A stretch of DNA of 64,000 nucleotides from Nanobdellota archaeon (GTDB taxonomy: Archaea; Nanobdellota; Nanobdellia; Pacearchaeales; GW2011-AR1). A program made the translations under genes and the position numbers. This document shows, piece after piece, positions 1 through 64,000 of the stretch. Below the pieces are notes generated by a model, which had not been told where the DNA came from, made no database searches, and was given only the letters and a program-made list of their open reading frames with translations. Every line of letters begins with the position of its first letter. The first letter of the stretch is position 1. The DNA lies in assembly GCA_038045445.1 (NCBI GenBank), contig JBBSYC010000008.1, positions 870 through 64,869 on the forward strand, written 5' to 3'.

Positions 1-216
1 TGGTATTCTGGAATTATCAAATCTACCCCAATTGTTGGAATATTTGGCTTTATTCTGGCATTCCCCTATAAAAAAGGAGCAGAATTATTCCCAATTTATC
101 TTTTACTAGTTCCGATACTTCACGGGAATTATATGATGGGTTTTTGGGAAGGATTTCTAAAGGGAAGGCAAGAGATAGACATATTTAGAAAACAATAAAT
201 TTATTAACGAAGACTT

Positions 217-1035
217 TTGACATTTTTGATGAACATATCCGTTGTAATCCCTGTATTTAAGCCAGACAAGATTATTTTTGATAAAATAAGAGCTAAGCTT
301 AAAGAACAAAAATACCTTGGAAAAATTGAGACAATTATTATTGAAAAAGGATCTGGACTTTCTACGCATATTAATCTTGGAATAAAAAAATCAAAATATG
401 ATATTGTTGTTGTCCTTCATCAAGACTGTATTCCTACCTCGAGTAAATGGCTTAAGCTTCTCGTTGCTCCATTTGAAGATAAAAATGTTGTTGCTTCTGT
501 ATCAAGGGTTGAATATCCTGAAGAGCTATGGAATAAACTAAATTATATTGTAAAGGGTTTGATGGTAAAAGAGAAGGGCGTTATAACTTCTTCACTTGAT
601 GGTAAGGCAGTAGCATATCGTAAAAGCTCACTTAATAATATTGGGATGTATGATGAAAATAGTTTTAAGACGGCTGGAGAGGATTATGATTTATATATTA
701 AGTTAAAAAAGATTGGGAAGATTGCATATCCTGATGCATCCGTTTATCATTATCACCCTACGGGATTCGCACAAAGAATTAGAAAGGTCTACCAATACTC
801 TAATGGTTATGGTGCGCTTACTAGAATACATTGGACAAACATGATTTTATGGTATGTTGGAATTATTAAGGCGGTACCATTTTTTGGTTTAATTACTTAT
901 CCATTAAGTTATCCTTGGAAGAAAGGAGGATTGGCTATTTTTCCAGCATATCTTGCATCTTCATTAATAGATCATTTATATTATATCTTTGGATTTTGGA
1001 AAGGTTTTATAGATGGAAAACAAACAGTGAGGTAA
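217..1035 (+). CDS. glycosyltransferase family 2
   Basis: 272-aa ORF with GT-A N-terminus (VVIPVFKP...IIIEKGSG) and an acidic DxD-like region (YDENSFKTAGEDYDLY). Family recognised by eye. Confidence 0.7.
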   Translation: MTFLMNISVVIPVFKPDKIIFDKIRAKLKEQKYLGKIETIIIEKGSGLSTHINLGIKKSKYDIVVVLHQDCIPTSSKWLKLLVAPFEDKNVVASVSRVEYPEELWNKLNYIVKGLMVKEKGVITSSLDGKAVAYRKSSLNNIGMYDENSFKTAGEDYDLYIKLKKIGKIAYPDASVYHYHPTGFAQRIRKVYQYSNGYGALTRIHWTNMILWYVGIIKAVPFFGLITYPLSYPWKKGGLAIFPAYLASSLIDHLYYIFGFWKGFIDGKQTVR

Positions 1036-1037
1036 AT

Positions 1038-1556
1038 ATGAAAAAACTACATCTTGGTTGCGGAAAAAATATCAGAATGGGGTATGTTAATCTTGATTTG
1101 ATTAATCTTAAAGGAGTCGATGTGGTCCACAATCTTAACATTTATCCTTGGCCTTTTAAAAAAAATGAATTTGATTATGTCTTCACATCTCACGTACTCG
1201 AACATTTAGATGGAATAATTAAACCAATGGAAGAAATATGGAGAATAACAAAAAATAAGACTATTATTTCAATAGAAGTTCCTATATTTCCAAGCATTGG
1301 AGCTATGGCAGACCCAACACATAAACAATTTTATACATTTAGGACTTTTGACTACTTTAGACCCGTAGATTCTTTGAATTATTACTCTAAAGCAAGATTC
1401 AATGTTCTATCTAAGAGAATATTATTTTCAAGACCCCTATTCTTTTTTGGTTGGTTCTTTAATTTAAGCCCTAGTATGCAGAGATTTTATATTAATTTTC
1501 TTTCTTTCTTGATTCCCGCATTTGCACTAAAAATTGAACTGGAGACTATTAAATGA
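1038..1556 (+). CDS. class I SAM-dependent methyltransferase (Methyltransf_11/23-like)
   Basis: ATG at 1038 three nt after the stop of the upstream GT2. The product begins MKKLHLGCGKN... and carries an acidic motif (FDYVFTSHVLEHL). The ORF-track N-terminal extension from 915 overlaps the GT2 and was trimmed. Confidence 0.65.
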   Translation: MKKLHLGCGKNIRMGYVNLDLINLKGVDVVHNLNIYPWPFKKNEFDYVFTSHVLEHLDGIIKPMEEIWRITKNKTIISIEVPIFPSIGAMADPTHKQFYTFRTFDYFRPVDSLNYYSKARFNVLSKRILFSRPLFFFGWFFNLSPSMQRFYINFLSFLIPAFALKIELETIK

Positions 1557-2524
1557 GCTATTCTATTAAAGACATTAGCGTGATTATTGCAACCTATAAT
1601 AGGGCTAAAGACCTCAATAAAGCTATTGAATCATTTAAAGATAAAATAAATTCGATAGGAGAATTAATAATAGTTGATCAAAGCACTGATGACTCCACTA
1701 AAAAAGTTGTGAAAAGTTTTAGAAGTAAAAAAATAAGATACTATCATTCCAACAAACCCTCCCTTACTGCTGCACGCAATACTGGTATTGAAAAATTATC
1801 TAAAAATAGCAAGGTTGCCGTTTTTATTGATGATGATGTAACCTTGGATAAAAATTATTTTAATGAAATATTAAATGTATTCAATAAATATCCTAATGCT
1901 AAAGGCGCTGGAGGATACTTTCTTCCAAGAATAAAAATCAATAAATTCGAAAACTTATTAAAAAAATTATTCTTCATAGAACATTATAAAAAAAATAATG
2001 CAAATGTTCATTCTGTATATGGTGCTGTATATCCATCAAAATTAACTAAAATTATTCAAGCTGATTGGATTCCTGGATTTAACATGGCATATAAGACCGA
2101 AATTTTTGCTAAAGAAATATTTGATTCAAAGCTTGTTAAATATGCTCTTGCTGAGGATTTTGATTTTAGCACAAGAGTCAATAAAAGATGGATAAATTCA
2201 TTATATATCACACCTCACGCAAAAATTATTCATCATGTTTCTAATATTGAAAGAACACCGACTGTTAAACTATCATATATGAACCAAATAAATCATATCT
2301 ACATACACTTCAAGACATTTGATTCTTTTTTTAATAACCTTATACTTTTATGGACGTTAATGGGAATACTATTTTTACGCACAATCAAATTATTAGCAAG
2401 CAGAAAAATGGTAGAATTAACCAAAACCAAACTTTACTTAAAGTCTTTAACCTATACTTACAATAATTTGCACTTGATAAAAAAAGGCAGACTTGATTTA
2501 GTTTATAGGTCTTTGTTTAACTGA
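1553..2524 (+). CDS. glycosyltransferase family 2
   Basis: 323-aa product. ISVIIATYNRAKDL...IIVDQSTDDS is a typical GT2 motif set. ATGA overlap with the upstream gene. Confidence 0.7.
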   Translation: MSYSIKDISVIIATYNRAKDLNKAIESFKDKINSIGELIIVDQSTDDSTKKVVKSFRSKKIRYYHSNKPSLTAARNTGIEKLSKNSKVAVFIDDDVTLDKNYFNEILNVFNKYPNAKGAGGYFLPRIKINKFENLLKKLFFIEHYKKNNANVHSVYGAVYPSKLTKIIQADWIPGFNMAYKTEIFAKEIFDSKLVKYALAEDFDFSTRVNKRWINSLYITPHAKIIHHVSNIERTPTVKLSYMNQINHIYIHFKTFDSFFNNLILLWTLMGILFLRTIKLLASRKMVELTKTKLYLKSLTYTYNNLHLIKKGRLDLVYRSLFN

Positions 2525-2558
2525 GGCTATTCTTTAAAATGTCTGAATATTTAGATAT

Positions 2559-4091
2559 TTGATGAGAGAGTCTGAATCCAGTGTGTATTTTAACCGCATC
2601 ATAAAAACATCGGCGTTTGTTCTTATTTTAGTCATGCTTTCAAAAGTTTTAGGCTACGCTTATAAAATAATTATTGCAAGGCACTTTAACGCAGAAGTTT
2701 ATGGGCTTTTTTCACTATCTATGATTGTTATAAGCATAGCTGTGTCCTTGGCTTCTGTCGGCTTATTTGAAGGTTTAGTAAGACAGATATCCATCTATAG
2801 AGGCCAGAAAGATGAAAAAGCAATAAAATATCTGGCTCATGCAAGCAAAAACTTCTTTATAATCAGCGGATTTATTCTTTTTGGAATTACTTTCCTTAGT
2901 GCCCCTTGGATTTCTATTAATATTTTTCATGAGCCTCGATTAATAGTCTTTTTGCGGATAATGGCTTTGGCTATTCCCTTTGTGCTTATAACCAATATGT
3001 TTTTATCCATCCTTCGTGCTTATGAAAAAATAAAAACTCAATCAATAATAACAAACATTATACAAAATAGCTCTAAGTTTTTTATTTTGCTACTTTTCAT
3101 TTTTATTGGATTAAATACTGTATCTGTCCCATTATCTTATTTATTTGCATGCCTAGTAATGGCGATAGTATCCTGGTTTTATGCCAGAAAAATATTAAAT
3201 AAAATTAGAAACACTAAAGAAGAAGCAAGACCCTATAGAGAGCTATTAACTAATGTAATGAGTTACTCATGGCCTTTGATGTTTGTAGGAGTGCTTACAA
3301 GCATATTCTATTGGACCGACTCTTTAATCATTGGATATTATATGGGTGTTGGAAACGTTGGAATTTACAATGTGGCCATAACTCTTGTTGCATTCTTAGG
3401 GATTGTTCCGGAATTATTTATTCAGTTACTATTTCCTGTCGCAGCTAGAAATCTCTCCAATAATAAAGATAATCTTGTAAACCCTTTAATAAAACGCGTG
3501 GCTAAATGGATATTGTTTATTAACTCATTAATTGCTATTATTTGCTTCTTTTTCGCTCCTCAAATTATCTCTCTGTTGTTTGGCAATGAATTCGCTAGTG
3601 CAAGTTCTTTGCTTAGAATATTGGCTGTTGGAGCTCTTTTTACCACACTTGCATCATATTTTACCAATCTACTTACTGTCGTAGGCAAAACAAAAACTAT
3701 TTTGGGTAATTTGATAATGGTTGCTACGATTAATGCGTTATTGGATTTAATAGCAATACCGGTCTGGGGAATGGTCGGAGCAGCCATAGCTACAAGTGTC
3801 TCCGGATTTATTTTATTTTTAATCACATTATACCAAATAAAAAAGTTTTATTCAGTTTCTCCTATAAACGAAAAGGCACTTCTAGTCTTGTTTGAAGCAT
3901 TAATTATTTTTCTGATTGCATTTTTATTCCTTAAAGATTATTCTTTTATTATAGGCTCAATAGTAGTCTTGAGTATTATAATCATTTATATTTTTTCTTT
4001 AATTATGATAAGATTCTTTGATTATGAGGATTATTCCCTCTTCAATAAGATAATCAGAAAAATTTTGTTCATTCATTCAAAAAGTATCTAA
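2559..4091 (+). CDS. oligo/polysaccharide flippase (Wzx/MOP-superfamily-like)
   Basis: 510-aa product, hydrophobic throughout with about 12–14 predicted TM segments. Its context in a glycan cluster supports the call. Confidence 0.6.
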   Translation: MMRESESSVYFNRIIKTSAFVLILVMLSKVLGYAYKIIIARHFNAEVYGLFSLSMIVISIAVSLASVGLFEGLVRQISIYRGQKDEKAIKYLAHASKNFFIISGFILFGITFLSAPWISINIFHEPRLIVFLRIMALAIPFVLITNMFLSILRAYEKIKTQSIITNIIQNSSKFFILLLFIFIGLNTVSVPLSYLFACLVMAIVSWFYARKILNKIRNTKEEARPYRELLTNVMSYSWPLMFVGVLTSIFYWTDSLIIGYYMGVGNVGIYNVAITLVAFLGIVPELFIQLLFPVAARNLSNNKDNLVNPLIKRVAKWILFINSLIAIICFFFAPQIISLLFGNEFASASSLLRILAVGALFTTLASYFTNLLTVVGKTKTILGNLIMVATINALLDLIAIPVWGMVGAAIATSVSGFILFLITLYQIKKFYSVSPINEKALLVLFEALIIFLIAFLFLKDYSFIIGSIVVLSIIIIYIFSLIMIRFFDYEDYSLFNKIIRKILFIHSKSI

Positions 4092-4127
4092 TAAATATCT
4101 TTATTAAGTATATATTTTCATAATTTT

Positions 4128-4871
4128 ATGCATAAAAAAAATCTGCTTATTACGGGAGCAAGTGGGAAGCTTGGAAGAGCAATTCTTCTTAAAGGCATTC
4201 CTGATAGAAATATATTGACCCCAAGCCACCAAGAGCTTGATATTACAAACAAGAAGTCTGTTGAAGACTACTTTAATAACCATAATATTGATGAGACCAT
4301 TCATTGTGCGGCTATTGCTAGTGTTCTCAAGTGCGAACAAGACCCTAATAAGGCAATATTAACAAATTCTATAGGCACTGCCCATCTAATAGAAGCTTCT
4401 TCTAAAAAAAATAGCCCAAGATTTATTTATATTTCAACAGACTATGTTTATCCTTGCGAAAACGGACCTTACAAAGAGACCGATAGGACTTCTCCTTTCA
4501 CATTATATGCATTTACCAAACTTGGAGGAGAATTAGTTACGAGATCTCTAAAAAATCATTGTATTATACGCACTAGTTTTTTTGATCCCTCTAATATTCC
4601 TTTTGACACTGCATTTACGGACTCTTATTGCTCCAAGTTGCCGATTTATGAAGTTGCTGAAGCCGTAATCAAATTACTTAAATCCAATTTTGTAGGAGTT
4701 ATTAATGTGGGAGGAGAACGCATAAGTTTATATAATTTGTATAAAAAATACAAGCCTCAAATAAAACCAGATAGTATGTTAAATACAAAAGATCAAATAA
4801 AAAGGGCAAAGGATTCTTCTTTAGATATTACATTGTGGAAAAATTTAAAGGGGAAGTTAAATGGCGATTGA
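4128..4871 (+). CDS. NAD(P)-dependent sugar-nucleotide reductase/epimerase (RmlD-like short form)
   Basis: N-terminal Rossmann motif (LLITGASGKLGRAI) and a YxxxK-like catalytic motif (YAFTK). Confidence 0.55.
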   Translation: MHKKNLLITGASGKLGRAILLKGIPDRNILTPSHQELDITNKKSVEDYFNNHNIDETIHCAAIASVLKCEQDPNKAILTNSIGTAHLIEASSKKNSPRFIYISTDYVYPCENGPYKETDRTSPFTLYAFTKLGGELVTRSLKNHCIIRTSFFDPSNIPFDTAFTDSYCSKLPIYEVAEAVIKLLKSNFVGVINVGGERISLYNLYKKYKPQIKPDSMLNTKDQIKRAKDSSLDITLWKNLKGKLNGD

Positions 4872-5244
4872 AAGAGTTGTTTATCTAGAAAAAGGAGATT
4901 TGAATATGAATTCTAGAAGAAGAGCTAGCACAATAACTGAAGGAAAAGATAACGAGTTTGAAATAAGTGAAGTAAGATTATTGGCGATTGATGAAACTGG
5001 TACCTATGGAGGGCACTATAGAGAGTATCCTGAAGTGTGGGGATTTTTGGGAGAAGCGGAAATAACCTTAGAAGATATAGGCACTAAAGAAAGAAGAAAA
5101 TATAAAGCAGTAGATGGGACGAGGCTATTTATTCCTGCAATGGTTGCTTCTAAAGTTGAGGCTAAGAAAGGAACGTCTATAGTAACCTGTGCACCACATA
5201 GTGCAGATAGGGAGAAACAGACACATAAATATTCTATTGCTTAA
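4861..5244 (+). CDS. cupin, WxcM-C/FdtA-like (putative NDP-sugar 3,4-ketoisomerase)
   Basis: GGHYRE is an RGxHxH-like cupin motif and RLFIPAMVA matches the second cupin motif. The gene is GC-richer than its neighbours. The start may instead be the internal Met at 4906. Confidence 0.4.
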   Translation: MAIERVVYLEKGDLNMNSRRRASTITEGKDNEFEISEVRLLAIDETGTYGGHYREYPEVWGFLGEAEITLEDIGTKERRKYKAVDGTRLFIPAMVASKVEAKKGTSIVTCAPHSADREKQTHKYSIA

Positions 5245-6904
5245 TGAATTTTGCAAAGAATCTTGATATTTTTACAAGGCGTGGATTCTTTGTTCTTTTC
5301 AATGAATTTAAGAATATATATTTCAAAATTTGATGATTAACAAATAAAGAATATATAATAAGTTTGTAGATGAATGAATTTCTAAATAGTTTATTTTGAT
5401 TTTTAAGAACAACAAGATTCAGCTCAAAATGAGGGAATAAGATGTGGTCTGAATTGAAGATTGGGATTTTATTCTTCTTCTTTGTTACAATTAAGGGCAT
5501 TGAAATAAAGAAAGTATCTTTATTGTCTATTGATTTTACTTTATTTTTGTAAAGATAAGCAAACTTTTCAATATTCTCAAGAAAATAGTCCTTTCTAACC
5601 ATTATTTGTGAAATATTGATATTATCATAAACATAAGAGAGATCTTTTTTTGAAAGATAGTTGTAAGCATAATGAAGAGAAAGAGAAGCATAATCTCCTA
5701 TTAATCCTGAACTAAGCATTGAATCACATATTGAAACTGGCTTACCAATCAACTCCATTGAATAAACCTGGAAATAATCTCTATAAGCAAGAATTTTGTG
5801 CCCTTTACTATTAAAACATACATATTTGAATGAAGATACTTTATTTTTTAGGTAATCCAATCCTTTCTCAAAATCTTCTTTGTTCAAATAAATGGGTTTT
5901 TCTTTGAAATATTTTCTGGCCACTGTTCCGTGCAGAGGCCTTTTGTCGTTCTCTATAGCCTTGTAAGCATCTGTCAATAATTTCTGATTTGAATATTTTT
6001 CCACTACTTTTTTATAAGCATTCTCTGCTATCTTTTCCCTTTCTTTATCGTTTTTTAGATAATATTGTATCTTTTCGTACATTTCTTCTTCAGTTTTAAA
6101 AGATGCAAAATCTTTTCCTTCTGTGAATTTTGAGAAATAACCTTCTACATATTCTGTAAGTGCAAATGATTTGCATGCATTAACTGCTAAAGACCTTTCT
6201 AATACATGGGGAACACTGAAGAAGTTTTGAGAGAAACAAAGATTTATTTTTGCCTCGTTTATTATCTTTACAAATTCTTCATCTGGAATCTTGCCGAGAT
6301 ACTGTTTTTTGAACTCGGGATAGTCGTCCCACCCTGCTCCACCTAAAACAAAGTTAACTTTCTTTTTTAAAAGATACCTCATATACTTAAGCCTGTCTCC
6401 TTTTGGAGTTCCAACAAATAATACTTCGTATTTTTTCTTCAAATTCGTTGGCCTAAACTTATTAGTATCCGCTCCAAGTAAATCAAACCAAGGAATATGA
6501 TAAGAGTCGTATTTTTTAGCGAATTGAAGTTGACTTATGAATTGATAGTCTATTGCTGGAGAATAAGGGATTGTATAATTCTCAAACTTTATGTCATCAT
6601 CCCCATTCCAATGAGTTACTTTCACCTTTGGTAATATCTCTTTTATTTTGATAAGGGTTTCTGGATAGAACTCGTCCCAAACTAAAAACAAGTGGATATA
6701 ATCTGGTTTTTCTTTTTTTAATAAATCTAGGAATTTTTGATTCATTATCTTTTTACCGTATTTATACGTCTCTTCCTGAGGGTCAAAATTCACTACTTCT
6801 TTGAAGATTTTCCTTAATGGAATGTGATATGCTTGATTGATTATCCAATAAGGATTATTTATAGACCAACACGCTAGAAGCATTTTCTTATTGATTAAAG
6901 CCAT
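5234..6904 (-). CDS. CgeB-like glycosyltransferase (DUF3880 plus GT1-like domain)
   Basis: 556-aa product; its region ...YEVLFVGTPKGDRLKYMRYLLKK...VNFVLGGAGWDDY... resembles the CgeB/spore-maturation GT family. The stop is TAG. The C-terminal ~100 aa are low complexity. Confidence 0.5.
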   Translation of the reverse strand: MALINKKMLLACWSINNPYWIINQAYHIPLRKIFKEVVNFDPQEETYKYGKKIMNQKFLDLLKKEKPDYIHLFLVWDEFYPETLIKIKEILPKVKVTHWNGDDDIKFENYTIPYSPAIDYQFISQLQFAKKYDSYHIPWFDLLGADTNKFRPTNLKKKYEVLFVGTPKGDRLKYMRYLLKKKVNFVLGGAGWDDYPEFKKQYLGKIPDEEFVKIINEAKINLCFSQNFFSVPHVLERSLAVNACKSFALTEYVEGYFSKFTEGKDFASFKTEEEMYEKIQYYLKNDKEREKIAENAYKKVVEKYSNQKLLTDAYKAIENDKRPLHGTVARKYFKEKPIYLNKEDFEKGLDYLKNKVSSFKYVCFNSKGHKILAYRDYFQVYSMELIGKPVSICDSMLSSGLIGDYASLSLHYAYNYLSKKDLSYVYDNINISQIMVRKDYFLENIEKFAYLYKNKVKSIDNKDTFFISMPLIVTKKKNKIPIFNSDHILFPHFELNLVVLKNQNKLFRNSFIYKLIIYSLFVNHQILKYIFLNSLKRTKNPRLVKISRFFAKFIKQ

Positions 6905-6986
6905 TGTGTCTTGAGAAAAACCTCATTTAAAAATGTTTATTCTGTGCAGTGTTAAAGTTTATAAATCGGCAAAAACCTAAAAAAAG

Positions 6987-8591
6987 ATGATAAGAAACAA
7001 TTGTTTAGTCTGTAACTCAACGGATTTGGTTCAAATAATTGATCTTGGAAGCCATCCTTTCGCAGATACTTTTGTTCCTAAATCTAAAATTTCTGAACCA
7101 GACATGATTTATCCCCTTACATGTGACTTATGTAATAAATGCGGTCAGATACAAACAAAATACGTCACAAATCCATTGGCACGCTATTCAGATATAGAAT
7201 ATTCATATACTTCATCTAACTCTACTTTTTCAAGAAATCACTGGGAAGAATATTCAAAAGAAGTTGCTTCAAAAATATGTCTTAAACCAAGTTCATTAGT
7301 AATTGAAATAGGTTCAAACGATGGATATTTATCAGAGCAATTTGTTAAAGCTGGAAATAGCGCTGTTGGTGTAGACCCCTCTCCTTACATGGCTAAATTG
7401 GCAAAGCAGAGAGGCGTTAATACAATTATCAGCCTTTTTGGAAATGAATCTGCAGATGAGATATTAAATAAATATGAAAAAGCAGACCTTATAATTGCGA
7501 ATAATGTTTTTAATCATTCAGATAACCCTGGAGAATTTGTTAAAGCTGTTGAAAAAGTAATGAATGATAATGCGACATTTGTGTTTGAACAACCTTATTG
7601 GATGGATACTCTTAAAAGTGGAAAGTTTGACCAAATATATCATGAACATGTGAGTTATTTTACTGTACGCTCCCTTAAAGCTCTTCTAGAAACTGCAGAT
7701 TTAGTTATTACATCTGTTGAAGTAGTCAATTATCATGGAGGCTCCCTAAGAATATATTCAAAGAAGAAAGAATACTCAGAAGAATCAGAAACTGCTCAAA
7801 AAATGATTGATGATGAATATCAATATGGGGCATTTGACAAAACTACTTATGAAAAATTCATGAAGAAAAATATAGATCAAAGGAATAAATTTTTGAAAAG
7901 AATTTGTGAAATTAAAGAAGAAGGATACAAAATAATTGCTGTGGGGGCGGCTGCAAAGGGAAATACTTTTCTTAATTTTTACAGACTAGATCATAGTTTA
8001 ATAGACTATGTTACTGATTCTTCTCCCCATAAAAAAGGAAAATATACTCCTGCAACTAGAATTCCTATCGTAGGAGATGAAATTTTTAAAGATTTTGATA
8101 AAGTTTATGCTTTAATTTTATCTTGGAACATAGCAAATCAGCTTAGGGAAATACTTGGAAAAATAAATCCAGATATAAAATATATCTCGCCCGAAGAGAC
8201 TTCAAATGGAATTAAAGATGTGATTTACCAAAAAAGAGGAATAGACCATGAGGATGACAGGAGAGCTATCTTAACAGCTTTTAATGGAGACTTAAATGGT
8301 TTTAAAGCATCGCAAGCAAAGATATATCTCATAAAACAAGAAAAAAACCTTGCAGGATGTTATCATGATTATGACGTAGCTTTTTATATATTGGAGGGAG
8401 AAGTAAAATTTATATTAGAAGACTTAAAAACCAAGGAAAGAAAAGAATATAATTTGGAGAAGACAGATACTTTACTAATTCCTTCTAAAGTAGCTTACCA
8501 TGCTATTGCAAAAGCTGGAACAAAAATGGTTGGATTTACAGAAATGCCTTTTGTATCAAGTGAAAAGAATGATATAAAATACGAATTTTAA
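6987..8591 (+). CDS. NDP-hexose C-methyltransferase (TylC3/NovU-like) fused to a C-terminal FdtA/WxcM-like cupin
   Basis: N-terminal Cys-rich zinc-binding region (CLVCNS...CDLCNKCG). SAM-binding motif (VIEIGSNDGYL). The C-terminal ~120 aa (GCYHDYDVAFYILEGEVKF...LLIPSKVAYHAI...DIKYEF) match the FdtA/WxcM-C cupin pattern. Its paralog at 13793..15037 lacks this extension. Confidence 0.65.
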   Translation: MIRNNCLVCNSTDLVQIIDLGSHPFADTFVPKSKISEPDMIYPLTCDLCNKCGQIQTKYVTNPLARYSDIEYSYTSSNSTFSRNHWEEYSKEVASKICLKPSSLVIEIGSNDGYLSEQFVKAGNSAVGVDPSPYMAKLAKQRGVNTIISLFGNESADEILNKYEKADLIIANNVFNHSDNPGEFVKAVEKVMNDNATFVFEQPYWMDTLKSGKFDQIYHEHVSYFTVRSLKALLETADLVITSVEVVNYHGGSLRIYSKKKEYSEESETAQKMIDDEYQYGAFDKTTYEKFMKKNIDQRNKFLKRICEIKEEGYKIIAVGAAAKGNTFLNFYRLDHSLIDYVTDSSPHKKGKYTPATRIPIVGDEIFKDFDKVYALILSWNIANQLREILGKINPDIKYISPEETSNGIKDVIYQKRGIDHEDDRRAILTAFNGDLNGFKASQAKIYLIKQEKNLAGCYHDYDVAFYILEGEVKFILEDLKTKERKEYNLEKTDTLLIPSKVAYHAIAKAGTKMVGFTEMPFVSSEKNDIKYEF

Positions 8592-9412
8592 GCTGTCTTT
8601 CTAAGCTCCATTAAAATTTCTTGTGCAACCCCAAGGCTTACTGCAGCAATCATGGATTTACTCCCCTCAAATTCGTAAAGATCTTTTCCTATGTCTCTGC
8701 CTTCAAAGTCTAAAATGGTGCCTCCAAGTTCTCTCATAAACAAGTATCCTGCACCTAGTTCATGAGCTTTATTTCTGCCACCAATATATGCAACTCCATG
8801 TTGGGCAACTAACGCAAAAGCTACACCTGAAGAAAGAATATCTCTAGAAACTGTCCTTGCCTCTAAACGGCCTATTGCTGGAAGAAAGTCTGGAGTAGCA
8901 CGAGAAGTTTCATGATGATTTACATATATTGTGCTATTTCTTTCTAATTGCTCTGGAAAATTAGTTGCTAACCTAACTCCATTCTTTAATACTCCTTGAC
9001 CTCTTATTGCCTCAAACAAATCCCCTGTTGTGTGAATAATTATTCCTGCGTATACTGCATCTTCATACCTTGGATTGGGTGTGTCAAAAATGGTTGCTAT
9101 TGAACAATAAGGTAAAATTCCTGCTCCATGCTTTTTGTTAAAAGTTCCGTCTATATCGTCGAAGGCTATTGTTTCTAAGGGATTATCTCCAAATTGAACT
9201 CTTTTAAATTCCTCTGTCCATAAAACTGTAGGCACGCCTCTTTTCTCAACTAAAGATTGAATCTCTCTAGAAATCGCAAGATCTGCTTCCAATACCATAT
9301 CTTTATCTGTTTCAACTTGTCTTTCGCCTTCAACACCTAGATCTTTATTTAATCTGTAAGCACTTTCTAGAAGATTCTTACCAAATGCTCTCAAAGAATC
9401 AGGGGAATTCAT
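8588..9412 (-). CDS. inositol-monophosphatase-family phosphatase (IMPase / 3'(2'),5'-bisphosphate nucleotidase-like)
   Basis: 274-aa product with metal-binding motifs of the IMPase fold (WTEE...DDIDGT...). GC-richer than the surrounding glycosyl genes. Confidence 0.6.
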   Translation of the reverse strand: MNSPDSLRAFGKNLLESAYRLNKDLGVEGERQVETDKDMVLEADLAISREIQSLVEKRGVPTVLWTEEFKRVQFGDNPLETIAFDDIDGTFNKKHGAGILPYCSIATIFDTPNPRYEDAVYAGIIIHTTGDLFEAIRGQGVLKNGVRLATNFPEQLERNSTIYVNHHETSRATPDFLPAIGRLEARTVSRDILSSGVAFALVAQHGVAYIGGRNKAHELGAGYLFMRELGGTILDFEGRDIGKDLYEFEGSKSMIAAVSLGVAQEILMELRKTA

Positions 9413-9862
9413 TTATTGTGGAAGAGACCTGAAAACCTCTAAAAGAATATCCTTATTGTGTGGAACCATATGCAATCCCCATATTTCGCTTCTTTCGTAG
9501 AGAGACATTCCCGCTCCTTCTTTTAATCTTACCTGAGACATCCTGCCGTTATCAAAGTTTGCTGTGTAAACCTCGAGTGCACCTTCTCTTCTTCTTCCAT
9601 CTGACGGTCTAATATCAAAGTAAGGTCTTGATCCAAAATATTTAACACCCTTCAATTCAATACCTAATTCCTCAAAAAGTTCTCTTGTTAAAGTGTCTGC
9701 TCCTCTATCCGATTTTCCTTGTTCTATTTTTCCCCCAAAAAAACACCACATTCCAGGATTCCAAGGATAACCTAAATCTTTTCTTTGTAGAAATACTTTT
9801 TTATCTGAAGTTATTGGAACGACTACTGCAGCTTGATTTCTTTCAACCATAATTTTTACCAT
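9413..9862 (-). CDS. NUDIX hydrolase (candidate GDP-mannose mannosyl hydrolase, Gmm-like)
   Basis: NUDIX box GGKIEQGKSD...TRELFEELGI. It abuts the IMPase gene with no gap and lies next to gmd, as gmm does in bacterial gmd-fcl-gmm clusters. Confidence 0.6.
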   Translation of the reverse strand: MVKIMVERNQAAVVVPITSDKKVFLQRKDLGYPWNPGMWCFFGGKIEQGKSDRGADTLTRELFEELGIELKGVKYFGSRPYFDIRPSDGRRREGALEVYTANFDNGRMSQVRLKEGAGMSLYERSEIWGLHMVPHNKDILLEVFRSLPQ

Positions 9863-9919
9863 TTTTATAACTATTTAAATATTTGTATTTTGTAACTCTA
9901 TAATTAAGACAGAAATAAC

Positions 9920-11017
9920 TTATTTCAAAATTCCTCTCTTAATAAGAAAATCTTTTGCTTTCTCAATGTAAAACCCTTTGTGATTGTTGTTTTCTGGATT
10001 AACTAACACCATTCCGTTTTCTTCAAACTGCTCTTTTAAGTCCGCTTCAACCATTGTCTGAACTAATTCTTTAAATTTTATTTTAGGACTCCAACCTAAT
10101 AATCTTTTTGCTTTTGAAGCATCTCCTAATAATGCAGGCACCTCTGCAGGACGCTTGTATCTATCTGAAACTTCTACATAATTATTATAATCTAACCCTA
10201 AGAGCGAGAAAGCTTCCTCTAAGAATTCTCTTACTGTATGAGTTTCTTCCGTTGCTATTACAAAATCATCTGGTTCGTGATGCTGTAAAATTGCCCACAT
10301 TGCTTTAACATATTCTTCGGAATGTCCCCAATCTCTTTTTGCATCTAAATTACCCATAACAATTTTATCTGCATGACCTAAAACTATGCGTGCTAATTCT
10401 CTGGTAATTTTACGTGTTGCAAAATTAATTCCTCTTCTCGGTGATTCGTGATTGAAGAGAATTCCATTTGAAGCGAATAATCCGTAAGCAACTCTATACA
10501 TTCTTGTAAAGTTGAATGCTGCAACCTTAGATACACCATAAGGACTTTGTGGCTTGAAAGGAGTTTCTTCATTTTGAGGGGGTGGAGAAGCTCCAAACAT
10601 TTCTGAGGAAGAAGCTTGATAATATTTACATTTTAGTTTTGAATGATGAATTGCATCTAGAAGACGCAAAGTTCCAAGAGCATTTATATCAAATGTAGTT
10701 GCAGGATTTTCAAAGCTTATCCCTACATGACTCTGTGCAGCTAAATTATAGACTTCATCTGGTTGTACTTTTTCTATGATATTTCTTAAACTTGAGGCAT
10801 CGGTTAAGTCAGCGTGATAACAAACAAATTCTTTTGAGGGATCTTGACCATACTTCATTTTTTTTAATAAGTGTTCTATTCTACCACTATGTATGCTACT
10901 TGAACGCCTGACTATTCCCCTTACATAATAACCTTTACTTAATAAAAATTCTGCAAGATAAGAACCGTCTTGTCCATTTATTCCTGTAATCAAAGCAACT
11001 TTTTTTTCGTTGAGCAT
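9920..11017 (-). CDS. gmd: GDP-mannose 4,6-dehydratase
   Basis: N-terminus VALITGINGQDGSYLAEFLL and NLAAQSHV are textbook GMD motifs; 365 aa. Confidence 0.9.
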   Translation of the reverse strand: MLNEKKVALITGINGQDGSYLAEFLLSKGYYVRGIVRRSSSIHSGRIEHLLKKMKYGQDPSKEFVCYHADLTDASSLRNIIEKVQPDEVYNLAAQSHVGISFENPATTFDINALGTLRLLDAIHHSKLKCKYYQASSSEMFGASPPPQNEETPFKPQSPYGVSKVAAFNFTRMYRVAYGLFASNGILFNHESPRRGINFATRKITRELARIVLGHADKIVMGNLDAKRDWGHSEEYVKAMWAILQHHEPDDFVIATEETHTVREFLEEAFSLLGLDYNNYVEVSDRYKRPAEVPALLGDASKAKRLLGWSPKIKFKELVQTMVEADLKEQFEENGMVLVNPENNNHKGFYIEKAKDFLIKRGILK

Positions 11018-11110
11018 TTTGCTAATTGCTAAAAGCGGTTTATAAATATTACTTTGATTTTGTGTCTTATAAAGAAGTTACAAGTTAGGATTTACATAAA
11101 TATTTAGTCT

Positions 11111-12925
11111 TCAACTATTTTGTTTTCTCAATAAATAGAATGGAATTATTATAGAAAATATTGCTAATATCATTAAAATGTATAATATTGAATAAGCCAA
11201 TACATTCAACAGCTTGCTAAATGCTCCATTCACAGAGTAATAGTCAAAAGCTAATTCGGGATATTCATTTCTTGGGATATGATAAAAGAAGTGATTATGA
11301 GTATTATCAATAATATTCAACGCTTGTGGGTTAAACGACAGCCTTGTTTCATAAATTCTATAAAATGGAACCCTCCTTATTTCTGCTCCTCTTACTCCCT
11401 TGATTGATCCTCCTCCTTCAAAAGATTTAATTGAGGAAACTTCTTTAAATTGACTAATCAATAGCTCCATAGATTCGTTGAGCTCTGGCTGGTCTTTAAT
11501 TGTTCCCCAGCCACAATCATCATTTACGCATTCTATAAAAATAGTCTTTACTGGCACAAACTGGCTACTATTTCCTTTTAACAATTCTGCGACATATTGA
11601 GCGTTTATGTAATGCTTATCATAGAACATCCATGCATAAGCCCCTGTATAAATCCTTGAATCTACTAAAATAAGGGTATTCTCTTCTGTCTGAGAAGCAT
11701 AAGACCTTAACTGCTGTGTTGCACTTCTAGAGGTTAATGGATCATGAAGATGCCATAAATTATATGATAAAATAATTATTAATAATAAAGCTATGAAATA
11801 TTTTTGATAAAGAGGTTTATTTATCTTCGACACAATCTGAACTATGAAGTGACTCCCAAATAAAGCAAATAATGAAAAGAATGAAGTATAATGTGTTTGC
11901 AAAACTATTGAAGACGCGATAAATAATAATACAAAAATAAACATTCCTAAGAAAAATAATTTCTCTAGCTTTTTATCTTCTTTTCTTAACCTCTTAAAAC
12001 AATAAAATATTCCAAGTAAACCTATAAGAAAAACCAACAGATCTTCTTTTATGAAATATACTGTAAGAATAGAATATAGATTTTTTACTAATTTGTTTAA
12101 AACAAACCCTTCACCATGGGCAAGCCCTGGACCTGTATAGAATTCAGGGTTTATTCTAAGGAACTGTGCAAGAGGCAAGTCTACAATGCCTTTTGATTTA
12201 AAGAGGAAAATATTATACATTATAATTGGAACTAATCCAATTAACAAAATAACTATAAAAAGAATAAATCTCCTCAAGTTATTTTTAAATAATTCTTTAT
12301 TAGATTTATAATTCTTGAACATAATCCATATCATGAAAATTAAAAATACAATCACAAAGGCTCCTGTGATTATTTTAACCAATTCTGCAATGGCTAAAAA
12401 TACCGCGGCAAGAATCGATATTTTACCTTTATCTTGATAGGACTTAATGAAAAAATAAGAAGCCAGAAGAACAAAAAACATCATTGTCTGGTCTTGATAG
12501 CTTGAGGTCCAAGTTATATGGAAAGCAGATATTGCCAGAAGAAATGCTGCTATCAAACCCGCTTTTTTATTATATAATCTGGTAGCTATCATATAAACTA
12601 CAATTATGGAAAGACTTCCAAATATAAATGACAAAAATCTTGCAGTCAGTAAACTTACTCCAAATATCCTATAAGCATAATCGGTTAAATAATACCATAT
12701 TGGACCTTGAGTCATTGTGCTTAAAGGTGCAAGTTTTGAGAACCCTAATGCATGAACTCCATGAACCATCTCGTCCTCCACATGAGTAAGATTTGATGAT
12801 ACAATAAATCTTAAGATAAATCCAAGCAGAAATATAGAGATTAAGAGAATTTTTTGATTATTTTTAAAATAATTAAAAATAATATCTATAAAGTTACTTT
12901 TTTTATTGCGTCCTTTTTCAATCAT
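11111..12925 (-). CDS. GT39/GT83-family membrane glycosyltransferase (ArnT/PMT-like)
   Basis: 604 aa, polytopic. The N-terminal loop with the DE motif (HVEDEMVHGVHALG) and the TM layout are typical of dolichyl/undecaprenyl-phosphate sugar transferases. Confidence 0.6.
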   Translation of the reverse strand: MIEKGRNKKSNFIDIIFNYFKNNQKILLISIFLLGFILRFIVSSNLTHVEDEMVHGVHALGFSKLAPLSTMTQGPIWYYLTDYAYRIFGVSLLTARFLSFIFGSLSIIVVYMIATRLYNKKAGLIAAFLLAISAFHITWTSSYQDQTMMFFVLLASYFFIKSYQDKGKISILAAVFLAIAELVKIITGAFVIVFLIFMIWIMFKNYKSNKELFKNNLRRFILFIVILLIGLVPIIMYNIFLFKSKGIVDLPLAQFLRINPEFYTGPGLAHGEGFVLNKLVKNLYSILTVYFIKEDLLVFLIGLLGIFYCFKRLRKEDKKLEKLFFLGMFIFVLLFIASSIVLQTHYTSFFSLFALFGSHFIVQIVSKINKPLYQKYFIALLLIIILSYNLWHLHDPLTSRSATQQLRSYASQTEENTLILVDSRIYTGAYAWMFYDKHYINAQYVAELLKGNSSQFVPVKTIFIECVNDDCGWGTIKDQPELNESMELLISQFKEVSSIKSFEGGGSIKGVRGAEIRRVPFYRIYETRLSFNPQALNIIDNTHNHFFYHIPRNEYPELAFDYYSVNGAFSKLLNVLAYSILYILMILAIFSIIIPFYLLRKQNS

Positions 12926-12962
12926 GTAATTATAAAGTTTGAGATTATATAAATATAAAGTA

Positions 12963-13793
12963 TTAATGATTTTTTATCTTTAAATAATAGTCTTTCAAAG
13001 CACCCTGCCATGGTCTTAATTTTATTTTATTTGAAATCAAACATTCGCTTTCTGACCTTGCAGGAATTCCAACAGATGCTGTAAAATTTGTATTTACTAC
13101 TTCAACTAAATTTTTTTTATTTTTTATTGACGCCACTTCTTTTACAACATCATATGCAGAGCCACAGTTGGAATTAGCTATATGAAATATTCCTTTCGAG
13201 TTGGACTGAATAAGTTTTTTTAGTTCATCTATGAAATCAACAATGTATGTTGGAGAACCTGTGCTATCATCTGTAGCTTTTATTCCTGAAAGACTTTCGG
13301 AATTTATAAGATAGTCTATGAATTTTGAAAAACCACTTTTCTTATAACTTAAACCAAACAACCATCCAGTTCTAATAATCAAAAAGTTTTTAGTTATTCT
13401 TTGCAATATTAGTTCTGCCAAATATTTAGTTTTTCCGTATATATTCAATGGGTTTGGCAAGTGGTTCTCGTCAAAATGTTCGCCTGCTTTTCCGTTAAAA
13501 ATCGCTCCACTCGAGATAATTATTATAGGAATATTTAATTCTAAAGCTTCTGTGGCTACATTACATAACCCTAAAACATTAACCTCATACGCAAGAGAAG
13601 GGTTTTTTTCAGAATTATTCAAATCTACTGAAGCAAGACATAATACGGCAGAAGGATTGTATTTTAATAATGCTTTTTTTACATCTTCTATTTTAGTTAT
13701 GTCTAAGTCTTTATGAGATAACTTTATTCCAAATTGTATCTCTTGGGCTATAGCACTATCTTTTCCAATTATAAGAACTTTAGATATATCCAT
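12963..13793 (-). CDS. RmlD-like NDP-4-keto-sugar reductase (SDR superfamily)
   Basis: The region NIYGKTKYLAEL contains a YxxxK catalytic motif. 276-aa product; N-terminus KVLIIGKDSAIAQEI. Confidence 0.5.
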   Translation of the reverse strand: MDISKVLIIGKDSAIAQEIQFGIKLSHKDLDITKIEDVKKALLKYNPSAVLCLASVDLNNSEKNPSLAYEVNVLGLCNVATEALELNIPIIIISSGAIFNGKAGEHFDENHLPNPLNIYGKTKYLAELILQRITKNFLIIRTGWLFGLSYKKSGFSKFIDYLINSESLSGIKATDDSTGSPTYIVDFIDELKKLIQSNSKGIFHIANSNCGSAYDVVKEVASIKNKKNLVEVVNTNFTASVGIPARSESECLISNKIKLRPWQGALKDYYLKIKNH

Positions 13794-15037
13794 TAAAATT
13801 CCTCTACCTTTAAGTCTGGGAAGGGAATTATCATCTTAAAAAAAGGCATAATTTCTTTTAGCCTATTAACAAAACTATCTTTATAATTCCATGAAAGTAA
13901 AAGGAAAGTGATTTTGTCTTTCTCATCTTTAAGTGCTTGAATTGGTTTTACTGGAATGTGAACTCCAGGGGCAACTTTGCCTTGTTTTAAAATAGTATCA
14001 TCTATTATATAGTCTACATCTTTTGAATTAATCCCTATATAATTCATTATTACTACTCCCCTAGCAGGTGCTCCAAGGCCTATGATTTTATGGTTTTTTG
14101 CTTTTTCAATATTTATTAATTTTCTCATTTCAATTTTATAATTCTTTACTTTATTTTCTACTTTTTTGTAATTATCTACATCTGCTAACCCAAATTTAAC
14201 TTCTTCATTTAACAAGTCGCTTACTGATCTAGATATTGGCTTTGTAAATTCATCTTTCATTGCAAATATTCTTAATGAGCCCCCTTGAGTTGGAATCTTT
14301 TCAACATCAAAAACGGTCAGACCAGCCATCCTGAAAGTAGAGATGAGTGAATGCAATGAGAAGGTATACACGTGTTCGTGATAAATTGTATCAAATTCTC
14401 CCCTTAAGATTGTTTCAAGAGCATATACTCCTTCCATCATCAAGACTCCATTATCTTTAAGGATTATTCTTACTCCTTTTAGCAGATCAATATTATTAGG
14501 AGTATGAGGAATAACGTTTAAAGCAATGGCTAAGTCAAATTTTCCCTTATCTTTTAAAATATTTGAAGCTGTTTTTGTGTTGAAAAACTCAGGGATATAA
14601 TCTACTCCTTTTTGTTTATTTACTTCCACAAGATTTAACGCTGGATCCACCCCTAAAACATTTGAAGAGTATTTTTTAAAGAAAGAGAGAAGCGTTCCGT
14701 CATTTGAACCTATCTCTAAAATTTTTGTTTTTTCGTTTAGGCTTAATTTTTTATTTATATGATCTGCTACACTCTCTAAGTGCTGGATATTTGTCTGTGA
14801 GCCTGCAGATAAATGAAGATAATTCCTGAAAAGATCTTGGGGAGGCACAATCTCTTCTAATTGAACAAGAAAACAATTTGGACAATAAGCCAAGTTAAGA
14901 GGATAGGATTTTTCATTTTTTATTTCTTCTTTTGTGATAAAAGCATTTACTGGAGGAATATTTCCTAACTCTAAAAATCTAGATATCTCCTCGAATCCAC
15001 AAGACTTGCATTTTAAGCTATTCATGTAAATTCTCAA
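13793..15037 (-). CDS. NDP-hexose C-methyltransferase (TylC3-like), paralog of 6987..8591
   Basis: N-terminal Cys-rich region (CKSCGF...CPNC) and ILEIGSNDGTL. It is collinear with the other C-methyltransferase; 414 aa. Confidence 0.65.
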   Translation of the reverse strand: MRIYMNSLKCKSCGFEEISRFLELGNIPPVNAFITKEEIKNEKSYPLNLAYCPNCFLVQLEEIVPPQDLFRNYLHLSAGSQTNIQHLESVADHINKKLSLNEKTKILEIGSNDGTLLSFFKKYSSNVLGVDPALNLVEVNKQKGVDYIPEFFNTKTASNILKDKGKFDLAIALNVIPHTPNNIDLLKGVRIILKDNGVLMMEGVYALETILRGEFDTIYHEHVYTFSLHSLISTFRMAGLTVFDVEKIPTQGGSLRIFAMKDEFTKPISRSVSDLLNEEVKFGLADVDNYKKVENKVKNYKIEMRKLINIEKAKNHKIIGLGAPARGVVIMNYIGINSKDVDYIIDDTILKQGKVAPGVHIPVKPIQALKDEKDKITFLLLSWNYKDSFVNRLKEIMPFFKMIIPFPDLKVEEF

Positions 15038-15820
15038 TTATAACTGCTTAAATACCTTATTATGTCCTAAATGTGCCTTCGCCCAAATAAACTGACCCAG
15101 AACTCCGAATGAACGTATAGCATACCAACTAGCTCCTTTTATTGAGTGAGATGTATGGTCTGCATGGTAATCTGCTTCAACAGGAACCTCTTTTACATGC
15201 ATCTTATAATAAGCTGCCTGAGCAATAATTTGGAAGCTGAACAGGTAATCATTAGTATTCTCATCATAAGGAACTTTTTCTAATAGCTTTCGACCATATA
15301 TTCTAAATCCAGTGTGAAATTCAGTTAGTTTTAACCCTAAGACCAAACGATCAAAAAAGCTTAATCCCCTATTAGCAAGGAATCTTATTAGAGGCATTCC
15401 ATCTTTTAGTGCTTGTCCTTTTTTCTGGAAACGAGATCCTAAAATAAGTTGAGCTTTTCCTTCTTGCATATAGGGCATTGCATATTTTATAGAAATTGGA
15501 TTAAATTGAGCGCCGTCTCCATGAATTTCTACAATATAATCTGCACCCATTTCAAGAGCTTTCTTTATTCCAGCTTTAAGGTTCCCACCATAACCTCTAT
15601 TTGGAACATGCCTGAATGCTTTTAATCCTAATTTTTTAGCTACCTCATAAGTTCCATCTTTAGAGCCGTCATCCATCAATATCAGATCATCCAAAAGCTC
15701 TTTTGGTATTGCCTTTATCCTTTCTACTGCGCGGGGTAACATTCTTGCAACATTGTATGCTAGAATTACTCCAATTACTTTAGGTTTTTTTATACCATAC
15801 TTTAGTTGTTTCTTAACCAT
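15038..15820 (-). CDS. glycosyltransferase family 2 (dolichyl-phosphate hexose synthase-like)
   Basis: VIGVILAYNVARML...LMDDGSKDGT... matches Dpm1-like GT2 enzymes. Confidence 0.65.
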   Translation of the reverse strand: MVKKQLKYGIKKPKVIGVILAYNVARMLPRAVERIKAIPKELLDDLILMDDGSKDGTYEVAKKLGLKAFRHVPNRGYGGNLKAGIKKALEMGADYIVEIHGDGAQFNPISIKYAMPYMQEGKAQLILGSRFQKKGQALKDGMPLIRFLANRGLSFFDRLVLGLKLTEFHTGFRIYGRKLLEKVPYDENTNDYLFSFQIIAQAAYYKMHVKEVPVEADYHADHTSHSIKGASWYAIRSFGVLGQFIWAKAHLGHNKVFKQL

Positions 15821-15845
15821 CTTGAAAAACGTAATAAAACAGGTT

Positions 15846-15860
15846 TATAAAGATATATAA
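15846..15860 (+). promoter_or_regulatory. putative archaeal BRE/TATA box for the SemiSWEET gene
   Basis: The sequence tataaagatatataa lies ~20–30 nt upstream of the ATG at 15875, the leaderless-promoter geometry. Confidence 0.35.
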
Positions 15861-15874
15861 TTTTTAGTGCTCGA

Positions 15875-16126
15875 ATGATTACAGATATCGTAGGATATGT
15901 GGCTGCAATAATGGGAACGTTAATTATGTTTCCTCAATTGATTAAAACAATAAGAACAAAAAGTGCCAAAGACGTTTCTATGGGTATGTTAATTGTTTTT
16001 CTAATTAATTGCTTTCTTTGGGTAACTTAGGGAATATTAATAAAAGACGGTCCTGTGGCCATAAGTAATTCTTTAGTCTTTATCATACTCGTAATTGAGA
16101 TTGTTTTGAAAATTAAATATAAATAA
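15875..16126 (+). pseudogene. SemiSWEET / PQ-loop sugar transporter with an in-frame TAG at codon 52 (16028–16030)
   Basis: Translation MITDIVGYVAAIMGTLIMFPQLIKTIRTKSAKDVSMGMLIVFLINCFLWVT[TAG]GILIKDGPVA... matches bacterial SemiSWEETs (FLPQ... / LW-x-VYGIL). The TAG sits where the conserved Tyr codon belongs. Not in the ORF track because of the stop. Confidence 0.6.
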
Positions 16127-16127
16127 A

Positions 16128-17027
16128 TTAGTTTTTAACTAAGAATCCGCTTTCCAGGTTGCCAAACTCTACCCTCTTTCCAGATTCTTTTATTTGTCTA
16201 ACGGTATAGTTGAATTGGTCTCTATCTAGTGCACCCATTAAAACTGCTGCTCCATCTCCAACCATTTCTCTTGTTCCAGTGTATTTGTCGATTATGAAGT
16301 CTACTAATTGTCTTTTAGGTACAAAGAAATATCCAGAAGCAGTCTTAGGATTTATTCCTGGCTTCAATTCTTCTGGAGCTAAATGCGTTTTAAGACCGAA
16401 AGAAATCATTCCACTAAAATCTGGAGCTTCGCTAGAATGAACGTTTGTTACTCCAAGAAGAGTTGCATCTGAAGGTTTTAACCCTAATTCTCTGAACATT
16501 TTCTCTTCTAAATCTGTTTGTGGTTTAATTACTCCGCCATCATATATCTTACATAACCCTGCGCAAGAAGAGTCAATCAAGTTAGGGGCGTGTGTTGCAT
16601 TAGATGGTCTTCTGTGAACTAAAATTGTTCCATCTCCTGTTTCGAGATAAGCTCCAACAGCAAGTATTCTCATCCTACTGTAAAAATCTGGTTGTAATCT
16701 TCTCTCTTCTAATGGAAGAGCTCTTAATTCTTTATCAAAATCAGGATTTAGAGATGTTCTAGTTGTAGCTACATAATCTTGGAAATTTGATGCGTCACAA
16801 ATTAAAACACCGTCACGACTAGAAGATAGAGTGGCTAATGGTCCTGCAGTGGCTTTAGGATTAGCAACAAGAACTTTATCTTTCCAGACTCGTTCAATAA
16901 TAGATTTATCAGAGCTTGTGATATATCGAGAGAATTCTGATCCAGACATGGTTACATTTAATGCTTCTGGAGATACAGGGTTTTCTGGAGTATAGAAGAA
17001 TTCTATTTCTGCTCTCGGATTTGTCAT
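16128..17027 (-). CDS. NUDIX-fold protein with a degenerate NUDIX box and N/C-terminal extensions
   Basis: RILAVGAYLETGDGTILVHRRP...SSCAGL...LEEKMFRELGL resembles NUDIX beta-strands and a helix with a degenerate box. 299-aa product; GC-richer. Confidence 0.35.
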   Translation of the reverse strand: MTNPRAEIEFFYTPENPVSPEALNVTMSGSEFSRYITSSDKSIIERVWKDKVLVANPKATAGPLATLSSSRDGVLICDASNFQDYVATTRTSLNPDFDKELRALPLEERRLQPDFYSRMRILAVGAYLETGDGTILVHRRPSNATHAPNLIDSSCAGLCKIYDGGVIKPQTDLEEKMFRELGLKPSDATLLGVTNVHSSEAPDFSGMISFGLKTHLAPEELKPGINPKTASGYFFVPKRQLVDFIIDKYTGTREMVGDGAAVLMGALDRDQFNYTVRQIKESGKRVEFGNLESGFLVKN

Positions 17028-17082
17028 AAATTAGTTCTGTGGATTTTGGTATATAAATCTTAGTATTGTTACTATTATGTAA

Positions 17083-17751
17083 TTAATCATTATATGCCTG
17101 CCTTTGTGTCGGTAAAAAGAATTTTGCAAGAGCCATGTTCCCTCTAAATAATGCAATAAATCTGCCATATAAACTTTTTTCAGGTGTGTCTTTAGAATAA
17201 AACGGGTGTGCTTTTTCCATAAATCTTGAAAGAGCAGAATAATCTCCCCTTTCAACACCTAATTTCTTCATATCTTTTGCGACGATTACTTTTTGAATCC
17301 ATTCAATGAATCTAGTATATGAACCACTTCGAGGATTATTTGTTGGTTCTGGATTGAAATGCTTACTATCTCCAAATACTAATTCTGCACAGTATCTACT
17401 CCTACCCATATGGAATGGGTCTGTAATAAGAGCTATTTCTCTTTGATCTGCTCCAATTAATTGGCGTGAGAAATAAAAATTACCTAATGTATCCAGGGAC
17501 TGCTCCTCACAAGATATCATTCTTGTTGGAACTCCTTGGGATAATAAAAAATCTGCAACTTGGTGACATTCTCTTTTCATTTCTTTTGGTAACGTTCTTC
17601 CTAAAAATCCAGAATGTGAACCAGAAACAAGAATTGGGGTATCTCCATTAGACTCTGAAAACATTTGTATTGCTCTCTGACTTCTGTGCCTTAATTTAGT
17701 ATCTTCTCCAGATAAGATCATTATTAAATCGAGTTTCATAAAAATAGACAA
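17083..17751 (-). CDS. DUF218 (YdcF/SanA-like) domain protein
   Basis: IILSGEDT...SGSHSGF...CEEQSLDTLGN matches the DUF218 signature (E..S.nT.eN). Confidence 0.55.
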   Translation of the reverse strand: MSIFMKLDLIMILSGEDTKLRHRSQRAIQMFSESNGDTPILVSGSHSGFLGRTLPKEMKRECHQVADFLLSQGVPTRMISCEEQSLDTLGNFYFSRQLIGADQREIALITDPFHMGRSRYCAELVFGDSKHFNPEPTNNPRSGSYTRFIEWIQKVIVAKDMKKLGVERGDYSALSRFMEKAHPFYSKDTPEKSLYGRFIALFRGNMALAKFFLPTQRQAYND

Positions 17752-17782
17752 ATTAGGCCATTCTTAAAGCTTGGGTAACAAA

Positions 17783-18856
17783 TCAATCGTGTTTTTCGCC
17801 ATTAGACCATCTCGGACTCGAAGCTAAACTGTAATTGATTAATGGTTCTTTGATGATTTTCTTCATAACTTCCAGATTATAATAATTAATGTCATCCATG
17901 TTTATTAATTGCCCCGATTTATGAGCATCTTCAATCTCTTTAAGACCATGCTCTATTCCATATAAACATTTGAATCCACATATCTTTTCAAATTTTCTGA
18001 AGCTTACTCTATAAGACCTATTGTCTTTGTTTTGTTCCACTCTTTCAACTGGGGAATTATTGAAGTATCTTGAAATTAAAGGAACTAAGTCCTTTATCAT
18101 AAAATTCAAGTCGCTGTTTCCGACGTTAAAAATTTGCTTGTTTGTGATGTTTGGATCTTCTTCCATCACCACCATGATAGCTCTGCTTGCATCTTTTACA
18201 TGTAAAAATGGTCTATACTGTGTTCCATCTCCATTAAGCAATATGCTTTTTCCCTGTAATGCTCTTTTAGCCATAACATTGACAGCAATATCAAACCTCA
18301 TTCTCGGAGAATATCCGAAGAGTGTGGCAAATCTTAAAGATGTAATTGAGAATTTAGAGTCTGCAAGTGGAAATAGGGCATTCTCGCATTGAAGTTTAGA
18401 CAATGCATAAAGAGTAACTGGTCCGACATCTGACTGCTCGTCAAGGAACTTGTCTCCGCTAGCCCCATAAACACTGCATGATGAAATAAAAATAAATTTC
18501 TTTATACCTTCTACTTTTGCTCTTCTTGCTAATGACATTGTTGCCAAGAAATTAGTTTGAATTGTTAGATTGGGATCTAAATCTCCTGAAGGATCGTTAG
18601 ACATCCCAGATAAATGAATCACTGTTTCCACTTCATTAAACAGATCTGGTATATTTTCATGATGCGCAATATCCATTTCAGTTATTTTTAGATTAGGATT
18701 TGTGAGGTATTTTTCTATCGAAGACTTTCCGAAATAAAAAGTATCTACTACATGCACTTTGTAATCTTTTTCAAGAAGCATAGGAACTAAAATAGATCCC
18801 AAATATCCAGCACCTCCGGTAACTACTACTCTTTTATAATTGTGAAAATCTTTCAT
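17783..18856 (-). CDS. NAD-dependent epimerase/dehydratase (extended SDR)
   Basis: VVVTGGAGYLGSILV Rossmann motif and YALSK catalytic motif; 357-aa product. Confidence 0.65.
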   Translation of the reverse strand: MKDFHNYKRVVVTGGAGYLGSILVPMLLEKDYKVHVVDTFYFGKSSIEKYLTNPNLKITEMDIAHHENIPDLFNEVETVIHLSGMSNDPSGDLDPNLTIQTNFLATMSLARRAKVEGIKKFIFISSCSVYGASGDKFLDEQSDVGPVTLYALSKLQCENALFPLADSKFSITSLRFATLFGYSPRMRFDIAVNVMAKRALQGKSILLNGDGTQYRPFLHVKDASRAIMVVMEEDPNITNKQIFNVGNSDLNFMIKDLVPLISRYFNNSPVERVEQNKDNRSYRVSFRKFEKICGFKCLYGIEHGLKEIEDAHKSGQLINMDDINYYNLEVMKKIIKEPLINYSLASSPRWSNGEKHD

Positions 18857-18955
18857 AATGTATATATCTCTTATTAATCGGCTAGAAATATTATTTATAA
18901 AGTTATTGATAAACTAAAACAATAGTAATTTAAACATCTGGACTGAAAAATTGGA

Positions 18956-19234
18956 ATGGTTCTTGTAAAAGTTTTAGGCTTAATAGATTTTATCGCGTCA
19001 ATTATATTATTATTGATGGTCTTCTCTGTGGATATTCCATTACAAGTTTTAATCTTCATAGGAGCGCTTCTGTTTGTTAAAAGCCTCTTTATTCTGGGGG
19101 GAGATTTTTTGAGTATTGTTGATCTTGTTGCTTCATTGACTCTTTTTATGGGAATTTTCTTTTCACCCTTTGCATTTTTACTATGGATTTTAAGTTTGCT
19201 ATTGATCTCAAAAGGAGTTGCTAGTTTCTTATAA
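18956..19234 (+). CDS. small hydrophobic membrane protein (hypothetical)
   Basis: 92-aa product with about three TM segments; no recognisable motif. Confidence 0.3.
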   Translation: MVLVKVLGLIDFIASIILLLMVFSVDIPLQVLIFIGALLFVKSLFILGGDFLSIVDLVASLTLFMGIFFSPFAFLLWILSLLLISKGVASFL

Positions 19235-19341
19235 TCTTTTTAAAGCTAATTCTAAAAAGTCTCTCACATATGGGTGTAATGACCTTTCTTTTTTCCTAAA
19301 TACTTCTTCATTAACAATTACGAAACCTGAATGAAATCGAT

Positions 19342-19746
19342 CTATCTGTATCTCCCCCTACCTTTTGCTACGTACATCAAGTTGAAAGTATCTGTTCCTT
19401 TATTATGAGGGAATGGTGCCTCTCTAAAATAAGTTCTACTAACATTTAAAAGTGCCAAGTCTTCCAAGTCTAACCCTGATTCTTGTTTTGCCACTTGCAT
19501 TATTCCTTCTTCCGAGGAAGTCCCTTTTTGTAAGCGCCCGCCGACAGGCCATAATTCTCTTAATGCAGGAGCATTTCTTCTCTCCAAAAGCAGAAATCCT
19601 CCACAACACTCAATTAGAACATCTGCGCACAAGATTATCGAATTTCTATGAATTATTAGGTATTCTTCCTCTGGTATAAACCCTATTCTCAAACGGTTTA
19701 AATCAATAGGCCTGCCGTCTTCAAGTGCATACTCTTTATAATCCAT
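19342..19746 (-). CDS. NUDIX-like hydrolase (divergent)
   Basis: LLLERRNAP...WPVGGRLQKG...EEGIMQVAKQESGL is NUDIX-fold-like but divergent. The TAG stop is in frame with, and directly abuts, the upstream cupin gene. Confidence 0.4.
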   Translation of the reverse strand: MDYKEYALEDGRPIDLNRLRIGFIPEEEYLIIHRNSIILCADVLIECCGGFLLLERRNAPALRELWPVGGRLQKGTSSEEGIMQVAKQESGLDLEDLALLNVSRTYFREAPFPHNKGTDTFNLMYVAKGRGRYR

Positions 19747-20259
19747 CTAAATTAAAGGAAAAGAGATGTAATTTCCTTTATCGTGTGGGTTAAAATCGTT
19801 GGGGGCATCTACTATAAACGGAACTAAAACGCTTCCGGAGCTTAAAATAAAGGTGTGCGCCAATCCTGGAGAAACCTTTACAAATTTTCTATTTGGATCT
19901 GAGCTATCTACATCTAATGTTGTTTCAACACCAAATAAACCTTGATATTTTGAGCATTGTGCGATAGACTCTGGAACAACTATTTCTGGTTTTATTCTAT
20001 TTGTTTCTCCGGGCATTACTGCTCTTATAATGAGAGTTCCCTTACCTTTTGCTATTGTAAAATATTCTCCATAATTGGCATGAAAATGTTGTCCTAATGG
20101 CAATCCAGAAGTATCTAAGACATCTATAAAGTTTACTACTGCTATTTCTTGACCATGTAAATATCCTATAGGCATATCAGTAATTACTCTTCTACTATCT
20201 CTGTGACCCCCTGCTGGGTGTACCCTTACCATACCTTCTAGTTCAGATTCCTTTGACAT
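19747..20259 (-). CDS. cupin-domain protein (possible sugar isomerase/epimerase)
   Basis: LGQHFHANYGEYF and SPGLAHTF are two cupin motifs. The stop is TAG, immediately followed by the ATG of the next gene in the same frame. Confidence 0.4.
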   Translation of the reverse strand: MSKESELEGMVRVHPAGGHRDSRRVITDMPIGYLHGQEIAVVNFIDVLDTSGLPLGQHFHANYGEYFTIAKGKGTLIIRAVMPGETNRIKPEIVVPESIAQCSKYQGLFGVETTLDVDSSDPNRKFVKVSPGLAHTFILSSGSVLVPFIVDAPNDFNPHDKGNYISFPLI

Positions 20260-20298
20260 GAAAAGGGGTTAAAAACATGCTTTTTAAAAGTTGTGGCC

Positions 20299-20742
20299 TT
20301 ACAAAACGAGAGTTCTAAATTTATTTATCACAAAAAACTCTCTTGAATCAAGAACATCGTGTTTTACCATCCATATCAAATCTAAAAGAGAATGAAAGAT
20401 CATTCCCATAAATAAAAAGTAAAATGGTGAAAAAAACAAAGCGATTATTCCAGTCAGGATATGCAACTCAACAGTATGAAAAATGTGAAAATCTCTCTTT
20501 TCACACATTCCAAATTCTTCTTTTTGTTCTAATAAATTTTTTCTTCTATCCTTGCCATGATTTAATGCGTCTAAAGGGCTCCATTTTCCATGTTTGAAAG
20601 CTGCTACAAGATAATGATCGAAGTCTATAAACACTGAAGAAAACCATATTAAAAAAAGAGATACATAACTAGTTTCTGGAGAGAGTAACTTAAATGTTGT
20701 ACAGAAAATTATCCCTAACAGGATGTGCCATCTTGGAAGCAT
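20299..20742 (-). CDS. membrane-bound metal-dependent hydrolase-like protein (DUF457/YdjM-like)
   Basis: Polytopic, with an IDFDHY motif; 147-aa product. Confidence 0.35.
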   Translation of the reverse strand: MLPRWHILLGIIFCTTFKLLSPETSYVSLFLIWFSSVFIDFDHYLVAAFKHGKWSPLDALNHGKDRRKNLLEQKEEFGMCEKRDFHIFHTVELHILTGIIALFFSPFYFLFMGMIFHSLLDLIWMVKHDVLDSREFFVINKFRTLVL

Positions 20743-22260
20743 TTATTGTTCTCCTATTTTCTTTATTATATCTGCAAATGCTGGACGTGTGATTAGAATT
20801 CCGACAGTTATTCCTATTATTGTTGTAAATGCAAAACCTCTTAGAAGTCCTGCCCCTGCCCAGAAAAGCGGAAGCATTGCAGCAACTATAGTGAAAAACG
20901 CTCCGAATATTATAAATAAGGCTTTCTTTATTTTCTCTTTTAGCCCTGAGCCATCTTTGGACCTAGATTCATCAATAATTATTATTTGGTCATTTACCCC
21001 AGTTCCTATTCCTGCAATTATGCCCGCTATGCTTGCGGCGTCCAGATTCCATCTTAGAAGTGCTGCAATTCCTAAGGTAATAAATGCTTCAGAGAACATT
21101 GTAAGAATTACCGCTAAAGTAATTTTTATTTTTTTATATCTTACAAAAATTACTATCGATACTGCGAGAAAAACAAATAGGCCCAATGTAATTAAAGATT
21201 TTGTAAACTGTTCTCCTAATGAGGGAGATATTGTGTCTAATTTGACTATCTCTAACTGATAAGGTATGCTTCCAGTAAGAAGAAGTGTTTGGAGTTTGTG
21301 CATCTGAGCTCTTGCGTCGGAAAGAGCCAAATCTGGGGTAGTTCCTGTACCAGAACCTTGTATAGATATCTGTGTCGTTACTTGTCCCTTTAACCCTGAA
21401 CTTATTCTTAATTCATCTACTATTTCTCCATCCAAAACCAAAGTAAGATTTTCTAGAAGATATTGCCCTCCTGAAGAGGGGTCTAGGGGTATTAAGTTTG
21501 TTATATCTGCGTGGCGTTGTGCTGCTTCGGGACTTAGAGTTATAGTGAAACTAAACCTGCTTATGTATGTCCCATCTCCTAGAGATTCTGCAGGATAAAC
21601 TGCAGATTGCGAGGCGTCTCTAAATACGTGAGTTATATCTTTGTCTCCTCCTACAAAAACTGTTTTATTTCCTATGTTTGCTTCAAAATTCCCTTGTTTA
21701 CCTACAAGTTCCTCTAAATCTCTTGGAGAAGCTCCTGCGACTTCAACCAACATAAAATTATTTCCCTCAAGATCTTTGGAAGACCTTACTGTTAAGTCCG
21801 TAAGTCCAAAAACGTTTAGTCTCTGATTTGTGATTTCTACTAAATCTGACATTTCAGATTCTGTCAATGTTCCATTCACGGGCTTAACTAATGCCCTTGC
21901 TCCACCACTTAAATCTAAACCAGTTTTGATATTTGACTTTTGAAGTTTTCCTGCTGTAATAGAAGAGATATTTGAGTCTAAGAATATAAATGAATCTTTA
22001 TCTGTTAAAATAGAAATTCTTTTTTCTGAAGAGTCATTTAAAAATATTAAAGAAACCTTAGAATAATCTTCCAGCGAATTTATTTTCTGAGAATTTATCT
22101 CCTCTATAATCATCCCAGATCTTAGGCCTGAATCGAATGCTTTGGAATCTTTTTCTATATTTTTTATGGTGATTCCGTCTTTGAAAGTTGGAGAAATCAT
22201 AAATAAAGCTAAAACTAAAGAAATTATCAAAATCCAAAGTCTTAGAGTCATTTTAGCCAT
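20743..22260 (-). CDS. secD: protein-export membrane protein SecD
   Basis: 505-aa product with an N-terminal TM, a large periplasmic-type domain and a C-terminal 6-TM block (GIGTGVNDQIII, the conserved SecD/F motif). Overlaps secF by 1 nt (TAATG). Confidence 0.8.
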   Translation of the reverse strand: MAKMTLRLWILIISLVLALFMISPTFKDGITIKNIEKDSKAFDSGLRSGMIIEEINSQKINSLEDYSKVSLIFLNDSSEKRISILTDKDSFIFLDSNISSITAGKLQKSNIKTGLDLSGGARALVKPVNGTLTESEMSDLVEITNQRLNVFGLTDLTVRSSKDLEGNNFMLVEVAGASPRDLEELVGKQGNFEANIGNKTVFVGGDKDITHVFRDASQSAVYPAESLGDGTYISRFSFTITLSPEAAQRHADITNLIPLDPSSGGQYLLENLTLVLDGEIVDELRISSGLKGQVTTQISIQGSGTGTTPDLALSDARAQMHKLQTLLLTGSIPYQLEIVKLDTISPSLGEQFTKSLITLGLFVFLAVSIVIFVRYKKIKITLAVILTMFSEAFITLGIAALLRWNLDAASIAGIIAGIGTGVNDQIIIIDESRSKDGSGLKEKIKKALFIIFGAFFTIVAAMLPLFWAGAGLLRGFAFTTIIGITVGILITRPAFADIIKKIGEQ

Positions 22261-23156
22261 TAGTCTAATTTTTTATGCACTGCATACCATTTAATTATAG
22301 AAGCATTTGTAAGCCATGTATTTAGAATATCTGCGGATAAACCTATTGCTAAAATTAAAAATATCTGTCTAAATGAATCTGGGAGCCCTGTAACTATTAG
22401 AAATGCTGGGATGACTGCTATTAACCCTGTTAATGTCATAAACATTCCCGTCTTGAATGCTCCGTAAATTCTGGAGTTTACTGGTTCTCCCCTCTTTTTT
22501 AAGACTCTTGTTGTTAATAGAATATCTGTGTCTACAGAATAACCTATCAACATCAGAAAAGCGGCTATTCCTGCGGCCGATAATCTAAATCCAAAAAAGT
22601 CTACTACAGCAATAGCCATAATTATATCTGAAAGAGCTGCAAATATAACTGCGACACTAGGAATTAAAGTTCTAAAAAGAAAGAAAATAACTAAAGACAT
22701 CAACACAAAAGAGATTATCACTGCTATGATGAGCTGTCTATAAAAATTGTTGCCCAAACTTGGTCCGCTAAACTCTATGCTGGAGTTTTCATCTGTTAAT
22801 TTTTGACCCGTAATCTCCTCTATTAAAGGCTCTAGAACTTCTGGTTTTTCCGAGGAGTCGATTAAAACTGCAATCTGTTTTCCAGTAGAGATATCTGAAA
22901 TTGTTCTTACGTATACGTCTTCCAGAGACTTTTTCAGACTTAACTCTAGGTTCTTAGCATCTGATTCAGTCCTTAGAGTTATTGTTGTTCCTCCGGAGAG
23001 GCTAGGGTCTTTGTAAATTATATCTCCATTTTGAGAATAAAAGTACATAAGATAACTTATACAGATTATTAGCAAGACTACCGGTATGACTAACAATTTC
23101 TTATAATTTTTATCATACCAATGTTTTTTATTTTCTTGATTTGTGTGTTGTTCCAT
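22260..23156 (-). CDS. secF: protein-export membrane protein SecF
   Basis: 298-aa product with a C-terminal 6-TM SecD/F-family block; upstream of and overlapping secD. Confidence 0.75.
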   Translation of the reverse strand: MEQHTNQENKKHWYDKNYKKLLVIPVVLLIICISYLMYFYSQNGDIIYKDPSLSGGTTITLRTESDAKNLELSLKKSLEDVYVRTISDISTGKQIAVLIDSSEKPEVLEPLIEEITGQKLTDENSSIEFSGPSLGNNFYRQLIIAVIISFVLMSLVIFFLFRTLIPSVAVIFAALSDIIMAIAVVDFFGFRLSAAGIAAFLMLIGYSVDTDILLTTRVLKKRGEPVNSRIYGAFKTGMFMTLTGLIAVIPAFLIVTGLPDSFRQIFLILAIGLSADILNTWLTNASIIKWYAVHKKLD

Positions 23157-23165
23157 TTTGTTTTA

Positions 23166-23236
23166 TGCGCCATAGGGGAATCGAACCCCTCCCGTCTGAT
23201 TGGAAATCAGAAGTTCTACCACTAAACCAATGGCGC
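23166..23236 (-). tRNA. tRNA-Gly (anticodon UCC)
   Basis: Cloverleaf folded by hand: acceptor gcgccat/atggcgc, D-stem gttt/gaac, anticodon stem tctga/tcaga with loop uuUCCaa, T-arm agggg-ttcgatt-cccct, discriminator A. 71 nt, no encoded CCA. Confidence 0.75.
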
Positions 23237-23292
23237 TTATATATTCTTCAGTATAATGTGTTTTAAAGCTTGTGTTTGTTTAAGTAGAGATT

Positions 23293-23943
23293 ATGAAAGG
23301 CCAACATAGAATATGGGATTATTTGTATTTGCAAGGGTTATCTTGGAAGAAAGAGACAATTAGAATAAAGACTGCAATAAAAAATAAAAAAATATTTGAA
23401 CTAGGGGTTGGAAATGGAAAGACACTCAAAGCAATATTAAATCAAAATCCAAAGAAAGTTATCGCCATAGATATATCTGGAGAGGCAATAAAAAAATCAA
23501 GGGAAAAAATAAAATCCGATAAAGTCTTATATATAAAGTATGATATTCTCGATTTCAAAACTGGGGAAAAATTTGATGTAATTGCGTGCTATTATTTTTT
23601 AAACAATTTTATAGAAAGTAAAAGAAAGTTAGTAATTAAAAAGATTAAAGGTCTTTTAAGCAAAGATGGAACAATAATTTTTGAGGATTTTGCAATTGGA
23701 GATTTTAGACAAAGAGGAAAAGAAATAGAAAAAAATACTGTTGAAAAGCAAAACAAAATTATATGTCACTTTTTTGATAAGAAAGAGATAAAAAGATTAT
23801 TCAAAGATTTTAACATTTTAAAAATTGAGGAAAAAACATTTAATCCAATTAGAAAAGATAAGTCTGTTCAGAGAAAGATTTTGAAGGCAATTATTAAAAA
23901 TAAACGCTCTCGCCAGGACTTGAACCTGGAACCTTTGCCTTAG
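23293..23943 (+). CDS. class I SAM-dependent methyltransferase
   Basis: ELGVGNGKTL...VIAIDIS... is SAM-binding motif I. The 3' end (TAG stop) overlaps tRNA-Arg antisense by ~39 nt. Confidence 0.55.
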   Translation: MKGQHRIWDYLYLQGLSWKKETIRIKTAIKNKKIFELGVGNGKTLKAILNQNPKKVIAIDISGEAIKKSREKIKSDKVLYIKYDILDFKTGEKFDVIACYYFLNNFIESKRKLVIKKIKGLLSKDGTIIFEDFAIGDFRQRGKEIEKNTVEKQNKIICHFFDKKEIKRLFKDFNILKIEEKTFNPIRKDKSVQRKILKAIIKNKRSRQDLNLEPLP

Positions 23944-23978
23944 GAGGGCATTGCGCTATCCAATTGCGCCACGAGAGC
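23905..23978 (-). tRNA. tRNA-Arg (anticodon CCU)
   Basis: Acceptor gctctcg/cgagagc, anticodon arm (a)tgcc-cuCCUaa-ggca(a), T-arm ccagg-ttcaagt-cctgg, discriminator G. 74 nt. Confidence 0.7.
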
Positions 23979-24165
23979 TTTTTGTATCTAAAAAACATTA
24001 AAGGTGTAGATATAATCCTTGTGGTTCTTAGATGAAACCTAAAAATAAGTTAGCATATTTTATATTTTATTTTGAGGTTCTCCCTTACCTATTCCGACTT
24101 AGCTATGGGTACATACACATGTAATGAATTGAACTGTTTTAAAATTGCCTACAAAATAATTATTA

Positions 24166-24669
24166 CTAAGAATCAAGCATAGGCTGTGTTTTTTCTGAAG
24201 ATGCTGGATTAGAAATGATAAAATCAAAATTTCCTACTGGTTCTAAACTTCTTCTTGGATTAAACACTCCAATGGTTAAGTCAAGACCCCTATCTAAATA
24301 TTTTCTTAAGGTGATTTCTGGATCTTCACGATTATTCCATGGTTTAGATCTATCTGGCCAAGGACAATGATACAATATAGCATCTTTTGCAGACAATTCT
24401 TCTCTTAAAAATACCCCGTTTACATTTTCATAAGATGGATGGGGATTGTAATCCTATGATTCATATTGGTTCCAATCCCCGTAAGGGTTTTCTCTTTTTT
24501 TTGTATGTAATCTTTGTGTTTCTAACATTTTTAAGACTTCATCTATAAAGTAGCTTTTTCCAGAATCTGGAACTCCGAAGACTGCTCCAACAAAGGGTCT
24601 TATTTTAGAAACAGTAACTAAAGCGATTGTTCTTTCTATTGCTATTTTCATATCCAATACTTCTACCAT
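24166..24669 (-). pseudogene. P-loop NTPase/kinase-like gene interrupted by an in-frame TAG (24454–24456)
   Basis: The two ORF-track pieces 24454..24669 and 24166..24396 are in the same frame. Translation is continuous (...GVPDSGKSYF...NQYES[TAG]DYNPHPSYENVNGVF...LSAKDAILYHCPW...). Walker A is in the first piece. The gene starts 5 nt from tRNA-Leu. Confidence 0.45.
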
Positions 24670-24673
24670 AGAA

Positions 24674-24758
24674 TGCGGGAGGGAGGATTCGAACCTCCGA
24701 AGGCACTAAGCACAATAGCTCTTGAGGCTATCCCGTTTGACCACTCCGGAACCCCCGC
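24674..24758 (-). tRNA. tRNA-Leu (anticodon CAA), class II long variable arm
   Basis: Acceptor gcggggg/ctcccgc (one G-U), anticodon arm atagc-cuCAAga-gctat, 16-nt variable arm, T-arm ggagg-ttcgaat-cctcc, discriminator A. 85 nt. Confidence 0.75.
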
Positions 24759-24833
24759 TTGAAAATCCACGGAATAACTTATTTTAAAACCTATGTAATA
24801 AATATTTAAATTGTATCTGAGTATGATTTCTTA

Positions 24834-25787
24834 ATGAAACTGTCTGAGTTTGTTCAAAAGAAAATTTTAGTTACTGGGGGAGCAGGCTTTCTCGGTAAAG
24901 TGGTAGTTAGAAGACTTCTTAAGTTAGGGGTTCCTAAAAAAAATATTTTTGTTCCAAGAAGCCGAAATTATGACTTAAGAGATGGTAGAAATATCCAAAG
25001 AGTGTTCACCACTTTTAAACCAAACATAGTTATTCATCTTGCTGCTAATGTTGGAGGTATAGGTTATAACAAAGAGAATCCAGGTTCTATTTTTTATGAT
25101 AATGTGGCTATGGGAACACAATTAATTGAGAGGGCACGTCTTAGCAAAGTTGAAAAAATCATTGTAACTGGAACAGTTTGCTCATATCCTAAATTTACAA
25201 AGGTTCCTTTTAATGAATCTGAAATTTGGAACGGATACCCTGAAGAAAATAATGCTTTTTATGGAATAGCTAAAAAGGCTATTCTCGTACAGCTTCAGGC
25301 CTATAAAAGACAATACGGTCTTAAAGGCGTTTATCTTTTGCTCACAAATCTTTATGGCCCTGGGGATAACTTTGAAACTGAAAGTTCTCATGTTATTCCT
25401 GCATTAATTAAAAAAATTAGCCATGCTGTTGAAAATAATTTGAATGGAGTTACACTTTGGGGCACTGGAAATGCAATTAGAGAATTTGTGTATGTGGAAG
25501 ATGCTACCGAAGCGATAATAAAGGCAACTTTAAATTACAATAAAGAAGAGCCTGTTAATGTTGGTTCCGGAGAGCATATTTCAATAAGGAACCTTGCCGA
25601 AATAATTTCAAGATTACTTAAATTTAAAGGAAAAATAAACTGGGATTCAAGTAAACCTGATGGATACTTAATAAGATATCTCAACATTGATAAAGCTAAT
25701 AAAGAATTTGGGTTTAAAGCTAAAACAAAACTTAGAAGTGGTCTTAAAAAAACAGTTGAATGGTATCTTGCTAACAAGAAAAAGTAA
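24834..25787 (+). CDS. fcl: GDP-L-fucose synthase (GDP-4-keto-6-deoxymannose 3,5-epimerase/4-reductase)
   Basis: ILVTGGAGFLGK...HLAANVGGI...YGIAKKA and the overall 317-aa layout match Fcl/WcaG. Confidence 0.8.
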   Translation: MKLSEFVQKKILVTGGAGFLGKVVVRRLLKLGVPKKNIFVPRSRNYDLRDGRNIQRVFTTFKPNIVIHLAANVGGIGYNKENPGSIFYDNVAMGTQLIERARLSKVEKIIVTGTVCSYPKFTKVPFNESEIWNGYPEENNAFYGIAKKAILVQLQAYKRQYGLKGVYLLLTNLYGPGDNFETESSHVIPALIKKISHAVENNLNGVTLWGTGNAIREFVYVEDATEAIIKATLNYNKEEPVNVGSGEHISIRNLAEIISRLLKFKGKINWDSSKPDGYLIRYLNIDKANKEFGFKAKTKLRSGLKKTVEWYLANKKK

Positions 25788-25824
25788 ATAGGAAGTTTTA
25801 TAAATGTAACATTTAACTCACTTT

Positions 25825-25942
25825 TGAAGACGGCCATAGTGGCCGGGAAACACCTGTTCTCATTCCGAACACAGAAGTTAAGCCGGTTACGTCTGCGTGT
25901 TGTAGTCTCCGTTAAGAGGCAAAGCACGGATGCTGTCTTCGA
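25825..25942 (+). rRNA. rrf: 5S ribosomal RNA
   Basis: Helix I pairing gaagacggc...gctgtcttc. Loop C signature ccgaacac-agaag-ttaagcc. ~118 nt, followed by a T7 run. Stand-alone, with no adjacent 16S/23S in the window. Confidence 0.8.
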
Positions 25943-25950
25943 TTTTTTTA
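25943..25950 (+). terminator. oligo-T tract after the 5S rRNA (archaeal-type terminator)
   Basis: The sequence ttttttta sits immediately 3' of 5S helix I. Confidence 0.4.
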
Positions 25951-26001
25951 TATATCTTTGAGAGAGATAATCTTTATATCTACAAGTTAATTTGCTATTT
26001 G

Positions 26002-26907
26002 ATGAACTCAAGAGAGGGATTGGCAGATTTGCAAAATAGGTTTAATCAAACAAGAGAAAGGCTCAATCAAAAAGTGAATCAACATTGTGGAGAACTAATT
26101 GCTGCTTCATCTAGGGAATATGAATCTTATGGATGCGGTGGAAGACAGCTTCGTTTAAGAGAGAGGTTTGAAGTAGGAACAATAACTGACAGGACTGAAT
26201 TTACTGATTGCTTTACAACTAACGCGTTCTTATCAGGGGTTAAAACTTCAAAAAGAGAAACCAGTGATTTTTATGGAGCATCATATGATGTTATGTCTCT
26301 TGTCGCTGATATGGATAAGCCACCAGAACCGCCTGCCAGAAGTTTTCATGACCTTGACGGAAACCCTTTTAGACCAATTCGGATTTATGAGTTTGAAGAA
26401 TTCTTTGAAAGAACAGAAAGTCCGAGATTAGCACTTTGGATTGGAGACGCCGAAACAATCCCTTATTTACAAAATCGCTTAGAAGGACATGTTTATATGA
26501 CACTTGCGAGAACCCTTGAAAGAGAGCTTCCAATGACTGAGAAGATTCTAAGAAAAATTGAAAATGAACAATTTGATTTATACAAATCAATAAAAAATGA
26601 AGAAAACAGGTTGGGTAAATTGACGGCAGAGATAAACAGAAGACTTGGGGAGCTTAAAGAAGCTCGCAGGAATGGAGAAGATATAATTGAGGATGAAGTT
26701 TGTATAAACCTTAACTTTGGTCCTACAGTCTCAGAATCAAGGAATGGATTAATAGCATTAGTAAGAAGAGCAAGGGAAAGAAGATATGCAAAAGAAGGCT
26801 TAAGAGTTGAAAGAAAAAAAGATTCTGGAGTTGTAGAAGTAATTGATTTCGGCGAGTTCTTTGAGGATAGAATTAAAAGATATTTATCTAAAAAACAAAC
26901 TGCTTAA
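26002..26907 (+). CDS. hypothetical charged cytoplasmic protein
   Basis: ATG at 26002 chosen because the ORF-track start at 25930 lies inside the 5S rRNA. 302 aa, Arg/Glu-rich, no motif recognised; GC-richer. Confidence 0.45.
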   Translation: MNSREGLADLQNRFNQTRERLNQKVNQHCGELIAASSREYESYGCGGRQLRLRERFEVGTITDRTEFTDCFTTNAFLSGVKTSKRETSDFYGASYDVMSLVADMDKPPEPPARSFHDLDGNPFRPIRIYEFEEFFERTESPRLALWIGDAETIPYLQNRLEGHVYMTLARTLERELPMTEKILRKIENEQFDLYKSIKNEENRLGKLTAEINRRLGELKEARRNGEDIIEDEVCINLNFGPTVSESRNGLIALVRRARERRYAKEGLRVERKKDSGVVEVIDFGEFFEDRIKRYLSKKQTA

Positions 26908-26938
26908 GGTTTAATACTTCTAGACTATATTGTAGAGG

Positions 26939-27193
26939 ATGAAAACACTCTCAAAAAAAGAAGTTGCTAAAAGGATAGAAGATTATTTTTCTAAAGATAA
27001 ACTTGATTCTCTTCAGACTAAAAAGATAAAGAATCTTGCAATGGCTAACCAGATTAGACTTAAGGACCATAGAAAAAGATTTTGCAGGAAATGCTTCGAA
27101 GATTTAAGACTTGGAAAAATCAGAGTATCTGAAAGATATAAAACAATTGTTTGTGGTTCTTGTAATTATAAAAATAGATTTAAGCTTTCTTGA
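26939..27193 (+). CDS. rnp4: RNase P protein subunit Rpp21 (Rpr2 family)
   Basis: Basic N-terminal helix plus a C-terminal zinc ribbon (RFCRKC...CGSCNYKN), typical of Rpr2/Rpp21; 84-aa product. Confidence 0.6.
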
Positions 27194-27377
27194 ACTTGGA
27201 TACTTCCTCTAAAACGTCTGCGTGACCCAATAGTGCTGCCCTGCAGCAATATCTTTCTAAACCCAAATCAGTAAGAACTTTCCCTGCTTCTTCGCCAGCG
27301 CTCACTCTACGTTTATACTCTTCCCACAACTGCCCTATCGGCTTCCCACAACCAAAACAGCGAACTGGAATTATCAT
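27180..27377 (-). CDS. rpoN: DNA-directed RNA polymerase subunit N (Rpo10/RpoN)
   Basis: [15 protein letters not shown]...LGLERYCCR is the conserved RpoN/Rpb10 sequence. 65 aa; 14-nt convergent overlap with rnp4. Confidence 0.85.
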
Positions 27378-27427
27378 AACTGAGATGAAAGAAGAAGGTT
27401 TTTAAATATTCCGCTAAGAATAAGGGG

Positions 27428-28141
27428 GTGGTTGATTCTCTAATAAAACTTGAAGATGTAACTAAGCATTACCACATGGGAGACGCCGTTGTAAAGGCAG
27501 TCGATGGAATTAATATTGCTATTAAAAAAAGAGATTTTGTGGCAATAATGGGTCCATCTGGGTCTGGAAAGAGTACTGCTATGAATCTTGTTGGAAGCTT
27601 GGATATGGCGAGTCATGGAAGAATACTTTTAGAAGGAGTGGACATAGAGAGATTTGGAGAATCCGAACTAGCACAATTAAGGGGGAAAAAGATAGGTTTC
27701 ATATTCCAAAGTTTTAACTTGATACCCAATTTGACTGCTAGAGAAAATATAATGCTTCCCATGCTATTTCAGGGAGTTAATATTGAAGAAAGAGAGCGAA
27801 GAAGCCTGGAACTTCTGAAAATTGTGGAATTGGAAACTAGAATGGATCATTATCCTAACCAACTAAGCGGAGGACAACAACAAAGAGTCGCAATTGCTAG
27901 AGCTCTTGCAAATGATCCAGAGATAATTCTTGCTGATGAACCTACTGGAAATCTGGATACTAAAACTGGAGAAAATGTAATGAATTTATTGACTGATTTA
28001 AACCAAAGAGGAAAGACTATCATCTTAATCACTCATGCTCCTGAAGTGGCTATGAACCATGCCAAAAAAATATACTGGTTAAAAGATGGTAAAATAGAAA
28101 AAGTAACAATAAAAAAAGGAAATTCATGGGTAAAAGAATGA
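27428..28141 (+). CDS. ABC transporter ATP-binding protein (MacB/LolD-type)
   Basis: Walker [10 protein letters not shown], signature [15 protein letters not shown], Walker [15 protein letters not shown] start. Confidence 0.85.
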
Positions 28142-28189
28142 TTAGTTCATGTTGCCATTTTTTAAATAAATCCTTATAAATGTTGTTTA

Positions 28190-29032
28190 TTGCGCTGGAT
28201 AATGAAGAAAATAATTATTCTGTTTTGGAGTGCTTTTTTGATTCTTAACCTTACTAGCGGACTATCTGTTGATTCAGTTACTGTAGACACCGTATCTCCA
28301 GGTGAAGAGGGAGTCATTAAAGTTAACTTAGATAATGATGGGAATAGAGATATAGATTTTCTTTCTTTCAGTCTAAAATTCCCTAATTCTGGAATAATTC
28401 CTTGGGGAAGTTCCGAGGCATTCATTAATACATTGAAAGAAGATGAAGAAGAAACAATTGCTTTCAAATTCAGAGTTGGAAATGACTTACCAGTTGGAAC
28501 ATACTCTCTTTCTTATTCTATGACTTATGAGGAAAATAATGATGAAAGGGAACAAAGTGGTACTATAGGAGTGATCGTTTCTGCTGAGCCTGAAATAGAA
28601 ATAATTGCCGATACTCAAAACGCAATAATTGGATTGCAAGAAACCTTGAATCTCAGAGTCGTAAATAAAGGTCTTGCAGATGCAAGATTTGTTTATCTTT
28701 TTATAGAAAGTGAAGATATTACCTTGCTTTCTGAAAACTCGGAATACATTGGGACAATAGATTCTGATGACTTTGAGACTAGTTCTTTTGAAGTTATTTA
28801 TAACCGCAAATTTCCATTGATATCTGTTAGGGTAACTTACAAAGACTTTAACAATAAAGAACAAGAAATAACTAAAAGTATATCTCTTAGAGCTTATACT
28901 TCTGATGAAGCAATAGAGAAAGGTATTTTAAAGAAAAACAATGTGCCTCTCTATGTCGGAATTGTTTTATTATTGGTTATATTGTGGATTGTATATAGAA
29001 CTCTTAGAAGAAGACATAAAAACAAAAACTAA
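28190..29032 (+). CDS. exported single-pass membrane protein (signal peptide plus C-terminal TM/basic tail)
   Basis: N-terminal hydrophobic signal and a C-terminal TM with a basic anchor (LYVGIVLLLVILWIVYRTLRRRHKNKN). It lies between the ABC ATPase and the permeases. Confidence 0.5.
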   Translation: MRWIMKKIIILFWSAFLILNLTSGLSVDSVTVDTVSPGEEGVIKVNLDNDGNRDIDFLSFSLKFPNSGIIPWGSSEAFINTLKEDEEETIAFKFRVGNDLPVGTYSLSYSMTYEENNDEREQSGTIGVIVSAEPEIEIIADTQNAIIGLQETLNLRVVNKGLADARFVYLFIESEDITLLSENSEYIGTIDSDDFETSSFEVIYNRKFPLISVRVTYKDFNNKEQEITKSISLRAYTSDEAIEKGILKKNNVPLYVGIVLLLVILWIVYRTLRRRHKNKN

Positions 29033-29056
29033 AGGTCTTTTTTGGAGGAAAACTGA

Positions 29057-30277
29057 ATGATTGTAGATTACATTTCCATTGCTTTTAGAAATCTAAGGCG
29101 TAGGGGAATAAGGAGTTGGTTGACACTTATAGGAATTTTTATAGGCATTGCAACAGTGGTTTCATTAATAAGCTTGGGAGGTGGATTAAAAGAAGCTATT
29201 CTCTCTCAATTTGGAGCTGGTTCAACAGAGGTGATTGAAATTCAAGCAGGAGGACTTAATTCTTTTGGACCTCCCGGAACAAGTGTTGCTAATCCTTTGA
29301 CTACTGAAGATGTCAAAGCAATTGAAAGACTAAATTCTGTCGAAAGTGCGATTGGTAGGCACATTGTTACGGTAAAGGTTGAATTTAATGATCATTTGAT
29401 AATAGCATCCGCTACTGATGTACCTGAAGGTTCTGAAAAAGAAATCAGTTACGAGATAATGGGTGTTGAACCTTTAGATGGAAAATTGTTAGATGATGAA
29501 GATATAGGGAGTGTTGTATTGGGAAATAATTTTTATTTAGAAGATAAAAGCGGTTTTGAAAAACCAGTAAGGGTTGGAAACAGCATAAAAATAAATGGAA
29601 AAAATTATGATGTGCAAGGAATATTAAAAAAAGAAGGAAGTTTTATCTTTGACCAAATAATAATATTCAATGAAGATGATTTGAAAGAGATTTCGAACTA
29701 TGGAGAGACTGTTGACTTTATAGAGGTCAAAGTTAAAAATAGAGAACTTATTGACTCTGCTGAAAAAGATATCGAAGATTTATTGAGAGATAGAAGGAAT
29801 GTAAAAATTGGAGAGGAAGACTTTGAGGTCTCTACTCCTGAAGCTTCTTTATCAACGGTAAACCAGATACTTACTGGAATACAAATTTTTGTTGCGATGA
29901 TAGCTATTATTTCAATAATTGTGGGATCTTTAGGGATTGTGAACACCATGACTACATCGGTTCTTGAAAGAGTTAAAGAAATTGGTATAATGAAAGCAAT
30001 TGGTGCAAAAAATTCTGATATATTTTACCAATTTTTCATAGAGGCAGGACTATTAGGACTTGTTGGGGGAGTTGTTGGAATATTGTTTGGAATATCCATA
30101 GGATATTTTGGAACATTTACTATAAACTCCTTTCTTGGAGCTTCAACATCTCCTCAAATAAACTGGAGCCTTATTATTATAACATTTTTGGGAAGTTTCT
30201 GCATAGGAGCAATATCGGGGATAATTCCGGCGATAAGAGCTGCAAATCTAAAACCTGTGGAGGCATTGAGAAGTTAA
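29057..30277 (+). CDS. ABC transporter permease, FtsX/MacB-like
   Basis: N-terminal TM, a large extracytoplasmic domain, and a C-terminal 3-TM FtsX block (VLERVKEIGIMKAIGAKN). Confidence 0.8.
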   Translation: MIVDYISIAFRNLRRRGIRSWLTLIGIFIGIATVVSLISLGGGLKEAILSQFGAGSTEVIEIQAGGLNSFGPPGTSVANPLTTEDVKAIERLNSVESAIGRHIVTVKVEFNDHLIIASATDVPEGSEKEISYEIMGVEPLDGKLLDDEDIGSVVLGNNFYLEDKSGFEKPVRVGNSIKINGKNYDVQGILKKEGSFIFDQIIIFNEDDLKEISNYGETVDFIEVKVKNRELIDSAEKDIEDLLRDRRNVKIGEEDFEVSTPEASLSTVNQILTGIQIFVAMIAIISIIVGSLGIVNTMTTSVLERVKEIGIMKAIGAKNSDIFYQFFIEAGLLGLVGGVVGILFGISIGYFGTFTINSFLGASTSPQINWSLIIITFLGSFCIGAISGIIPAIRAANLKPVEALRS

Positions 30278-31489
30278 ATGGTAAATAAAGAATTAATAAA
30301 ATATTCTCTTAAACATATCTCTCATAGAAAAGCGAGGAGTTTTCTCACAATATTCTCTATACTTGTAGGAATCTCGACTATATTCATATTTGTTAGTTTT
30401 GGACAAGGTTTATTTGATTATGTTAATGAAATAAAAACTAGCTCCGGTGCAGATAAAGTTACTATAATTCCTAAAGGAATCGGCGCACCTGGATTGGATA
30501 ACACTTTCTTTTTAACTGAAGAAGATATAAGAACTGTTGAAAAAACTTCGGGGGTTTATGAAGCGACTGGAATGTACTCCAAGGCCGCTGAAGTTACCAA
30601 GGGCAGAACAAAAAAATTTGTTTTTTTATTAGGATATGATCCTGATAAAGCTGACTTAATCAAAGAAGTATTCTCAATAGATGTTGATACTGGAAGAGAC
30701 CTTAGGCAGAGTGATGATGCAAGGGTAGTTTTAGGACATAATTATCAATTAGATAAAAAAATATTTCCTAATGGTCTGACTTTAAATGATAATTTGGAAG
30801 TTCAAGGTCAGAAGCTAAGAATTGTAGGATTTTTTGAGGAAGTTGGAAATCCTCAGGATGATTCTAATGTTTATATAACAACAGATTATTTTGAGAAATT
30901 ATATTTTAATAGTTCTAAAAAATTTAACCAGATAATTGCAAGGGTTGACGCAGATAATATTGAGAGCACCATACAAAAAATTGAATCTGGACTCAGAAAA
31001 TCAAGAAATCTTGAAAAAGGAAAAGAAGATTTTTTTGTAGCTTCTTTTGAAGAACTTTTGGAACAGTTTACTCAAGCGCTAGATTATATTGTTTATTTTG
31101 TTATATTTATTGCGCTTATTTCCGTAGTAGTTTCAGCCGTGAACACTGCAAATACTACAATAACATCGGTTCTTGAAAGAGTTAAAGAAATTGGTATAAT
31201 GAAAGCAATTGGTGCAAAAAATAAAGAAATCTTTGCAATATTTGTCTTTGAGGCAGGATTTTTGGGATTTATTGCTGGACTTTTGGGAATCATTTTAGGA
31301 TTTATTATAACCTCTATTGCCGGTGCTTTTCTTGATGCACAAGGATGGGGGTTTCTAAGCCCTCATTACTCTTGGCAACTATTTATTGGATGCATCCTAT
31401 TTGCTACATTGACTGGGGCAATATCTGGAATAATTCCCGCTTGGAGAGCTTCAAAAATAAGACCGGTTAGAGCACTTCGCTATGAATAA
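30278..31489 (+). CDS. ABC transporter permease, FtsX/MacB-like (second paralog)
   Basis: Same architecture as the first permease, and the FtsX block is identical at the peptide level (VLERVKEIGIMKAIGAKN). Confidence 0.8.
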   Translation: MVNKELIKYSLKHISHRKARSFLTIFSILVGISTIFIFVSFGQGLFDYVNEIKTSSGADKVTIIPKGIGAPGLDNTFFLTEEDIRTVEKTSGVYEATGMYSKAAEVTKGRTKKFVFLLGYDPDKADLIKEVFSIDVDTGRDLRQSDDARVVLGHNYQLDKKIFPNGLTLNDNLEVQGQKLRIVGFFEEVGNPQDDSNVYITTDYFEKLYFNSSKKFNQIIARVDADNIESTIQKIESGLRKSRNLEKGKEDFFVASFEELLEQFTQALDYIVYFVIFIALISVVVSAVNTANTTITSVLERVKEIGIMKAIGAKNKEIFAIFVFEAGFLGFIAGLLGIILGFIITSIAGAFLDAQGWGFLSPHYSWQLFIGCILFATLTGAISGIIPAWRASKIRPVRALRYE

Positions 31490-32352
31490 TTTTGTTTTGA
31501 AGTTCTTATTAAATGTTTAATATGATGTCTTACTTTTCTTCTTGATAAGTACAGATAAATAATTATCCCTATAACTGCAAGCCACAAAATAACTTGGCCT
31601 ATTGAAACTGAAGATTTTTTCCTTGTGTTCTCAAAAGCTAATTCGCTGAATAAAAGCTCTTTAGTTAGCGAACGGCGTTCACCTATCTCATCATTGTATT
31701 GTAAATTTATAATTATTGACCCTGAATTTAAGCTTGCATCAAAAGTAATTGTTGTATCTTCATTTGAATCAAGCTCCCCTAAAATCTTTACATGACTTCC
31801 TTCGATTAAAGCATTATCTTGCTCGGGTACTTCCAAAGTAATCGCTCTTGCATTTTTCTCTCCTATATTAACTACTCCGAGAATCAATTTATTTGTTGAA
31901 AATGAATAACTATCTAAGGTCACGATAAAATCTGTTCGCACCTCTTCAACAGATATATTGAAATCTGTAATCTTTGTCAATGAGGATTCTCCGTTCAACC
32001 AAGTCTTCAAACTAACTTTTTGGTCTCCATCTAATGCATTTGAATCCACCCTTACTTTATAAGGAATCATCCAAAAAGAATTATAATCTCTCTGATATGT
32101 CCCTCCTTTTATTACTTGCATCTTTGAATATCCTGAATCAAGTGTGAATGGATATTCTTCTAAAAATTCTAAATTTATTATTCCACATTCTGGATTTTCG
32201 GTGCCCGTAATCTGAAAAAGCAACTTTACCGTTTCCCCTGGAACTGCTGAAGAAGGATCTTGATTCACAAGCGATGGTGTTAAAACACATAAAGCGGAAG
32301 AAAATTCAATCATTGTTAAAACAAAAGTGAAAATTATCAAAACCTTTTTCAT
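31480..32352 (-). CDS. exported single-pass membrane protein (hypothetical)
   Basis: Signal peptide MKKVLIIFTFVLTMIEFSSA and a C-terminal TM with a basic tail. Convergent 10-nt overlap with the second permease. Confidence 0.5.
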   Translation of the reverse strand: MKKVLIIFTFVLTMIEFSSALCVLTPSLVNQDPSSAVPGETVKLLFQITGTENPECGIINLEFLEEYPFTLDSGYSKMQVIKGGTYQRDYNSFWMIPYKVRVDSNALDGDQKVSLKTWLNGESSLTKITDFNISVEEVRTDFIVTLDSYSFSTNKLILGVVNIGEKNARAITLEVPEQDNALIEGSHVKILGELDSNEDTTITFDASLNSGSIIINLQYNDEIGERRSLTKELLFSELAFENTRKKSSVSIGQVILWLAVIGIIIYLYLSRRKVRHHIKHLIRTSKQNYS

Positions 32353-32400
32353 ATCATTATTTGGGGATTTGTACTTATAAATGTTGCAGAAATTATATCA

Positions 32401-32458
32401 AAAAATCGATGCAACACCACGCACTTTAGTGTGTGGTTTGATTGTTGCTCGATTTTTG
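32401..32458. promoter_or_regulatory. long imperfect hairpin enclosing palindromic motif copy A, in a divergent intergenic region
   Basis: aaaaatcgatgcaaca ... tgttgctcgattttt are inverted repeats (15/16 pairs). The inner loop is motif copy A. Confidence 0.45.
32417..32436. promoter_or_regulatory. palindromic motif copy A (ccacgcactttagtgtgtgg)
   Basis: Exact reverse complement of copies B and C. Each half, ccacRcac / gtgYgtgg, is self-complementary. Confidence 0.6.
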
Positions 32459-32474
32459 GATGCTCAAAGTTTCA

Positions 32475-32494
32475 CCACACACTAAAGTGCGTGG
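32475..32494. promoter_or_regulatory. palindromic motif copy B (ccacacactaaagtgcgtgg) with a conserved 3' block running into the ATG at 32515
   Basis: Identical to copy C over 23 nt. It is then followed by acactttgacATGaaaattt versus acacttcgacATGagaaaattt at copy C. Confidence 0.6.
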
Positions 32495-32514
32495 TTTTAC
32501 TGAGACACTTTGAC

Positions 32515-32769
32515 ATGAAAATTTATAAAGTGTTGATTGTTACAGGTTTGAAAGAGGACAAAATGACAAGTAAGTGTGTTTATTGTAAGACTGAACTAAC
32601 TGATGGTAGGGCCGTGGATGTTTGCACTCCTTGTGGTAGAGGAATTTGGGGAGAGAAGATGTTTCAAGCAATAATCTCTAACATGGGTACTGCAAGAGAT
32701 AAGGGAGACTTGTATCAAGGAAGTGTTACATCTCTTAAACCCTCACAAGGTTCTACGGAAGCTTTTTAA
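32515..32769 (+). CDS. small zinc-ribbon protein (hypothetical)
   Basis: The start was set at the ATG placed at conserved spacing after motif B. Two CxxC pairs (CVYCK...CTPCGR). Overlaps the L21e start by 47 nt, so coding status is uncertain. Confidence 0.35.
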   Translation: MKIYKVLIVTGLKEDKMTSKCVYCKTELTDGRAVDVCTPCGRGIWGEKMFQAIISNMGTARDKGDLYQGSVTSLKPSQGSTEAF

Positions 32770-33058
32770 AGGTAACCTCACCAGATATTTCATGTTAACC
32801 AACAAGAAAATTAGGTCTAGAGGAAAGATATCTCTCACTAAATATTTTCAACAGTTTGACGAGGGAGATAGCGTTGCTGTCGTGAGAGACTTAACTGTTC
32901 AGAGCCCTGGTTTTCCATCTAGAATCCAGGGAAGAACTGGCGTTGTAATTGAAAAGAGAGGAACTTCTTATGTGATTTTAGTAAAAGACTTTACAAGAGA
33001 TAAGGTTTACATAGTAAGACCTGTTCATTTAAAGAAAATAGAGGTAATTAAAAAATGA
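32723..33058 (+). CDS. rpl21e: 50S ribosomal protein L21e
   Basis: NPHK...RKLF N-terminus and ...GDSVAVV...GRTGVVIEKRG...YIVRPVHLK match L21e. The start could instead be the internal Met at 32792. Confidence 0.7.
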   Translation: MLHLLNPHKVLRKLFKGNLTRYFMLTNKKIRSRGKISLTKYFQQFDEGDSVAVVRDLTVQSPGFPSRIQGRTGVVIEKRGTSYVILVKDFTRDKVYIVRPVHLKKIEVIKK

Positions 33059-33354
33059 TTCTTAAAATGACTCCTGTTCACTTGGGCGAGGTTATAGAAC
33101 TTGCAGGAGACTTGGAGTCTAAACCTGAGTTGAGAGATTATCTTAAAGAATTTTCTAAATTGGATAAAAAGAAAGCAGATTCTCTGATTGAGGGTCTTCG
33201 GGCTATTGGAAACCCTAAAATAAAAGAAGAATCAATGGTCAAAATTGCAGACATTATTCCTCGCGATGCTGAAGAAATTTCTAAAATATTTAATGATACC
33301 TCTCTTAGCGAGAAAGAAATAGAAGAGATTTTATCGGTGGTTAAGGAGTACTGA
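33055..33354 (+). CDS. rpoF: DNA-directed RNA polymerase subunit F (Rpo4/RpoF)
   Basis: ~99 aa; the C-terminal ADIIPRDAEEISKIF...EEILSVVKEY matches Rpo4. Conserved L21e–RpoF–DUF655 synteny. Confidence 0.6.
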   Translation: MILKMTPVHLGEVIELAGDLESKPELRDYLKEFSKLDKKKADSLIEGLRAIGNPKIKEESMVKIADIIPRDAEEISKIFNDTSLSEKEIEEILSVVKEY

Positions 33355-33356
33355 AC

Positions 33357-33896
33357 ATGATAAAGAAAGATGATTATGCTTTAGTATTAGACTATCTTGC
33401 GAATGGTTATCCTTTGTCTGGCAACATGAAATCAGTAGTCCAAGCTATAGGAATTCAACATCTTGCTTTGCTTGAATTGGCACCAGTAAGGGGTGCTCAG
33501 ATAGACATCAAGGAAAAGGTTTATATAGGTCCTGAAAGGAGAGACAAGATATACTATATTATCGGCAGGTTACGTGTCGATAAGCTTACAGAGACCGCGA
33601 AGATCCAGCTACAAGAGTTTGTCGAGGGACATGTTGGGGAGCATGAACAAGAATTTGTTAAATTCTTTAATACTGCTCAGGCAATAAATACAAGATTGCA
33701 TCAACTTGAACTTCTACCCGGATTTGGACGCAAACATACTCAAGAGTTGCTTAACTCAAGAAACGAAAAACAGTTTGAATCTTTTGAGGAGATAAGGCAA
33801 AGAGTAAAAAGTGTACCTGACCCAAAAAAAGCTATTGAAAGAAGGATTATCGAGGAATTGACTGAAAATCCGAGACAAAGATTGTTTGTAATGTAA
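33357..33896 (+). CDS. DUF655-family RNA-binding protein
   Basis: N-terminus DYALVLDYLANGYP and its position after rpoF, as in most archaea. Confidence 0.65.
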   Translation: MIKKDDYALVLDYLANGYPLSGNMKSVVQAIGIQHLALLELAPVRGAQIDIKEKVYIGPERRDKIYYIIGRLRVDKLTETAKIQLQEFVEGHVGEHEQEFVKFFNTAQAINTRLHQLELLPGFGRKHTQELLNSRNEKQFESFEEIRQRVKSVPDPKKAIERRIIEELTENPRQRLFVM

Positions 33897-33897
33897 T

Positions 33898-34401
33898 ATG
33901 GCAGAAGAAAAAATAAAGAAAGAACCTAAAGAGCAGAAGCAAAAGCACCAGAAGGAAGAAGACTTGCTGGAATCACTTGTAAGAATTCATGGAAGAGACA
34001 TTCCAGGAAACAAAAAGGTTTATCCTGGACTTAAACACATTAGAGGAGTTTCATGGACAATTTCTAATGCAATATGCAGAATACTGGGAATAGATAAAAA
34101 AATGAGAATCTCTGAGCTTTCTAAAGAAGACATAGAAAAAATAGAGTCATTCTTGCAAAAACCTATTCTTTATGAATATTTAAAAAATAGACGTAAGGAT
34201 TATGATACTGGAGAATCAAAACATTTGTTGACTAATGAACTCGATATGGCTAAGGATTTTGACATTAAACGTATGAGACAAATAAAAAGTTATAAGGGTA
34301 TGCGTCATGCACTTAAACAGCCGGTTAGAGGACAGCGTACAAGAAGCCACTTTAGAACAACTGGCGTTGCAGTGGGGGTAAAAAAAAGTAAAGTAAAATG
34401 A
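33898..34401 (+). CDS. rps13: 30S ribosomal protein S13
   Basis: RIHGRDIPGNKKVYPGLKHIRGV and the C-terminal GQRTRS are S13 hallmarks. Confidence 0.85.
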   Translation: MAEEKIKKEPKEQKQKHQKEEDLLESLVRIHGRDIPGNKKVYPGLKHIRGVSWTISNAICRILGIDKKMRISELSKEDIEKIESFLQKPILYEYLKNRRKDYDTGESKHLLTNELDMAKDFDIKRMRQIKSYKGMRHALKQPVRGQRTRSHFRTTGVAVGVKKSKVK

Positions 34402-34862
34402 TTCGTAAAAAAAATAAATTTTCGTGGCCTCGTAAACTTTACGATAAGGCAAGAATTTCTGAAGAAAATAAACTTGTCGAAGAGTATGGTCTGAAAAATA
34501 AAAGAGAGATTTGGAAAGCAGAAGCAAAGATAAAGTACTATCGCAATAGAGCTAAGTTTCTTATTAATTCTTCAGGAGAAGATCAGAACAGATTCTTTGA
34601 GAAACTGAAAGCAATGGGTTTGTTAGTTAATAATATTGCAGATGTTCTTGCTTTAAATAAAGAGGATTTGCTTAAAAGAAGATTATCTACGGTGGTATGG
34701 AAAAAAGGGCTTGCAAACACTGCAAAACAAGCAAGACAGTTCATAGTTCACAAAAAAATATTTGTTGGAGAAAATGCTGTAAACACTCCAAGTTATATTG
34801 TCTCTGTCGACTCAGAGAACAACATTACCTTAAGAAATAAAAATTCGGAGGCTAAAAAATGA
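34398..34862 (+). CDS. rps4: 30S ribosomal protein S4
   Basis: N-terminus WPRKLYDKARISEENKL...YGLKNKREIWK; ATGA overlap with S13. Confidence 0.85.
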   Translation: MIRKKNKFSWPRKLYDKARISEENKLVEEYGLKNKREIWKAEAKIKYYRNRAKFLINSSGEDQNRFFEKLKAMGLLVNNIADVLALNKEDLLKRRLSTVVWKKGLANTAKQARQFIVHKKIFVGENAVNTPSYIVSVDSENNITLRNKNSEAKK

Positions 34863-35323
34863 CTGAAGAAAATAAAGTTGTTGAAGAAGCAGTAGCTGAA
34901 GAACAATCGGTTGAAAATTCTCGTGAAAATGAAAAGGGAGAGAAGTCAGAAGTTGTTCCTGGAATTGCTTATGTTTTTGGGTCATATAATAATACAATTG
35001 TTCATATAACTGATTTGTCTGGAAGCACCATAACTAGAATAAGTGGTGGAATGATTACAAAACATAGCAGACTTAAAGCAAATCCTACTACAGCCATGTT
35101 CGTTGCTAAAAGGGCGGCAGAGTTTGCTCGTGATGCTGGAATAAATGCCTTATATATAAGAACTCGTGGAAAAACTAATTCTCCTGGAATAGGGCCTGGT
35201 GCTCATGCCGCAGTCAAGACCTTAAGCAAAGAAGGTTTCAAGATACTTGGGGTTTTGGACACTCACCGAGTTCCTAGAGGCGGACCTAAAAAGAAAGGAG
35301 GCAAGAGAGGAAGAAGGGTTTAA
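34859..35323 (+). CDS. rps11: 30S ribosomal protein S11
   Basis: GIAYVFGSYNNTIVHITDLSG...GPGAHAAV is the conserved S11 core. Confidence 0.9.
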   Translation: MTEENKVVEEAVAEEQSVENSRENEKGEKSEVVPGIAYVFGSYNNTIVHITDLSGSTITRISGGMITKHSRLKANPTTAMFVAKRAAEFARDAGINALYIRTRGKTNSPGIGPGAHAAVKTLSKEGFKILGVLDTHRVPRGGPKKKGGKRGRRV

Positions 35324-35348
35324 AAGTCCTTCTTCTGAATAAAGCAAT

Positions 35349-36047
35349 ATGGAAATAATAATTAAAACTCCAGAGAGACTAATTGTTAGAACTGCGATAA
35401 ACTATTCTTTGTTGAATGCAATCAGAAGAAGTGTTGAAGAGATTCCAACTTTAGCAATTGATGAGGTTGAGATATTTAGAAATGGTTCTGCACTTTATGA
35501 TGAAGTTCTCGCTCATAGAATAGGTCTTGTCCCTATAAAAAATGATAATAAAATTTCTAGTAAAACTACTAGTACTGCATCGTTGAAGAAAGTTGGACCA
35601 GGAACTGTTTATTCCGGAGACTTTAAAGGAGATTTGAATGTTGTTTATGACTCGATTCCTTTAACAATATTAGAAAAAGACCAAGAATTAGAGTTAATTG
35701 CTACAGCTTCTGTAGGAACCGGTCTGAATCATACAAAGCACGTTCCAGGGTTGATATATTACAGAAACTTATTTGAAGTAAAATCGGGAAATGTAAAAAT
35801 AGATTCAATAATTCAGGAATCTTCTGGAGCAATAAAACCGGAGAAAAAAGGAAATAAGTGGATCTGCGATCTTAGCGACTTGCAGTCAAATGAGATTAAA
35901 AGACTCGACAATGATTCTATCTCTGATAGTTCCGAATTTCTTCTTTTTGTAGAATCTTTTGGAATCCTTGAAGCTGATAAAATATTGGCGAAAGCAGTAG
36001 AAGTCTTACAAAGCAATGTTGAAGCTTTTGAAGAATATTTAAAGTAA
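35349..36047 (+). CDS. rpoD: DNA-directed RNA polymerase subunit D (Rpo3)
   Basis: Position between S11 and L18e. LNAIRRSVEEIPTLAIDEVEI...HRIGLVPI is the Rpo3/RpoA-like dimerisation domain. Confidence 0.8.
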   Translation: MEIIIKTPERLIVRTAINYSLLNAIRRSVEEIPTLAIDEVEIFRNGSALYDEVLAHRIGLVPIKNDNKISSKTTSTASLKKVGPGTVYSGDFKGDLNVVYDSIPLTILEKDQELELIATASVGTGLNHTKHVPGLIYYRNLFEVKSGNVKIDSIIQESSGAIKPEKKGNKWICDLSDLQSNEIKRLDNDSISDSSEFLLFVESFGILEADKILAKAVEVLQSNVEAFEEYLK

Positions 36048-36048
36048 A

Positions 36049-36417
36049 ATGATAAGCAATACATCTCTAGCAAAAAGAACAAAGAAAAAAATGGATCCTT
36101 ATTTAGTGGATACTATTTTTGCTGCGAAACGGGCTAAAGGGTGGGCAAAACTAGCGCAAGTGATATCTGGTTCCAGGAGAAAATATTCTAATGTTAACTT
36201 GGGTAGAATAGAAAAAGATTCATCTGATGAAAAAACAGTGATAGTTCCTGGAAAGGTTCTTGGAAGTGGTAATCTTTCAAATGGAAAAAGAATTTGTGCA
36301 ATCTACTTTTCAATGTCTGCTATAAATAAAATAAAAAAAAGTAAAGGAGAAGCTGTAAATCTTATAGATGAAATCAAAAAAAATCCTTCTGCAGAGGGGG
36401 TTAGAATAATAAGATGA
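36049..36417 (+). CDS. rpl18e: 50S ribosomal protein L18e
   Basis: 122 aa, basic; it sits in the synteny slot after rpoD. Confidence 0.7.
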   Translation: MISNTSLAKRTKKKMDPYLVDTIFAAKRAKGWAKLAQVISGSRRKYSNVNLGRIEKDSSDEKTVIVPGKVLGSGNLSNGKRICAIYFSMSAINKIKKSKGEAVNLIDEIKKNPSAEGVRIIR

Positions 36418-36818
36418 ATAAATTGGTTATTGATGGCACAAATTCAATTTTGGGTCGCCTTGCGAGTCGTGTTGCTAAACAAGCACTGCTTGGAAAAGAA
36501 GTTTTTGTAGTTAACTGTGAAAAATCAGTTATTTCTGGAAACAGAAAAGTTATTTTTGAAAAGTATAGGTCCATTAGATCTAAGGGTGGTTCTTCTCAGA
36601 AAGGTCCTTTATTTCCCACTAAACCTGCTGCGATAGTCAAAAGAACAATTAGGGGAATGTTATCCCATAAGCAAGATAGAGGCGCTTCTGCTCTTAAGAG
36701 AATCAAATGTTATGAAGGATTGCCAAAAGAATTTACAGAATCTAAATTAGAAGATGCACCTCAGTCTAAGGGTCTTGTAACAGTTACATTGAAAGAAGTT
36801 AGCGAGGAATTAAGATGA
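36414..36818 (+). CDS. rpl13: 50S ribosomal protein L13
   Basis: N-terminus VIDGTNSILGRLASRVAK is typical of L13. Confidence 0.85.
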   Translation: MNKLVIDGTNSILGRLASRVAKQALLGKEVFVVNCEKSVISGNRKVIFEKYRSIRSKGGSSQKGPLFPTKPAAIVKRTIRGMLSHKQDRGASALKRIKCYEGLPKEFTESKLEDAPQSKGLVTVTLKEVSEELR

Positions 36819-37219
36819 GTATTAAGATAATGACTGCTGGAAAAAGAAAAACTTCTGTGGCAAAAATAAAGGTTCAAGATGGAGATGGGAAAGTCTTTTA
36901 CAATGGCCTCTCTATTGAAAATTTAAAACTTTTTCATAAACTTGCTCTTATGGAACCTCTGAGAATATATGAAAACTTATTTGCTAAGATGCCTTACGAT
37001 ATTTATATAAAATCTATTGGTGGGGGAAAGGAATCTCAGATTCAGGCAGCAAGACTTGCAATAGCAAGAGCTCTTGTAGGACTGACTAAAAAATCAGAAC
37101 TCAAGGAAGCTTACTTAGCTTATGATAGACATATGCTCGTCGCAGATGTTAGAAGAAAGGAACAACGTAAACCTGGAGACTCTAAGGCAAGAGCAAAGAG
37201 ACAGAAATCTTATCGTTGA
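36815..37219 (+). CDS. rps9: 30S ribosomal protein S9
   Basis: GKRKTSVAKI...GGGKESQIQAARLAIARAL and the C-terminal KRQKSYR match S9. Confidence 0.9.
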   Translation: MSIKIMTAGKRKTSVAKIKVQDGDGKVFYNGLSIENLKLFHKLALMEPLRIYENLFAKMPYDIYIKSIGGGKESQIQAARLAIARALVGLTKKSELKEAYLAYDRHMLVADVRRKEQRKPGDSKARAKRQKSYR

Positions 37220-37262
37220 TTTTTAGAATTACGAAGATTTATAGAGTATCTCTAAAAATTGA

Positions 37263-40200
37263 CTAAATCAATTCAGCATAGAAATATACTGCTTTCATAT
37301 CTGCGGAGTTATATTCTCTCAATCTAGCAGGCACTCGAATTTCATAATCATATATTCCATAGGCTCCTTGAGTGTCTTTCTTTATTGAAGCCATAAATAC
37401 TACATCTTCTTCATCGTCTTGGCTAAACTGCCCATCTGCGACATCGTCTGATGTATCCCATAATATTCCGGTTCTGAATGCGGTGTTGTTCGTAGAATTG
37501 GATATAGGAATATTTGAAATCAGGCGATTAAATATATAGGAATCAATAGTCTCTGGAGCTTCTGTTCCATTACTAAATATTCCAGTTACTGAATCTCCGA
37601 ATGAAGACATTCCTAAAATAGAATCTAAATCTGTAAAATCATTCGTCGTAGTTCCGCCTAAAGCGCTTCTACCTAAAGACTGGAGGGAATTCCAAAACAC
37701 AACAGACTCTTTATCTGTGGCAAAGATTGAGCCGTTTTGATAATTACTGGCGTTCCAAAATAGAATACTTTGGTTCCTTTGTCCACTAAGAGAAAACACA
37801 CTTTGCTCCCCTATTTCTCCGTATACAAACTGCCAACCACTTACACTAGCAGAATTGTTTGCTAAATTATTGGTTTCATTCCATTCTTCAATAGTGCCAT
37901 TGGAAGATATTGGTGGGTCTATCTGTATGTAAATTTGATTTGTCCCTAAAGGTACTGACCAATTGATACTAAATAGCATATCTGATAAACCTAAAATGTC
38001 ATAGGCAGTATAATTTGAACCAAGTTGTATTCCTCCGTTGCCTGGCTCTCCTTGAAAGAAACTGACAGTTACATTAGGAACACTAACATTGACTAAATTG
38101 TGAATTGTTGCATTTACTAAAACAGTATCATTTTCTGCAGGATTGCTCATATTAAATTGAATGTCGCTAAAGTTAATCATGAAGTCTGCTAGAGTAACAT
38201 TAAATGAAAATTTATTGGACCAATTTCTGTTGCCTGAATTATCCACACAAGAAACGTTCCAGGTATGTAATCCCAGAGCAAATTTGTTGACAGACTGGAT
38301 GGTTGCAGTTCCATTTGGAGAGCTTATAGAACTGACATTTAACAAATTATCCGTATATAAGTTGCACGTTAAATCTGTATCTATATTGTCTATTGCAGTA
38401 AAGTTAAAGTTTACTAATTTCAGAGTATTGCTCCCATTTGTAGGAAGATTTAGATTAATTTGTGGAAAAGTTATATCCACTGTAAAATTAGTTAAGTTTG
38501 AAGTGCCTTGATTGAAATCTGGAAATACATCAAAACAACTTACATTCCAAGAGTGTTTGCCTTCAGAAACTCCATTTACTGCAAATGAGTTGTTTGCATT
38601 TGCAGTTATTGTGCCCGAACTTGAATTTATTACCCCGTCTAATAATAGTGAACAATTGAATATCCCAATGGTATCCTGTGGAAGATATACAAAGGTAACA
38701 TTTGATGAATTAAGATATTCTTCATTTAATGGGTTGAGATTTGTTACTATAGGGGGAGCTTCTACTGTGAATGTGCGAGTCTCACTGTAATTCAAATTCG
38801 AGGAATCATCTCTGCAATTGACATTCCATGTATATACTCCGTCCGACTTAATCAAACTTCGAAAAACGCTTGTGCCATTTTGTGAATCAATATTTCCTAT
38901 AGAGACTACATCATCAATGCTAATATTACAACTAAGATTAGAGTCTATTAAATCATATGCAGTATAATTAAAGGTAATATTATTTGATACCATTAGAGTA
39001 TTATTTTGAGGGAAATTTAATTCAATCCAAGGCTTTTTTGTATCTATTGTCAAAACAAAAGATGGCGTTTCTGTACCAACTAAATTAGTCAAATCAGTTA
39101 CATTAATTGTCCAATTGTAAAAACCATCTGGAAGAGAGACAGTGATATTATTTTCCGCATCATTGATAATTACGGTTGTATTTGTCTGATTAATATTCCC
39201 ATTTAATATAAGTGTTGCGTTTGCAATGTTGTTGTTATCATCTAAAACATTATAGAGGAAAGCCATATTTGAAGTATTTGAAAAGGTGTTATTTAAAGGA
39301 CCTACTAACCCTACGCTTGGTGCCTGTTCTATTGTGAAATTTCTAGTTAAACTGGTAAATTTGTTATTTGCATCGTCGTAACATGTGACATTCCAATACT
39401 TCAAGCCACCACTTGCAAAGGTTATTGAGCGATTAACTATTATTCCACTTGAGGCTAAAGAGGTATTGACTACTAAATTATTTACTGTGATATTACATAA
39501 CAAAAGAGGGTCTATGTTGTCTGTTGCATTGAAACTCAGATTTAGGTTTGATGTGAAGAATTGGGCTCCGTCATTCGGATAGATTAATTCAACGTTCAGA
39601 CCGTTAGTATCTACTGTGAATGCTCTTGTTTGGGAGACGTTTGTGAGTTCGTAAGTATCATTGCAAATAACATTCCATGTGTGAAATCCAGAATTGACTC
39701 CACTCATGCTGAAATTACTTTGTAGACTATTGCTTGGAGAAGAATGTGTCTGATTGTAAAATCCGTCTATATACAATTCGCAAAGACTTAGATTTGTGTT
39801 ATCTGAAGGAGTATAACTCAAATTGAATGATGTCGTGTTAAAGAACGAGTTATTCTCTGTGTTGAGAGCTATACGCGGATATTCTGTGATATTAACAAGT
39901 CTAGTTTCACTGTAATTTGAGCGACCAGAATCATCTGCACAAGAAACATTCCAGTAAAATCCTCCATCGATAAGATTTGTAATTTGACGATTTGTAATGC
40001 TTCCATTGACTGCTACAAAATTCAAATCGCTTCTTTCTCCTACAAAAAGGCTACAGACTAAATTAGGTGCTACATTGTCTATTGCAGTGAAATTAAAATT
40101 AACTGTTGAAGAATTGAATAGGGTATTATTACTTGGAAGATTTAAAGTTATATTTGGGGCATTAAGGTCTATGATAAATACTCTTGAAGAGTGATTTGTT

Positions 40201-43200
40201 GAATTTAGACCTCCTGTGTCTGTGGCATTGATATTCCATAAATATAATCCCTCTCCTAAATTTGTCAATGAGAAATTATTGTATTGTCCATTCAAAACGG
40301 ACGTTTGATTTGTTTGGTTTACTGCATTATTTAATATAAATCTTGTTTGTAAAAGGCCATTGTTGTCCGTGACATTATACACTAAAGTGATGTTACCTGT
40401 AGTGCTATAAGTTGCATTTGGAGTAATTAAATCTACAACTGGTGATATGTCTAAGACTGTGAATGTGTTAGTGATACTATTATTTCGATTACCTGCTTCA
40501 TCTATACAAGAGACATTCCAATAGTGGGTTCCAACAGCTATATTTGAAACAGAAAGATTAATAAGAGTTGCGTTTGCAGAATTAACATTTAAATGTTCAA
40601 TAGTTGAATCAATAGTTAAATTACAAATAAGGGTTTGGTCTATATTATCAAACGCAGTGTAATTGAATTCAACCCTACTAATTTGAAATGAACTATCATT
40701 TGCTGGAGCAGATAGATTTATACTTGGAAAAATTGTGTCTACATAAAATGTACGAATTGTGGTGTTTGTTCCCTCAAGATTGGTACTATCTGAAGAGTTA
40801 ACTGTCCAAGAATATGTTCCACTTGCTAAATTGACTAAAGAAAAATTGTTTAATACTCCGAGTGAAATGGCACTTGCATTTGTAGAATTTCTTGCACCGT
40901 TAAGAATTAATGTTGAATTAACTACATTAGAATTAATGTCTGTGATATTATAAAATAAAGTCACATTTTGAGAATTATACCATGTTGCGTTTGCAGGAGA
41001 AGATAATGAAATTACTGGAGCAACATCGCTCTGGCCGACAGTTACTTGTCTTGTAGTTGTTCCATTTTTAGAGTCATAAGTTGATACTGCAATACACCTG
41101 ATATTATTTACTGAATTTATGTTTCCTTGTATTGAAAAATTATTGTTTAGCAAAGTTGTTGAAATATTTCCTAAACTATGAGGATTAGTCTCTCCTGTAG
41201 ACAAGATAATATTTCCACTTGACTCTATATTTGTCCAAGTTTCAGTAGAACTGTTTCTCTGTAGATAAACTTGTGTGTTTCTACATGTACCAATTGTGCA
41301 TGTAACTTGGCATGTTACGTTTAACTGCTGTCCCGTAGAGATACTTGTATCTACTGTTGGTTGCACGAGGTCTACATTCAAGAAACCTTCTGTCGTGACA
41401 TTAATATCTAAAAATGAAGAAGTCGGAAAATCCCACGCGTGAATTATTGAACGAAGCTGTGTTGCGTGAGTATTATAAGCATTAATTAAATAAGTTATTC
41501 TGTCTGAAGGTTTAAGACGAATATCTGAAGAAATACACGTGGTATTCTGTCCTGTTGAGGTGCCAGCTGAAACAGTTCCCCCAGAACTATCGTCTCCATT
41601 CTGACAAAGAAGAGTGCTTCCAGAACTATTTTCTACATATACTTTCCATGTTAAAACAATATTTGCACTGGATAATGAAAAACTGCTTGAGAAATCTATG
41701 ACGCTACCTGCTGGAATAATTGCACCATTTGAACCCATTACTTGAGTTGAAGCATTCAATATATTCTTGACAGTTTGTGCAGTTATATTGAATCCAAGAG
41801 TATTTTGTGTAGCATCTTGAGAATTGTTCATCCAAATTACGGATGTTTGATTTTGAATTCCATTGCTTGTATAAGTTTCATAAAATCTTCTTCCGAAACT
41901 CCAAGGAACTACATTTGATATGATTGTACGATTTGAAGTTATGTTTGAATTTGAATATTGGTCTGTGCAAGAAACTGCCCATAAATATGTGCCATTTGAC
42001 AAGTAGTAGTTGAATGTTTGATTTATTCCTTTAGATATGGTTGAAACTGTTTGAACAGGCACTCCATCTAAGTAAATAGAACAGTTTGCAATATTTGAAA
42101 CGTCAGTCACATTATAAACGAAATAAAAGTCAAATGGATTTGAAATTGTTGTTCCATCTGAAGGAGAGACAAGAGAAACAAATGGATTTATAGTATCAAC
42201 TGTGGATGTAGTAAATGAATGGGGTCCTGTCGTATTGCATCTGCCGTCGCGACAAGAAGTTGCATTAAAATAATAAGTTGTCTGACCTGAAAGTCCTGTT
42301 AAATTAAATCCTTGAACTGTTTTAGGGAAATTATATCCTTGACTTCCCGAAGTCATGGCAAGAGTTGTGCCATATTTAATACTTGAATTTGCTTCAACAT
42401 TGGTGCTCCAATTTACAAATGCTGAAGTAATTGTTAGGTCTGAAACATTTACATTTGATATCTCTGGAACATAGGTTGGACAGATGCCACCCCATATTGT
42501 ACTGTTTGGATAATATGCACTCCAAGTTGCGTGAGTTGTAGTATTCACAAAAGATACTATGTATGCGTCTTCACATAGTTGAATCTGCGTAGTAAACTCT
42601 TCTGAAGCAACGTCTGTATATTGTTGAGAGTTAGATTGCACGGTAACTATTGAAGACAAAACAGTTCCATTGTTTAGATAGGATTGTGAATAAATTCCTG
42701 TATCTGTTGTTGGGTCATACCAGCTAACTACAAAATCATCTTGAGTTATTGCTGAAACTCTTATATCTTCTCCGCCTGTGGCATCTGTATCTATACTTGT
42801 TGTTGAAACTCTTGTTGTGCCATTTGGATAATAAACTGCAAATCTTTTAGCCCCATCATTTACATCCACCCATGAGACTACAAGTGAACTTTCATTCATC
42901 ACTGCAAGAGAAACTGAACGGGAGTTTCCCGCATTACTGTCTACAGTAACTGCTGATGAAATTGCGGTTCCAGTGTAACTATAAAGAACGTAATAAACGT
43001 CGCTAATACCTCCTCCACCCCCACTATCATCAAAATATAAAACTCCGAAGGCAGTTGAATTGATTGCAGACACTTCAACTGCTTGAGAAGCTTCTCCTAC
43101 ATCTTGGTCTATATCAAAAATAGACGTAATTGTTGAGCCACTTGAAGAATAAACCGCTGCGGAGATATCATTACTTGTATCATCAAACCATGACGCAACA

Positions 43201-46200
43201 AATGCTGTGGAATTTAAAGGAGAAATAGAAACTGCTAAAGAAGCTGTTGCGTCTGTGTCTAAATCTACTATTGAAGATGCTTGTGTTCCATTTGAATAAA
43301 ATATCTGAAAACTCGTGTCTGAATCTCCTGAATCATACCATGAAACTATGAATCTGTCTGAATTGAGAGCTGTGACTGAAACTGAATGCCCTGCGGTGTT
43401 TGCTGTGCATGCTCCAGCTGTTGTATCTATGTCAGTAACTTGTGTCAATAAATAACCCGTTGTATTAAAGACCCCAAAACTAATGTCATCTTCAGTATCG
43501 TCGCACCATGCAACTATAATTTTATTGAAATCTAAAGGGGCGTTAGAAATAGAGGTCACTGAATTATTTGAATATGTATGTGGAGACAGAAAAGTTGTAC
43601 TTAACAAGAGTCCGTCTGTTTTAGTTGAATCTAAAAGACTAGTTACATTTAACGAAGCAAAATAAGTTCCCTCTGTAACTGCAGATATATTCAACTCGAA
43701 AAAGATAGTACTTCCATTGTTTACATTAAGAAAACTTGATTGATTGATATATGTATATGAGGCTCCTGAAACATTTGTGACGCTTAAAGTATAATTGCTT
43801 GAGACTGTTCCATTGTTTGTAAAATTAATTAAGTATCTTATATTAGTTTCTGTTGTCCAAATTTGAGGAGATATTGGTTCACCGAAGACTGGGGTTGGGT
43901 CTCCTATTCCTGTGCTAAAACTATATCCTCCGCTTGAATTACATCTCCAGTCTATACAAGAAGTAACATTAAAATAATAAGTCTGTCCAGGACTTAAACC
44001 TGTTAGATTAAATCTGTGAGTTGACTGTGTGAAACTACTGCCCAAGATACTTCCTAAAGATGGTGTAGTCCCGTAGCTGATTGTTGAATTAGCATCAAAA
44101 TCTGTGCTCCAATTTACAAATGCTGAAAAGGCAGTAATGGTTGAAACATTTACATTGGAGATAACTGGAAAATTTGTTGAGCAAACACCGTTCCAGATTG
44201 TGCCGTTTGGATAATATGCTTGCCAAAAGTTTTGAGCTGTTGTGTTTGCTACTGCTACGACAAAAACATTATCGCACAACTGAAGACCTGTTGCGTATTC
44301 TTCGGATGCGATATCTTGATATTGTAATGCGGCTGATTGGATGGTTATTTCAGAAGACTGCGAGGAAGTATTAAAATAAAATGTTTTGGCAAAAATCCCC
44401 GTATCTGTACTTGAATCATACCAATTAAATCCAAACTTTGATTGTGAAACTGTAGAAATTTGCAATGAACGACCACTTCCTCCTGTGTCTGAATCTACGT
44501 CTATTACCCCACTAATTGGTGTAGCATTCCATAAATGTATTCTGAAAGATGCGTCATTTGCACCTCCTCCTGCATCAAACCAACCAAATGCAATTGTGCT
44601 TGAATTGAATGCTGAAACAGATACTACCCGAGATTCACCTGCTCCCCCATCAACATCAAATACTGAAGCGAGAGAAGTTCCGCTTATAGAATGAGGTTGC
44701 AAACTTGCGTCATTATCTGTATCATCAAACCAGGAGAACATAAATGCTGTGGAATTTAGTGCGGAAACACTAACACTATTTGAAGCTGGTCCAGCTGTTG
44801 TATCTACATCTGTGGCAGAAGTTATTGTTGAGCCACTTGATGAATAAACTCCAAATGTTGTATCTTCATCTGTTGCATCATACCATCCAAGAACAAATGC
44901 TGTTGAGTTAAGCGCTGAAGTTGAAACTGCTGCGGATAAACCTACATCTGTATCTGCATCAATAGGAGAAGTTAGATTAGATAGACTTAAATTATATGCT
45001 TGAAAAGTTATATCTCCATCAACAGAATCATACCAAGCTATTACAAAACTATTAGTATCCAAAGCTGAAACGCTAACTGAATTGCCTACCGAATTTGCTG
45101 TGCATGCACCTGCGCTTGAATCTATTGTGCGTTTAATTCCACTTCCATTTGAATTATAAAATGCTACATTGATATCATCGTCTGTATCATCGCACCAACC
45201 TAAAATAAAATTTGTATAATTAACTGGAGTAAGACTTATAGATGTAACACTTGATGATGAAAAATATGGACTTGAAAGAGTGGTGATTTCTGGAAGAGTG
45301 GTTGTTGTAAAGATTGTATTACCTAAAAGATAGCTTAAATCTAAATTTACCCATGGAGTATAAAGACGTGAAGGGTTACTTAAATCTGGGCGTGGATGCG
45401 CTAAATCGTCTTGAGTTGTACTAATTTGCACTTCACTGCCCCATGAAGTCATGTTATCTGAAGAAGCAACATAATATACATCGCTTGATGTTGCTGTGCC
45501 TCCCGGGGCGCGAGTGTATGTAGCATATACTGTTATATTATTTGTGCCTATGGACACCTTAGAGCCTCTTCCTGCAGAGCCTATATTTGTATAAACATCT
45601 GTTGTTATAGCCCATGAGACTCCGTTATAGAAATATGACTGAATATCTGCTCCTGCATTCCCAGGGTCATTGTTTCCGACTACATAAATTAAACTTGTGT
45701 TTGGGTCAACTGTTGCTCCCCATGAAGCTTCAATATTATTTGTGGTGCTTCCTGTAAAAGAAGTATCTATATTAACTCCTGCAATCCATCCATCTGTTGT
45801 TTCGTTATAACGTCTGGAAATAAGGTTTGTCGCACTAACATCCATGTGAATTGCAAAAATATCTCCTCCCGCTACGGGGATGAGTGCAAACTCGTCATTA
45901 AAATCGTTATTGAATGCTGAAGCGCTTGTTGTAGCCCATGTGCTACCATTATTTACAGATTTCCAAATTTCTTCATTTCCGCTATTGTCATCTGCGCCGG
46001 AAATAAAAAGATTTCCTAAGCTACTACGAGTAATTGATGGGTTTTGTGCCTGTTCTCTAAGCCTTCCTATGTCTCCGGTTACATCAACTTCTGTAGATAA
46101 TGTATCTCCAGTTGTATTAAGATATTTGTAGTAAAATGCATCTCCACCCGTTTCACCGAAAACTATGTTTATCAAGTTGCCATTGTATTCGGGAGTCCAA

Positions 46201-47876
46201 AGGTCATACCATAATGCAAATGTGTAAGCATCTGTTTGGGAAGTAATTGCTACAGGAGAACTCCATGTAACTCCGCTGTCGTTTGTCTTTGCATAAGAAA
46301 GCTGTGGACCAGAATCAAAATAGAAGACATATCCATTAGTGTCATTTACAAAAACCACTGATGCACCCGTACCATATTGTTGGTCCATATTAACAATAGA
46401 ATTATCAATAGTTAATTCTGGGTCGTTTGCAATTTGCCAAAGCCTTTGTTCTGAAAAAGAACCTATTGAAAATGGACCTAATAAGTAAAGGGATGGTATG
46501 ACATTTGGCGAATCGAATTCGTAGCCTAATTCGTAACTTTCTCCTGCAACAAAATCAACATTCCAAGAAAGAAGGATATTATTTATTTCTTCAGATAATT
46601 TCAAAGAGGGGTCTGGAGTAATAGAAAAACCTAAAGGAACTCTTTCGATTACTTTGCCCGTATAATTTTCAAAGGCTTTAATATAAAAACGCATTGAGTG
46701 ATCAACATATGGATAGACTCTTGTGGGTGCGACACGACGGACATCAAATGGAACTGATTCACGCACTTCAAAAGAGTCATTTATTGAATATTCTCCCTTT
46801 TCAGTATTTGCTGTAACTGAAAATGTATAATTGCCTATTTCGTTTGGAAGGTATTCTGCAAAATAGTCTGGTTCTGATAAAGCCCCTAAATGACCGCACG
46901 AATTACTTTTTAATATATTTCCATCATTTGTTGAGAGATAATTAATGACTCCATTTGGAGATTCGATTTTAATATTTAAGTCTGCATCACAAATAATGAC
47001 TCCTGTTTCGCTTAATACTCCTAATGAAATATGCACCTTGTCCTTAGGAAGATAGATTGACTTGTCTAAATTTGCTGCAAGAATTCCCCATAAAAACCAT
47101 CTTTCTAAGAGATATTTTTTTTCATCATGATAAAACTCAACAACTAATTTATTTAATCCCGGAGTGATGTGTCTTGTTTCGATTAATCCTACATTTAGGC
47201 TTTCGTCTAATGAATAAATTGGTTTATCTATTAAAAAAGAATTTTTATATATATCTTCTATGTAAATTTGTGGTTGATATGAACTGAAGACTTCAGTTAG
47301 AGAATCTATAAGCGTTGGTGAAACTACTTGAGCTGAATGAACCTCTTCGGATGAAAAGAAAAACTTTGGAGCTTCATTTGATGAAAATACCTCTAAATTA
47401 GAGGGTATTCTTTCTATTAATGAATCTTCCAGATTTTCTGAATCTTCTTCTGGGATAGAAAAATTAAATTCTGAATTTTGATTTGAGGAATAATTTGAAT
47501 AGTTATTGAGATTATTTTTAAAGGTTGATTCATTAGATAAATTTCCCTTGATAGCTGAAGCGATGACCTTAAAAGAATAACTATAATCTCCTGATAAAGA
47601 TTCTACCAATATTGAATGGTCTCCAATTTCTAAAGGTTTAAAGATAAAAACATTTTGATTGCCTCTGTAAATTAAAGGCTCTGATGGGGTAATTATTTTT
47701 AATTTATAATCTTGAAATGCTGTAAGATCCAGCTTGACTCTTTCTCCCAACTCATAAATATTTTCAGATGTTGTCGCAAAAGATTTTTCGGAAATGAAGA
47801 TAATGTTTAAAATAAATAAGAAAGACATTATCGCAAGACTAAATAATCCTATTTTTATAGTACCTTTCTTTGTCAT
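37263..47876 (-). CDS. giant secreted surface protein (3537 aa) with FN3-like domains and many Ig-like/CARDB-like repeats
   Basis: Signal peptide MTKKGTIKIGLFSLAIMSFLFILNIIF. Ser/Thr/Asn-rich with hundreds of N-x-S/T sequons. Two FN3-like units (...VSTITAFSAFVNWST...YGTT...LTGLSPGQTYYFNVTSC...). The C-terminal half holds ~90–100-aa tandem repeats of the pattern P..SL.SP.N.T...N.TF.YN.TD.N... . No C-terminal TM. The ORF is uninterrupted over 10.6 kb. Confidence 0.8.
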   Translation of the reverse strand: MTKKGTIKIGLFSLAIMSFLFILNIIFISEKSFATTSENIYELGERVKLDLTAFQDYKLKIITPSEPLIYRGNQNVFIFKPLEIGDHSILVESLSGDYSYSFKVIASAIKGNLSNESTFKNNLNNYSNYSSNQNSEFNFSIPEEDSENLEDSLIERIPSNLEVFSSNEAPKFFFSSEEVHSAQVVSPTLIDSLTEVFSSYQPQIYIEDIYKNSFLIDKPIYSLDESLNVGLIETRHITPGLNKLVVEFYHDEKKYLLERWFLWGILAANLDKSIYLPKDKVHISLGVLSETGVIICDADLNIKIESPNGVINYLSTNDGNILKSNSCGHLGALSEPDYFAEYLPNEIGNYTFSVTANTEKGEYSINDSFEVRESVPFDVRRVAPTRVYPYVDHSMRFYIKAFENYTGKVIERVPLGFSITPDPSLKLSEEINNILLSWNVDFVAGESYELGYEFDSPNVIPSLYLLGPFSIGSFSEQRLWQIANDPELTIDNSIVNMDQQYGTGASVVFVNDTNGYVFYFDSGPQLSYAKTNDSGVTWSSPVAITSQTDAYTFALWYDLWTPEYNGNLINIVFGETGGDAFYYKYLNTTGDTLSTEVDVTGDIGRLREQAQNPSITRSSLGNLFISGADDNSGNEEIWKSVNNGSTWATTSASAFNNDFNDEFALIPVAGGDIFAIHMDVSATNLISRRYNETTDGWIAGVNIDTSFTGSTTNNIEASWGATVDPNTSLIYVVGNNDPGNAGADIQSYFYNGVSWAITTDVYTNIGSAGRGSKVSIGTNNITVYATYTRAPGGTATSSDVYYVASSDNMTSWGSEVQISTTQDDLAHPRPDLSNPSRLYTPWVNLDLSYLLGNTIFTTTTLPEITTLSSPYFSSSSVTSISLTPVNYTNFILGWCDDTDDDINVAFYNSNGSGIKRTIDSSAGACTANSVGNSVSVSALDTNSFVIAWYDSVDGDITFQAYNLSLSNLTSPIDADTDVGLSAAVSTSALNSTAFVLGWYDATDEDTTFGVYSSSGSTITSATDVDTTAGPASNSVSVSALNSTAFMFSWFDDTDNDASLQPHSISGTSLASVFDVDGGAGESRVVSVSAFNSSTIAFGWFDAGGGANDASFRIHLWNATPISGVIDVDSDTGGSGRSLQISTVSQSKFGFNWYDSSTDTGIFAKTFYFNTSSQSSEITIQSAALQYQDIASEEYATGLQLCDNVFVVAVANTTAQNFWQAYYPNGTIWNGVCSTNFPVISNVNVSTITAFSAFVNWSTDFDANSTISYGTTPSLGSILGSSFTQSTHRFNLTGLSPGQTYYFNVTSCIDWRCNSSGGYSFSTGIGDPTPVFGEPISPQIWTTETNIRYLINFTNNGTVSSNYTLSVTNVSGASYTYINQSSFLNVNNGSTIFFELNISAVTEGTYFASLNVTSLLDSTKTDGLLLSTTFLSPHTYSNNSVTSISNAPLDFNKIIVAWCDDTEDDISFGVFNTTGYLLTQVTDIDTTAGACTANTAGHSVSVTALNSDRFIVSWYDSGDSDTSFQIFYSNGTQASSIVDLDTDATASLAVSISPLNSTAFVASWFDDTSNDISAAVYSSSGSTITSIFDIDQDVGEASQAVEVSAINSTAFGVLYFDDSGGGGGISDVYYVLYSYTGTAISSAVTVDSNAGNSRSVSLAVMNESSLVVSWVDVNDGAKRFAVYYPNGTTRVSTTSIDTDATGGEDIRVSAITQDDFVVSWYDPTTDTGIYSQSYLNNGTVLSSIVTVQSNSQQYTDVASEEFTTQIQLCEDAYIVSFVNTTTHATWSAYYPNSTIWGGICPTYVPEISNVNVSDLTITSAFVNWSTNVEANSSIKYGTTLAMTSGSQGYNFPKTVQGFNLTGLSGQTTYYFNATSCRDGRCNTTGPHSFTTSTVDTINPFVSLVSPSDGTTISNPFDFYFVYNVTDVSNIANCSIYLDGVPVQTVSTISKGINQTFNYYLSNGTYLWAVSCTDQYSNSNITSNRTIISNVVPWSFGRRFYETYTSNGIQNQTSVIWMNNSQDATQNTLGFNITAQTVKNILNASTQVMGSNGAIIPAGSVIDFSSSFSLSSANIVLTWKVYVENSSGSTLLCQNGDDSSGGTVSAGTSTGQNTTCISSDIRLKPSDRITYLINAYNTHATQLRSIIHAWDFPTSSFLDINVTTEGFLNVDLVQPTVDTSISTGQQLNVTCQVTCTIGTCRNTQVYLQRNSSTETWTNIESSGNIILSTGETNPHSLGNISTTLLNNNFSIQGNINSVNNIRCIAVSTYDSKNGTTTRQVTVGQSDVAPVISLSSPANATWYNSQNVTLFYNITDINSNVVNSTLILNGARNSTNASAISLGVLNNFSLVNLASGTYSWTVNSSDSTNLEGTNTTIRTFYVDTIFPSINLSAPANDSSFQISRVEFNYTAFDNIDQTLICNLTIDSTIEHLNVNSANATLINLSVSNIAVGTHYWNVSCIDEAGNRNNSITNTFTVLDISPVVDLITPNATYSTTGNITLVYNVTDNNGLLQTRFILNNAVNQTNQTSVLNGQYNNFSLTNLGEGLYLWNINATDTGGLNSTNHSSRVFIIDLNAPNITLNLPSNNTLFNSSTVNFNFTAIDNVAPNLVCSLFVGERSDLNFVAVNGSITNRQITNLIDGGFYWNVSCADDSGRSNYSETRLVNITEYPRIALNTENNSFFNTTSFNLSYTPSDNTNLSLCELYIDGFYNQTHSSPSNSLQSNFSMSGVNSGFHTWNVICNDTYELTNVSQTRAFTVDTNGLNVELIYPNDGAQFFTSNLNLSFNATDNIDPLLLCNITVNNLVVNTSLASSGIIVNRSITFASGGLKYWNVTCYDDANNKFTSLTRNFTIEQAPSVGLVGPLNNTFSNTSNMAFLYNVLDDNNNIANATLILNGNINQTNTTVIINDAENNITVSLPDGFYNWTINVTDLTNLVGTETPSFVLTIDTKKPWIELNFPQNNTLMVSNNITFNYTAYDLIDSNLSCNISIDDVVSIGNIDSQNGTSVFRSLIKSDGVYTWNVNCRDDSSNLNYSETRTFTVEAPPIVTNLNPLNEEYLNSSNVTFVYLPQDTIGIFNCSLLLDGVINSSSGTITANANNSFAVNGVSEGKHSWNVSCFDVFPDFNQGTSNLTNFTVDITFPQINLNLPTNGSNTLKLVNFNFTAIDNIDTDLTCNLYTDNLLNVSSISSPNGTATIQSVNKFALGLHTWNVSCVDNSGNRNWSNKFSFNVTLADFMINFSDIQFNMSNPAENDTVLVNATIHNLVNVSVPNVTVSFFQGEPGNGGIQLGSNYTAYDILGLSDMLFSINWSVPLGTNQIYIQIDPPISSNGTIEEWNETNNLANNSASVSGWQFVYGEIGEQSVFSLSGQRNQSILFWNASNYQNGSIFATDKESVVFWNSLQSLGRSALGGTTTNDFTDLDSILGMSSFGDSVTGIFSNGTEAPETIDSYIFNRLISNIPISNSTNNTAFRTGILWDTSDDVADGQFSQDDEEDVVFMASIKKDTQGAYGIYDYEIRVPARLREYNSADMKAVYFYAELI

Positions 47877-48070
47877 TTAGAAACTCCTTCTTTTTTAATT
47901 ACAATGCTTGAATTTTTATGATTTAAATATAAATTTACCAAATCTCCCTCTTCTAAACCTAAATTATTTAATAATTCCTTTGGGAAAGCTATGCGGTTTA
48001 ATTCCTGAATTTTGCCTTTTTTGAAAAGAATTTCATTAGTTTTACTAACTTTTTTAGAATTCACCACCAT
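47873..48070 (-). CDS. AbrB/MazE/SpoVT-family swapped-hairpin DNA-binding protein
   Basis: NRIAFPKELLNNLGLEEGDLVNLYLNH...SIVIKK matches the AbrB-type motif. The stop overlaps the giant gene start (ATGA); 65-aa product. Confidence 0.55.
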   Translation of the reverse strand: MVVNSKKVSKTNEILFKKGKIQELNRIAFPKELLNNLGLEEGDLVNLYLNHKNSSIVIKKEGVSK

Positions 48071-48144
48071 ACTAATAATATACTAATAAAAGGATATAAA
48101 AACCTATAGCAGATACACCAAATAATTGCAGTGCATTTACCTTC

Positions 48145-49176
48145 TTACGAACCAGAACTTACTGTTGAACCAAATATTAATTTACCAGTACATGTTCCTG
48201 CAACACCCATTGGTACGTAAATTCTCCAATATGTTGCATTGACATGGTCTACATAGGGGTCTGAATCATTTCTTCTTTGAGCTAAATTGAACCTACGAAC
48301 GGTGTTTAAAGATGTAAGGTTTTGATATTGCGATTCAAACTGTCCTAAAGTCATTGTGCCACTTGTATTTGAAGCTGTAAGATTATACTTCTGATAGTAA
48401 ACAGAGATATTCTGGACATTTCCAAGCGTACAGTTCATTGATAAGTTGTCTCCTTGCGTTACTGCATAACCTTGCAATGAAAGATTAACCAATGCATTTC
48501 CAAAGTTTGTTACATTTAGAGTGCGCTCATTTGATACATCGGTTCCATTTACGGTGCCATAATCTACTGATCCTGGAAGTCCTATTGCCATCAAAGTATT
48601 CACATAAGACAACTGTCCTTCTGTATCTGTACGTGAAGTATTGTCCATAACGACGACTGAAGCATTCCAAGTAGCGTTGTTTGCATAATATTGTAATGGT
48701 AAGATACATGTTGCGTTTACCTCGTAAGCTGTTCCGTAAGTTGTGTCTATTGAGCAGGTTTGATTTGTGTAATGATTATTATTATCATCTGAAGCTCCGA
48801 GAGTGGTTTCTAATGTATCGAAGAATGTTACAGAAACATTTTGTATATTTGCCTCTCCGTTAAAATCTCTTGCGACGACTAGCACGACAGTGTTTGAGGT
48901 AGAATTTGCAGTCAAATCTATTCCGTTTCCTCCGTTAACTTGAATAGATAATATTTCTGGAGGAACTGCCCCCACATCTAACCGCGTATTTACTGTAACA
49001 TTTTCACCTATTCCTGCAAATGTAAAACTTGAAAACATGAAGATTACCGATAACATCAATGCAAGTTCCAAAGAGTAAAACAAGTAAAATGCCATTTTTT
49101 TAATTGCATAAACTCTGTTAAATCTTTTTTTTCTTTTCATTTCAGTTGAAATTTCTTTTTTATCTGAAATAGCCAT
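48145..49176 (-). CDS. secreted sequon-rich protein (hypothetical surface/S-layer-associated)
   Basis: N-terminal TM/signal (MAFYLFYSLELALMLSVIFMFSSFTFA), then a beta-rich Asn/Thr-rich domain; 343 aa. Confidence 0.5.
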   Translation of the reverse strand: MAISDKKEISTEMKRKKRFNRVYAIKKMAFYLFYSLELALMLSVIFMFSSFTFAGIGENVTVNTRLDVGAVPPEILSIQVNGGNGIDLTANSTSNTVVLVVARDFNGEANIQNVSVTFFDTLETTLGASDDNNNHYTNQTCSIDTTYGTAYEVNATCILPLQYYANNATWNASVVVMDNTSRTDTEGQLSYVNTLMAIGLPGSVDYGTVNGTDVSNERTLNVTNFGNALVNLSLQGYAVTQGDNLSMNCTLGNVQNISVYYQKYNLTASNTSGTMTLGQFESQYQNLTSLNTVRRFNLAQRRNDSDPYVDHVNATYWRIYVPMGVAGTCTGKLIFGSTVSSGS

Positions 49177-49177
49177 T

Positions 49178-49966
49178 TTAGGTTAGCTCCACATAAATAT
49201 AATATGCTGTTGAACCACTAAATCCTTGATACCCTATTTCTGGGACTATCATCTGGAAATCGTACTTTGCATTGTCAAAACCTGTCGTATCTTCTTCCAT
49301 TATTGTTGCGTAAATTGTATTGGAACCAGCAGGCTCATATAACACAATTTCTTCAAAATCCGTATCTTGGGTTGCATTATTTACGTATGTATTTAATGTC
49401 GGGCAACTATTTGCTAATATATTTGCTGTTGCAACAAAAAAAGAGCTATGGCTCCCGTTTATTCCATTGTTAAAAGTGCGAGTGATATTATCATTAACTT
49501 GTGTATGGTTCATCCTTATATTTTCAGATTCAAGAGTTGTTATATTGCTACAATTCAAAGTTGCCCACGATATGCTTGATGAATTTCTAGTTGCATAAAT
49601 CTCTCCTGTAATTGTTGTTAGTGACCAATCATATATCGTGCTTCCCGAAGCATCATCTAAAGCAAAACTACCCGTAACATTACCTACGAAAGCTTTCCAT
49701 CGGACATTTTGTGTAGATGTAGTAATGTTTATTGTTGCAATTCTTCCTCCAGAAATGTTGAGATTGTAACCTGACAAAGTTGTAGAAGTCTCATTGCTTA
49801 CTATACCTATTGTATCTGGTCCAGTTGGTGCTGCAGATGTAAATGAAAATGTTTGTAAAAAGAATATTCCTATTATAAACAACAGAACCAATGGTACTTC
49901 TACTCGAAGACTATTCTTTAATGACTTTTTGTATTCTTCATAGACCATTGTACTCTCTTTATTCAA
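49178..49966 (-). CDS. secreted sequon-rich protein, paralog A
   Basis: Signal peptide, then a C-terminal block EEIVLYEPAG...TTGFDNAKYDFQMIVPE...YYIYVELT that is paralogous to the next gene. Confidence 0.55.
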   Translation of the reverse strand: MNKESTMVYEEYKKSLKNSLRVEVPLVLLFIIGIFFLQTFSFTSAAPTGPDTIGIVSNETSTTLSGYNLNISGGRIATINITTSTQNVRWKAFVGNVTGSFALDDASGSTIYDWSLTTITGEIYATRNSSSISWATLNCSNITTLESENIRMNHTQVNDNITRTFNNGINGSHSSFFVATANILANSCPTLNTYVNNATQDTDFEEIVLYEPAGSNTIYATIMEEDTTGFDNAKYDFQMIVPEIGYQGFSGSTAYYIYVELT

Positions 49967-50768
49967 GCTCTACGAAAAAGAAGTATGTAACAGCACTTAC
50001 ATCAGTACCATGTCCATCTTCTAAAACTAGCATCTCGAAATCATTATCTCCATTATTGAAACCTGTTACGGAAGTTTCTTCGATAAGTGATGCGAACACA
50101 ACGCTTCTTGTTGCTGGCTCGTATAGAAGGACTTCTTCAAATTGCTGGTCGACTGCACCACTTGAACTGTAAACTCTTGTGCTTCTGCATTCATTTGATG
50201 AAAATTGTAAGTTTGCTGTAAAGAATGCGTCATGGTCTTGAAGAGTGAATGTGTTGTTAACTCCGTCTGCATCAAATGAGGCTATATTAAAACGAGATTC
50301 TAACTGTGTGAGATTCAAACCGCCTACACTTGTTGCTCCAGCAGTTTCTCCACCTATGCCCCCTTGGGTTCCATTTGCGGTGAAATTGAAACATTGTATT
50401 GAGCCCCAGGTTATTGTGGAGTTTGTGGAAGCATAGACTTCTCCTTGTGGACTTGCTAAAGACCAATTGTAAATAGCCTGATTATTAGCGTTTGCAAGCT
50501 GTATTGTACCTGTAACATTTCCAAAGTAACCTTGCCATGTTTGAGTTACTGAATAACCTGATATTGTAAGTTCTGTAATGTTTCCAGCAAATGCTGTTGC
50601 ATTACCTGCGGTGTCTGCAGGAGCTCTTGAAGTTGAAACGTTTGTAACTGATGCACCGAAAGGTTCAACAGCAATTGATAAAGGTAAAAGAAATAGAGAA
50701 AGCATAAATGTAAAAGTTAATAGAATATTCAGATTCAAATTCTTAATCATCGCGTTCTTTGTCACCAT
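49959..50768 (-). CDS. secreted sequon-rich protein, paralog B
   Basis: Signal peptide; C-terminal EEVLLYEPAT...VTGFNNGDNDFEMLVLE...YFFFVELE. 8-nt overlap with paralog A. Confidence 0.55.
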   Translation of the reverse strand: MVTKNAMIKNLNLNILLTFTFMLSLFLLPLSIAVEPFGASVTNVSTSRAPADTAGNATAFAGNITELTISGYSVTQTWQGYFGNVTGTIQLANANNQAIYNWSLASPQGEVYASTNSTITWGSIQCFNFTANGTQGGIGGETAGATSVGGLNLTQLESRFNIASFDADGVNNTFTLQDHDAFFTANLQFSSNECRSTRVYSSSGAVDQQFEEVLLYEPATRSVVFASLIEETSVTGFNNGDNDFEMLVLEDGHGTDVSAVTYFFFVELE

Positions 50769-50890
50769 CTTTTGAGGATAAAAACCGTTTGTATATTTAA
50801 ATCTTTCTTTTTTAAAAAATTTATAGACGATTAATTTCTAAGGATATTTACTTACATTAGGTGAAATTTTGCAAAAAAACTCAAAGTTCC

Positions 50891-53770
50891 CTACACAAAT
50901 CTCTTAAGTTGCTCATATATTCTTGGCTTGTTTTCTTCAGATATTGAAAGATATAACTCTTGAATACGTCTATAAACTTCATGCGCTTGCTCATTCATTC
51001 CCTCTTTGATTAAATCTGAATAATCTTTTATTAAAAGAAGTGCCTCATAATAGGCTAAATCTCTACAAAAGGAATTAATTTTTTCATAAATCATAGCTTT
51101 GGCTCCTCTTGGAACTCTTGAATATATCTCTGCCATATGAGGGTAAATACTTTTTGCGCTCTCTATATCTCCTGAAGCAATAAATGATTTACTTCTTTGA
51201 ATAAGGCGGATAATCTCTTTTATTTGGGAATGTTCTGCATACTTCCCATATTTTCTTTCTTTGTATGAATAAATTCCTCCAGTCATTAAAAGAGTAATTA
51301 CTATAAACCATCCAAAGATTATTGAAATTCCCCCAAAACTATTAAACGAACCAAGAATTGTAAAACCTGTTACTCTGTTAGATGATGAACTTATTTTTTC
51401 TTCAAAAAGTAGGGAATCTATTTTCTTTATATTTTCCTGCGAGAGATGTCCGTTTATATTGTAGACTAACTTATTATCTTCTAAGTCTTCTGATTTAATC
51501 AAGAACATTTCTTTAGAGATTACAATTTCATTAGGGATCATTACCATTAGAGATTCTCCTTGAGCTATTTGAGAGATAACTTCAAGAACCTCGAAAGAAG
51601 AATCATCTGCATTTTGCAAAGTTTTCACAATCAAAGTTAGTTGTTTTTCTTCGTCTTTGTATTCTAAAGATATTTTTAAGTATCTTGTAGAAACCCTTAG
51701 ATTTTCCTGTAATTCTTCTGTATGTTCAATCATTCTTTTCCTCTCGCCACGACTTAGTTCCAGATTCTTTGCTGAAATATATTTATCTATTACTTCTTCT
51801 ATTGATGAATCCACCCTATTCTTTACAAAATCTCCTGAATCTGAAACTTCTATTGAATTTGGAATGCTTCTGGATATATTTTCTAACTCTTCATATAGCT
51901 CAAGACGCCTTTCCTCTCTGCGTTTTGCGTCTGTTATGAATTGGATATCGTTTTGAAGGTCTTGTTTTATTTGACCTAATTTCTTTTGATAGAATATCAT
52001 TTCCTTATTTATTCCCAATATCTCTATTGCTTCCTGTTCTTCTCTACTATACCCTTCATATCCCAAAAAAGATTCTATTCGGTCTAAAAGATCTCTTATT
52101 TTGGAATCTCCCTCAAAAGTTTTATTCTGAAACAATCTTGATTGTGTCTGATTTGAATTGCTTGAAAAATATTCAAAATCTCGAGTCTTGGAGACCATTG
52201 AATTATTTATTGCTCTGCACTCAACCTCCCAAGAATAATCTCCTTCATCAAAACTAATTAAATTAACTATTGAAACTACTCCTGAAATTACTGTTTTATT
52301 AACTAAAGAATATACTCTTTCTCCTATTTGACTACTGTTATAATAATATAAATTGAAACTGCAATTTGATACATTCCCTGTTGGCAAGTATGTGAAATTT
52401 ATGCTAGTTGTTGAAATGGAAGAATCATCTGCAGGGGATATTAAAGATAAACTTATTGGGGAAGAATTATTTGAACTCAAATTTGACAGAGTTAGAACAT
52501 TAATTGTAAGGGATTTTGTTATTAAAGACAACCCATCTATTACGCTTATTGAGGCATTGTAAGTGCCTGCTAAGGTGTAATTGTGAGTTATTAGTCTATT
52601 TATGTTTCTATCAAATACTGGTCCAAGAGATGAACCATCTCCAAAGAAAATTGTGTAATATATACTACGGTTGTCTAATGAATTCAAATTTAATTGAAAC
52701 GGAACGTTCTGGCCCATGATAATCGTGTCTGAAGAGGTTGTGAAATTAACAGTCAAAGAATAATCTAAATTAACCGAGAATGTTTCAGACAATGACGAAT
52801 TTATTGAACCATTAACTGAATCGTAACATTCAAGTGTCCATGAATAAATTCCATTTGATAGGTTTGTTGAAGATATGGTTAAAGATTCGTTATGGGGGTG
52901 TGCAATAAGCCCATAAATCTCCCTTTCGCTATTTGATATACTAAAGTTGCACAAAATGTCGTTTAGATGTGCATAATCTAAAGAATATTGAAAATTTAAT
53001 TCTTGTATTGAATTTATTGTTCCTGAAGGTGCTGAAATTCTATTTAGGATTAATGAGGAAGAATTTGAAGATGTTGTGAAATTAATGATTATTCTAAAAG
53101 ACTGATCTGAAAGATGAGGCACAATAAAAGAAATGCGTTCATACATCCCGTTTGAATTTTCATCATGGAACTCTACTTCAAACGATGGATCATCAATTCT
53201 ATCTTCTTCTTCCTGGTTTGAATTGGTCCAATATAAATGAACTTGTTCTACATCTTCAATCTCTGGAATATTTGTGTAAACTCTTAGAGGTCTATTGAAA
53301 TGAATATCGCTTGACACAGTTAGGGATTTTATGAGTGAATCTTCTGAAGATGATTCGATGCTTTCCTCTTTTGTTATTGAAATGTCTGAATCTCTTTCAA
53401 TTAAAGTTTCTATTTCCATAAGACCATTTTTTGTTTTTGTGTAGGGGATTAATTCTTCTGATTTATTTTCTTGAATTTGAGAGATATTTTCGGAGCTATT
53501 TTCTTGTTCTGGATTTTCAGAGTATGCTTGAGGAATTTCGGCATTCTCTAGGGTTTCATTGTTTTCGGAAGTTTCTTCAGTAACTTCTTCTAAAAATGGA
53601 TTGATTGTTTCTTCTGAATTCTCTTCAATTGAAATTTCATTTGGAACTAAATCAGATATTTCTTCTATGAAATCTTGTCCTAAAACAACAAATCCTGTCA
53701 ATACAGATAATAAAATCATTACTGCCAAAAAAATAGAAGTACGCAAAGGATCAAGAACTATACTAGACAT
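50891..53770 (-). CDS. single-pass membrane protein with an extracellular PKD-like domain and a cytoplasmic helical tail
   Basis: N-terminal TM/signal, an acidic linker, a PKD-like motif (...YYTIFFGDGSS...), a TM near residue ~790 (GGISIIFGWFIVITLLMTGG) and a C-terminal tail with I-Y helix repeats; 959 aa. Confidence 0.55.
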   Translation of the reverse strand: MSSIVLDPLRTSIFLAVMILLSVLTGFVVLGQDFIEEISDLVPNEISIEENSEETINPFLEEVTEETSENNETLENAEIPQAYSENPEQENSSENISQIQENKSEELIPYTKTKNGLMEIETLIERDSDISITKEESIESSSEDSLIKSLTVSSDIHFNRPLRVYTNIPEIEDVEQVHLYWTNSNQEEEDRIDDPSFEVEFHDENSNGMYERISFIVPHLSDQSFRIIINFTTSSNSSSLILNRISAPSGTINSIQELNFQYSLDYAHLNDILCNFSISNSEREIYGLIAHPHNESLTISSTNLSNGIYSWTLECYDSVNGSINSSLSETFSVNLDYSLTVNFTTSSDTIIMGQNVPFQLNLNSLDNRSIYYTIFFGDGSSLGPVFDRNINRLITHNYTLAGTYNASISVIDGLSLITKSLTINVLTLSNLSSNNSSPISLSLISPADDSSISTTSINFTYLPTGNVSNCSFNLYYYNSSQIGERVYSLVNKTVISGVVSIVNLISFDEGDYSWEVECRAINNSMVSKTRDFEYFSSNSNQTQSRLFQNKTFEGDSKIRDLLDRIESFLGYEGYSREEQEAIEILGINKEMIFYQKKLGQIKQDLQNDIQFITDAKRREERRLELYEELENISRSIPNSIEVSDSGDFVKNRVDSSIEEVIDKYISAKNLELSRGERKRMIEHTEELQENLRVSTRYLKISLEYKDEEKQLTLIVKTLQNADDSSFEVLEVISQIAQGESLMVMIPNEIVISKEMFLIKSEDLEDNKLVYNINGHLSQENIKKIDSLLFEEKISSSSNRVTGFTILGSFNSFGGISIIFGWFIVITLLMTGGIYSYKERKYGKYAEHSQIKEIIRLIQRSKSFIASGDIESAKSIYPHMAEIYSRVPRGAKAMIYEKINSFCRDLAYYEALLLIKDYSDLIKEGMNEQAHEVYRRIQELYLSISEENKPRIYEQLKRFV

Positions 53771-53774
53771 CTAA

Positions 53775-53984
53775 TCATACCTCCGAGGACTCATGTCCCT
53801 TTCTTTTTAAAAAGCCTTCGTTATACATCCATAGAGTCAATATCTTACTCACTACGTCTTGTTCGTTACTGCCTAAAACTCCTATGAGTCCTTGAATTAT
53901 CTCTTGCTGGCTTGTGGTAATTGTTCCCCTTACTACTGTTGTCTCGCTTCTTAAATAGTTACTTTTTTGTTCTTTTTTAGGCAT
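53775..53984 (-). CDS. small putative ribbon-helix-helix-like protein (hypothetical regulator)
   Basis: 69 aa. A predicted beta-strand (TTVVRGTITT) is followed by two helices. It lies 4 nt upstream of the 959-aa gene. The fold assignment is inference only. Confidence 0.3.
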   Translation of the reverse strand: MPKKEQKSNYLRSETTVVRGTITTSQQEIIQGLIGVLGSNEQDVVSKILTLWMYNEGFLKRKGHESSEV

Positions 53985-54100
53985 TTTTTAGTAACTATTT
54001 AAGACCTAATTGATATATAAACCTTTTTGTTTGAATTTTGAGTTTAGAGAGATATTAAACACTCGAAAAATTACTGTGAACTGAAGAAATAAATAGTCTG

Positions 54101-56248
54101 GTGAAAAATAAGATTATGCTAATTAAGAAGATTATGGTTGTGGTTTTAGCTATTTTATTTATTTGGTTTGTACACGCCCAAAATAATGTAAATACTGGGA
54201 TTAATGTTACCTCTGAAAACTTTAGACCTGTTTTTTCAGGAACAATTCCCAATATCACTATCGCAATGGGTGCTAACGTTACTAATGCACTGGACTTAAA
54301 TTCTTACTTCTTTGATAATGAAACTCTGACTTACTCCTATTCTGACGTGCAAAATATTAGTGTTTCTATAAATCAATCTGGAAACTCTTCAAACGTTTCA
54401 TTTTATCCAGATTTTAACTTTGAGGGGCTTAGAAATATTACCTTTACGGCTAGTGATGGCTATTTATCTGAAGAGAGTAATAGAGTTTTCATAAATGTGA
54501 CTAATGACTCTATTCCCCCATGGTGGAGTAATCCTTCTAAAAGCAGAGCTACAATATATCAAAATGATTATGTTATTTTTTCTACTACTTGGACAGATAA
54601 TTTGAGACTTAAAGAATCTATATTTTCAATAAGTGAGAATAATGAATGGGAGAATTATACTTCACAAACACTTACAGGAACTAATGCTACGTCTTATGAA
54701 GGAGTTCAGATAAGTGCGAGACCAGGTTCTCAAGTTTACTGGAGATTTTATGCAAAGGATAGTGCAGGTAATACTAATGTTACAAATACAGAAAGTTTTG
54801 TTGTTTCTTATCCTGATGAAAGTGGAGAATCAAATTCGTCAAATGGTTCAAGTAATTCAAATTCGAAAGGAGACATTAACATTAAAAAAGCACAGGAGCT
54901 TTATACTTTTGAGATTGACCCTGAAGTTTCATCTTTTAAAATGGAAACTAAACAGGGAAATACTGAAACAATAATTTTGAAATTTACTAATACGGGTAAT
55001 CAGATACTTAATTTTAATATAACTATTTTGGGGCTTGAAGTTTTCGAGATAAGCATGAGTGAATCTGCATTTGAACTTCTTCCAGGAGAATCTAAAACAG
55101 TAGTAATAGAAATTAAAGTAGATAGATTTATGACTCCCGATATTTATTTTGGAAGCATATTTGTTAGAGTAAATCAAAGAACTATTACCATTCCAGTTTC
55201 AATAATAGTTAATCCTTCAATAAGCGAATATAACTTATCGCTACAAATCCCGGAAGATTACCAGTTCATAAAACAAGGAAAAGAGGCTTATGCAAATATA
55301 ACTCTTGAGAGTCTAAAAGATATCTTAGCCACTTCTGGAACAATTTATTATGCAATTAGAGATTTGAGTGGAAACGTAATAGACTCTAATCAAGAAGATT
55401 TTTCATTTCAATCTCAAAAAATCGAGTTTTATAAAAAGTTGAGGTCTACTGATGAAACTAAACCTGGAGAGTACATATTTTATGCAAGGGCTACTATTGA
55501 AGGCGAAAGCATTCTTGCGGCAGATACGCTCATTATAGGTCAAAGATTTATTCTTGGAGCATTCATTAAATCTAATTTGGTTATTCTGATAATAATCTTA
55601 TTGATATTGTCTTCAATTATATTTTATGTGAGATATATGAAAAATATGAAGAGGTTGCGATTACTCAATCTTTATGTGGTTATACAAGATATGAAATCTC
55701 TGCTTAAAGAAGGAAAAATTGACTTAGCAATTCAGCAGTTTATCAGAGTTAAACAGATATATGGAGAAACCATAAGTTATACTGGTTCTAATAAAGAAGA
55801 GTTAATAAAAAACATGAATGAATTAATTAAAAGGATAGAAACTCTTAAATCTGAAAATCCCTCTTCTACTCAGAGTAATCCTCAAAATAATGATACTCTG
55901 GACAAGAGCCCAAATACTAATGAAAAAAAAGCAGAGGATAAAGATATGGCTGTTTTGAAGAACGAACCTGCTAAAGACAATAACATTTCACTACCTGCAG
56001 AAAATATAAAAATTGATTCGGGTGTTCAATTTAATGTTGGGGTTGCTAAAGAGAGTTCCTCTAATAAGCCTAACTCTGAAGATTTGGATGCTCTAAGTGT
56101 TCCACACACTAAAGTGCGTGGTTTCCAAACACTTCGACATGAGAAAATTTCAAAGAAAAAAGAAACGCCAAGTAATTTTATTTCTAAGGGGGTTAAAAAT
56201 AAAAATGAAATCGAAAACAAGAATAATAAAAAGAAAAAAGACAAATAA
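54101..56248 (+). CDS. exported single-pass membrane protein with a large Asn/Ser-rich ectodomain and a cytoplasmic tail
   Basis: Signal peptide MKNKIMLIKKIMVVVLAILFIWFVHA, a TM (LVILIIILLILSSIIFYV), then a Lys-rich tail. The 3' ~110 nt overlap the motif-C-associated start at 56139, so the true C-terminus is uncertain. Confidence 0.55.
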   Translation: MKNKIMLIKKIMVVVLAILFIWFVHAQNNVNTGINVTSENFRPVFSGTIPNITIAMGANVTNALDLNSYFFDNETLTYSYSDVQNISVSINQSGNSSNVSFYPDFNFEGLRNITFTASDGYLSEESNRVFINVTNDSIPPWWSNPSKSRATIYQNDYVIFSTTWTDNLRLKESIFSISENNEWENYTSQTLTGTNATSYEGVQISARPGSQVYWRFYAKDSAGNTNVTNTESFVVSYPDESGESNSSNGSSNSNSKGDINIKKAQELYTFEIDPEVSSFKMETKQGNTETIILKFTNTGNQILNFNITILGLEVFEISMSESAFELLPGESKTVVIEIKVDRFMTPDIYFGSIFVRVNQRTITIPVSIIVNPSISEYNLSLQIPEDYQFIKQGKEAYANITLESLKDILATSGTIYYAIRDLSGNVIDSNQEDFSFQSQKIEFYKKLRSTDETKPGEYIFYARATIEGESILAADTLIIGQRFILGAFIKSNLVILIIILLILSSIIFYVRYMKNMKRLRLLNLYVVIQDMKSLLKEGKIDLAIQQFIRVKQIYGETISYTGSNKEELIKNMNELIKRIETLKSENPSSTQSNPQNNDTLDKSPNTNEKKAEDKDMAVLKNEPAKDNNISLPAENIKIDSGVQFNVGVAKESSSNKPNSEDLDALSVPHTKVRGFQTLRHEKISKKKETPSNFISKGVKNKNEIENKNNKKKKDK
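56102..56121. promoter_or_regulatory. palindromic motif copy C (ccacacactaaagtgcgtgg)
   Basis: Identical to copy B over 23 nt (ccacacactaaagtgcgtggttt), with the same spacing to an ATG. Confidence 0.6.
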
Positions 56249-56762
56249 AAATCCGTTAAAAGAGGATTTTTCTAATAGTAAAAAAATTGTTCATCCCTCC
56301 CGTTCTTCAAAAATTATTTCGACCGAAACTAAATTAAGAGGTCTACAAGATGATGTTGATTTAAATTCAGATAAACTTAAAGAAATTATAAAGATAGGAG
56401 ATTTACAAGAGATACATACAACTATTGATTTGATTACTGAAAAACAATATCACCAATTAGCAGAACATTATAAAAAAACAGTTTTAGAAAATAATGGGCT
56501 GAAAATAATGTTTTCCCAATCAGCGGATAAGCAACAAGCTCTTCTTTGGTTAAAGAGAGAACTTGTTTCCGATTTAAATGAGAAATATGAGGCCTTAAAG
56601 AAAAAAATAAGCGATAAAAGAAAAAGTGGTTCAGATGTTTATATTGCATGGATTATTTCTATGAGAATCCCATTGAAAATAAAGATGTATTCAACTACAC
56701 TTGAAAAAAGAGATTTATATAAAATAAAACAATTATTTGGTGAAGTTGAAAAAAATTTATAA
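56139..56762 (+). CDS. hypothetical basic/coiled-coil protein downstream of motif C
   Basis: The start was set at the ATG with conserved motif spacing. The ORF-track N-terminus HTLKCVV..HFD is just translation of the DNA motif, as in the 32.4-kb copy. 207 aa, Lys-rich N-terminus. Confidence 0.4.
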   Translation: MRKFQRKKKRQVILFLRGLKIKMKSKTRIIKRKKTNKNPLKEDFSNSKKIVHPSRSSKIISTETKLRGLQDDVDLNSDKLKEIIKIGDLQEIHTTIDLITEKQYHQLAEHYKKTVLENNGLKIMFSQSADKQQALLWLKRELVSDLNEKYEALKKKISDKRKSGSDVYIAWIISMRIPLKIKMYSTTLEKRDLYKIKQLFGEVEKNL

Positions 56763-56781
56763 ATTTTTGATAATCTCTCGT

Positions 56782-58470
56782 TTACCAATAATCTTTCTTT
56801 TTACGCCTTCTGAATAGAAGTAGAACTAAAATTAGACAGATTATAATTGCAATTATCAAGATTATAGTCGTTGGAGATATAATTTGTATTTTAAGAGGGA
56901 ATTTGCCTTGAAGAATGTTTACTAGACTGTCAGACCTCTGACCATAGTAAGCAGTTAAATCTACGATTGCATTCTTGTCTAAATCTGAATCATCCATTTC
57001 TTGTTCTATAATAACCAAACCTTTTTTTTCAGATTTTAGTTGAATATTCCCTTCCGAACCTAAAGTTGTTCTTCTCCCATCAATTAGCATATCTGAAAGC
57101 TCTGCATCTACCCAACAAGTTGCTTTCTCGAGATTTTTTATTTTAATTATGAATGAGTCTTTTGGTTTACTATATATTAAACTCCTAATCTCTATGTTGC
57201 AATCATCAATTGAGTCTATTTGTTCTATTTGAATTCTTGTTTCAAGAATTTTCTCTAATGCCGAGGGAGTCTCACCATAGACTGCAAATATATCCAATGA
57301 AAGGTCTTCACCAATCAGATTAATTCCGGGGTAAATTACGGTTTTATAGTCTCCTGGTGAGATAAATACTGATTCTGTGTCTCCAAATCTGCTACCTTCA
57401 CCATTTTCATCAATAGGAGTTATTGTCCCTTTAAAATAAACAGGGACATTTGAATCACTCTTATATGTTAATTCTATTTGGGAACTTGCACGATTGTATT
57501 TTGCCGAATGAATAGTTAGTTTCATTACAGGAGTTGGAAGATAAAATAAATCAAGTCCCTCTACGGCAGCTATTGGTCCACTGGCACTTCTTGCCCCTTG
57601 TGCAAACTTAACTATTACACTTATTCCTGTGCTTCTTCTTATGTTTGTTGCTGCACCTACCAAATCAGAACCAACCAAAACTCCTACAGAAAAATCAGAG
57701 CTCTGTAGATATTTCTGTATTTGCTCTGGAACATTATCTTTACCAGTGAACATTATGGGGTCAAAACCGCTCATTAATCCTTTCTCTATAAATTCTCCGT
57801 TTGTAAATGCTAATTGTTCTGTTGGAAAGATTTTAATGTATTTTTTAACTATCTCTATATTATCTTCAAATCTATCTCCCGTATCTATTATTTCTGGATT
57901 GTATGCCGATAGCTCATCTTTGACTTCTCTATCTACTGGGCCATAAATTATAAGGTTTTCAACATTTATATCTTCAAGGATAGAACTTATTGAGGCAATA
58001 TTAGAGGAGTCTGCAAAAAATACCCAAGATTTTGACTTGACTGCGTATGGAGCTACTGCAATGGCGGATTGTCCATAGGTGCTTCCAACAACGATGAAAT
58101 TATTTATACCTTCTAACTCTCGAATCAAATATTCATTAGCCGAGTCAACTGAAATCTCCCTTTCTACCTTAAATCCTCTCGCTTCTAAATCTTTTTCATA
58201 TGAAATTACTTGGGGTCTTCTGTCTGAACTTATTATTCGGATAGCGTTTTGTTTGTTTAGACCGTTCATTAAAAGGGGTCCATGCCTGACACTTACGAGA
58301 AACTGTGTATCTACGCCGATTAAGTTGCCATAATGAACTATAGAATAAACATCTCTCCAATCTTCAGAATTTGAAATCACTTGTTCAAATGGATTTTCTT
58401 GAGCCGAAACCAGATGAATTAATAAAAATGAAATTGTGGCTAATAAAAAAAAATACTTTTTCATGACCAA
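56782..58470 (-). CDS. exported single-pass membrane protein (hypothetical; alpha/beta repeat ectodomain)
   Basis: Signal peptide MVMKKYFFLLATISFLLIHLVSA and a C-terminal TM with an RRRKKK tail; 562-aa product. Confidence 0.5.
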   Translation of the reverse strand: MVMKKYFFLLATISFLLIHLVSAQENPFEQVISNSEDWRDVYSIVHYGNLIGVDTQFLVSVRHGPLLMNGLNKQNAIRIISSDRRPQVISYEKDLEARGFKVEREISVDSANEYLIRELEGINNFIVVGSTYGQSAIAVAPYAVKSKSWVFFADSSNIASISSILEDINVENLIIYGPVDREVKDELSAYNPEIIDTGDRFEDNIEIVKKYIKIFPTEQLAFTNGEFIEKGLMSGFDPIMFTGKDNVPEQIQKYLQSSDFSVGVLVGSDLVGAATNIRRSTGISVIVKFAQGARSASGPIAAVEGLDLFYLPTPVMKLTIHSAKYNRASSQIELTYKSDSNVPVYFKGTITPIDENGEGSRFGDTESVFISPGDYKTVIYPGINLIGEDLSLDIFAVYGETPSALEKILETRIQIEQIDSIDDCNIEIRSLIYSKPKDSFIIKIKNLEKATCWVDAELSDMLIDGRRTTLGSEGNIQLKSEKKGLVIIEQEMDDSDLDKNAIVDLTAYYGQRSDSLVNILQGKFPLKIQIISPTTIILIIAIIICLILVLLLFRRRKKKDYW

Positions 58471-58592
58471 AATACCATTACTGACTATATAAATATTTAT
58501 TTGGGATTAAGCGAATTGATTGTTTAAGCTTTAAGTTCTGTTGACTTGATTGAAAGCAATGTCTATAAATAGTTTAACATTGAAATAAGAGT

Positions 58593-59396
58593 ATGAGGCT
58601 ATCTCAACTTTTGCTTAATCCCAACAAAGCAGAACGCCATCCTGCTGAAATGATTCTTGTGGGATTTTTTTATGCTTCTCTATCCCTTGTCTGTAGCAAT
58701 TGGCTTTTTCCAGAATATTCTTCAATAACTGCTGTTTTTCTTACAACTATCTCTTGCCTTTATATAATACAAGGTGCAATACTAATTGAAGAAGAAAGAG
58801 AGGGTAAATTTGAAAGTGAAAAAAGTCTTCTGAAGCATCATTCTGGAGTAATTGCTTTAATTTTTTATTTATTTGTGGGTTTTTTTCTTGCATTTTTGTT
58901 CTGGAATATTATTCTTCCAGAAAGTTTAAGCACTAACTTATTCGAAGCACAAAAAAATGAGGTTGAAAACATTCAAAGAATTACTGGAAGAAGTGTTGCT
59001 TTTGGAGATTTTGCTACCATTTTTATAAATAATCTCAAAGTAATGGGGATATCTGTTCTTTTTGCAGTATTCTATGGTTCTGGAGCAGTATTTATTCTTG
59101 CATGGAATGCAAGTGTCATAGGCTTTGTTATTGGAGAAATAATAAAAAACACTACTGGAATTTCTGCTCTACCTATTCTTTTATTCAAGTATGCTATACA
59201 CGGTATTCCTGAAATGGTTGCCTACTTTGTGGCTGCTCTTGCAGGAGGGATACTTTTTGTTACAATAATAAGAGGAGATTATTCTAAAGATAGAATAATT
59301 AGAACCTGCATTGATTTTAGTGTCCTTATATTTATATCAATAGTGCTTCTGGGAATTGCAGGAATTGTAGAATCTTACTTTTCGTCAGCTATTTAG
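58593..59396 (+). CDS. SpoIIM/DUF95-family membrane protein
   Basis: Polytopic; VMGISVLFAVFYGSGAVFILAWNASVIGFVIG matches the conserved DUF95 core; 267-aa product. Confidence 0.5.
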   Translation: MRLSQLLLNPNKAERHPAEMILVGFFYASLSLVCSNWLFPEYSSITAVFLTTISCLYIIQGAILIEEEREGKFESEKSLLKHHSGVIALIFYLFVGFFLAFLFWNIILPESLSTNLFEAQKNEVENIQRITGRSVAFGDFATIFINNLKVMGISVLFAVFYGSGAVFILAWNASVIGFVIGEIIKNTTGISALPILLFKYAIHGIPEMVAYFVAALAGGILFVTIIRGDYSKDRIIRTCIDFSVLIFISIVLLGIAGIVESYFSSAI

Positions 59397-62300
59397 ACTT
59401 GAGACCAATTTACTGTTCTGTTAACTGAAACCTCATACCCTCTTTCCATGTGAATGGTGAAATTTGTTCCTAAATATGGTGGACCTATTGGAAGAGGATT
59501 TTTTATGAATCCTTGCGAAGTTTGAAGTTCTGAATTCCACCATGAAACCGCATCCGCACCAGAAATATTTATTAGTAGATTGGAAGCTACTCTAAGAGAT
59601 GTGTTTGCAGTCAGTGCAATCCAATTAATTCCTGAGCTTGAAGCATTTTTAATAAGTGTAAGATTTGTAGGCTGGCGAACTATTCCTACAAGACTCCAAT
59701 TCATTGCTGAAGGAGCTGAACTGTTAACGAAGATTGAGTAAGCTACCCCATTAGATATTGAAAAGTCACAATTTGTTTCTGTGCATTCTGGGAATTGAGG
59801 GCACGAAAATTTATTACAAGTTATTTTACGTTGAATCGTTGAGTTTAACAAAACTACGCTGGTGATATTTGGAATATTGTATAATGTGTTATTTGCTGTA
59901 TCTATTCTTGAAGAATTTGTTGGAAATGCTACTAAATTCTTAGTATTTGTCGTATGCCTTATTGTATAAACATGTGCTCCAAAGTATTGTGAGCTTGCAT
60001 TTTCCCCTGCTGGATTTACCGCAGTAACTAAATAGAATTTTCGCGTGTTATTTGCAAAATTGCTATCTGTGTAATTAGTGGATGTATTATCCGTAACTAA
60101 ATTTAATTGAGTAAAATTTGTTCCTGCATAGACTTTATAACTTAAAGAGTGGTTTGAAGAGTTCCAGATTAAGGTTATATTTCCTCTTCCATCTTCTGAT
60201 GTCTGAGTTACATTGTAGATTATAGGAGATTCTGGATAAATGAAAGTTGAAAATGAATGATTTGTTGAATTGAATCCTAATGTTCCAAAGTAATCATAAC
60301 AATAAACATTCCATGAATAGAATCCATCTCCTTGAGTTGTTATTGATGAAAAGTTGAGCTGTGTTTCTTTTTGAGGATTTAAAATTGTCTGATTAATTAC
60401 CCACAAACCTGACCAGTTACCATATAGTGAGCAGTTTACTAATGGGGAAGAGTCATTTACGGTGAAATTAAATTGAGAGACTTGATAATTTGTTATATTT
60501 AGATATGATGAAGGATACAAGAAGTCGACAGTAGGACTTATTCTATTAAGCTCTTCTGTTCTTGTTTCTGTTTTATTTAAGTTTGATACCAAATCATTTA
60601 TAGTGATATTATAATAATAAATTGCTGCTGAAAGATTTGTCCAGTTTATAGTAGTTATTAAAGAGTCATAAGTTGTCCTATTCACAAGAGTCATGCCTGC
60701 AGTATTGTTGTAAAGCTCATAGGTTATGTTTGCAAAGTTTGATTCTGTTACGCTGACATTTACAAATATCCAGTCTCTTTCAAATACTGAATTGTTAGAT
60801 TCTGTTCCATCTGAAAACGAAATTAGAGGGTTTGTAGAATCTATTGTTGTTGTAAACAATGTTGTGCGTGAATTTTCCCATATATCTTCACACGTTATTG
60901 AAACATTGTATTGATTATCTAATATGCTTGTATTTGTGTGTTCAAACAGCCTTGAACTTAAAGAATTGAGTTGTATGGAATCTTCTGAATTTAGACTATA
61001 AGAACAAACCGTTGAATCTTCTAAAGAGGTTATGTTAAACAATATTGAAGTTGAATTGTGATATCTTGCAGGGGAATTTAATCTGATTTCTGGGCCATTA
61101 GTATCGTAATTAAAATTAAAATCAAAGGATTGAAATCCTGCGCTGGATATTGTCGTTTCTAAAGCCGTTCCTCCATCTGGCTGAATCCATGCATTTGTAT
61201 TTGCATCGTATGTTTTTGCCCATAAGTCATCTAAGTCATCTCGCACAATTACTAAAGTCTTATTTTGATCAAGATAACTTTTTGATAAAATATTTTGTTC
61301 TTCATCTGAAAAGGCTGTTAATCCTGAAGCATCGAGTCCTGTGGCTCCTCCTTCCCATGCATTAGTACTTATATTAAATCTAAAGTAGTCCATATTTAAA
61401 CTGACGGCATTATCTGAATATATTGCGAGTCCGTAGTCGCTTGTTCCAGACCATGCAGGGGCCAATAGTTGGGCTGGAGAGACATCTGGATAGATATCTA
61501 TTTCATTACCTGAAAGCGCAAGTGTTTGGGTTCCACTCCAAACTATAGATTCCATATCTTCTAAACCTATATCATGCATAGAGAGAATTATATGGTCGCT
61601 GTTTGGTCTTGCATTTATAACTATTTCTTCCGATTCTTCCAAAAGATTGGTAGTTCTAACTGTTGTATATGAACAGCTACCGTCTTCTTTAGTTGTATAA
61701 TCTATTTCAGTTATTCCATTTACTGAACTTGCTACAAAAAGCGCTCCGGATGATTGTTCATATGCTAAATCTGCATGTTGATAAACCTCTGGGGTTAGGA
61801 GTGTTGATGGAAGTGAAGATGGCTGACACCCCCACTCCGTCCCGTTCCAAATAATTATATTTAGGGCACTTGTATTTGACATAATCATTGCTATTTCTTC
61901 TTTGAATGGATGAGGTTGTAATTTGACATAACTTACTACGCCTGCTCCTATGAGTGTTTGAGGAATTCCTTGGATATTACTGAAGGATGTTCCGTTCCAA
62001 ATAGTGTATGCTGGAGTAGAGTTTCCTTGTGAAAAAACCACTAATGCTTCGGTACCTTTAGACTCATAAGCTACATCAACTTTTAATCTGTTGATTATTG
62101 TTGAAGTGGAAGTCAATTCCCAAGTTGAACCACAAGCAGTTCCATTGTGCCAACAATTTACTCCATTGAGACTGCTGTTCACTTGAACATTGATATCATC
62201 CAATGCATCTGCTGTTACTAAAATATTCTCATCTCTTGTGGGACTTGAGCGAGATCTTATCCACTCCAGAGTTCCTCCGATAGTTGAAGCGTTCAATTCA

Positions 62301-64000
62301 GAGCCAAATCCTGTTCCGTTCCATACCCTATATCGAGGTATTTGAACCGTTCCCTCTCCATAAGAAAGAATTCCTTTTTTTAATTTTAATAGACTACTAT
62401 TTACGGAGAAGGTTACATTCGTTAAGGAAGTTAGTCCGAGAGAATCGTTTGCATATAAATAAAGAATGTGATTTGATTCTGAAACATTAAATTCTGTGCC
62501 TTGACACGAACTTAATGTGATATTTGACTCTTGATTTAGATTATACCAACAATTACTTAAATGAACATCTGAAACTGTGAAATTTAGCAATAAGCTTACG
62601 TTGCTAAAGTAGGTTCTATTTTGGGGTTCTATCAATGAAAGAGTAGGGGGAGTGATGTCTGCTAACTTAATGGTTCTTGTTTCTGTGAGATTAAAATTGT
62701 TCATTAAATCGTTTGTGCTTGTATTATAATAGTAGGTTACATTCTCGCTATTTAAGCCAGTGAAATTTATTGAGGTTACAAGAGAATCATAAGTTGTCCT
62801 ATTCACAAGAGTCATGCCTGCAGTATTGTTGTAAAGCTCATAGGTTATGTTTGCAAAGTTTGATTCTGTTACGCTGACATTTACAAATATCCAGTCTCTT
62901 TCAAATACTGAATTGTTAGATTCTGTTCCATCTGAAAACGAAATTAGAGGGTTTGTAGAATCAATTAATAATGTTTGATTATCGGTCATATTCATATTGT
63001 TGGCTGAATCATGCACTTTAAAGAACCATGTAAAACTGTCGTCGTAAGGTAGAGTAATATTCACCCCAAATAATGAGCTTGTTCCATAATTAAATATGAA
63101 AGTTTGATTAACAAGACTTGAAGAACTGTTATACACAAAAAGTGTTGCGTTTGCGAGTCCTAAATTATCTGTTGCATTCACAGTGAGATTTTGATTTCGT
63201 GAGTTTGAATAGGTATTATTTTGCGGAGAGTATAAAATTGCTAAGGGAGTTGTTGTATCTATTCTTATTACTCTTGTTTCGGTAAAATTTTTATTGCCTG
63301 CTTTGTCTATTATTGTGACATTGTAAAAATAGTCTTTATCTTGGAGACTTGTCCAGTTAACGTCTCTTAGACCTGTTGTTGAGTATGTAGATGCTACTAA
63401 ACCACCTGAATCATAAAGTGTGAAGTTAATTAATTCTTCATTTAATTCGATTACACTGACATTTACAAATATCCAATTTAGAGAAACATTTGCAAATGGC
63501 TGCTCTGTGCCTTCACCGTATGAAATTAAGGGTCTCATTGTATCCACTGAAAAGTTTCTTGAACGTGAACCAGAATTTCCGGCACTATCGTTTGCATAAA
63601 CTGTAATCCTATAATTCGCATCTGCAATTGATGAATTTGTAGCGTTCCACGTGATATTGTTAGTTGTCTGCATGGTGTAATTTGTTAAACTGTCATTTAT
63701 TGAATACCAAACTAAATCTCCTTCTTCAGATAGTTCTACTTGAAAGTAAACTGAAGAATAATTATAAAAATAATTATTTGCTGAAGGAGTGTTAAAGAAT
63801 ATGTCTGGAGGTGAGATATCTCCTAAAGTTAAAGTGACTGTTCTCATTACTGTTGAATTCACGTTTCCCAATATATCTGAAACGCTTACTTGATAGGTAT
63901 AATTTGAAAAGGAGTTATCTAAATTGGTGAAATTTATTGAGGTTACAAGAGAATCATAAGTTGTCCTATTCACAAGGTGGTTTGAACCTGAACTAATATT
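59393..64000 (-). CDS. second giant sequon-rich surface protein (C-terminal part; gene continues past the window end)
   Basis: The minus-strand ORF is open to the window edge, and the ORF-track Met at 63973 is internal. Asn/Ser/Thr-rich, with 68-aa segments repeated exactly. The 4-nt convergent overlap with the SpoIIM-like gene follows from the coordinates. Confidence 0.7.
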   Translation of the reverse strand, partial: NISSGSNHLVNRTTYDSLVTSINFTNLDNSFSNYTYQVSVSDILGNVNSTVMRTVTLTLGDISPPDIFFNTPSANNYFYNYSSVYFQVELSEEGDLVWYSINDSLTNYTMQTTNNITWNATNSSIADANYRITVYANDSAGNSGSRSRNFSVDTMRPLISYGEGTEQPFANVSLNWIFVNVSVIELNEELINFTLYDSGGLVASTYSTTGLRDVNWTSLQDKDYFYNVTIIDKAGNKNFTETRVIRIDTTTPLAILYSPQNNTYSNSRNQNLTVNATDNLGLANATLFVYNSSSSLVNQTFIFNYGTSSLFGVNITLPYDDSFTWFFKVHDSANNMNMTDNQTLLIDSTNPLISFSDGTESNNSVFERDWIFVNVSVTESNFANITYELYNNTAGMTLVNRTTYDSLVTSINFTGLNSENVTYYYNTSTNDLMNNFNLTETRTIKLADITPPTLSLIEPQNRTYFSNVSLLLNFTVSDVHLSNCWYNLNQESNITLSSCQGTEFNVSESNHILYLYANDSLGLTSLTNVTFSVNSSLLKLKKGILSYGEGTVQIPRYRVWNGTGFGSELNASTIGGTLEWIRSRSSPTRDENILVTADALDDINVQVNSSLNGVNCWHNGTACGSTWELTSTSTIINRLKVDVAYESKGTEALVVFSQGNSTPAYTIWNGTSFSNIQGIPQTLIGAGVVSYVKLQPHPFKEEIAMIMSNTSALNIIIWNGTEWGCQPSSLPSTLLTPEVYQHADLAYEQSSGALFVASSVNGITEIDYTTKEDGSCSYTTVRTTNLLEESEEIVINARPNSDHIILSMHDIGLEDMESIVWSGTQTLALSGNEIDIYPDVSPAQLLAPAWSGTSDYGLAIYSDNAVSLNMDYFRFNISTNAWEGGATGLDASGLTAFSDEEQNILSKSYLDQNKTLVIVRDDLDDLWAKTYDANTNAWIQPDGGTALETTISSAGFQSFDFNFNYDTNGPEIRLNSPARYHNSTSILFNITSLEDSTVCSYSLNSEDSIQLNSLSSRLFEHTNTSILDNQYNVSITCEDIWENSRTTLFTTTIDSTNPLISFSDGTESNNSVFERDWIFVNVSVTESNFANITYELYNNTAGMTLVNRTTYDSLITTINWTNLSAAIYYYNITINDLVSNLNKTETRTEELNRISPTVDFLYPSSYLNITNYQVSQFNFTVNDSSPLVNCSLYGNWSGLWVINQTILNPQKETQLNFSSITTQGDGFYSWNVYCYDYFGTLGFNSTNHSFSTFIYPESPIIYNVTQTSEDGRGNITLIWNSSNHSLSYKVYAGTNFTQLNLVTDNTSTNYTDSNFANNTRKFYLVTAVNPAGENASSQYFGAHVYTIRHTTNTKNLVAFPTNSSRIDTANNTLYNIPNITSVVLLNSTIQRKITCNKFSCPQFPECTETNCDFSISNGVAYSIFVNSSAPSAMNWSLVGIVRQPTNLTLIKNASSSGINWIALTANTSLRVASNLLINISGADAVSWWNSELQTSQGFIKNPLPIGPPYLGTNFTIHMERGYEVSVNRTVNWSQV
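60667..60841. repeat. intragenic ~175-nt repeat, copy 1 (100% identical to 62788..62961)
   Basis: The run from tcataagttgtcctattcacaagagtcatgcctgcag through gggtttgtagaatc is identical in both places. Confidence 0.8.
62788..62961. repeat. intragenic ~175-nt repeat, copy 2
   Basis: Same as copy 1. The 5' flank (tgaaatttattgaggttacaagagaatcataag) recurs at 63920–63960, a third copy at the window edge. Confidence 0.8.

Follow-up and report, generated by a model that had tools for sequence, protein, structure and literature searches.

The stretch of DNA analysed here (64,000 nucleotides, hereafter the window) contains an intact reading frame in which a sugar C-methyltransferase, a linker and a cupin domain are joined into one protein of 534 aa, surrounded by glycosyltransferase, reductase and dehydratase genes (Table 1). 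The operon S13-S4-S11-RpoD-L18e-L13-S9, together with DUF655, identifies the genome as archaeal, and the host is a DPANN archaeon of the Pacearchaeota/Nanoarchaeota type. Such archaea have tiny genomes, yet more than 15 kb of the window is devoted to the sugar cluster. The preliminary description of this DNA had named Gmd, the 4,6-dehydratase of GDP-mannose, as the entry enzyme of the cluster, and the gene indeed passes the equivalog cutoff of TIGR01472 (443 versus 415 bits).

Over its whole length, the compact reductase upstream of the fusion aligned with 2ggs, a compact RmlD homolog from archaea in the PDB (1.6e-22, residues 6–234); CapF was not among its PDB matches, and its TIGR01214 score of 107 bits lies below the cutoff. 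The last 11 nt of its gene are shared with the 5′ end of the stand-alone cupin gene, and this order of short RmlD and cupin is kept in the related loci L001, L016 and L020. A third, more distant cupin in the window shares 54% identity (tblastn) with positions 9427–9939 of L001, where the homolog sits between the methyltransferase and the cupin; searched by sequence against the PDB, the window copy gave no match. With its motif intact, this third cupin could be the actual epimerase, which would speak against that role for the fused domain. A bacterial promoter and terminator scan around the fusion ORF, a model unsuited to archaea, was uninformative: it gave 9 sites where 8.3 were expected, and 0 terminators.

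Table 1. Genes and domains of the locus, with positions in the window
Position	Strand	Feature	Basis or remark
217–4091	+	GT2, small methyltransferase, GT2, Wzx-type flippase	Open the cluster
4128–4871	+	Compact RmlD-like NDP-4-keto-sugar reductase, 247 aa	Pfam RmlD_sub_bind 1.4e-33
4861–5244	+	Stand-alone cupin paralog, 127 aa, H-R-E-S subclass	34% identity to fused cupin, E 3e-16
5234–6904	−	Glycosyltransferase-like protein (Glyco_trans_1_2), 556 aa	Conserved between halves of module A
6987–8591	+	Fusion ORF, 534 aa: C-methyltransferase, linker, cupin	Intact reading frame
6987–8168	+	NDP-hexose C-methyltransferase domain, residues 1–~394	Pfam, PDB 4rv9
8169–8204	+	Linker, residues ~395–406 (...DIKYISPEETS), former C-terminal tail of the methyltransferase	DNA alignment, sequences
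8205–8588	+	Cupin domain, residues 407–534, 128 aa	Sequence, AF2, Foldseek
8588–9412	−	Inositol-monophosphatase-family protein	Convergent with fusion ORF; syntenic in all relatives
9413–9862	−	NUDIX hydrolase, possible GDP-sugar hydrolase	Adjoins Gmd
9920–11017	−	Gmd, the 4,6-dehydratase of GDP-mannose	PF16363 1.3e-124; TIGR01472
11111–12925	−	PMT_2/PMT-family membrane glycosyltransferase, 604 aa	
12963–13793	−	Full-length RmlD-like 4-ketoreductase, 276 aa	Start abuts end of MT-B
13793–15037	−	MT-B, second, unfused C-methyltransferase; 414-aa ORF, probably 410 aa	Pfam, PDB
15038–15820	−	GT2 glycosyltransferase	Downstream partner of module B
19747–20259	−	Third, divergent cupin-family member, 170 aa, intact H-H-E-H	hhalign against family alignment A4: 96.4 probability, E 1.4e-9
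24834–25787		GFS/GMER-like SDR (GDP-fucose-synthase-like)	

Two sugar C-methyltransferases

The N-terminal 394 residues of the fusion appear to form a complete SAM-dependent NDP-hexose C-methyltransferase of the TylC3/TcaB9 type with an intact catalytic motif, composed of a Zn-ribbon (Cys6, 9, 46/49 and 52), a SAM domain and Methyltransf_14. Methyltransf_13 (PF08421) matched residues 6–63 with 49.1 bits (67.6 bits in MT-B; cutoff 31.3) and Methyltransf_14 (PF08484) matched residues 249–389 with 123.2 bits (129.9 bits in MT-B; cutoff 23.5), and class-I SAM methyltransferase domains (PF13489, PF08241 and PF08242) stood above cutoff at residues 99–243. The CxxC...CxxC cysteines are visible in both proteins. 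Among PDB structures, the nearest were sugar 3-C-methyltransferases, namely 4rv9 (7.9e-57, residues 5–394), the KijD1-type 5t6b (4.6e-50) and TcaB9 3ndi (3.6e-45) for the fusion, and 4rv9 (7.3e-69) for MT-B. The catalytic motif reads FDQIYHEH in the fusion (residues 214–221) and FDTIYHEH in MT-B, aligning with FDQIYDEH of TcaB9/KijD1 and FDTIYHEH of 4rv9; its Tyr-x-Glu-His corresponds to the TcaB9 active-site residues targeted in the mutant structures 4e2w–4e33. The presence of two TylC3/NovU-type C-methyltransferases, as previously described, is thus borne out, with both Methyltransf families above cutoff and FDxIY-x-EH kept in the fusion and, on the minus strand, in MT-B.

The methyltransferase domain of the fusion was modelled by AF2 with a pLDDT of ~85–97. 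MT-B, for which gene callers place the start at the ATG at 15025 (410 aa), shares 32% identity with it over 399 aa (E 8e-69). Both have the Zn-ribbon, class-I SAM and Methyltransf_14 architecture of TylC3, TcaB9 and KijD1 (4rv9, 3ndi and 5t6b), with alignments of ~390 residues to these enzymes at E values between 1e-45 and 1e-69. Those enzymes, however, are unfused bacterial secondary-metabolite enzymes acting on dTDP-sugars, whereas the window copies belong to an archaeon, stand in the context of Gmd and hence of a GDP-sugar, and one of them carries a cupin. Which nucleotide (GDP versus dTDP) and which methylated carbon (C3 versus C5) apply is read only from this setting and from the closest homologs of solved structure. 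The methyltransferase clade is common in Pacearchaeota/Nanoarchaeota MAGs.

Origin of the fusion

In relatives with separate genes, the methyltransferase and the cupin are adjacent, co-directional and 1–5 nt apart, with a gap of 5 nt in L010–14 and of 1 nt in L015 and L016. At the junction in the window, codon 8202–8204 is TCA where the relatives have the methyltransferase stop TAA, the cupin start is one nucleotide short, and AAT at 8205–8207 replaces the cupin ATG, which survives out of frame at 8206–8208. The substitution of TCA for TAA and the loss of one base together bring the methyltransferase and the cupin into one frame, with a flexible linker of ~12 aa between them. Other arrangements also occur: in L001 and L002 a methyltransferase of 405 aa is followed by an opposite-strand gene of 171 aa and then by a cupin of 128 aa, and the order of methyltransferase and then cupin is kept even at 59–64% methyltransferase identity in L024 and L025, where the cupins are of the PF14667 CapF type (L026 has one nearby). 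WbuC-like ORFs precede the methyltransferase in L018, L024 and L026. Two other, independent methyltransferase–cupin fusions were found, one with a CapF-type cupin (P0266) and the other with a WbuC-type cupin (P0197).

The identical 534-aa protein is found on 16 contigs, the five listed places of which belong to five different samples (ENA ERZ1292618, ERZ1292621 and ERZ1292641; Logan SRR32696698 and ERR3858113), and it is also present in NCBI as a protein of a Nanoarchaeota MAG (P0160). It is highly improbable that the fusion reflects a frameshift error or a decaying locus with a pseudogenised junction, in which the cupin would not be functionally expressed. The junction does look error-like, differing only by a stop-codon substitution and a 1-nt change in length, and a single 90%-identity cluster carries this fusion; nevertheless, separate assemblies of different samples give the same product, two changes at the junction are required, and the cupin frame is fully open, 69–82% identical to its orthologs and low in dN. 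An assembly or sequencing artefact was consequently rejected on the identical contigs and the two required changes, and the fusion ORF is genuine.

As judged from these alignments, the fusion is a very recent and lineage-specific event in one population that joined two formerly adjacent genes. It had been called unusual, and rightly so given that long forms make up only 3 of the 120 best methyltransferase clusters, but it is recent, confined to a single population and not a conserved architecture. By itself, the fusion probably only enforces 1:1 stoichiometry and proximity. In the full-length AF2 model (pTM 0.68), the cupin N-terminus and the linker are of low confidence (pLDDT <50 for residues 388–405) and no usable domain interface is formed; the domains are undocked, so that the model lends no support to channelling between them. 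The practical reach of the locus is modest, its components being of known kinds and the fusion being restricted to one groundwater population.

The cupin domain and its altered metal site

The C-terminal extension has a cupin fold and not an unrelated one: AF2 predicted an all-beta barrel (pLDDT 79.6), for which Foldseek returned 294 cupin matches at E<1e-3, and the sequence has a sub-threshold Cupin_2 match (E 5e-4). The preliminary description had called this domain an FdtA-like 3,4-ketoisomerase. The likeness holds at the level of fold, since FdtA-type enzymes head the structural search, with FdtA itself (2pae; E 6e-6, TM 0.67) followed by the FdtD isomerase domain, WlaRA/WlaRB and QdtA (top matches 2pae, 4zu4, 5tpv, 2pa7 and 4o9g; E 6e-6 to 6e-5, TM 0.61–0.69). 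However, the lead over RmlC/ChmJ epimerases and over unrelated cupins is less than 10-fold in E-value, with RmlC, ChmJ and StrM ranked 28–49. The assignment did not stand in sequence, because PF05523 gave 0 matches at E<=1 in the full fusion protein and at E<=0.01 in the cupin domain, and the FdtA His-x-His pair (His49/His51, mutated as H49N and H51N in FdtA structures) is in neither window cupin, the equivalence of these positions being drawn from the shared cupin motif and not from a residue-level structural alignment. The stand-alone cupin, which had also been described as FdtA-like, is present and a true paralog, but it has H-x-R in place of the pair. The best structural neighbours of the fused domain are ketoisomerases, not epimerases, which counts against an epimerase reading.

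Neither FdtA (PF05523), RmlC (PF00908), WbuC (TIGR04366, cutoff 42 bits) nor CapF-C (PF14667) membership of the window copy was obtained at threshold: PF00908 had no match in any scan of the window cupin, PF14667 none in the domain, and TIGR04366 none in either cupin copy. Searched against the PDB, the domain and two family profiles gave significant matches only to generic Cupin_2, ARD and PGI proteins, with WlaRA at E 0.012 and CapF at 0.04. The wider family is more informative. It comprises 231 representatives (50% identity) in 1.84 billion, and among 77 members, 54 match Cupin_2, 34 match PF14667 at E<=0.01 (best 5e-8) and 7 match PF05523 weakly (best 1.4e-6). TIGR04366 gave 23.2 bits (5e-5) for P0010, 18.2 bits for P0008 and 41.2 bits for the extension of P0197. 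The cupin of P0266 passes PF14667 (35.6 bits versus a cutoff of 28.7) and matches CapF 2zkl/4yrd at E 1.2e-4, and the C-terminal domain of this bona fide PF14667 member aligned with the family alignment A4 by hhalign at 96.5% probability (E 9e-10, 99 columns). By these profile comparisons, the cupins form a small, unnamed family related to the CapF-C, WbuC and FdtA sugar-nucleotide cupins, and closest to CapF-C and WbuC. Its fusion partners and neighbours include NUDIX, GT2, Gmd-like SDR and Gmd itself, and NUDIX–cupin fusions occur. A search of genomes with the cupin alignment A3 recovered 4 species-level genomes (2 Woesearchaeota and 2 Methanosarcinales), a distribution that is poorly sampled.

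The family motif is the canonical metal-cupin H-x-H...E...H, with H-H-E-H in 59 of the 77 members. In the fused cupin the motif is C-H-V-Y, that is C458-Y-H460...V464...Y504 (C52, H54, V58 and Y98 of the domain), so that three of the four metal-ligand positions of the family are replaced, and in the stand-alone cupin it is H-x-R...E...S, with H-Y-R at motif 1. At the equivalents of the CapF metal site (His288/His290/Glu295/His337), the fused cupin thus has C, H, V and Y and the stand-alone cupin H, R, E and S. The segment H421-x-D423-x-R425-R426 (HxDxRR) is conserved in the fused cupin and aligns to the DERG of CapF-type cupins. The window copy and P0001–P0007 all carry C52, H54 and Y98, and position 58 varies among them (V/T/S). 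The fused cupin is under strong purifying selection, with a dN of 0.12–0.25 versus 0.18–0.26 for the methyltransferase (pS is saturated at 0.62–0.80). Given the invariance of Cys, His and Tyr in this subclade under such selection, we infer that the site has turned to acid/base catalysis without a metal and is not decaying. The loss of most metal-binding residues also means that the predicted keto-isomerase role is not established.

Three known groups of small cupins help to place the domain. CapF/WbjC cupins (PF14667; 3st7, 2zkl and 4yrd) are sugar-nucleotide cupins acting on a 4-keto-6-deoxy intermediate before 4-reduction by an SDR, their DERG and HxH...E...H line up with HxDxRR and the motif of the window family, and the stand-alone cupin, overlapping an SDR reductase gene, could be read as a split version of the CapF layout. 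On the other hand, the CapF His/Glu site binds Zn2+ (PMC5393024) whereas the window sites are altered, both copies are below the PF14667 threshold, and the partner in the window fusion is a methyltransferase and not an SDR. FdtA, QdtA, WlaRA and FdtD are of similar size (~130–140 aa) and act on NDP-4-keto-6-deoxyhexoses, and in FdtD such a cupin is likewise fused to a second sugar-modifying enzyme, but the consensus of the window family looks metal-binding. WbuC cupins are small cupins of 6-deoxy-sugar clusters, and the WbuC-type domain of P0197 is fused to an orthologous methyltransferase, although the window copies do not match TIGR04366; a literature search on WbuC function found no demonstrated activity.

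Proposed pathway and alternatives

Our results raise the possibility, to which we give an even chance, that this young fusion methylates and then epimerises GDP-4-keto-6-deoxymannose. Gmd would make GDP-4-keto-6-deoxy-D-mannose, and the methyltransferase domain would deprotonate C3 and methylate it with SAM. The tethered cupin would then act on the same 4-keto intermediate by enolisation, most likely as a C5 epimerase because C3 no longer carries a proton, as the CapF cupin acts ahead of its SDR and TylK after TylC3. The RmlD-like reductase at 4128–4871, whose gene is followed by the second cupin, would reduce C4 to give a GDP-6-deoxy-3-C-methyl-hexose, and the glycosyltransferases, flippase and PMT-type transferase of the cluster would use the product. 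The second module (MT-B and RmlD, 15037–12963) would make a non-epimerised sister sugar.

In the biosynthesis of dTDP-L-mycarose, C3-methylation by TylC3 is followed by C5 epimerisation by TylK, an RmlC-type cupin, and by 4-ketoreduction by TylC2, which is the same order of steps as proposed here, although TylK belongs to the RmlC family (PF00908, ~200 aa) and the window cupin has 128 aa and no PF00908 match. The cupin of CapF epimerises a 4-keto sugar ahead of SDR reduction, and Zn2+ is essential for this cupin reaction (PMC5393024). For virenose (6-deoxy-3-C-methyl-gulose) of Coxiella burnetii, a GDP route from Gmd through a TylC3-like 3-C-methyltransferase to an epimerase/reductase on GDP-4-keto-6-deoxy-D-mannose has been proposed (PMC3539893), and a GFS/GMER-like gene is likewise present in the window; that scheme, however, was drawn in silico for a bacterial LPS and not an archaeal glycan, has the SDR (GMER) as the epimerising enzyme, and includes no cupin and no fusion. 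In GMER, Cys and His are the epimerisation catalysts for GDP-4-keto-6-deoxymannose (PMC3539893). A bolder version of the pathway takes the C-H-x-Y cupins (the fused domain together with its nearest orthologs) for a new Cys/His(/Tyr) epimerase that works without metal and descends from a metal-dependent cupin of the CapF/WbuC-like kind; tethered for methylation followed by epimerisation, the fused domain would help to make a GDP-linked 3-C-methyl-6-deoxy-hexose. This version is speculative and, in our judgement, unlikely.

The keto-isomerisation step that had been predicted alongside C-methylation cannot be reconciled chemically with 3-C-methylation of one and the same intermediate: a 3-keto sugar is not methylatable at C3, and the 3-C-methylated 4-keto sugar has no C3-H to shift, so that a 3,4-ketoisomerase cannot act on it and ketoisomerisation does not fit the same branch. 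An FdtA/QdtA-type enzyme moving the keto group from C4 to C3, and hence a methyltransferase–ketoisomerase fusion, is therefore improbable, even though the Foldseek ranking, the weak PF05523 matches in the family, the WlaRA profile match and the occurrence of FdtA-type domains in fusions such as FdtD (PDB titles) speak for it; the sequence profile leans towards metal cupins and the CapF type, and motif 1 offers C-x-H or H-x-R. An epimerase role, like that of the CapF cupin or of TylK after TylC3, would fit the fused cupin better. The chemistry would be different if the methyltransferases acted on another carbon or carrier, such as C5 in the manner of NovU or dTDP/CDP sugars, in which case the partner reaction, including ketoisomerisation, could change as well. 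All solved structures of the methyltransferase family are C3-methyltransferases, so that the PDB ranking cannot discriminate regiochemistry; two methyltransferases at 32% identity suggest two specificities, relatives have CTP_transf_like genes and an RmlC-like gene, and the P0266 locus has a DegT aminotransferase. Nevertheless, Gmd is the sole 4,6-dehydratase in the cluster and syntenic in relatives, and members of the cupin family recur next to, or fused with, Gmd-like and NUDIX proteins, which leaves this alternative with little probability.

The fused cupin could also be catalytically dead, since Zn2+ is essential in CapF and three equivalent positions are missing here. Possible, though on the unlikely side, is thus a non-catalytic pseudo-enzyme serving for nucleotide-sugar binding, dimerisation or hand-off to the methyltransferase, with any epimerisation left to the 19747–20259 cupin or the GFS-like SDR. 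The retained HxDxRR segment suggests that ligand binding has been kept, the window does encode an H-H-E-H family member and a GDP-fucose-synthase-like enzyme, and a binding role would agree just as well with the strong purifying selection. Against this, the replacing Cys and Tyr have acid/base capacity and are invariant in the subclade while the former Glu position drifts, which is the pattern expected of a re-tooled rather than an abandoned active site, and the methyltransferase-adjacent cupins of other lineages retain their His ligands.

To our knowledge, C-branched deoxyhexoses have so far been found mainly in bacterial antibiotics and a few lipopolysaccharides, and for archaea, in which the preliminary description had expected this chemistry to be rare, a literature search returned nothing relevant on 3-C-methyl sugars; nor did it on methyltransferase–cupin fusions. 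If the methylation and epimerisation pathway is true, DPANN archaea could carry on their surface C-branched 6-deoxyhexoses derived from GDP-mannose. If the metal-independent epimerase reading is also true, an archaeal (DPANN) surface glycan would for the first time have a demonstrated branched-chain sugar pathway, and a function would be assigned to a whole uncharacterised cupin family. The locus is furthermore a natural experiment in how enzymes evolve: independent fusions have joined one methyltransferase clade to three different sugar-cluster cupins, the cupin family has no characterised member and could be annotated by one assay, and one cupin subclade has swapped its His/His/Glu/His metal site for Cys/His/x/Tyr under strong constraint.

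Domains of the fusion gene and the second methyltransferase

The fusion gene is intact, and Pfam assigned its product a Methyltransf_13 zinc-ribbon (residues 6-63) scoring 49.1 bits for a cutoff of 31.3, class-I SAM methyltransferase domains (residues 99-243), and Methyltransf_14 (residues 249-389) scoring 123.2 bits for a cutoff of 23.5. The nearest solved structures of this methyltransferase (MT) part were 4rv9 (7.9e-57), the KijD1-type 5t6b and 5t64, and TcaB9 3ndi, all of them sugar 3-C-methyltransferases, and its active-site stretch FDQIYHEH aligned opposite FDTIYHEH in 4rv9 and FDQIYDEH in TcaB9 and KijD1. The complete Pfam signature and these structural relatives bear out the preliminary description of the gene as an NDP-hexose C-methyltransferase. 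Its further claims of a second, unfused paralog and of Gmd as the nucleotide-sugar entry point also stood, the former as MT-B, 32% identical to the fusion MT across 399 residues, and the latter through the NCBIfam equivalog threshold (see table).

In the full-length AF2 model the MT domain was confident, the linker at residues 388-405 was disordered (pLDDT <50), and no confident docking between MT and cupin was obtained (pTM 0.68); the peptide across the junction is YISPEETSNGIK. The host is archaeal, with an S13-S4-S11-RpoD-L18e-L13-S9 operon and DUF655 within the window; the database entry for the fusion protein is from a Nanoarchaeota MAG, and the relative closest to it in synteny is a Pacearchaeota MAG. 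The window Gmd is uninterrupted, unlike that of relatives, which is 749-750 aa long (12909-15158, minus strand, in the Pacearchaeota locus L001; 4720-6972, minus strand, in the homologous locus L010). In L001, a ~370-aa insert, possibly an intein, lies between the two halves that match Gmd (tblastn 12918-13475 and 14583-15158).

Coordinates and attributes of features in the window
Feature	Coordinates	Strand	Attributes
RmlD-like reductase and cupin pair	4128-5244	+	compact reductase of 247 aa (4128-4871); 11-nt overlap with H-R-E-x subclass cupin
Stand-alone cupin paralog	4861..5244	+	H-R-E-x
MT-cupin fusion	6987..8591	+	534 aa; expected product ~61 kDa
Cupin extension of fusion	8205..8588	+	residues 407-534
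Inositol-monophosphatase-family gene	8588-9412	-	convergent with fusion ORF, overlaps its stop codon
Gmd	9920..11017	-	365 aa; equivalog threshold passed, 443 bits vs 415
MT-B	13793..15037	-	domains and motif same as fusion MT
Weak NUDIX-like ORF	19342-19746	-	adjoins third cupin
Third, divergent cupin	19747..20259	-	170 aa; H-H-E-H intact
GDP-L-fucose-synthase-like SDR	24834-25787	+	NF047922, 271 bits, under 500 cutoff
5S rRNA	25826-25941		adjoins SDR
Giant ORF	37263-47876	-	3537 aa
Giant ORF	50891-53770	-	959 aa
Giant ORF	59393-63973	-	1526 aa

Origin of the fusion and age of the partnership

A domain-only search with the cupin extension recovered nine close homologues (69-82% identity), all free-standing and 128 aa long, and in relatives MT and cupin are separate genes in the same order as in the window. 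A 171-aa opposite-strand gene lies between them in L001 and L002, the gap is 5 nt in L010-L014, and it shrinks to 1 nt in L015 and L016. Relatives read ...TAA N ATG... at the junction, that is, MT stop, single spacer base and cupin start, and the window reads ACT TCA AAT GGA ATT AAA. Compared with L015-type neighbours, it has TCA at the stop position and one base fewer near the start codon, and the ancestral cupin ATG is still present out of frame at 8206-8208 (ATG GAA TTA AAG ATG TGA, region 8206-8222). The earliest in-frame alternative start within the cupin is a GTG at 8220 (V412), so that a slightly shortened cupin could be translated independently. Sixteen contigs carry the identical 534-aa product, and they represent at least five different samples (including three assemblies of Hainich groundwater and two Logan runs), so the fusion is genuine. 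It is limited to one 90%-identity cluster.

Among the best 120 MT clusters only two further long forms were found, in line with the rarity earlier proposed for such fusions; both are independent fusions, P0266 joining MT to a CapF-type cupin at a locus that also holds a DegT aminotransferase, and P0197 joining MT to a WbuC-type cupin. MT orthologs at 59-64% identity in the loci L024 and L025 are followed by a same-strand 156-aa PF14667 cupin neighbouring Gmd-like and SDR genes, L026 has such a cupin nearby, and WbuC-like small cupin ORFs lie upstream of the MT in L018, L024 and L026. One Woesearchaeota genome clusters an RmlD-like gene, a NUDIX gene, an MT and three cupins of the family, and another has a family cupin between two Gmd paralogs. 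From these neighbourhoods and independent fusions, it follows that this MT clade and sugar-cluster cupins are tied in function by an old and robust link, and that their covalent joining in the window is new: the fusion is young and population-specific, set in an old MT-cupin partnership.

In the more distant loci (L018 7583-11888; L024/L025 2373-7880) the MT ortholog has a different cupin on either side: a ~140-aa WbuC-like ORF precedes it, and a PF14667 cupin of CapF type follows it or is fused to it. A DegT/EryC1 aminotransferase in L018 further suggests that other lineages of DPANN archaea make C-methylated amino-deoxy sugars.

The cupin family and its metal-ligand positions

That the C-terminal domain is a cupin with a stand-alone paralog, as the preliminary description had it, agrees with the cupin model and the 34% identity between the two copies (E 3e-16). 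Neither copy reached a curated-family threshold, the sole match being a sub-threshold Cupin_2, and neither matched PF05523, PF00908, PF14667 or TIGR04366. An exhaustive profile search of 1.84 billion proteins yielded only 231 representatives of the family, mostly stand-alone and about 125-150 aa long, with some tandem bicupins and a few fusions to NUDIX, GT2 or Gmd-like SDR partners. The AF2 cupin model (pLDDT 79.6) most resembled the 3,4-ketoisomerases FdtA, FdtD, WlaRA/WlaRB and QdtA (E 6e-6 to 6e-5, TM 0.61-0.69), with RmlC, ChmJ and StrM epimerases and unrelated cupins at most one order of magnitude behind. The family consensus LGGHYHxYxE...G...IPxxVAH corresponds to the classical motif of metal-binding cupins, and the family profile retrieved Cupin_2, ARD and PGI proteins from the PDB, with WlaRA at 0.012 and CapF at 0.04; 54 of the 77 members of the broad alignment matched Cupin_2, 34 PF14667 and only seven PF05523. 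The profile also aligned, at 96.5% probability, with the PF14667 domain of P0266, which itself matches CapF structures and, in the WbjC reductase model NF047837, the C-terminal portion. PF14667 is the C-terminal cupin of CapF/WbjC. In the alignment with the P0266 domain, HKDERG stands opposite the family HxDxRR, and CapF H288, H290, E295 and H337 stand opposite HxH...E...H; in CapF, this cupin epimerises a 4-keto sugar in a Zn2+-dependent step immediately ahead of SDR reduction (PMC5393024). With the PF05523 check of the window domain empty and the profile favouring metal cupins and the CapF type, the label "FdtA-like 3,4-ketoisomerase" was not upheld.

The four metal-ligand positions read H-H-E-H in the bulk of the family (59/77), H-R-E-x in the stand-alone paralog and its orthologs (12/77), and C-H-V-Y in the fused domain (with C458, H460 and Y504) and its nearest orthologs (three members). 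In a closer alignment, C, H and Y were invariant in all eight sequences of the latter subclade and the former Glu position varied between V, T and S; the cupin homologues P0008 and P0009, at 69% identity and with identical synteny, keep H-H-E-H intact. With cupin dN against relatives (0.12-0.25) not above MT dN (0.18-0.26) and synonymous sites saturated, the fused cupin is not decaying. It is a member of an uncharacterised family, and its own metal site is re-tooled or lost.

The third cupin (motif stretch GHRDSRR...LGQHFHANYGEYF...PGLAHTF) has a 54% identical homologue in the 171-aa gene separating MT and cupin in L001 (9424-9939), and the NUDIX-like ORF beside it recalls the NUDIX-cupin fusions of the family. 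The overlapping RmlD-like/cupin pair amounts to the SDR-plus-cupin layout of CapF divided over two genes, and it is conserved in the loci L001, L016 and L020, the last from a Woesearchaeota genome.

Proposed pathway and competing readings

The identities and motifs of the domains, the order of the genes and the way they fused are established directly, and the pathway proposed on them is as follows. Gmd would supply GDP-4-keto-6-deoxy-D-mannose, the MT domain would methylate C3 through the 3,4-enolate, the cupin would act next on the same 4-keto intermediate, and an RmlD-like reductase would finish the sugar, to be consumed by glycosyltransferases, a Wzx-type flippase and a PMT_2-type transferase. 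MT-B and its abutting RmlD gene (12963-13793), with the cupin absent, would yield a second, non-epimerised C-methyl sugar. Mycarose synthesis runs in the order TylC3-TylK-TylC2, paralleling the proposed methylation, epimerisation and reduction. In CapF, likewise, the cupin acts ahead of its SDR, and the route proposed for virenose, from Gmd through a TylC3-like MT to an epimerase/reductase (PMC3539893), parallels the scheme proposed for the window.

A 3,4-ketoisomerase is a poor match for this branch, because under established enolate chemistry a methylated C3 has no proton left, and a keto group standing at C3 beforehand would preclude methylation there; the keto-isomerisation step of the preliminary description is incompatible with C3-methylation of the same intermediate. 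An epimerase role for the cupin would fit better, with C5 as the simplest site. The C/H/Y set may, speculatively, replace the metal as acid/base catalysts, as Cys and His serve in GDP-4-keto-6-deoxymannose epimerase/reductase (PMC3539893). The main rival, that the fused cupin is a non-catalytic binding or scaffold domain, seems rather unlikely, and it is quite unlikely that a metal-free Cys/His cupin epimerase is coupled to C-methylation and yields the first archaeal branched-chain sugar. The GDP-L-fucose-synthase-like SDR, ~14 kb from Gmd, is an alternative candidate to act as 3,5-epimerase/4-reductase on this GDP-4-keto intermediate.

In every related locus the inositol-monophosphatase-family gene keeps strict synteny with the cupin; a CTP_transf_like gene often stands beside it in relatives, and the window has none. 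The three giant ORFs match only sparse Ig-like (Big_13, Big_3_2), fn3 and PKD domains; they probably encode surface proteins, which may be acceptors for the glycan of the cluster.

What the first reader, a model, noticed from the sequence alone, without database searches (positions are those of the whole stretch)
15875..16126. SemiSWEET sugar transporter gene with an in-frame TAG exactly at the conserved Tyr codon
Apart from one TAG codon, the 83-codon ORF is an excellent SemiSWEET, with the PQ-loop FPQLIK and the motif LW-x-x-[Y]-G-I-L. The TAG replaces the Tyr of the conserved WxVYG motif, one nucleotide away from TAT/TAC. A canonical TATA element precedes the gene. The cause is either a very recent nonsense mutation in an otherwise intact gene, or programmed recoding or readthrough of UAG. 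A second in-frame TAG in a different conserved ORF is reported separately.
Basis: partly seen in the sequence, partly recalled or inferred. Interest (0 to 1): 0.55.

Follow-up and report, generated by a model that had tools for sequence, protein, structure and literature searches.

The report
Young amber-stop pseudogene of a SemiSWEET
A small sugar-transporter gene in an uncultured groundwater nanoarchaeon carries a real, population-wide premature TAG stop at a conserved tyrosine; it is most likely a freshly broken gene, one of several in this strain, and not a sign of an altered genetic code.

Summary
Window 15875-16126 (+) is 83 codons plus TAA, with TAG at codon 52. With Tyr substituted it is a clear SemiSWEET (Pfam, NCBIfam, PDB). 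The TAG falls on a Tyr conserved in all orthologues found and in all four solved SemiSWEETs whose alignments were printed.

The TAG is not a base-call error. The exact 51-aa truncated product is on at least 21 contigs from independent assemblies, and every copy fetched is 100% identical across the gene. No intact allele of this strain was found.

Five syntenic orthologues (70-90% identity) have TAT or TAC. The 31 codons after the TAG show no decay, so the mutation is recent.

Programmed recoding is not supported:
- TAG ends 10 of 58 genes.
- No orthologue shares the stop.
- There is no structure downstream of the TAG.
- The window has no tRNA(CUA) and no Pyl genes.

The same clonal population carries other damage: a second internal TAG, a G6-to-G5 frameshift, and a GAA-to-TAA nonsense variant seen in one sample.

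Best reading: a young nonsense pseudogene in a drifting DPANN population, possibly slightly leaky. One oddity remains. All three fixed stop gains are TAG (p about 0.01-0.02), so amber-specific tolerance cannot be fully excluded.

The parts
15845..15852 (.). Palindromic archaeal TATA box TTTATAAA. It lies 24 nt from the ATG of the divergent GT2 gene (15820, minus) and 22 nt from the SemiSWEET ATG (15875, plus). It is probably a shared bidirectional promoter for leaderless transcripts.
   Evidence: The same box, at the same distance from the GT2 start, is present in orthologous loci L014, L020, L025 and L027.
15875..16027 (+). Codons 1-51 of the SemiSWEET gene. They cover TM1 with the PQ motif (FPQL) and TM2 up to Trp49. 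This is all that is translated if TAG terminates.
   Evidence: The 51-aa product is called as a gene on at least 21 contigs. NCBI names it 'PQ-loop domain-containing transporter [Nanoarchaeota archaeon]'.
16028..16030 (+). In-frame TAG (amber) at codon 52, in place of the conserved Tyr. The ancestral codon was TAT, so this is a T-to-G transversion at the third position.
16031..16123 (+). Codons 53-83. They cover the TM2-TM3 loop and TM3, including Asn65, the counterpart of the substrate-pocket Asn. Protein identity to orthologue P0001 is complete except for the last residue.
   Evidence: 8 synonymous and 1 non-synonymous differences to P1, omega 0.026. On the window's own branch there are 3 synonymous and 0 non-synonymous changes.
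16124..16126 (+). Original TAA stop of the SemiSWEET gene.
15038..15820 (-). Divergent neighbour. A GT2 glycosyltransferase resembling polyprenyl/dolichyl-phosphate sugar synthases, and a conserved syntenic partner of the SemiSWEET gene.
24166..24669 (-). Second gene with an internal TAG (24454-24456, codon 72), of unknown function and with a Walker-A-like GVPDSGKS. Its final Trp codon is also replaced by TAG (24166-24168), followed directly by TAA.
   Evidence: The 71-aa fragment is on 11 contigs. The uninterrupted orthologue P0008 is 64-68% identical.
19238..19746 (-). NUDIX-like gene broken by a one-base deletion in a G run (5 G at 19354-19358; orthologue-like reading needs 6). Its last 40 residues are in another frame.
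   Evidence: The truncated 134-aa product is on 22 contigs.
19971..19971 (-). Polymorphic site in gene 19747-20259. It reads GAA (Glu97) in the window and TAA (stop) in the same strain in sample SRR32696700.

Best explanation
The locus is a SemiSWEET (single PQ-loop, three-helix sugar transporter) gene of an uncultured groundwater Nanoarchaeota (DPANN) population. A single T-to-G change turned the conserved Tyr52 codon TAT into the stop TAG.

Shown: the mutation is real and fixed in the sampled, essentially clonal, population. It is absent from every relative found. TAG is an ordinary stop in this genome.

Inferred: translation ends after 51 residues. That product has TM1 and most of TM2, but lacks TM3 and the pocket Asn65. 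It therefore cannot form the triple-helix bundle or the dimeric pore, and the transporter is lost or nearly lost.

Inferred: the promoter and the downstream codons are intact simply because the event is very recent. It falls within roughly the last sixth of the lineage's own branch.

Inferred: it was fixed by drift or hitch-hiking in a small-population, host-dependent organism that is accumulating other gene-inactivating mutations.

Possible but not shown: rare misreading of UAG by the near-cognate tRNA-Tyr would restore the wild-type residue. A trickle of full-length protein could soften the loss.
For: - Reality and fixation: the exact truncated product is on at least 21 contigs from independent ENA and Logan assemblies, all 100% identical in the gene. 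No full-length allele closer than 90% exists among 5.8 billion protein clusters. A JGI metagenome scan for any allele of the codon found only the P0001 contig.
- Ancestral state: five syntenic orthologues have TAT (four) or TAC (one). The more distant L040 and L041 homologues also have Tyr.
- Recency: in the tail, omega is 0.026 against P1. The window's own branch has 3 synonymous and 0 non-synonymous changes. If the tail has been neutral since the stop, the stop is younger than about 17% of that branch at 95% confidence.
- TAG is a normal stop: 10 of 58 genes end in TAG. Where orthologues are available, genes end at equivalent positions, for example 31480-32352. Several TAG codons occur in the tail right after the stop of 5234-6904.
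- Other damage in the same strain that amber decoding cannot explain: a G-run frameshift on 22 contigs and a GAA-to-TAA nonsense variant in one sample.
- No recoding apparatus or signal: the only tRNAs are Gly-TCC, Arg-CCT and Leu-CAA. There is no tRNA in the 5.4 kb beyond the window. No Pyl or release-factor domain appeared among the roughly 45 window ORFs scanned against Pfam. Downstream folding is no better than shuffles, z +0.52.
- Loss elsewhere: in a Ca. Pacearchaeota MAG the homologue is interrupted by a 111-nt structured insert carrying a stop.
Against: - The downstream 31 codons are perfectly preserved and the promoter is intact. This is also what continued translation would produce.
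- All three fixed stop gains in the window are TAG: SemiSWEET Y52, the internal TAG of gene 24166-24669, and its terminal Trp-to-TAG. The only TAA nonsense is a single-sample variant. Given the window's codon usage, about 22-26% of nonsense mutations should give TAG, so three of three has p about 0.01-0.02.
- In the SemiSWEET, the TAG sits where near-cognate decoding would restore the native residue.
- Only about 70 kb of a genome of unknown size could be examined. A suppressor tRNA elsewhere cannot be ruled out.
- Two to three recent inactivations in about 58 genes is rather many for a streamlined genome.
Confidence: 0.75

Rival explanations
1. Leaky but functional gene. UAG at codon 52 is read at a useful frequency by the near-cognate tRNA-Tyr. 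Archaeal tRNA-Tyr GUA lacks queuosine, like the plant tRNA-Tyr that suppresses the TMV amber codon (general knowledge). This would regenerate wild-type SemiSWEET at a reduced level, and the allele would be kept as a down-regulated but selected gene. Many in-frame stops in prokaryotic genes have been proposed to work this way (Belinky et al. 2021, PMC7918605).
For: - The tail is intact, with omega 0.026 and 0 non-synonymous changes on the window's branch.
- The promoter is conserved.
- The stop replaces Tyr, the residue a near-cognate tRNA-Tyr would insert.
- The second internal TAG lies in a variable, indel-bearing loop where any residue might be tolerated.
- PMC7918605 reports purifying selection around in-frame stops.
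Against: - The +4 base is G (UAG-G). By analogy with eRF1 systems this is a good termination context (general knowledge).
- There is no stimulatory structure downstream.
- No diverged strain retains the stop, so there is no evidence of selection after the mutation.
- PMC7918605 itself finds that such stops persist only over short, polymorphism-scale times.
- Basal readthrough is normally well under a few percent (general knowledge).
Confidence: 0.15
2. Amber-specific decoding in this lineage. The genome would encode a suppressor tRNA(CUA), a Pyl system, or a release factor that recognises UAG poorly. In-frame TAGs would then be partly translated and tolerated genome-wide.
For: - Three of three fixed stop gains in the window are TAG, p about 0.01-0.02.
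- Both interrupted genes keep well-conserved downstream parts.
- The only non-TAG nonsense (TAA) is confined to one sample.
Against: - TAG terminates 17% of genes, with no depletion.
- There are only 2 internal TAGs in 19,991 codons.
- No tRNA(CUA) and no Pyl genes occur in about 70 kb (and Pfam).
- The two Pyl papers checked make no mention of DPANN, Nanoarchaeota or Woesearchaeota.
- About 100 kb of related genomes show no in-frame stops in the orthologues compared.
- The frameshift and the TAA variant show that ordinary gene decay is happening anyway.
Confidence: 0.07
3. Sequencing or assembly artefact. The true base would give TAT.
For: None found.
Against: The identical TAG allele occurs in at least 21 contigs from separate samples and two assembly pipelines, including a 25x-coverage contig. 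No TAT allele of this strain appears in the protein or contig collections.
Confidence: 0.01

Closest known systems
Prokaryotic SemiSWEET transporters (Pfam PF03083/PF04193; NCBIfam SemiSWEET_2; solved structures such as 4QNC Leptospira biflexa, 4RNG, 4X5M E. coli, 9KAX)
   Same: Length of about 83 residues, a single three-helix bundle, the PQ motif in TM1, and the LWxxYG motif. Trp49 and Asn65 align with Trp48 and Asn64 of 4QNC. Family scores are above the Pfam cut-offs.
   Different: The reading frame is broken by TAG at the conserved Tyr, so only TM1-TM2 can be made by standard decoding. The NCBIfam score of 79.0 is just under the cut-off of 80. The gene lies in an archaeal glycosylation cluster, divergent from a polyprenyl-phosphate sugar synthase-like GT2, so its substrate is unknown.
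In-frame stop codons in otherwise intact prokaryotic genes: young pseudogenes or nonsense polymorphisms (Belinky et al. 2021, PMC7918605)
   Same: A single-nucleotide stop gain, flanks with no decay, short evolutionary age, and occurrence in a carbohydrate-transport gene.
   Different: Here the stop is seen in only one clonal lineage. The conservation-based argument for readthrough made in that paper therefore cannot be applied.
Pyrrolysine (amber) decoding in methanogenic archaea, and the 'all TAG = Pyl' code (bioRxiv 10.1101/2024.09.30.615893; PMC12626013)
   Same: An archaeon with in-frame TAG in conserved genes.
   Different: No pyl genes or tRNA(CUA) are seen. TAG is a common stop. The in-frame TAGs replace Tyr, an unconserved loop residue and a terminal Trp, not Pyl sites. 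The phylum is not among known Pyl users in the papers checked.
Natural UAG suppression by cytoplasmic tRNA-Tyr, as in tobacco mosaic virus readthrough (general knowledge)
   Same: UAG could be misread as Tyr by a G34-unmodified tRNA-Tyr, which here would restore the native residue.
   Different: The CARYYA-type 3' context is absent (the sequence is UAG GGA AUA). There is no evidence for efficiency above background.

Membership tests
SemiSWEET (PF03083 MtN3_slv / PF04193 PQ-loop) | Profile score above the curated family cut-off | tested here: met
   With Tyr at codon 52, PF03083 scores 42.4 bits (cut-off 23.7) and PF04193 scores 35 bits (cut-off 22). NCBIfam SemiSWEET_2 scores 79.0 against a cut-off of 80, marginally below.
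SemiSWEET (PF03083 MtN3_slv / PF04193 PQ-loop) | A single three-helix bundle of about 80-100 residues, with the PQ motif and the pocket Trp and Asn | tested here: met
   It aligns over residues 4-82 with solved SemiSWEETs. FPQL, W49 and N65 are in register with W48 and N64 of 4QNC.
SemiSWEET (PF03083 MtN3_slv / PF04193 PQ-loop) | An uninterrupted reading frame able to yield the full three-helix protein | tested here: not met
   TAG at codon 52. The gene is called as a 51-aa product in all assemblies.
Pyrrolysine / amber code expansion | pylT (tRNA-CUA) and pylS/B/C/D genes | tested here: inconclusive
   None in the 64-kb window or the 5.4 kb beyond it (Pfam).
Pyrrolysine / amber code expansion | TAG rare or absent as a terminator, and repeated in-frame TAG in conserved genes | tested here: not met
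   10 of 58 genes end in TAG. There are 2 internal TAGs in 19,991 codons.
Programmed stop-codon readthrough | The stop codon is conserved at the same site in orthologues | tested here: not met
   All five close orthologues and the L040 and L041 homologues have Tyr.
Programmed stop-codon readthrough | A stimulatory 3' context or RNA structure | tested here: not met
   The 113 nt from the TAG fold no better than shuffles, z +0.52. The same holds for the second TAG, z +0.27. The +4 base is G.
Programmed stop-codon readthrough | Purifying selection on the codons after the stop, since the stop arose | tested here: inconclusive
   The tail is intact, with omega 0.026 and 0 non-synonymous changes on the window's branch. 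All carriers are identical, so selection after the mutation cannot be separated from recency.
Young unitary pseudogene (nonsense mutation) | A stop one nucleotide from the ancestral sense codon, absent in relatives and fixed in the lineage | tested here: met
   TAT to TAG. Found on at least 21 contigs with no intact allele.
Young unitary pseudogene (nonsense mutation) | Independent signs of gene inactivation in the same genome | tested here: met
   A G-run frameshift, a second amber and a TAA variant.
Young unitary pseudogene (nonsense mutation) | Absence of the full-length protein product | not testable with these tools
   This needs metaproteomics or a reporter assay.

The most novel reading that the evidence does not exclude
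This Nanoarchaeota lineage tolerates amber codons specifically. The cause could be an unrecognised suppressor tRNA(CUA) elsewhere in the genome, or weak UAG recognition by its single release factor. In-frame TAGs in conserved genes would then be partly translated and could drift to fixation, while TAA and TGA nonsense mutations would remain deleterious. This would fit two facts: all three fixed stop gains in the window are TAG, and the reading frames behind them are intact.
Probability: 0.08. Interest if true: 0.65.

Novelty: new member of a known kind. Interest (0 to 1): 0.2.

Why it matters
Taken as it most probably is, this is an ordinary event: a freshly inactivated accessory transporter gene in a genome-reduced symbiont-like archaeon.

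It is useful mainly in two ways:
- As an annotation warning. NCBI lists the 51-aa stump as a complete 'PQ-loop transporter'.
- As a small window on ongoing gene loss in a clonal groundwater DPANN population. About 58 genes carry two amber stops, one homopolymer frameshift and one segregating ochre stop.

It would matter more only if the TAG bias proved to be genome-wide. That would point to amber suppression in DPANN archaea. None was mentioned in the two Pyl papers checked for DPANN terms, and none of the 25 papers matching 'DPANN', 'stop codon' and 'recoding' had a title or listed abstract on the subject.

Tried and rejected
- Base-call or assembly error: rejected. Independent assemblies are identical.
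- Global TAG reassignment: rejected. Stop usage shows no depletion of TAG, and TAG-rich tails follow genuine stops.
- Downstream recoding structure (PYLIS-like or readthrough stimulator): none found.
- Suppressor tRNA or Pyl genes: none in the window or in the contig extension (Pfam).
- In-frame stops in orthologues of related genomes: none. The only '*' hits were alignments running past true stops, or a conserved tRNA on the other strand.
- Loss of the promoter together with the 2H-phosphoesterase gene that lies between the GT2 and SemiSWEET genes in some relatives: rejected. The TATA box is retained, and P0003- and P0005-type loci share the window's arrangement.
- Suspected frameshifts at 217-1556 and 4128-5244: not real. 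These are separate genes with later true starts, and no homology appears in other frames.
- Search for the intact allele or further alleles in JGI metagenomes: only the P0001 contig was found.
- Extending the contig via the 1526-aa ORF: failed, because the gene actually runs past the window end. It was recovered via the SpoIIM gene.
- Re-initiation to make TM3 separately: considered. The only candidate is a GTG at codon 61, with no supporting evidence, so this was not pursued.

Full report
OBSERVATION

Window 15875-16126 on the plus strand is an 83-codon frame ending in TAA, with one internal TAG at codon 52 (16028-16030).

With Tyr placed at that codon, the protein is clearly a SemiSWEET:
- It passes the curated Pfam cut-offs of MtN3_slv (42.4 bits, cut-off 23.7) and PQ-loop (35 bits, cut-off 22).
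- It scores 79.0 against NCBIfam SemiSWEET_2, whose cut-off is 80.
- It aligns over residues 4-82 with solved SemiSWEET structures, E 4e-15 to 4e-10.

In the four alignments printed, the TAG column is the Tyr of the LWxxYG motif in every structure. Trp49 and Asn65 line up with Trp48 and Asn64 of the Leptospira protein 4QNC. From memory of the structural literature, those two residues form the sugar pocket.

A palindromic TTTATAAA lies at 15845-15852, 22 nt before the SemiSWEET ATG and 24 nt from the ATG of the divergent GT2 gene. It is conserved in the orthologous loci. The spacing fits a shared bidirectional promoter for leaderless transcripts, which is an inference.

IS THE TAG REAL?

Yes. 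The exact 51-residue truncated product is recorded on at least 21 contigs from separate samples and two assembly pipelines. These are the Hainich groundwater wells H51 and H52 in ENA, and Logan assemblies of ERR3654040, ERR3858113-15 and SRR32696705. All 13 loci fetched are 100% identical to the window over 15701-16300, and 99.96-100% identical over up to 6.8 kb.

NCBI holds the stump as 'MAG: PQ-loop domain-containing transporter [Nanoarchaeota archaeon]'.

No full-length allele of this strain was found. The nearest intact protein is 90% identical. A scan of JGI metagenomes for any allele of the codon in this sequence context returned only that relative's contig.

The organism is a DPANN archaeon. 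The window has archaeal RNA polymerase subunits and ribosomal proteins, and the related MAGs are labelled Nanoarchaeota or Ca. Pacearchaeota. It was sampled as an essentially clonal population.

RELATIVES

Five orthologue clusters (P0001-P0005, 90-70% identity) sit in the same place. Each lies divergent from the GT2 gene and convergent with the 299-aa or DUF218 gene.
- All are uninterrupted and have Tyr at the site: TAT in four, TAC in one.
- A 55%-identical homologue in another Hainich Nanoarchaeota MAG is also intact.
- In a Ca. Pacearchaeota MAG the homologue is split by a 111-nt, strongly structured insert carrying a TAA. The gene has therefore been disrupted independently at least once elsewhere.

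AGE OF THE MUTATION

Behind the TAG, the window differs from P0001 at 8 synonymous positions and 1 non-synonymous position, the last codon. This gives omega 0.026.

Changes assignable to the window's own branch are 13 synonymous and 3 non-synonymous in the whole gene. In the tail they are 3 synonymous and 0 non-synonymous.

If the tail had been neutral along that whole branch, about 17 non-synonymous changes would be expected. Seeing none puts the stop within the last 17% or so of the branch at 95% confidence, corresponding to dS below about 0.04.

This fits a very recent loss equally well as continued translation. Because all carriers are identical, the two cannot be separated by sequence alone.

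TESTS FOR RECODING

TAG behaves as an ordinary terminator:
- 10 of 58 genes end in TAG, against 33 in TAA and 15 in TGA.
- Where orthologues exist, these genes end at equivalent positions, for example 31480-32352.
- The stretch after the stop of 5234-6904 holds three more TAGs within 30 codons, as non-coding sequence would.
- Across 19,991 codons of the window's genes there are only two internal stops.

No recoding apparatus or signal was found:
- No tRNA with a CUA anticodon occurs in the window, even at permissive thresholds.
- None occurs in the 5.4 kb of the same contig beyond the window.
- No Pyl-related or release-factor domain appeared among the roughly 45 window ORFs scanned against Pfam.
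- The RNA downstream of either TAG folds no better than shuffled controls, z +0.52 and +0.27.
- About 100 kb from related genomes shows no in-frame stop in the orthologues compared.
- The two papers on archaeal Pyl decoding that were checked do not mention DPANN lineages.

OTHER DAMAGE IN THE SAME STRAIN

1. It lies in gene 24166-24669 on the minus strand, of unknown function, at codon 72 (24454-24456). The position is a variable loop, and 95 well-conserved codons follow it. The uninterrupted orthologue P0008 is 64-68% identical. The fragment is on 11 contigs. The final Trp codon of the same gene (TGG in the orthologue) is also TAG, followed directly by TAA.
2. The NUDIX-like gene 19238-19746 on the minus strand is frameshifted. 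A run of five G at 19354-19358 would need to be six to restore the orthologous GxGEIxxD reading. The last 40 residues lie in another frame. This allele is on 22 contigs.
3. In sample SRR32696700, the otherwise identical strain carries GAA-to-TAA at window 19971, truncating gene 19747-20259.

Items 2 and 3 cannot be rescued by any amber-decoding mechanism. They show that gene-inactivating mutations are arising and fixing in this population.

BEST EXPLANATION (confidence about 0.75)

A recent T-to-G nonsense mutation has inactivated, or nearly inactivated, the SemiSWEET gene. The 51-residue product lacks TM3 and Asn65, so it cannot build the three-helix bundle; this is inferred from the alignment. 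Fixation by drift or hitch-hiking in a small, clonal, host-dependent population is inferred from the co-occurring lesions.

RIVALS

Leaky allele. The allele may retain some function through near-cognate decoding of UAG as Tyr, which would restore the native protein. This is plausible in principle, and general knowledge of tRNA-Tyr amber suppression supports the chemistry. Belinky et al. argue that in-frame stops often persist under selection, though only briefly. Nothing in the context suggests efficiency above background.

Amber-specific tolerance. This is the most novel reading still open. All three fixed stop gains are TAG, although only about 22-26% of possible nonsense mutations in these genes yield TAG. 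That gives p about 0.05-0.07 for two and 0.01-0.02 for three. The only non-TAG nonsense is a single-sample variant. I give this about 0.07-0.08, for three reasons: the sample is tiny, the terminal Trp-to-TAG change is harmless under any model, and every direct test was negative.

COMPARISON AND NOVELTY

The gene belongs to the SemiSWEET family by sequence. It fails the one requirement of an intact frame, so it should be annotated as a pseudogene, or as a disrupted SemiSWEET, and not as a 51-aa transporter.

The phenomenon matches the known class of young in-frame-stop alleles in prokaryotes (PMC7918605). It is a new instance of a known kind and of low general interest, unless a whole-genome survey confirms the TAG bias.

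CONTEXT NOTE

The divergent GT2 resembles polyprenyl/dolichyl-phosphate sugar synthases. The surrounding 20 kb is a glycosylation cluster, with GDP-mannose dehydratase, RmlD-like reductases, C-methyltransferases, a PMT-type GT-C and a Wzx-type flippase.

The conserved GT2-SemiSWEET pairing hints that this PQ-loop protein serves the glycosylation pathway. It might supply sugar, or it might handle a lipid-linked sugar in the manner of MPDU1. This is speculation, and the synteny comes only from close relatives.

Noticed in passing
window 24166-24669 (-), internal TAG at 24454-24456, terminal TAG at 24166-24168: A second conserved gene has an in-frame TAG. It has no Pfam family and carries a Walker-A-like GVPDSGKS. 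Its orthologue P0008 (165 aa) is uninterrupted. The gene's last Trp codon is also replaced by TAG, directly followed by TAA. The ATG lies only 4 nt after the 3' end of tRNA-Leu(CAA) at 24674-24758, leaving no room for a promoter of its own.
   Followed up: partly
window 19238-19746 (-), G run 19354-19358: A NUDIX-like gene is frameshifted by loss of one G in a homopolymer (G5 where orthologues imply G6). The C-terminal 40 residues are conserved in another frame. The truncated product is on 22 independent contigs.
   Followed up: yes
window 19971 (gene 19747-20259, -); locus L043 position 376: The same strain in sample SRR32696700 carries a GAA-to-TAA nonsense variant (Glu97 to stop) that is absent from the window and from the other samples.
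   Followed up: partly
L041 6335-6445 (JACPLS010000076.1, Ca. Pacearchaeota MAG): The SemiSWEET homologue is interrupted by an insert of about 111 nt. The insert is built from two similar GC-rich hairpins (AAACCGCASCTTTYAARSTGCGGT) and carries an in-frame TAA. Its RNA fold z-score is -7.4. It could be a MITE-like element or an intron-like insert; the type was not determined.
   Followed up: partly
window 15821-15874; L014 9415-9464 and 9960-10000; L020 7254-7304: A palindromic TATA box TTTATAAA is shared by the divergent GT2 and SemiSWEET genes. In relatives P0001, P0002 and P0004 a 2H-phosphoesterase (CPDase-like) gene sits between them, flanked by two TTTATAAAG boxes. The window's arrangement looks like a deletion between these two boxes, or the ancestral state.
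   Followed up: partly
window 9920-11017 (-) versus L014 2399-4648 and L020 100-1220: The GDP-mannose 4,6-dehydratase-like gene is 365 aa in the window. In the P0001 relative it is a 749-aa double-domain protein. In the P0002 relative it is two separate genes of 212 and 164 aa. This is structural fluidity within the glycosylation cluster.
   Followed up: no
L020 8106-8243 and 9760-10017: In the P0002 relative, the 299-aa gene and the DUF218 gene that flank the SemiSWEET in the window survive only as short remnants of 45 and 85 aa, on either side of an inserted 454-aa gene.
   Followed up: no
window 37263-47876 (-), 59393 to beyond 64000 (-), 50891-53770 (-): There are giant predicted surface proteins of 3537 aa, 2618 aa (this one runs past the window end; see L049) and 959 aa, with Ig-like or PKD domains. 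By general knowledge these are typical of DPANN genomes.
   Followed up: no
window 23905-23978 (-) versus 23293-23943 (+): The last 13 codons of the methyltransferase ORF overlap tRNA-Arg(CCT) on the opposite strand. The orthologue stops earlier, so the apparent C-terminal conservation reflects the tRNA and not the protein.
   Followed up: partly

Follow-up and report, generated by a model that had tools for sequence, protein, structure and literature searches.

An AbrB-fold mini-protein gene overlapping a giant secreted surface protein gene: a candidate self-repressed operon within a conserved gene module of DPANN archaea

In a groundwater archaeon with a tiny genome, a gene for a 65-residue AbrB-type protein was found immediately upstream of a gene for a 3537-residue secreted surface protein, and the two are read here, with a little more confidence than doubt, as an operon that represses itself and encodes an adhesin or surface assembly tethered non-covalently, lying in a surface-structure module conserved across Pacearchaeota and Woesearchaeota. 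The window is the whole stretch of 64,000 nucleotides that was analysed; all coordinates are positions within it, and all features described lie on its minus strand. The AbrB-like ORF (47873..48070, 65 aa), the first cistron, encodes one swapped-hairpin domain of the AbrB/SpoVT fold with a Lys-rich N-terminal tail, and the giant ORF follows (37263-47876, 3537 aa), the AbrB stop and the giant start sharing the ATGA of the junction tctaaATGAcaaag (overlap 47873-47876), so that both predicted ORFs and their overlap were confirmed from the sequence. An SD-like GAAGGAG (47884..47890) precedes the giant ATG by 7 nt, within the end of the AbrB coding sequence, and AAGGAG occupies the equivalent position in locus L023. 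The giant frame is uninterrupted as originally predicted: three independent assemblies match it exactly over its first 10.2 kb, a fourth does so over 6.9 kb, and it remains open in two strain variants.

The 65-aa protein scored exactly at the gathering cut-off of Pfam PF04014 (24.7 bits) and below the cut-off of TIGR01439 (22.3 bits), while its profile matched the N-domains of SpoVT, AbrB and Abh in the PDB with E-values of 9e-5 to 5e-3, the best being SpoVT (8.7e-5) and AbrB (1.7e-4). Homologues were observed at four other loci, with sequence identities of 49–60%. On these profile matches the protein is assigned to the conserved AbrB/SpoVT swapped-hairpin fold, in line with the AbrB/MazE fold first proposed for it. 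The likeness to the AbrB, SpoVT and Abh regulators (PDB 1Z0R, 2RO5, 2FY9) covers a ~45-aa domain aligned over the whole swapped-hairpin unit, includes the conserved Arg of the LGRVVIP motif, and likely extends to the operators as short AT-rich repeats on one DNA face; AbrB itself is known to autoregulate. The differences are that the 65-aa protein is archaeal, is devoid of the C-terminal multimerisation domain and has the AbrB RR pair replaced, the two arginines that come after the conserved Arg of the B. subtilis protein (ELRRTL) presumably corresponding, by the PDB alignment, to NN or EN, and that its gene opens an operon shared with a giant secreted protein.

The best Pfam name of the protein is MazE_antitoxin, and the small DNA binder in first position, the 4-nt overlap and the likely autoregulation mimic type II toxin-antitoxin operons (MazE, VapB, RHH, HTH), in which the operator likewise lies in the operon's own promoter and the AbrB, RHH and HTH folds are interchangeable in the regulator slot. 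That the gene is a remnant or repurposed antitoxin of the MazE or VapB type is nevertheless scarcely credible, as the closest solved relatives are SpoVT, AbrB and Abh and not MazE, and the protein comprises only a 45-aa domain preceded by an N-terminal tail. Nothing emerged in favour of the repurposing suggested in the original prediction: no toxin gene and no C-terminal toxin-binding extension are present, and what lies downstream in each pairing is an exported surface protein of 0.6–4.5 kaa that carries the C-terminal domain described below.

A TATA-like box TTTTTATAT was read from the sequence at 48094..48102, 24–32 nt upstream of the AbrB start codon, so that a very short leader or none is predicted; no SD-like motif precedes the AbrB ATG, and the internal operon genes of the window do have one. 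The TATA-to-ATG distances vary between loci, and a leaderless message can therefore not be taken as general. Between the box and the start codon of the AbrB-subfamily genes, there are two to four AGTA[TC] pentamers at 11-bp spacing, equal to one helical turn. The candidate operator in the window, AGTATattattAGTAT (48069..48084), comprises two such pentamers with this 11-bp spacing, of which the second overlaps the AbrB ATG, and AGTATN6AGTAT has a single match in the 64-kb window, at this promoter (0.33 expected), so that the AbrB upstream region, earlier said to lack the palindromic motif, does hold a repeat motif. Same-strand AGTA[TC] pairs at 11 bp were detected in 6/7 AbrB-subfamily promoters, with an inverted pair at L011, against a background of 57/152,768 windows (0.037%), and the phased pairs of the AbrB promoters are each matched by <0.1% of shuffles, figures that apply to a pentamer picked out post hoc from AT-rich sequence. 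Promoters of the winged-helix (wHTH) type also contain the copy that overlaps the ATG, which may thus belong to a shared start context. We read the phased pentamers as a candidate autoregulatory operator, and their conserved array lends support to the dedicated autoregulator proposed at the outset.

The pairing itself is retained at orthologous loci, where loss of the AbrB-like ORF would have spoken against it. Six of the seven AbrB-subfamily genes overlap by 4 nt a gene with the giant's C-terminal domain (for the truncated L023 this is taken from the N-terminus): besides the window, L011 has a giant 67% identical and an AbrB 58% identical, L023 has a giant-type N-terminus, and L037, L077 and L083 have proteins matching the C-terminal-domain HMM; at L024 the AbrB-subfamily gene is followed by an unrelated 83-aa ORF. 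In other lineages, genes for wHTH mini-proteins lie directly upstream of giant-type N-termini in 15/15 cases, often with a gap of 1–56 nt, and a Zn-ribbon or RHH-like mini-protein occupies the slot in further lineages. Four giant-type genes have no small upstream gene, with nothing in the slot at L044 and L075 and a 470–500-aa secreted protein instead at L029 and L085. The pairing, first described as unusual, is thus one version of a widespread module, and since wHTH, Zn-ribbon and RHH-like proteins also fill the slot, a private small repressor for each giant gene, rather than AbrB per se, may be what is under selection.

The same distribution bears on two other explanations of the slot. The upstream mini-proteins might be general regulators or nucleoid-associated proteins, adjacent to the giant through tight gene packing; 4-nt overlaps are ordinary in the window (5/37 co-directional gene pairs), the domain assignments of the mini-proteins are weak throughout, and further target sites may lie outside the 64-kb window. 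This is unlikely, because packing alone is insufficient for 15/15 wHTH and 6/7 AbrB genes immediately upstream of a giant or C-terminal-domain gene, and the phased pentamer pair, found once in the window, recurs at orthologous promoters. Alternatively, the mini-protein could be a cytoplasmic partner (chaperone or targeting factor) of the giant Sec pre-protein, held at a fixed ratio by translational coupling, as overlapping unidirectional genes in archaea show tight coupling and in many cases code for subunits of the same complex (PMC6728339, PMC10666635), and the AbrB class retains the -4 overlap. We consider this very unlikely: the slot is filled by four unrelated small folds, each of a type common in nucleic-acid binding, an exchange that a specific contact with the giant would hardly survive; the wHTH genes often stand apart from the giant, by the gap given above; and the promoter carries operator-like repeats.

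The giant protein begins with a Sec-type signal peptide (aa 1-34, 47775..47876), with a KK n-region, a ~20-aa h-region and a predicted cleavage site SFA|TT. Its single hydrophobic segment is aa 4-34, the highest 19-aa Kyte-Doolittle mean elsewhere being 1.34, and the homologues retain small residues at -3/-1, so that a cleaved Sec signal with no second anchor, as was predicted, is plausible. The following region (aa 35-480, 46437..47774) contains an N-terminal beta domain (YxLGExVKxDL), a variable linker, an MG2-like domain (weak Pfam MG2) and a further beta domain; it is conserved in P0002–P0004 and P0010–P0014 and showed no sequence match in the PDB. An all-beta region with Asp-box-like motifs (aa 481-864, 45285..46436) is probably beta-propeller 1, its AF2 model being all beta at low confidence (pLDDT 40–70), and by Foldseek the 755-aa model groups with tandem propellers such as GH74. 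Beta-propeller 2 (aa 865-1232, 44181..45284) has ~50-aa 'WYD' blades, six of them by HMM, with pLDDT in ten-residue blocks mostly 80–95 (mean about 85), and matches 7-bladed PHL/PLL lectins by Foldseek (TMt 0.56–0.58); beta-propeller 3 (aa 1430-1799, 42480..43589, six blades detected) is its duplicate, within an internal duplication of 567 aa at an offset of ~567 aa and 43% identity. Of the two FN3-like units originally proposed, both stand: domain 1 (aa 1236-1325, 43902..44171; also Pur_ac_phosph_N) matches Pfam fn3 at aa 1239-1306 with 24.7 bits, just below the 25-bit cut-off, and domain 2 (aa 1803-1895, 42192..42470) is implied by the duplication, the weak match there (aa 1822-1905) coming from the Ig-repeat profile and not from the FN3 model.

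Further along, an Ig-like unit (Big_7) is followed by a ~310-aa Cys-containing domain of unknown function (aa 1898-2303, 40968..42185; conserved in P0002–P0010); then come ten ~95-aa Ig-like repeats in tandem, paired into ~189-aa double units (aa 2304-3238, 38163..40967; Pfam Big_13, 30.3 bits); a CARDB-like domain (aa 3239-3344, 37845..38162), read from the sequence, many relatives having a PF07705 annotation on their homologous segment; and, at the extreme end, a conserved C-terminal domain (TGILWD...YDYEhRVPA...FYxEI; aa 3345-3537, 37266..37844; alignments A1 and A5). The three beta-propeller regions, the CARDB-like domain and the C-terminal domain had been overlooked before. The dozens of Ig-like repeats first claimed come down to 11 by iterated HMM, one at aa 1916-1992 and ten at aa 2304-3238, and the hundreds of sequons to 171 N-x-S/T sites, which is still about twice the 86 +/- 8 of composition shuffles. 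Overall, the sequence features support the giant as a modular surface protein, secreted, rich in sequons and devoid of an anchor, from a DPANN archaeon. Its length and N-terminal domain content differ strongly among relatives.

The ~190-aa C-terminal domain was modelled by AF2 with high confidence (pLDDT 90.2, pTM 0.88); it has no sequence match in Pfam, NCBIfam or the PDB and no Foldseek neighbour in the PDB or BFVD, for which a limit of sensitivity may account. It is homologous to two adjacent small secreted paralogues, the 269-aa small subunit A (49959..50768, by hhalign) and the 256-aa small subunit B (49178..49948), with 97.7% and E 1.7e-12 over 168 columns for alignment A1 against A2. 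The third member of this triad, a 343-aa secreted protein (48145..49176), is 44% identical to a 331-aa protein of L019 and has no Pfam or NCBIfam match, and its family (f343) has 55 matches in the surveyed loci, mostly right after two small genes. The small-subunit domain always sits at the extreme C-terminus, even in proteins of 343–1635 aa. Upstream of the small genes lies a 959-aa Pfam PKD protein (50891..53770) whose C-terminus has a single TM helix and then a cytoplasmic tail, a possible membrane anchor; it is syntenic with the module at some of the loci, with homologues in the same position at L037, L046, L047 and L049. The order giant, small, small, f343 was observed in at least 20 loci, L037 repeats the window's order (715-959-small-small-343-AbrB-giant), and the module of two small proteins, a ~330-aa protein and a giant occurs in dozens of DPANN genomes, the family being restricted to DPANN MAGs.

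These proteins could also constitute an ordinary envelope (S-layer or sheath) made of the giant, the two small subunits and the 343-aa protein, with the mini-regulator setting envelope dosage. They are secreted and sequon-rich, no other S-layer candidate was recognised within the window, the small-subunit family is highly abundant, an exhaustive search giving 1013 cluster representatives and species-representative genomes containing 398 stretches, and the syntenic TM proteins with PKD or Ig ectodomains recall two-component S-layers with one membrane-anchored partner. It is a possible but rather unlikely reading, given that several paralogous modules exist per genome (three loci on the one contig CAYHPN010000002.1; several JAYONY contigs), that the differing giant lengths and N-terminal domains suit variable adhesins better than a lattice protein, and that the lectin-like propellers suggest ligand binding.

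In the favoured reading of a self-repressed operon for a tethered adhesin, the AbrB-fold protein would bind the pentamer repeats as a dimer or tetramer on one DNA face, occlude the transcription start and so repress its own bicistronic mRNA; archaeal repressors bound downstream of the TATA box act by such occlusion. Both proteins would be translated from one message, the giant from its SD-like GAAGGAG and the ATGA overlap, so that the regulator level would track operon output and give negative feedback on a very costly gene. The giant would leave the cell through Sec, lose its signal peptide after SFA, carry abundant N-glycans and present three beta-propellers (two lectin-like), two FN3 domains, 11 Ig-like spacers, the CARDB-like domain and the C-terminal domain. 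From homology and gene linkage, we infer that the C-terminal domain docks the giant non-covalently into an assembly of the two small subunits and the 343-aa protein, which would explain the absent membrane anchor.

Partial likenesses to known systems were also observed. SPEARE of Nanohaloarchaeum and SVXNc_0300 of Ca. Nanohalococcus, reported to be membrane-anchored and to carry a VirB4/TraG-like ATPase domain, are likewise the largest genes of a tiny genome, with a Sec signal, long Ig/FN3-like runs and presumed host contact (PMC10266531), whereas the window giant has no second hydrophobic segment or ATPase, ends in a domain common to small secreted proteins and shows no sequence relation to them. 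The bacterial giant adhesins SiiE, MpIBP and Ebh/Embp share the long Ig-like spacer rod with ligand-binding domains, but the window giant lacks a T1SS signal, RTX repeats, an LPXTG motif or a cell-wall anchor, and its regulator is predicted to be co-transcribed, in contrast to global control such as that of S. aureus giant adhesin expression by small winged-helix regulators like MgrA (PMC6548404). The C-terminal copy of a small-subunit domain recalls the FimH pilin domain, Sulfolobus threads (PMC9715654), cannulae (PMC12518558) and bundling pili (PMC9245690), where the small subunits, as predicted for the window, are separately encoded, Sec-exported and glycosylated. Unlike fimbrial tip adhesins and donor-strand filaments, the module has no chaperone or usher, any polymerisation is putative, and Foldseek with the C-terminal domain matched no solved structure, thread, cannula and pilus filament subunits being absent from its matches.

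The mini-regulator and giant set represents a so far unnamed conserved gene module of Pacearchaeota and Woesearchaeota. If docking through the C-terminal domain is correct, the propellers would be placed distally for binding to host cells or substrates, and the giant may accordingly serve in host or cell attachment.

The 3537-aa ORF (37263..47876, minus strand) and the 65-aa AbrB-type ORF upstream of it (47873..48070, minus strand) were read directly from the sequence together with their junction, tctaaATGAcaaag, and the originally reported gene pair is real. The pair lies in an AT-rich archaeal segment (about 33% GC), directly convergent with an S13-S4-S11-RpoD-L18e-L13-S9 operon, and exact copies of the 65-aa protein are encoded on 22 public contigs, among them ENA assemblies of Hainich groundwater (wells H51/H52) and the NCBI MAG GCA_964362785.1. 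The first 10.2 kb of the unit are identical across three independent assemblies and 6.9 kb are identical in a fourth, and the reading frame of the giant is uninterrupted in two diverged strain contigs; the ORF is therefore neither an assembly artefact nor a pseudogene, and it is unbroken by frameshifts in the assemblies and strain variants compared. An IS200/IS605-type Y1 transposase gene was observed just downstream of the closest giant orthologue (locus L011, 11443-11883).

The giant is hydrophobic only at aa 4-34, a segment that terminates in SFA|TT and whose counterparts in the homologues have small residues at -3/-1, with a conserved YxLGExVK domain after them, which fits a predicted cleaved Sec signal. 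Self-comparison and iterated HMMs exposed a 567-aa internal duplication, either copy of which comprises a region of ~50-aa repeats (six blades detected) and then an FN3-like unit. Eleven Ig-like repeats of ~95 aa were found by the iterated HMM, a single copy at aa 1916-1992 and a tandem array of ten at aa 2304-3238, with a conserved ~310-aa domain of unknown function at aa 1993-2303, and downstream of the repeats a CARDB-like domain precedes a conserved C-terminal domain of ~190 aa. The sequons number 171, as against 86 +/- 8 in shuffles. The original prediction of dozens of Ig-like repeats and hundreds of sequons was thus overstated; its broader view of the giant as a modular surface protein that is glycosylated and has no anchor holds. 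The MG2-like N-terminal block (WGVLAxNxxKSIYLPGE...CDAxL) was also observed in proteins of 2300-2900 aa (P0011-P0014) with helix-turn-helix-like N-termini. Such proteins are characteristic of CPR bacteria, a hint that surface proteins of DPANN and CPR organisms share domains.

An all-beta model was obtained with AlphaFold for aa 481-1235, the repeat half of which has ten-residue-block pLDDT values mostly of 80-95 (mean about 85), with a weak first half. Foldseek matched this model to tandem beta-propellers (GH74, LRP6, Utp) and to the seven-bladed PHL/PLL lectins (TMt 0.56-0.58, identity 10-12%); the latter have seven 4-stranded blades with sugar sites between them, and six blades per propeller are detected by HMM in the giant. 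As for a BNR/Asp-box propeller of the sialidase or GH74-like kind, which carries repeated S-x-D-x-G-x-T-W motifs on 6-7 blades, three degenerate Asp-box-like motifs were recognized by eye at aa 540-810, where the model is all beta and of low confidence, and the giant gave no Pfam BNR match. PDB sequence searches returned nothing for aa 36-480, aa 481-870, the C-terminal domain or the small secreted proteins of 269 and 256 aa encoded just upstream, and NCBIfam returned nothing for the giant or for the 269-, 256-, 343- and 959-aa proteins of the window.

Two known modes of anchoring were considered for the giant and rejected. Anchoring by sortase or archaeosortase would require an LPXTG or PGF-CTERM sorting motif with a hydrophobic helix and a basic tail, which are absent at the C-terminus; the protein finishes in ...MKAVYFYAELI with no hydrophobic helix, and every homologue finishes in FYxE[IL]x. 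The SPEARE-type giants of DPANN archaea are reported to be anchored by a TM segment and to have an ATPase domain of the VirB4/TraG-like type in the cytoplasm (PMC10266531), whereas the present giant has neither, as there is no hydrophobic segment past aa 34 and Pfam and NCBIfam yielded no credible ATPase domain, the only match being BrxL_ATPase at 11.9 bits against a 25-bit cut-off.

The C-terminal domain is common to all giant homologues, with the motifs TGILWD, YDYEhRVPA and FYxEI, and hhalign identifies it as a homologue of the 269-aa and 256-aa proteins (97.7%, E 1.7e-12, 168 columns). Together with the 343-aa secreted protein, whose family has no detectable relation to this domain or to the small subunits, these two small subunits form a triad that recurs beside giants at L019 and L020 and at 20 or more surveyed loci. 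An exhaustive profile search, for which only window sequences were used, recovered 1013 cluster representatives of the small-subunit domain, most of them 240-280 aa long, and the domain always occupies the extreme C-terminus, also where the protein is 343-1635 aa long. Of 398 genome matches, the best 80 come essentially all from MAGs of Pacearchaeota, Woesearchaeota or Nanoarchaeota, often with several copies per genome. No structural similarity of the subunit fold to donor-strand filament subunits (TasA/bundling-pilus, thread, cannula) was found with Foldseek. At L021 (7194-10987), a 935-aa surface protein is followed without a gap by P0068, a separate protein of 328 aa that has a CARDB and the C-terminal domain as well as its own signal peptide, so that the domain also occurs as a stand-alone protein of ~325 aa; the pair is flanked by small-subunit relatives of 248 aa and 349 aa, the latter TM-anchored (translations read by eye, unscored).

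Further surface proteins were observed around this module. Single C-terminal TM helices are present in three signal-peptide proteins, of 959 aa (50891-53770, minus strand), 715 aa (54101-56248, plus strand) and 562 aa (56782-58470, minus strand); two of the three have helical cytoplasmic tails, and their homologues are syntenic with the module at 7-13 surveyed loci. The three may anchor the surface assembly in the membrane. Another giant surface gene (59393-63973, minus strand) encodes at least 1526 aa, with Big_13 and Big_3_2 domains and extended internal repeats that are nearly exact; the last ~400 aa of its product are conserved beside the module at many loci, and the protein does not contain the C-terminal domain described here.

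The 65-aa protein matches PF04014 at 24.7 bits, exactly the cut-off, and TIGR01439 at 22.3 bits, under the cut-off of 28.3, while a two-sequence profile against PDB matched the whole swapped-hairpin unit of SpoVT (E = 8.7e-5), AbrB (1.7e-4) and Abh (5.5e-3), matches that are marginal though mutually consistent. A word-based search with the protein found itself alone, and its relatives, which bring the subfamily to seven members, were found by locus context and a pattern scan. In Bacillus subtilis AbrB the DNA is contacted by arginines R8, R15, R23 and R24; the R15 equivalent is invariant in 7/7 subfamily members (LNRIA/GDRIK), and the R23/R24 positions are occupied by NN, EN or DT, a loss that could be offset by the Lys-rich N-terminal tail of the 65-aa protein. 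The pairing with a giant recurs in related genomes: the homologue in L011 lies beside a giant 67% identical to that of the window, the one in L023 has an ATGA overlap with an ORF starting MNKKGVIKIG..., a giant-type N-terminus near the contig end, and those in L037, L077 and L083 overlap by 4 nt a protein matching the C-terminal-domain HMM, with the gene order of L037 being that of the window (715-like, 959-like, small, small, 343-like, AbrB, giant). The downstream partner is thus a secreted protein with the C-terminal domain at six of the seven loci, the exception being the distant member L024, where the next gene is an unrelated 83-aa ORF. The 65-aa gene is real and conserved. A type II toxin-antitoxin reading (MazEF/VapBC), and with it the earlier suggestion of a repurposed antitoxin, was rejected, since the partner is a secreted giant without a toxin domain in Pfam or NCBIfam and the small protein lacks a C-terminal toxin-binding extension, its domain finishing 4-5 residues before the stop codon.

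Within the 74-nt spacer 5' of the AbrB gene, a TATA-like TTTTTATAT lies 24-32 nt from the ATG and is followed by AGTATattattAGTAT, a pattern that occurs once in the 64 kb and whose second pentamer overlaps the start codon. The remaining subfamily promoters contain the same pentamer, AGTA[TC], at a strict 11-bp spacing, located relative to the ATG at -36, -25, -14 and -3 in L037; -30, -19 and -8 in L083; -22 and -11 in L077; -21 and -10 in L024, with an inverted copy at -32; -20 and -9 in L023, with an inverted copy at -31; and as an inverted pair at -35 and -24 in L011. Such a pair was present in 57 of 152,768 background windows (0.037%), and the array at each locus was matched by <0.1% of shuffles, for a motif noticed post hoc in AT-rich DNA. 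The inverted-repeat version (ATACT-N6-AGTAT, one mismatch) showed no enrichment in the window (3 against 4 expected). The ATG-overlapping copy is present in promoters of the winged-helix (wHTH) type too, and the TATA-to-ATG distance differs between loci. Despite these caveats the phased pentamers look like a putative repressor operator because of their helical-turn spacing, their position between TATA and start, and their conservation across proteins only 49-60% identical, and this conserved array strengthens the proposal of an autoregulator. GAAGGAG precedes the ATG of the giant, with AAGGAG in L023, and in the window SD-like motifs are found on internal operon genes and not on first genes. 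Overlaps of 4 nt are common there (5/37 pairs), and in archaea they couple translation (PMC6728339, PMC10666635).

Different small proteins occupy the same slot in other lineages. Giants 49-54% identical to that of the window (P0003, P0004) are preceded by a CxxC...CxxC Zn-ribbon protein of 64-77 aa whose gene overlaps the giant start by 8 nt; a 67-aa winged-helix (wHTH) protein precedes P0007 and P0008, and in a survey of 79 further loci 15/15 members of its family precede a giant-type N-terminus at a distance of -25 to +56 nt; in L042, L025 and probably L021 the occupant is an RHH-like mini-ORF. Exceptions are L044 and L075, with no upstream small gene, and L029 and L085, with a secreted protein of 470-500 aa in the slot. 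Each of these domain assignments is individually sub-threshold, and the overall pattern speaks for a small nucleic-acid-binding regulator private to every giant gene and disfavours a specific protein partner or antitoxin. The wHTH-type promoters (L041, L045, L050, L054-L059) share AAAGGTATTTAAAT, about 14 nt and then TTGCGttATATAGTATG, which are likely BRE/TATA and a conserved start element, possibly a wHTH operator; this conservation may be trivial because the loci are closely related. Upstream of the wHTH-giant operon of P0008 (L020, 9350-9600, plus strand), about 10 short hairpins were observed in tandem in the intergenic region; their stems vary, their 4-nt loop, part of C(C/U)GAAG, is conserved, and eight CYGAAG copies lie in 210 nt (RNA fold -91.3 kcal/mol, z = -8.9). 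Directly 3' of Zn-ribbon-type giants, a DUF2080 gene (PF09853, 25.3 bits) overlapped by a 51-58-aa gene was found at L012 (9818-10215) and L017 (8071-8444); DUF2080 as a relative of AbrB was dropped (hhalign probability 0.2%, no PDB match).

Two proposals, drawn from sequence comparison, are the best supported. From sequence footprints, the mini-regulator would bind the phased pentamers over its own start, giving a self-repressed bicistronic operon; from homology and gene linkage, the giant would be an adhesin, glycosylated and exported by Sec, that docks by its C-terminal domain into an assembly built from the domain's small paralogues, which would account for the missing anchor and place the lectin-like propellers distally. 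The finding generalises to an unnamed, widespread DPANN surface module. A joint reading, which we regard as rather unlikely as a whole, is that Pacearchaeota and Woesearchaeota possess a previously undescribed surface assembly, in which a fibre or lattice would be built via a new-fold domain from two paralogous subunits of ~250 aa and a partner of ~330 aa, giant 'heads' of 0.6 to 4.5 kaa would be interchangeable and plug in via a C-terminal copy of the subunit domain, and every paralogous module would have as its switch a co-transcribed mini-repressor of its own (AbrB, wHTH, RHH or Zn-ribbon). Among the papers searched, none connects DPANN and AbrB with surface proteins.

Few uncultured archaea are as widespread as Pacearchaeota and Woesearchaeota, which are presumed to live attached to other cells. 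The analysis turns an odd gene pair into a defined module, with about a thousand small secreted proteins, unnamed and of one family, the related C-terminal domain of the giants, which possibly answers how an anchor-less 3537-aa protein stays cell-bound, and a private mini-regulator with a predicted operator. The slot offers a clear case of non-homologous replacement among small transcription factors within one operon position, which helps the annotation of many 'hypothetical' mini-ORFs in DPANN genomes. If the joint reading is true, a cell with a ~1-Mb genome could show a single attachment organelle at any one time, out of several alternatives.
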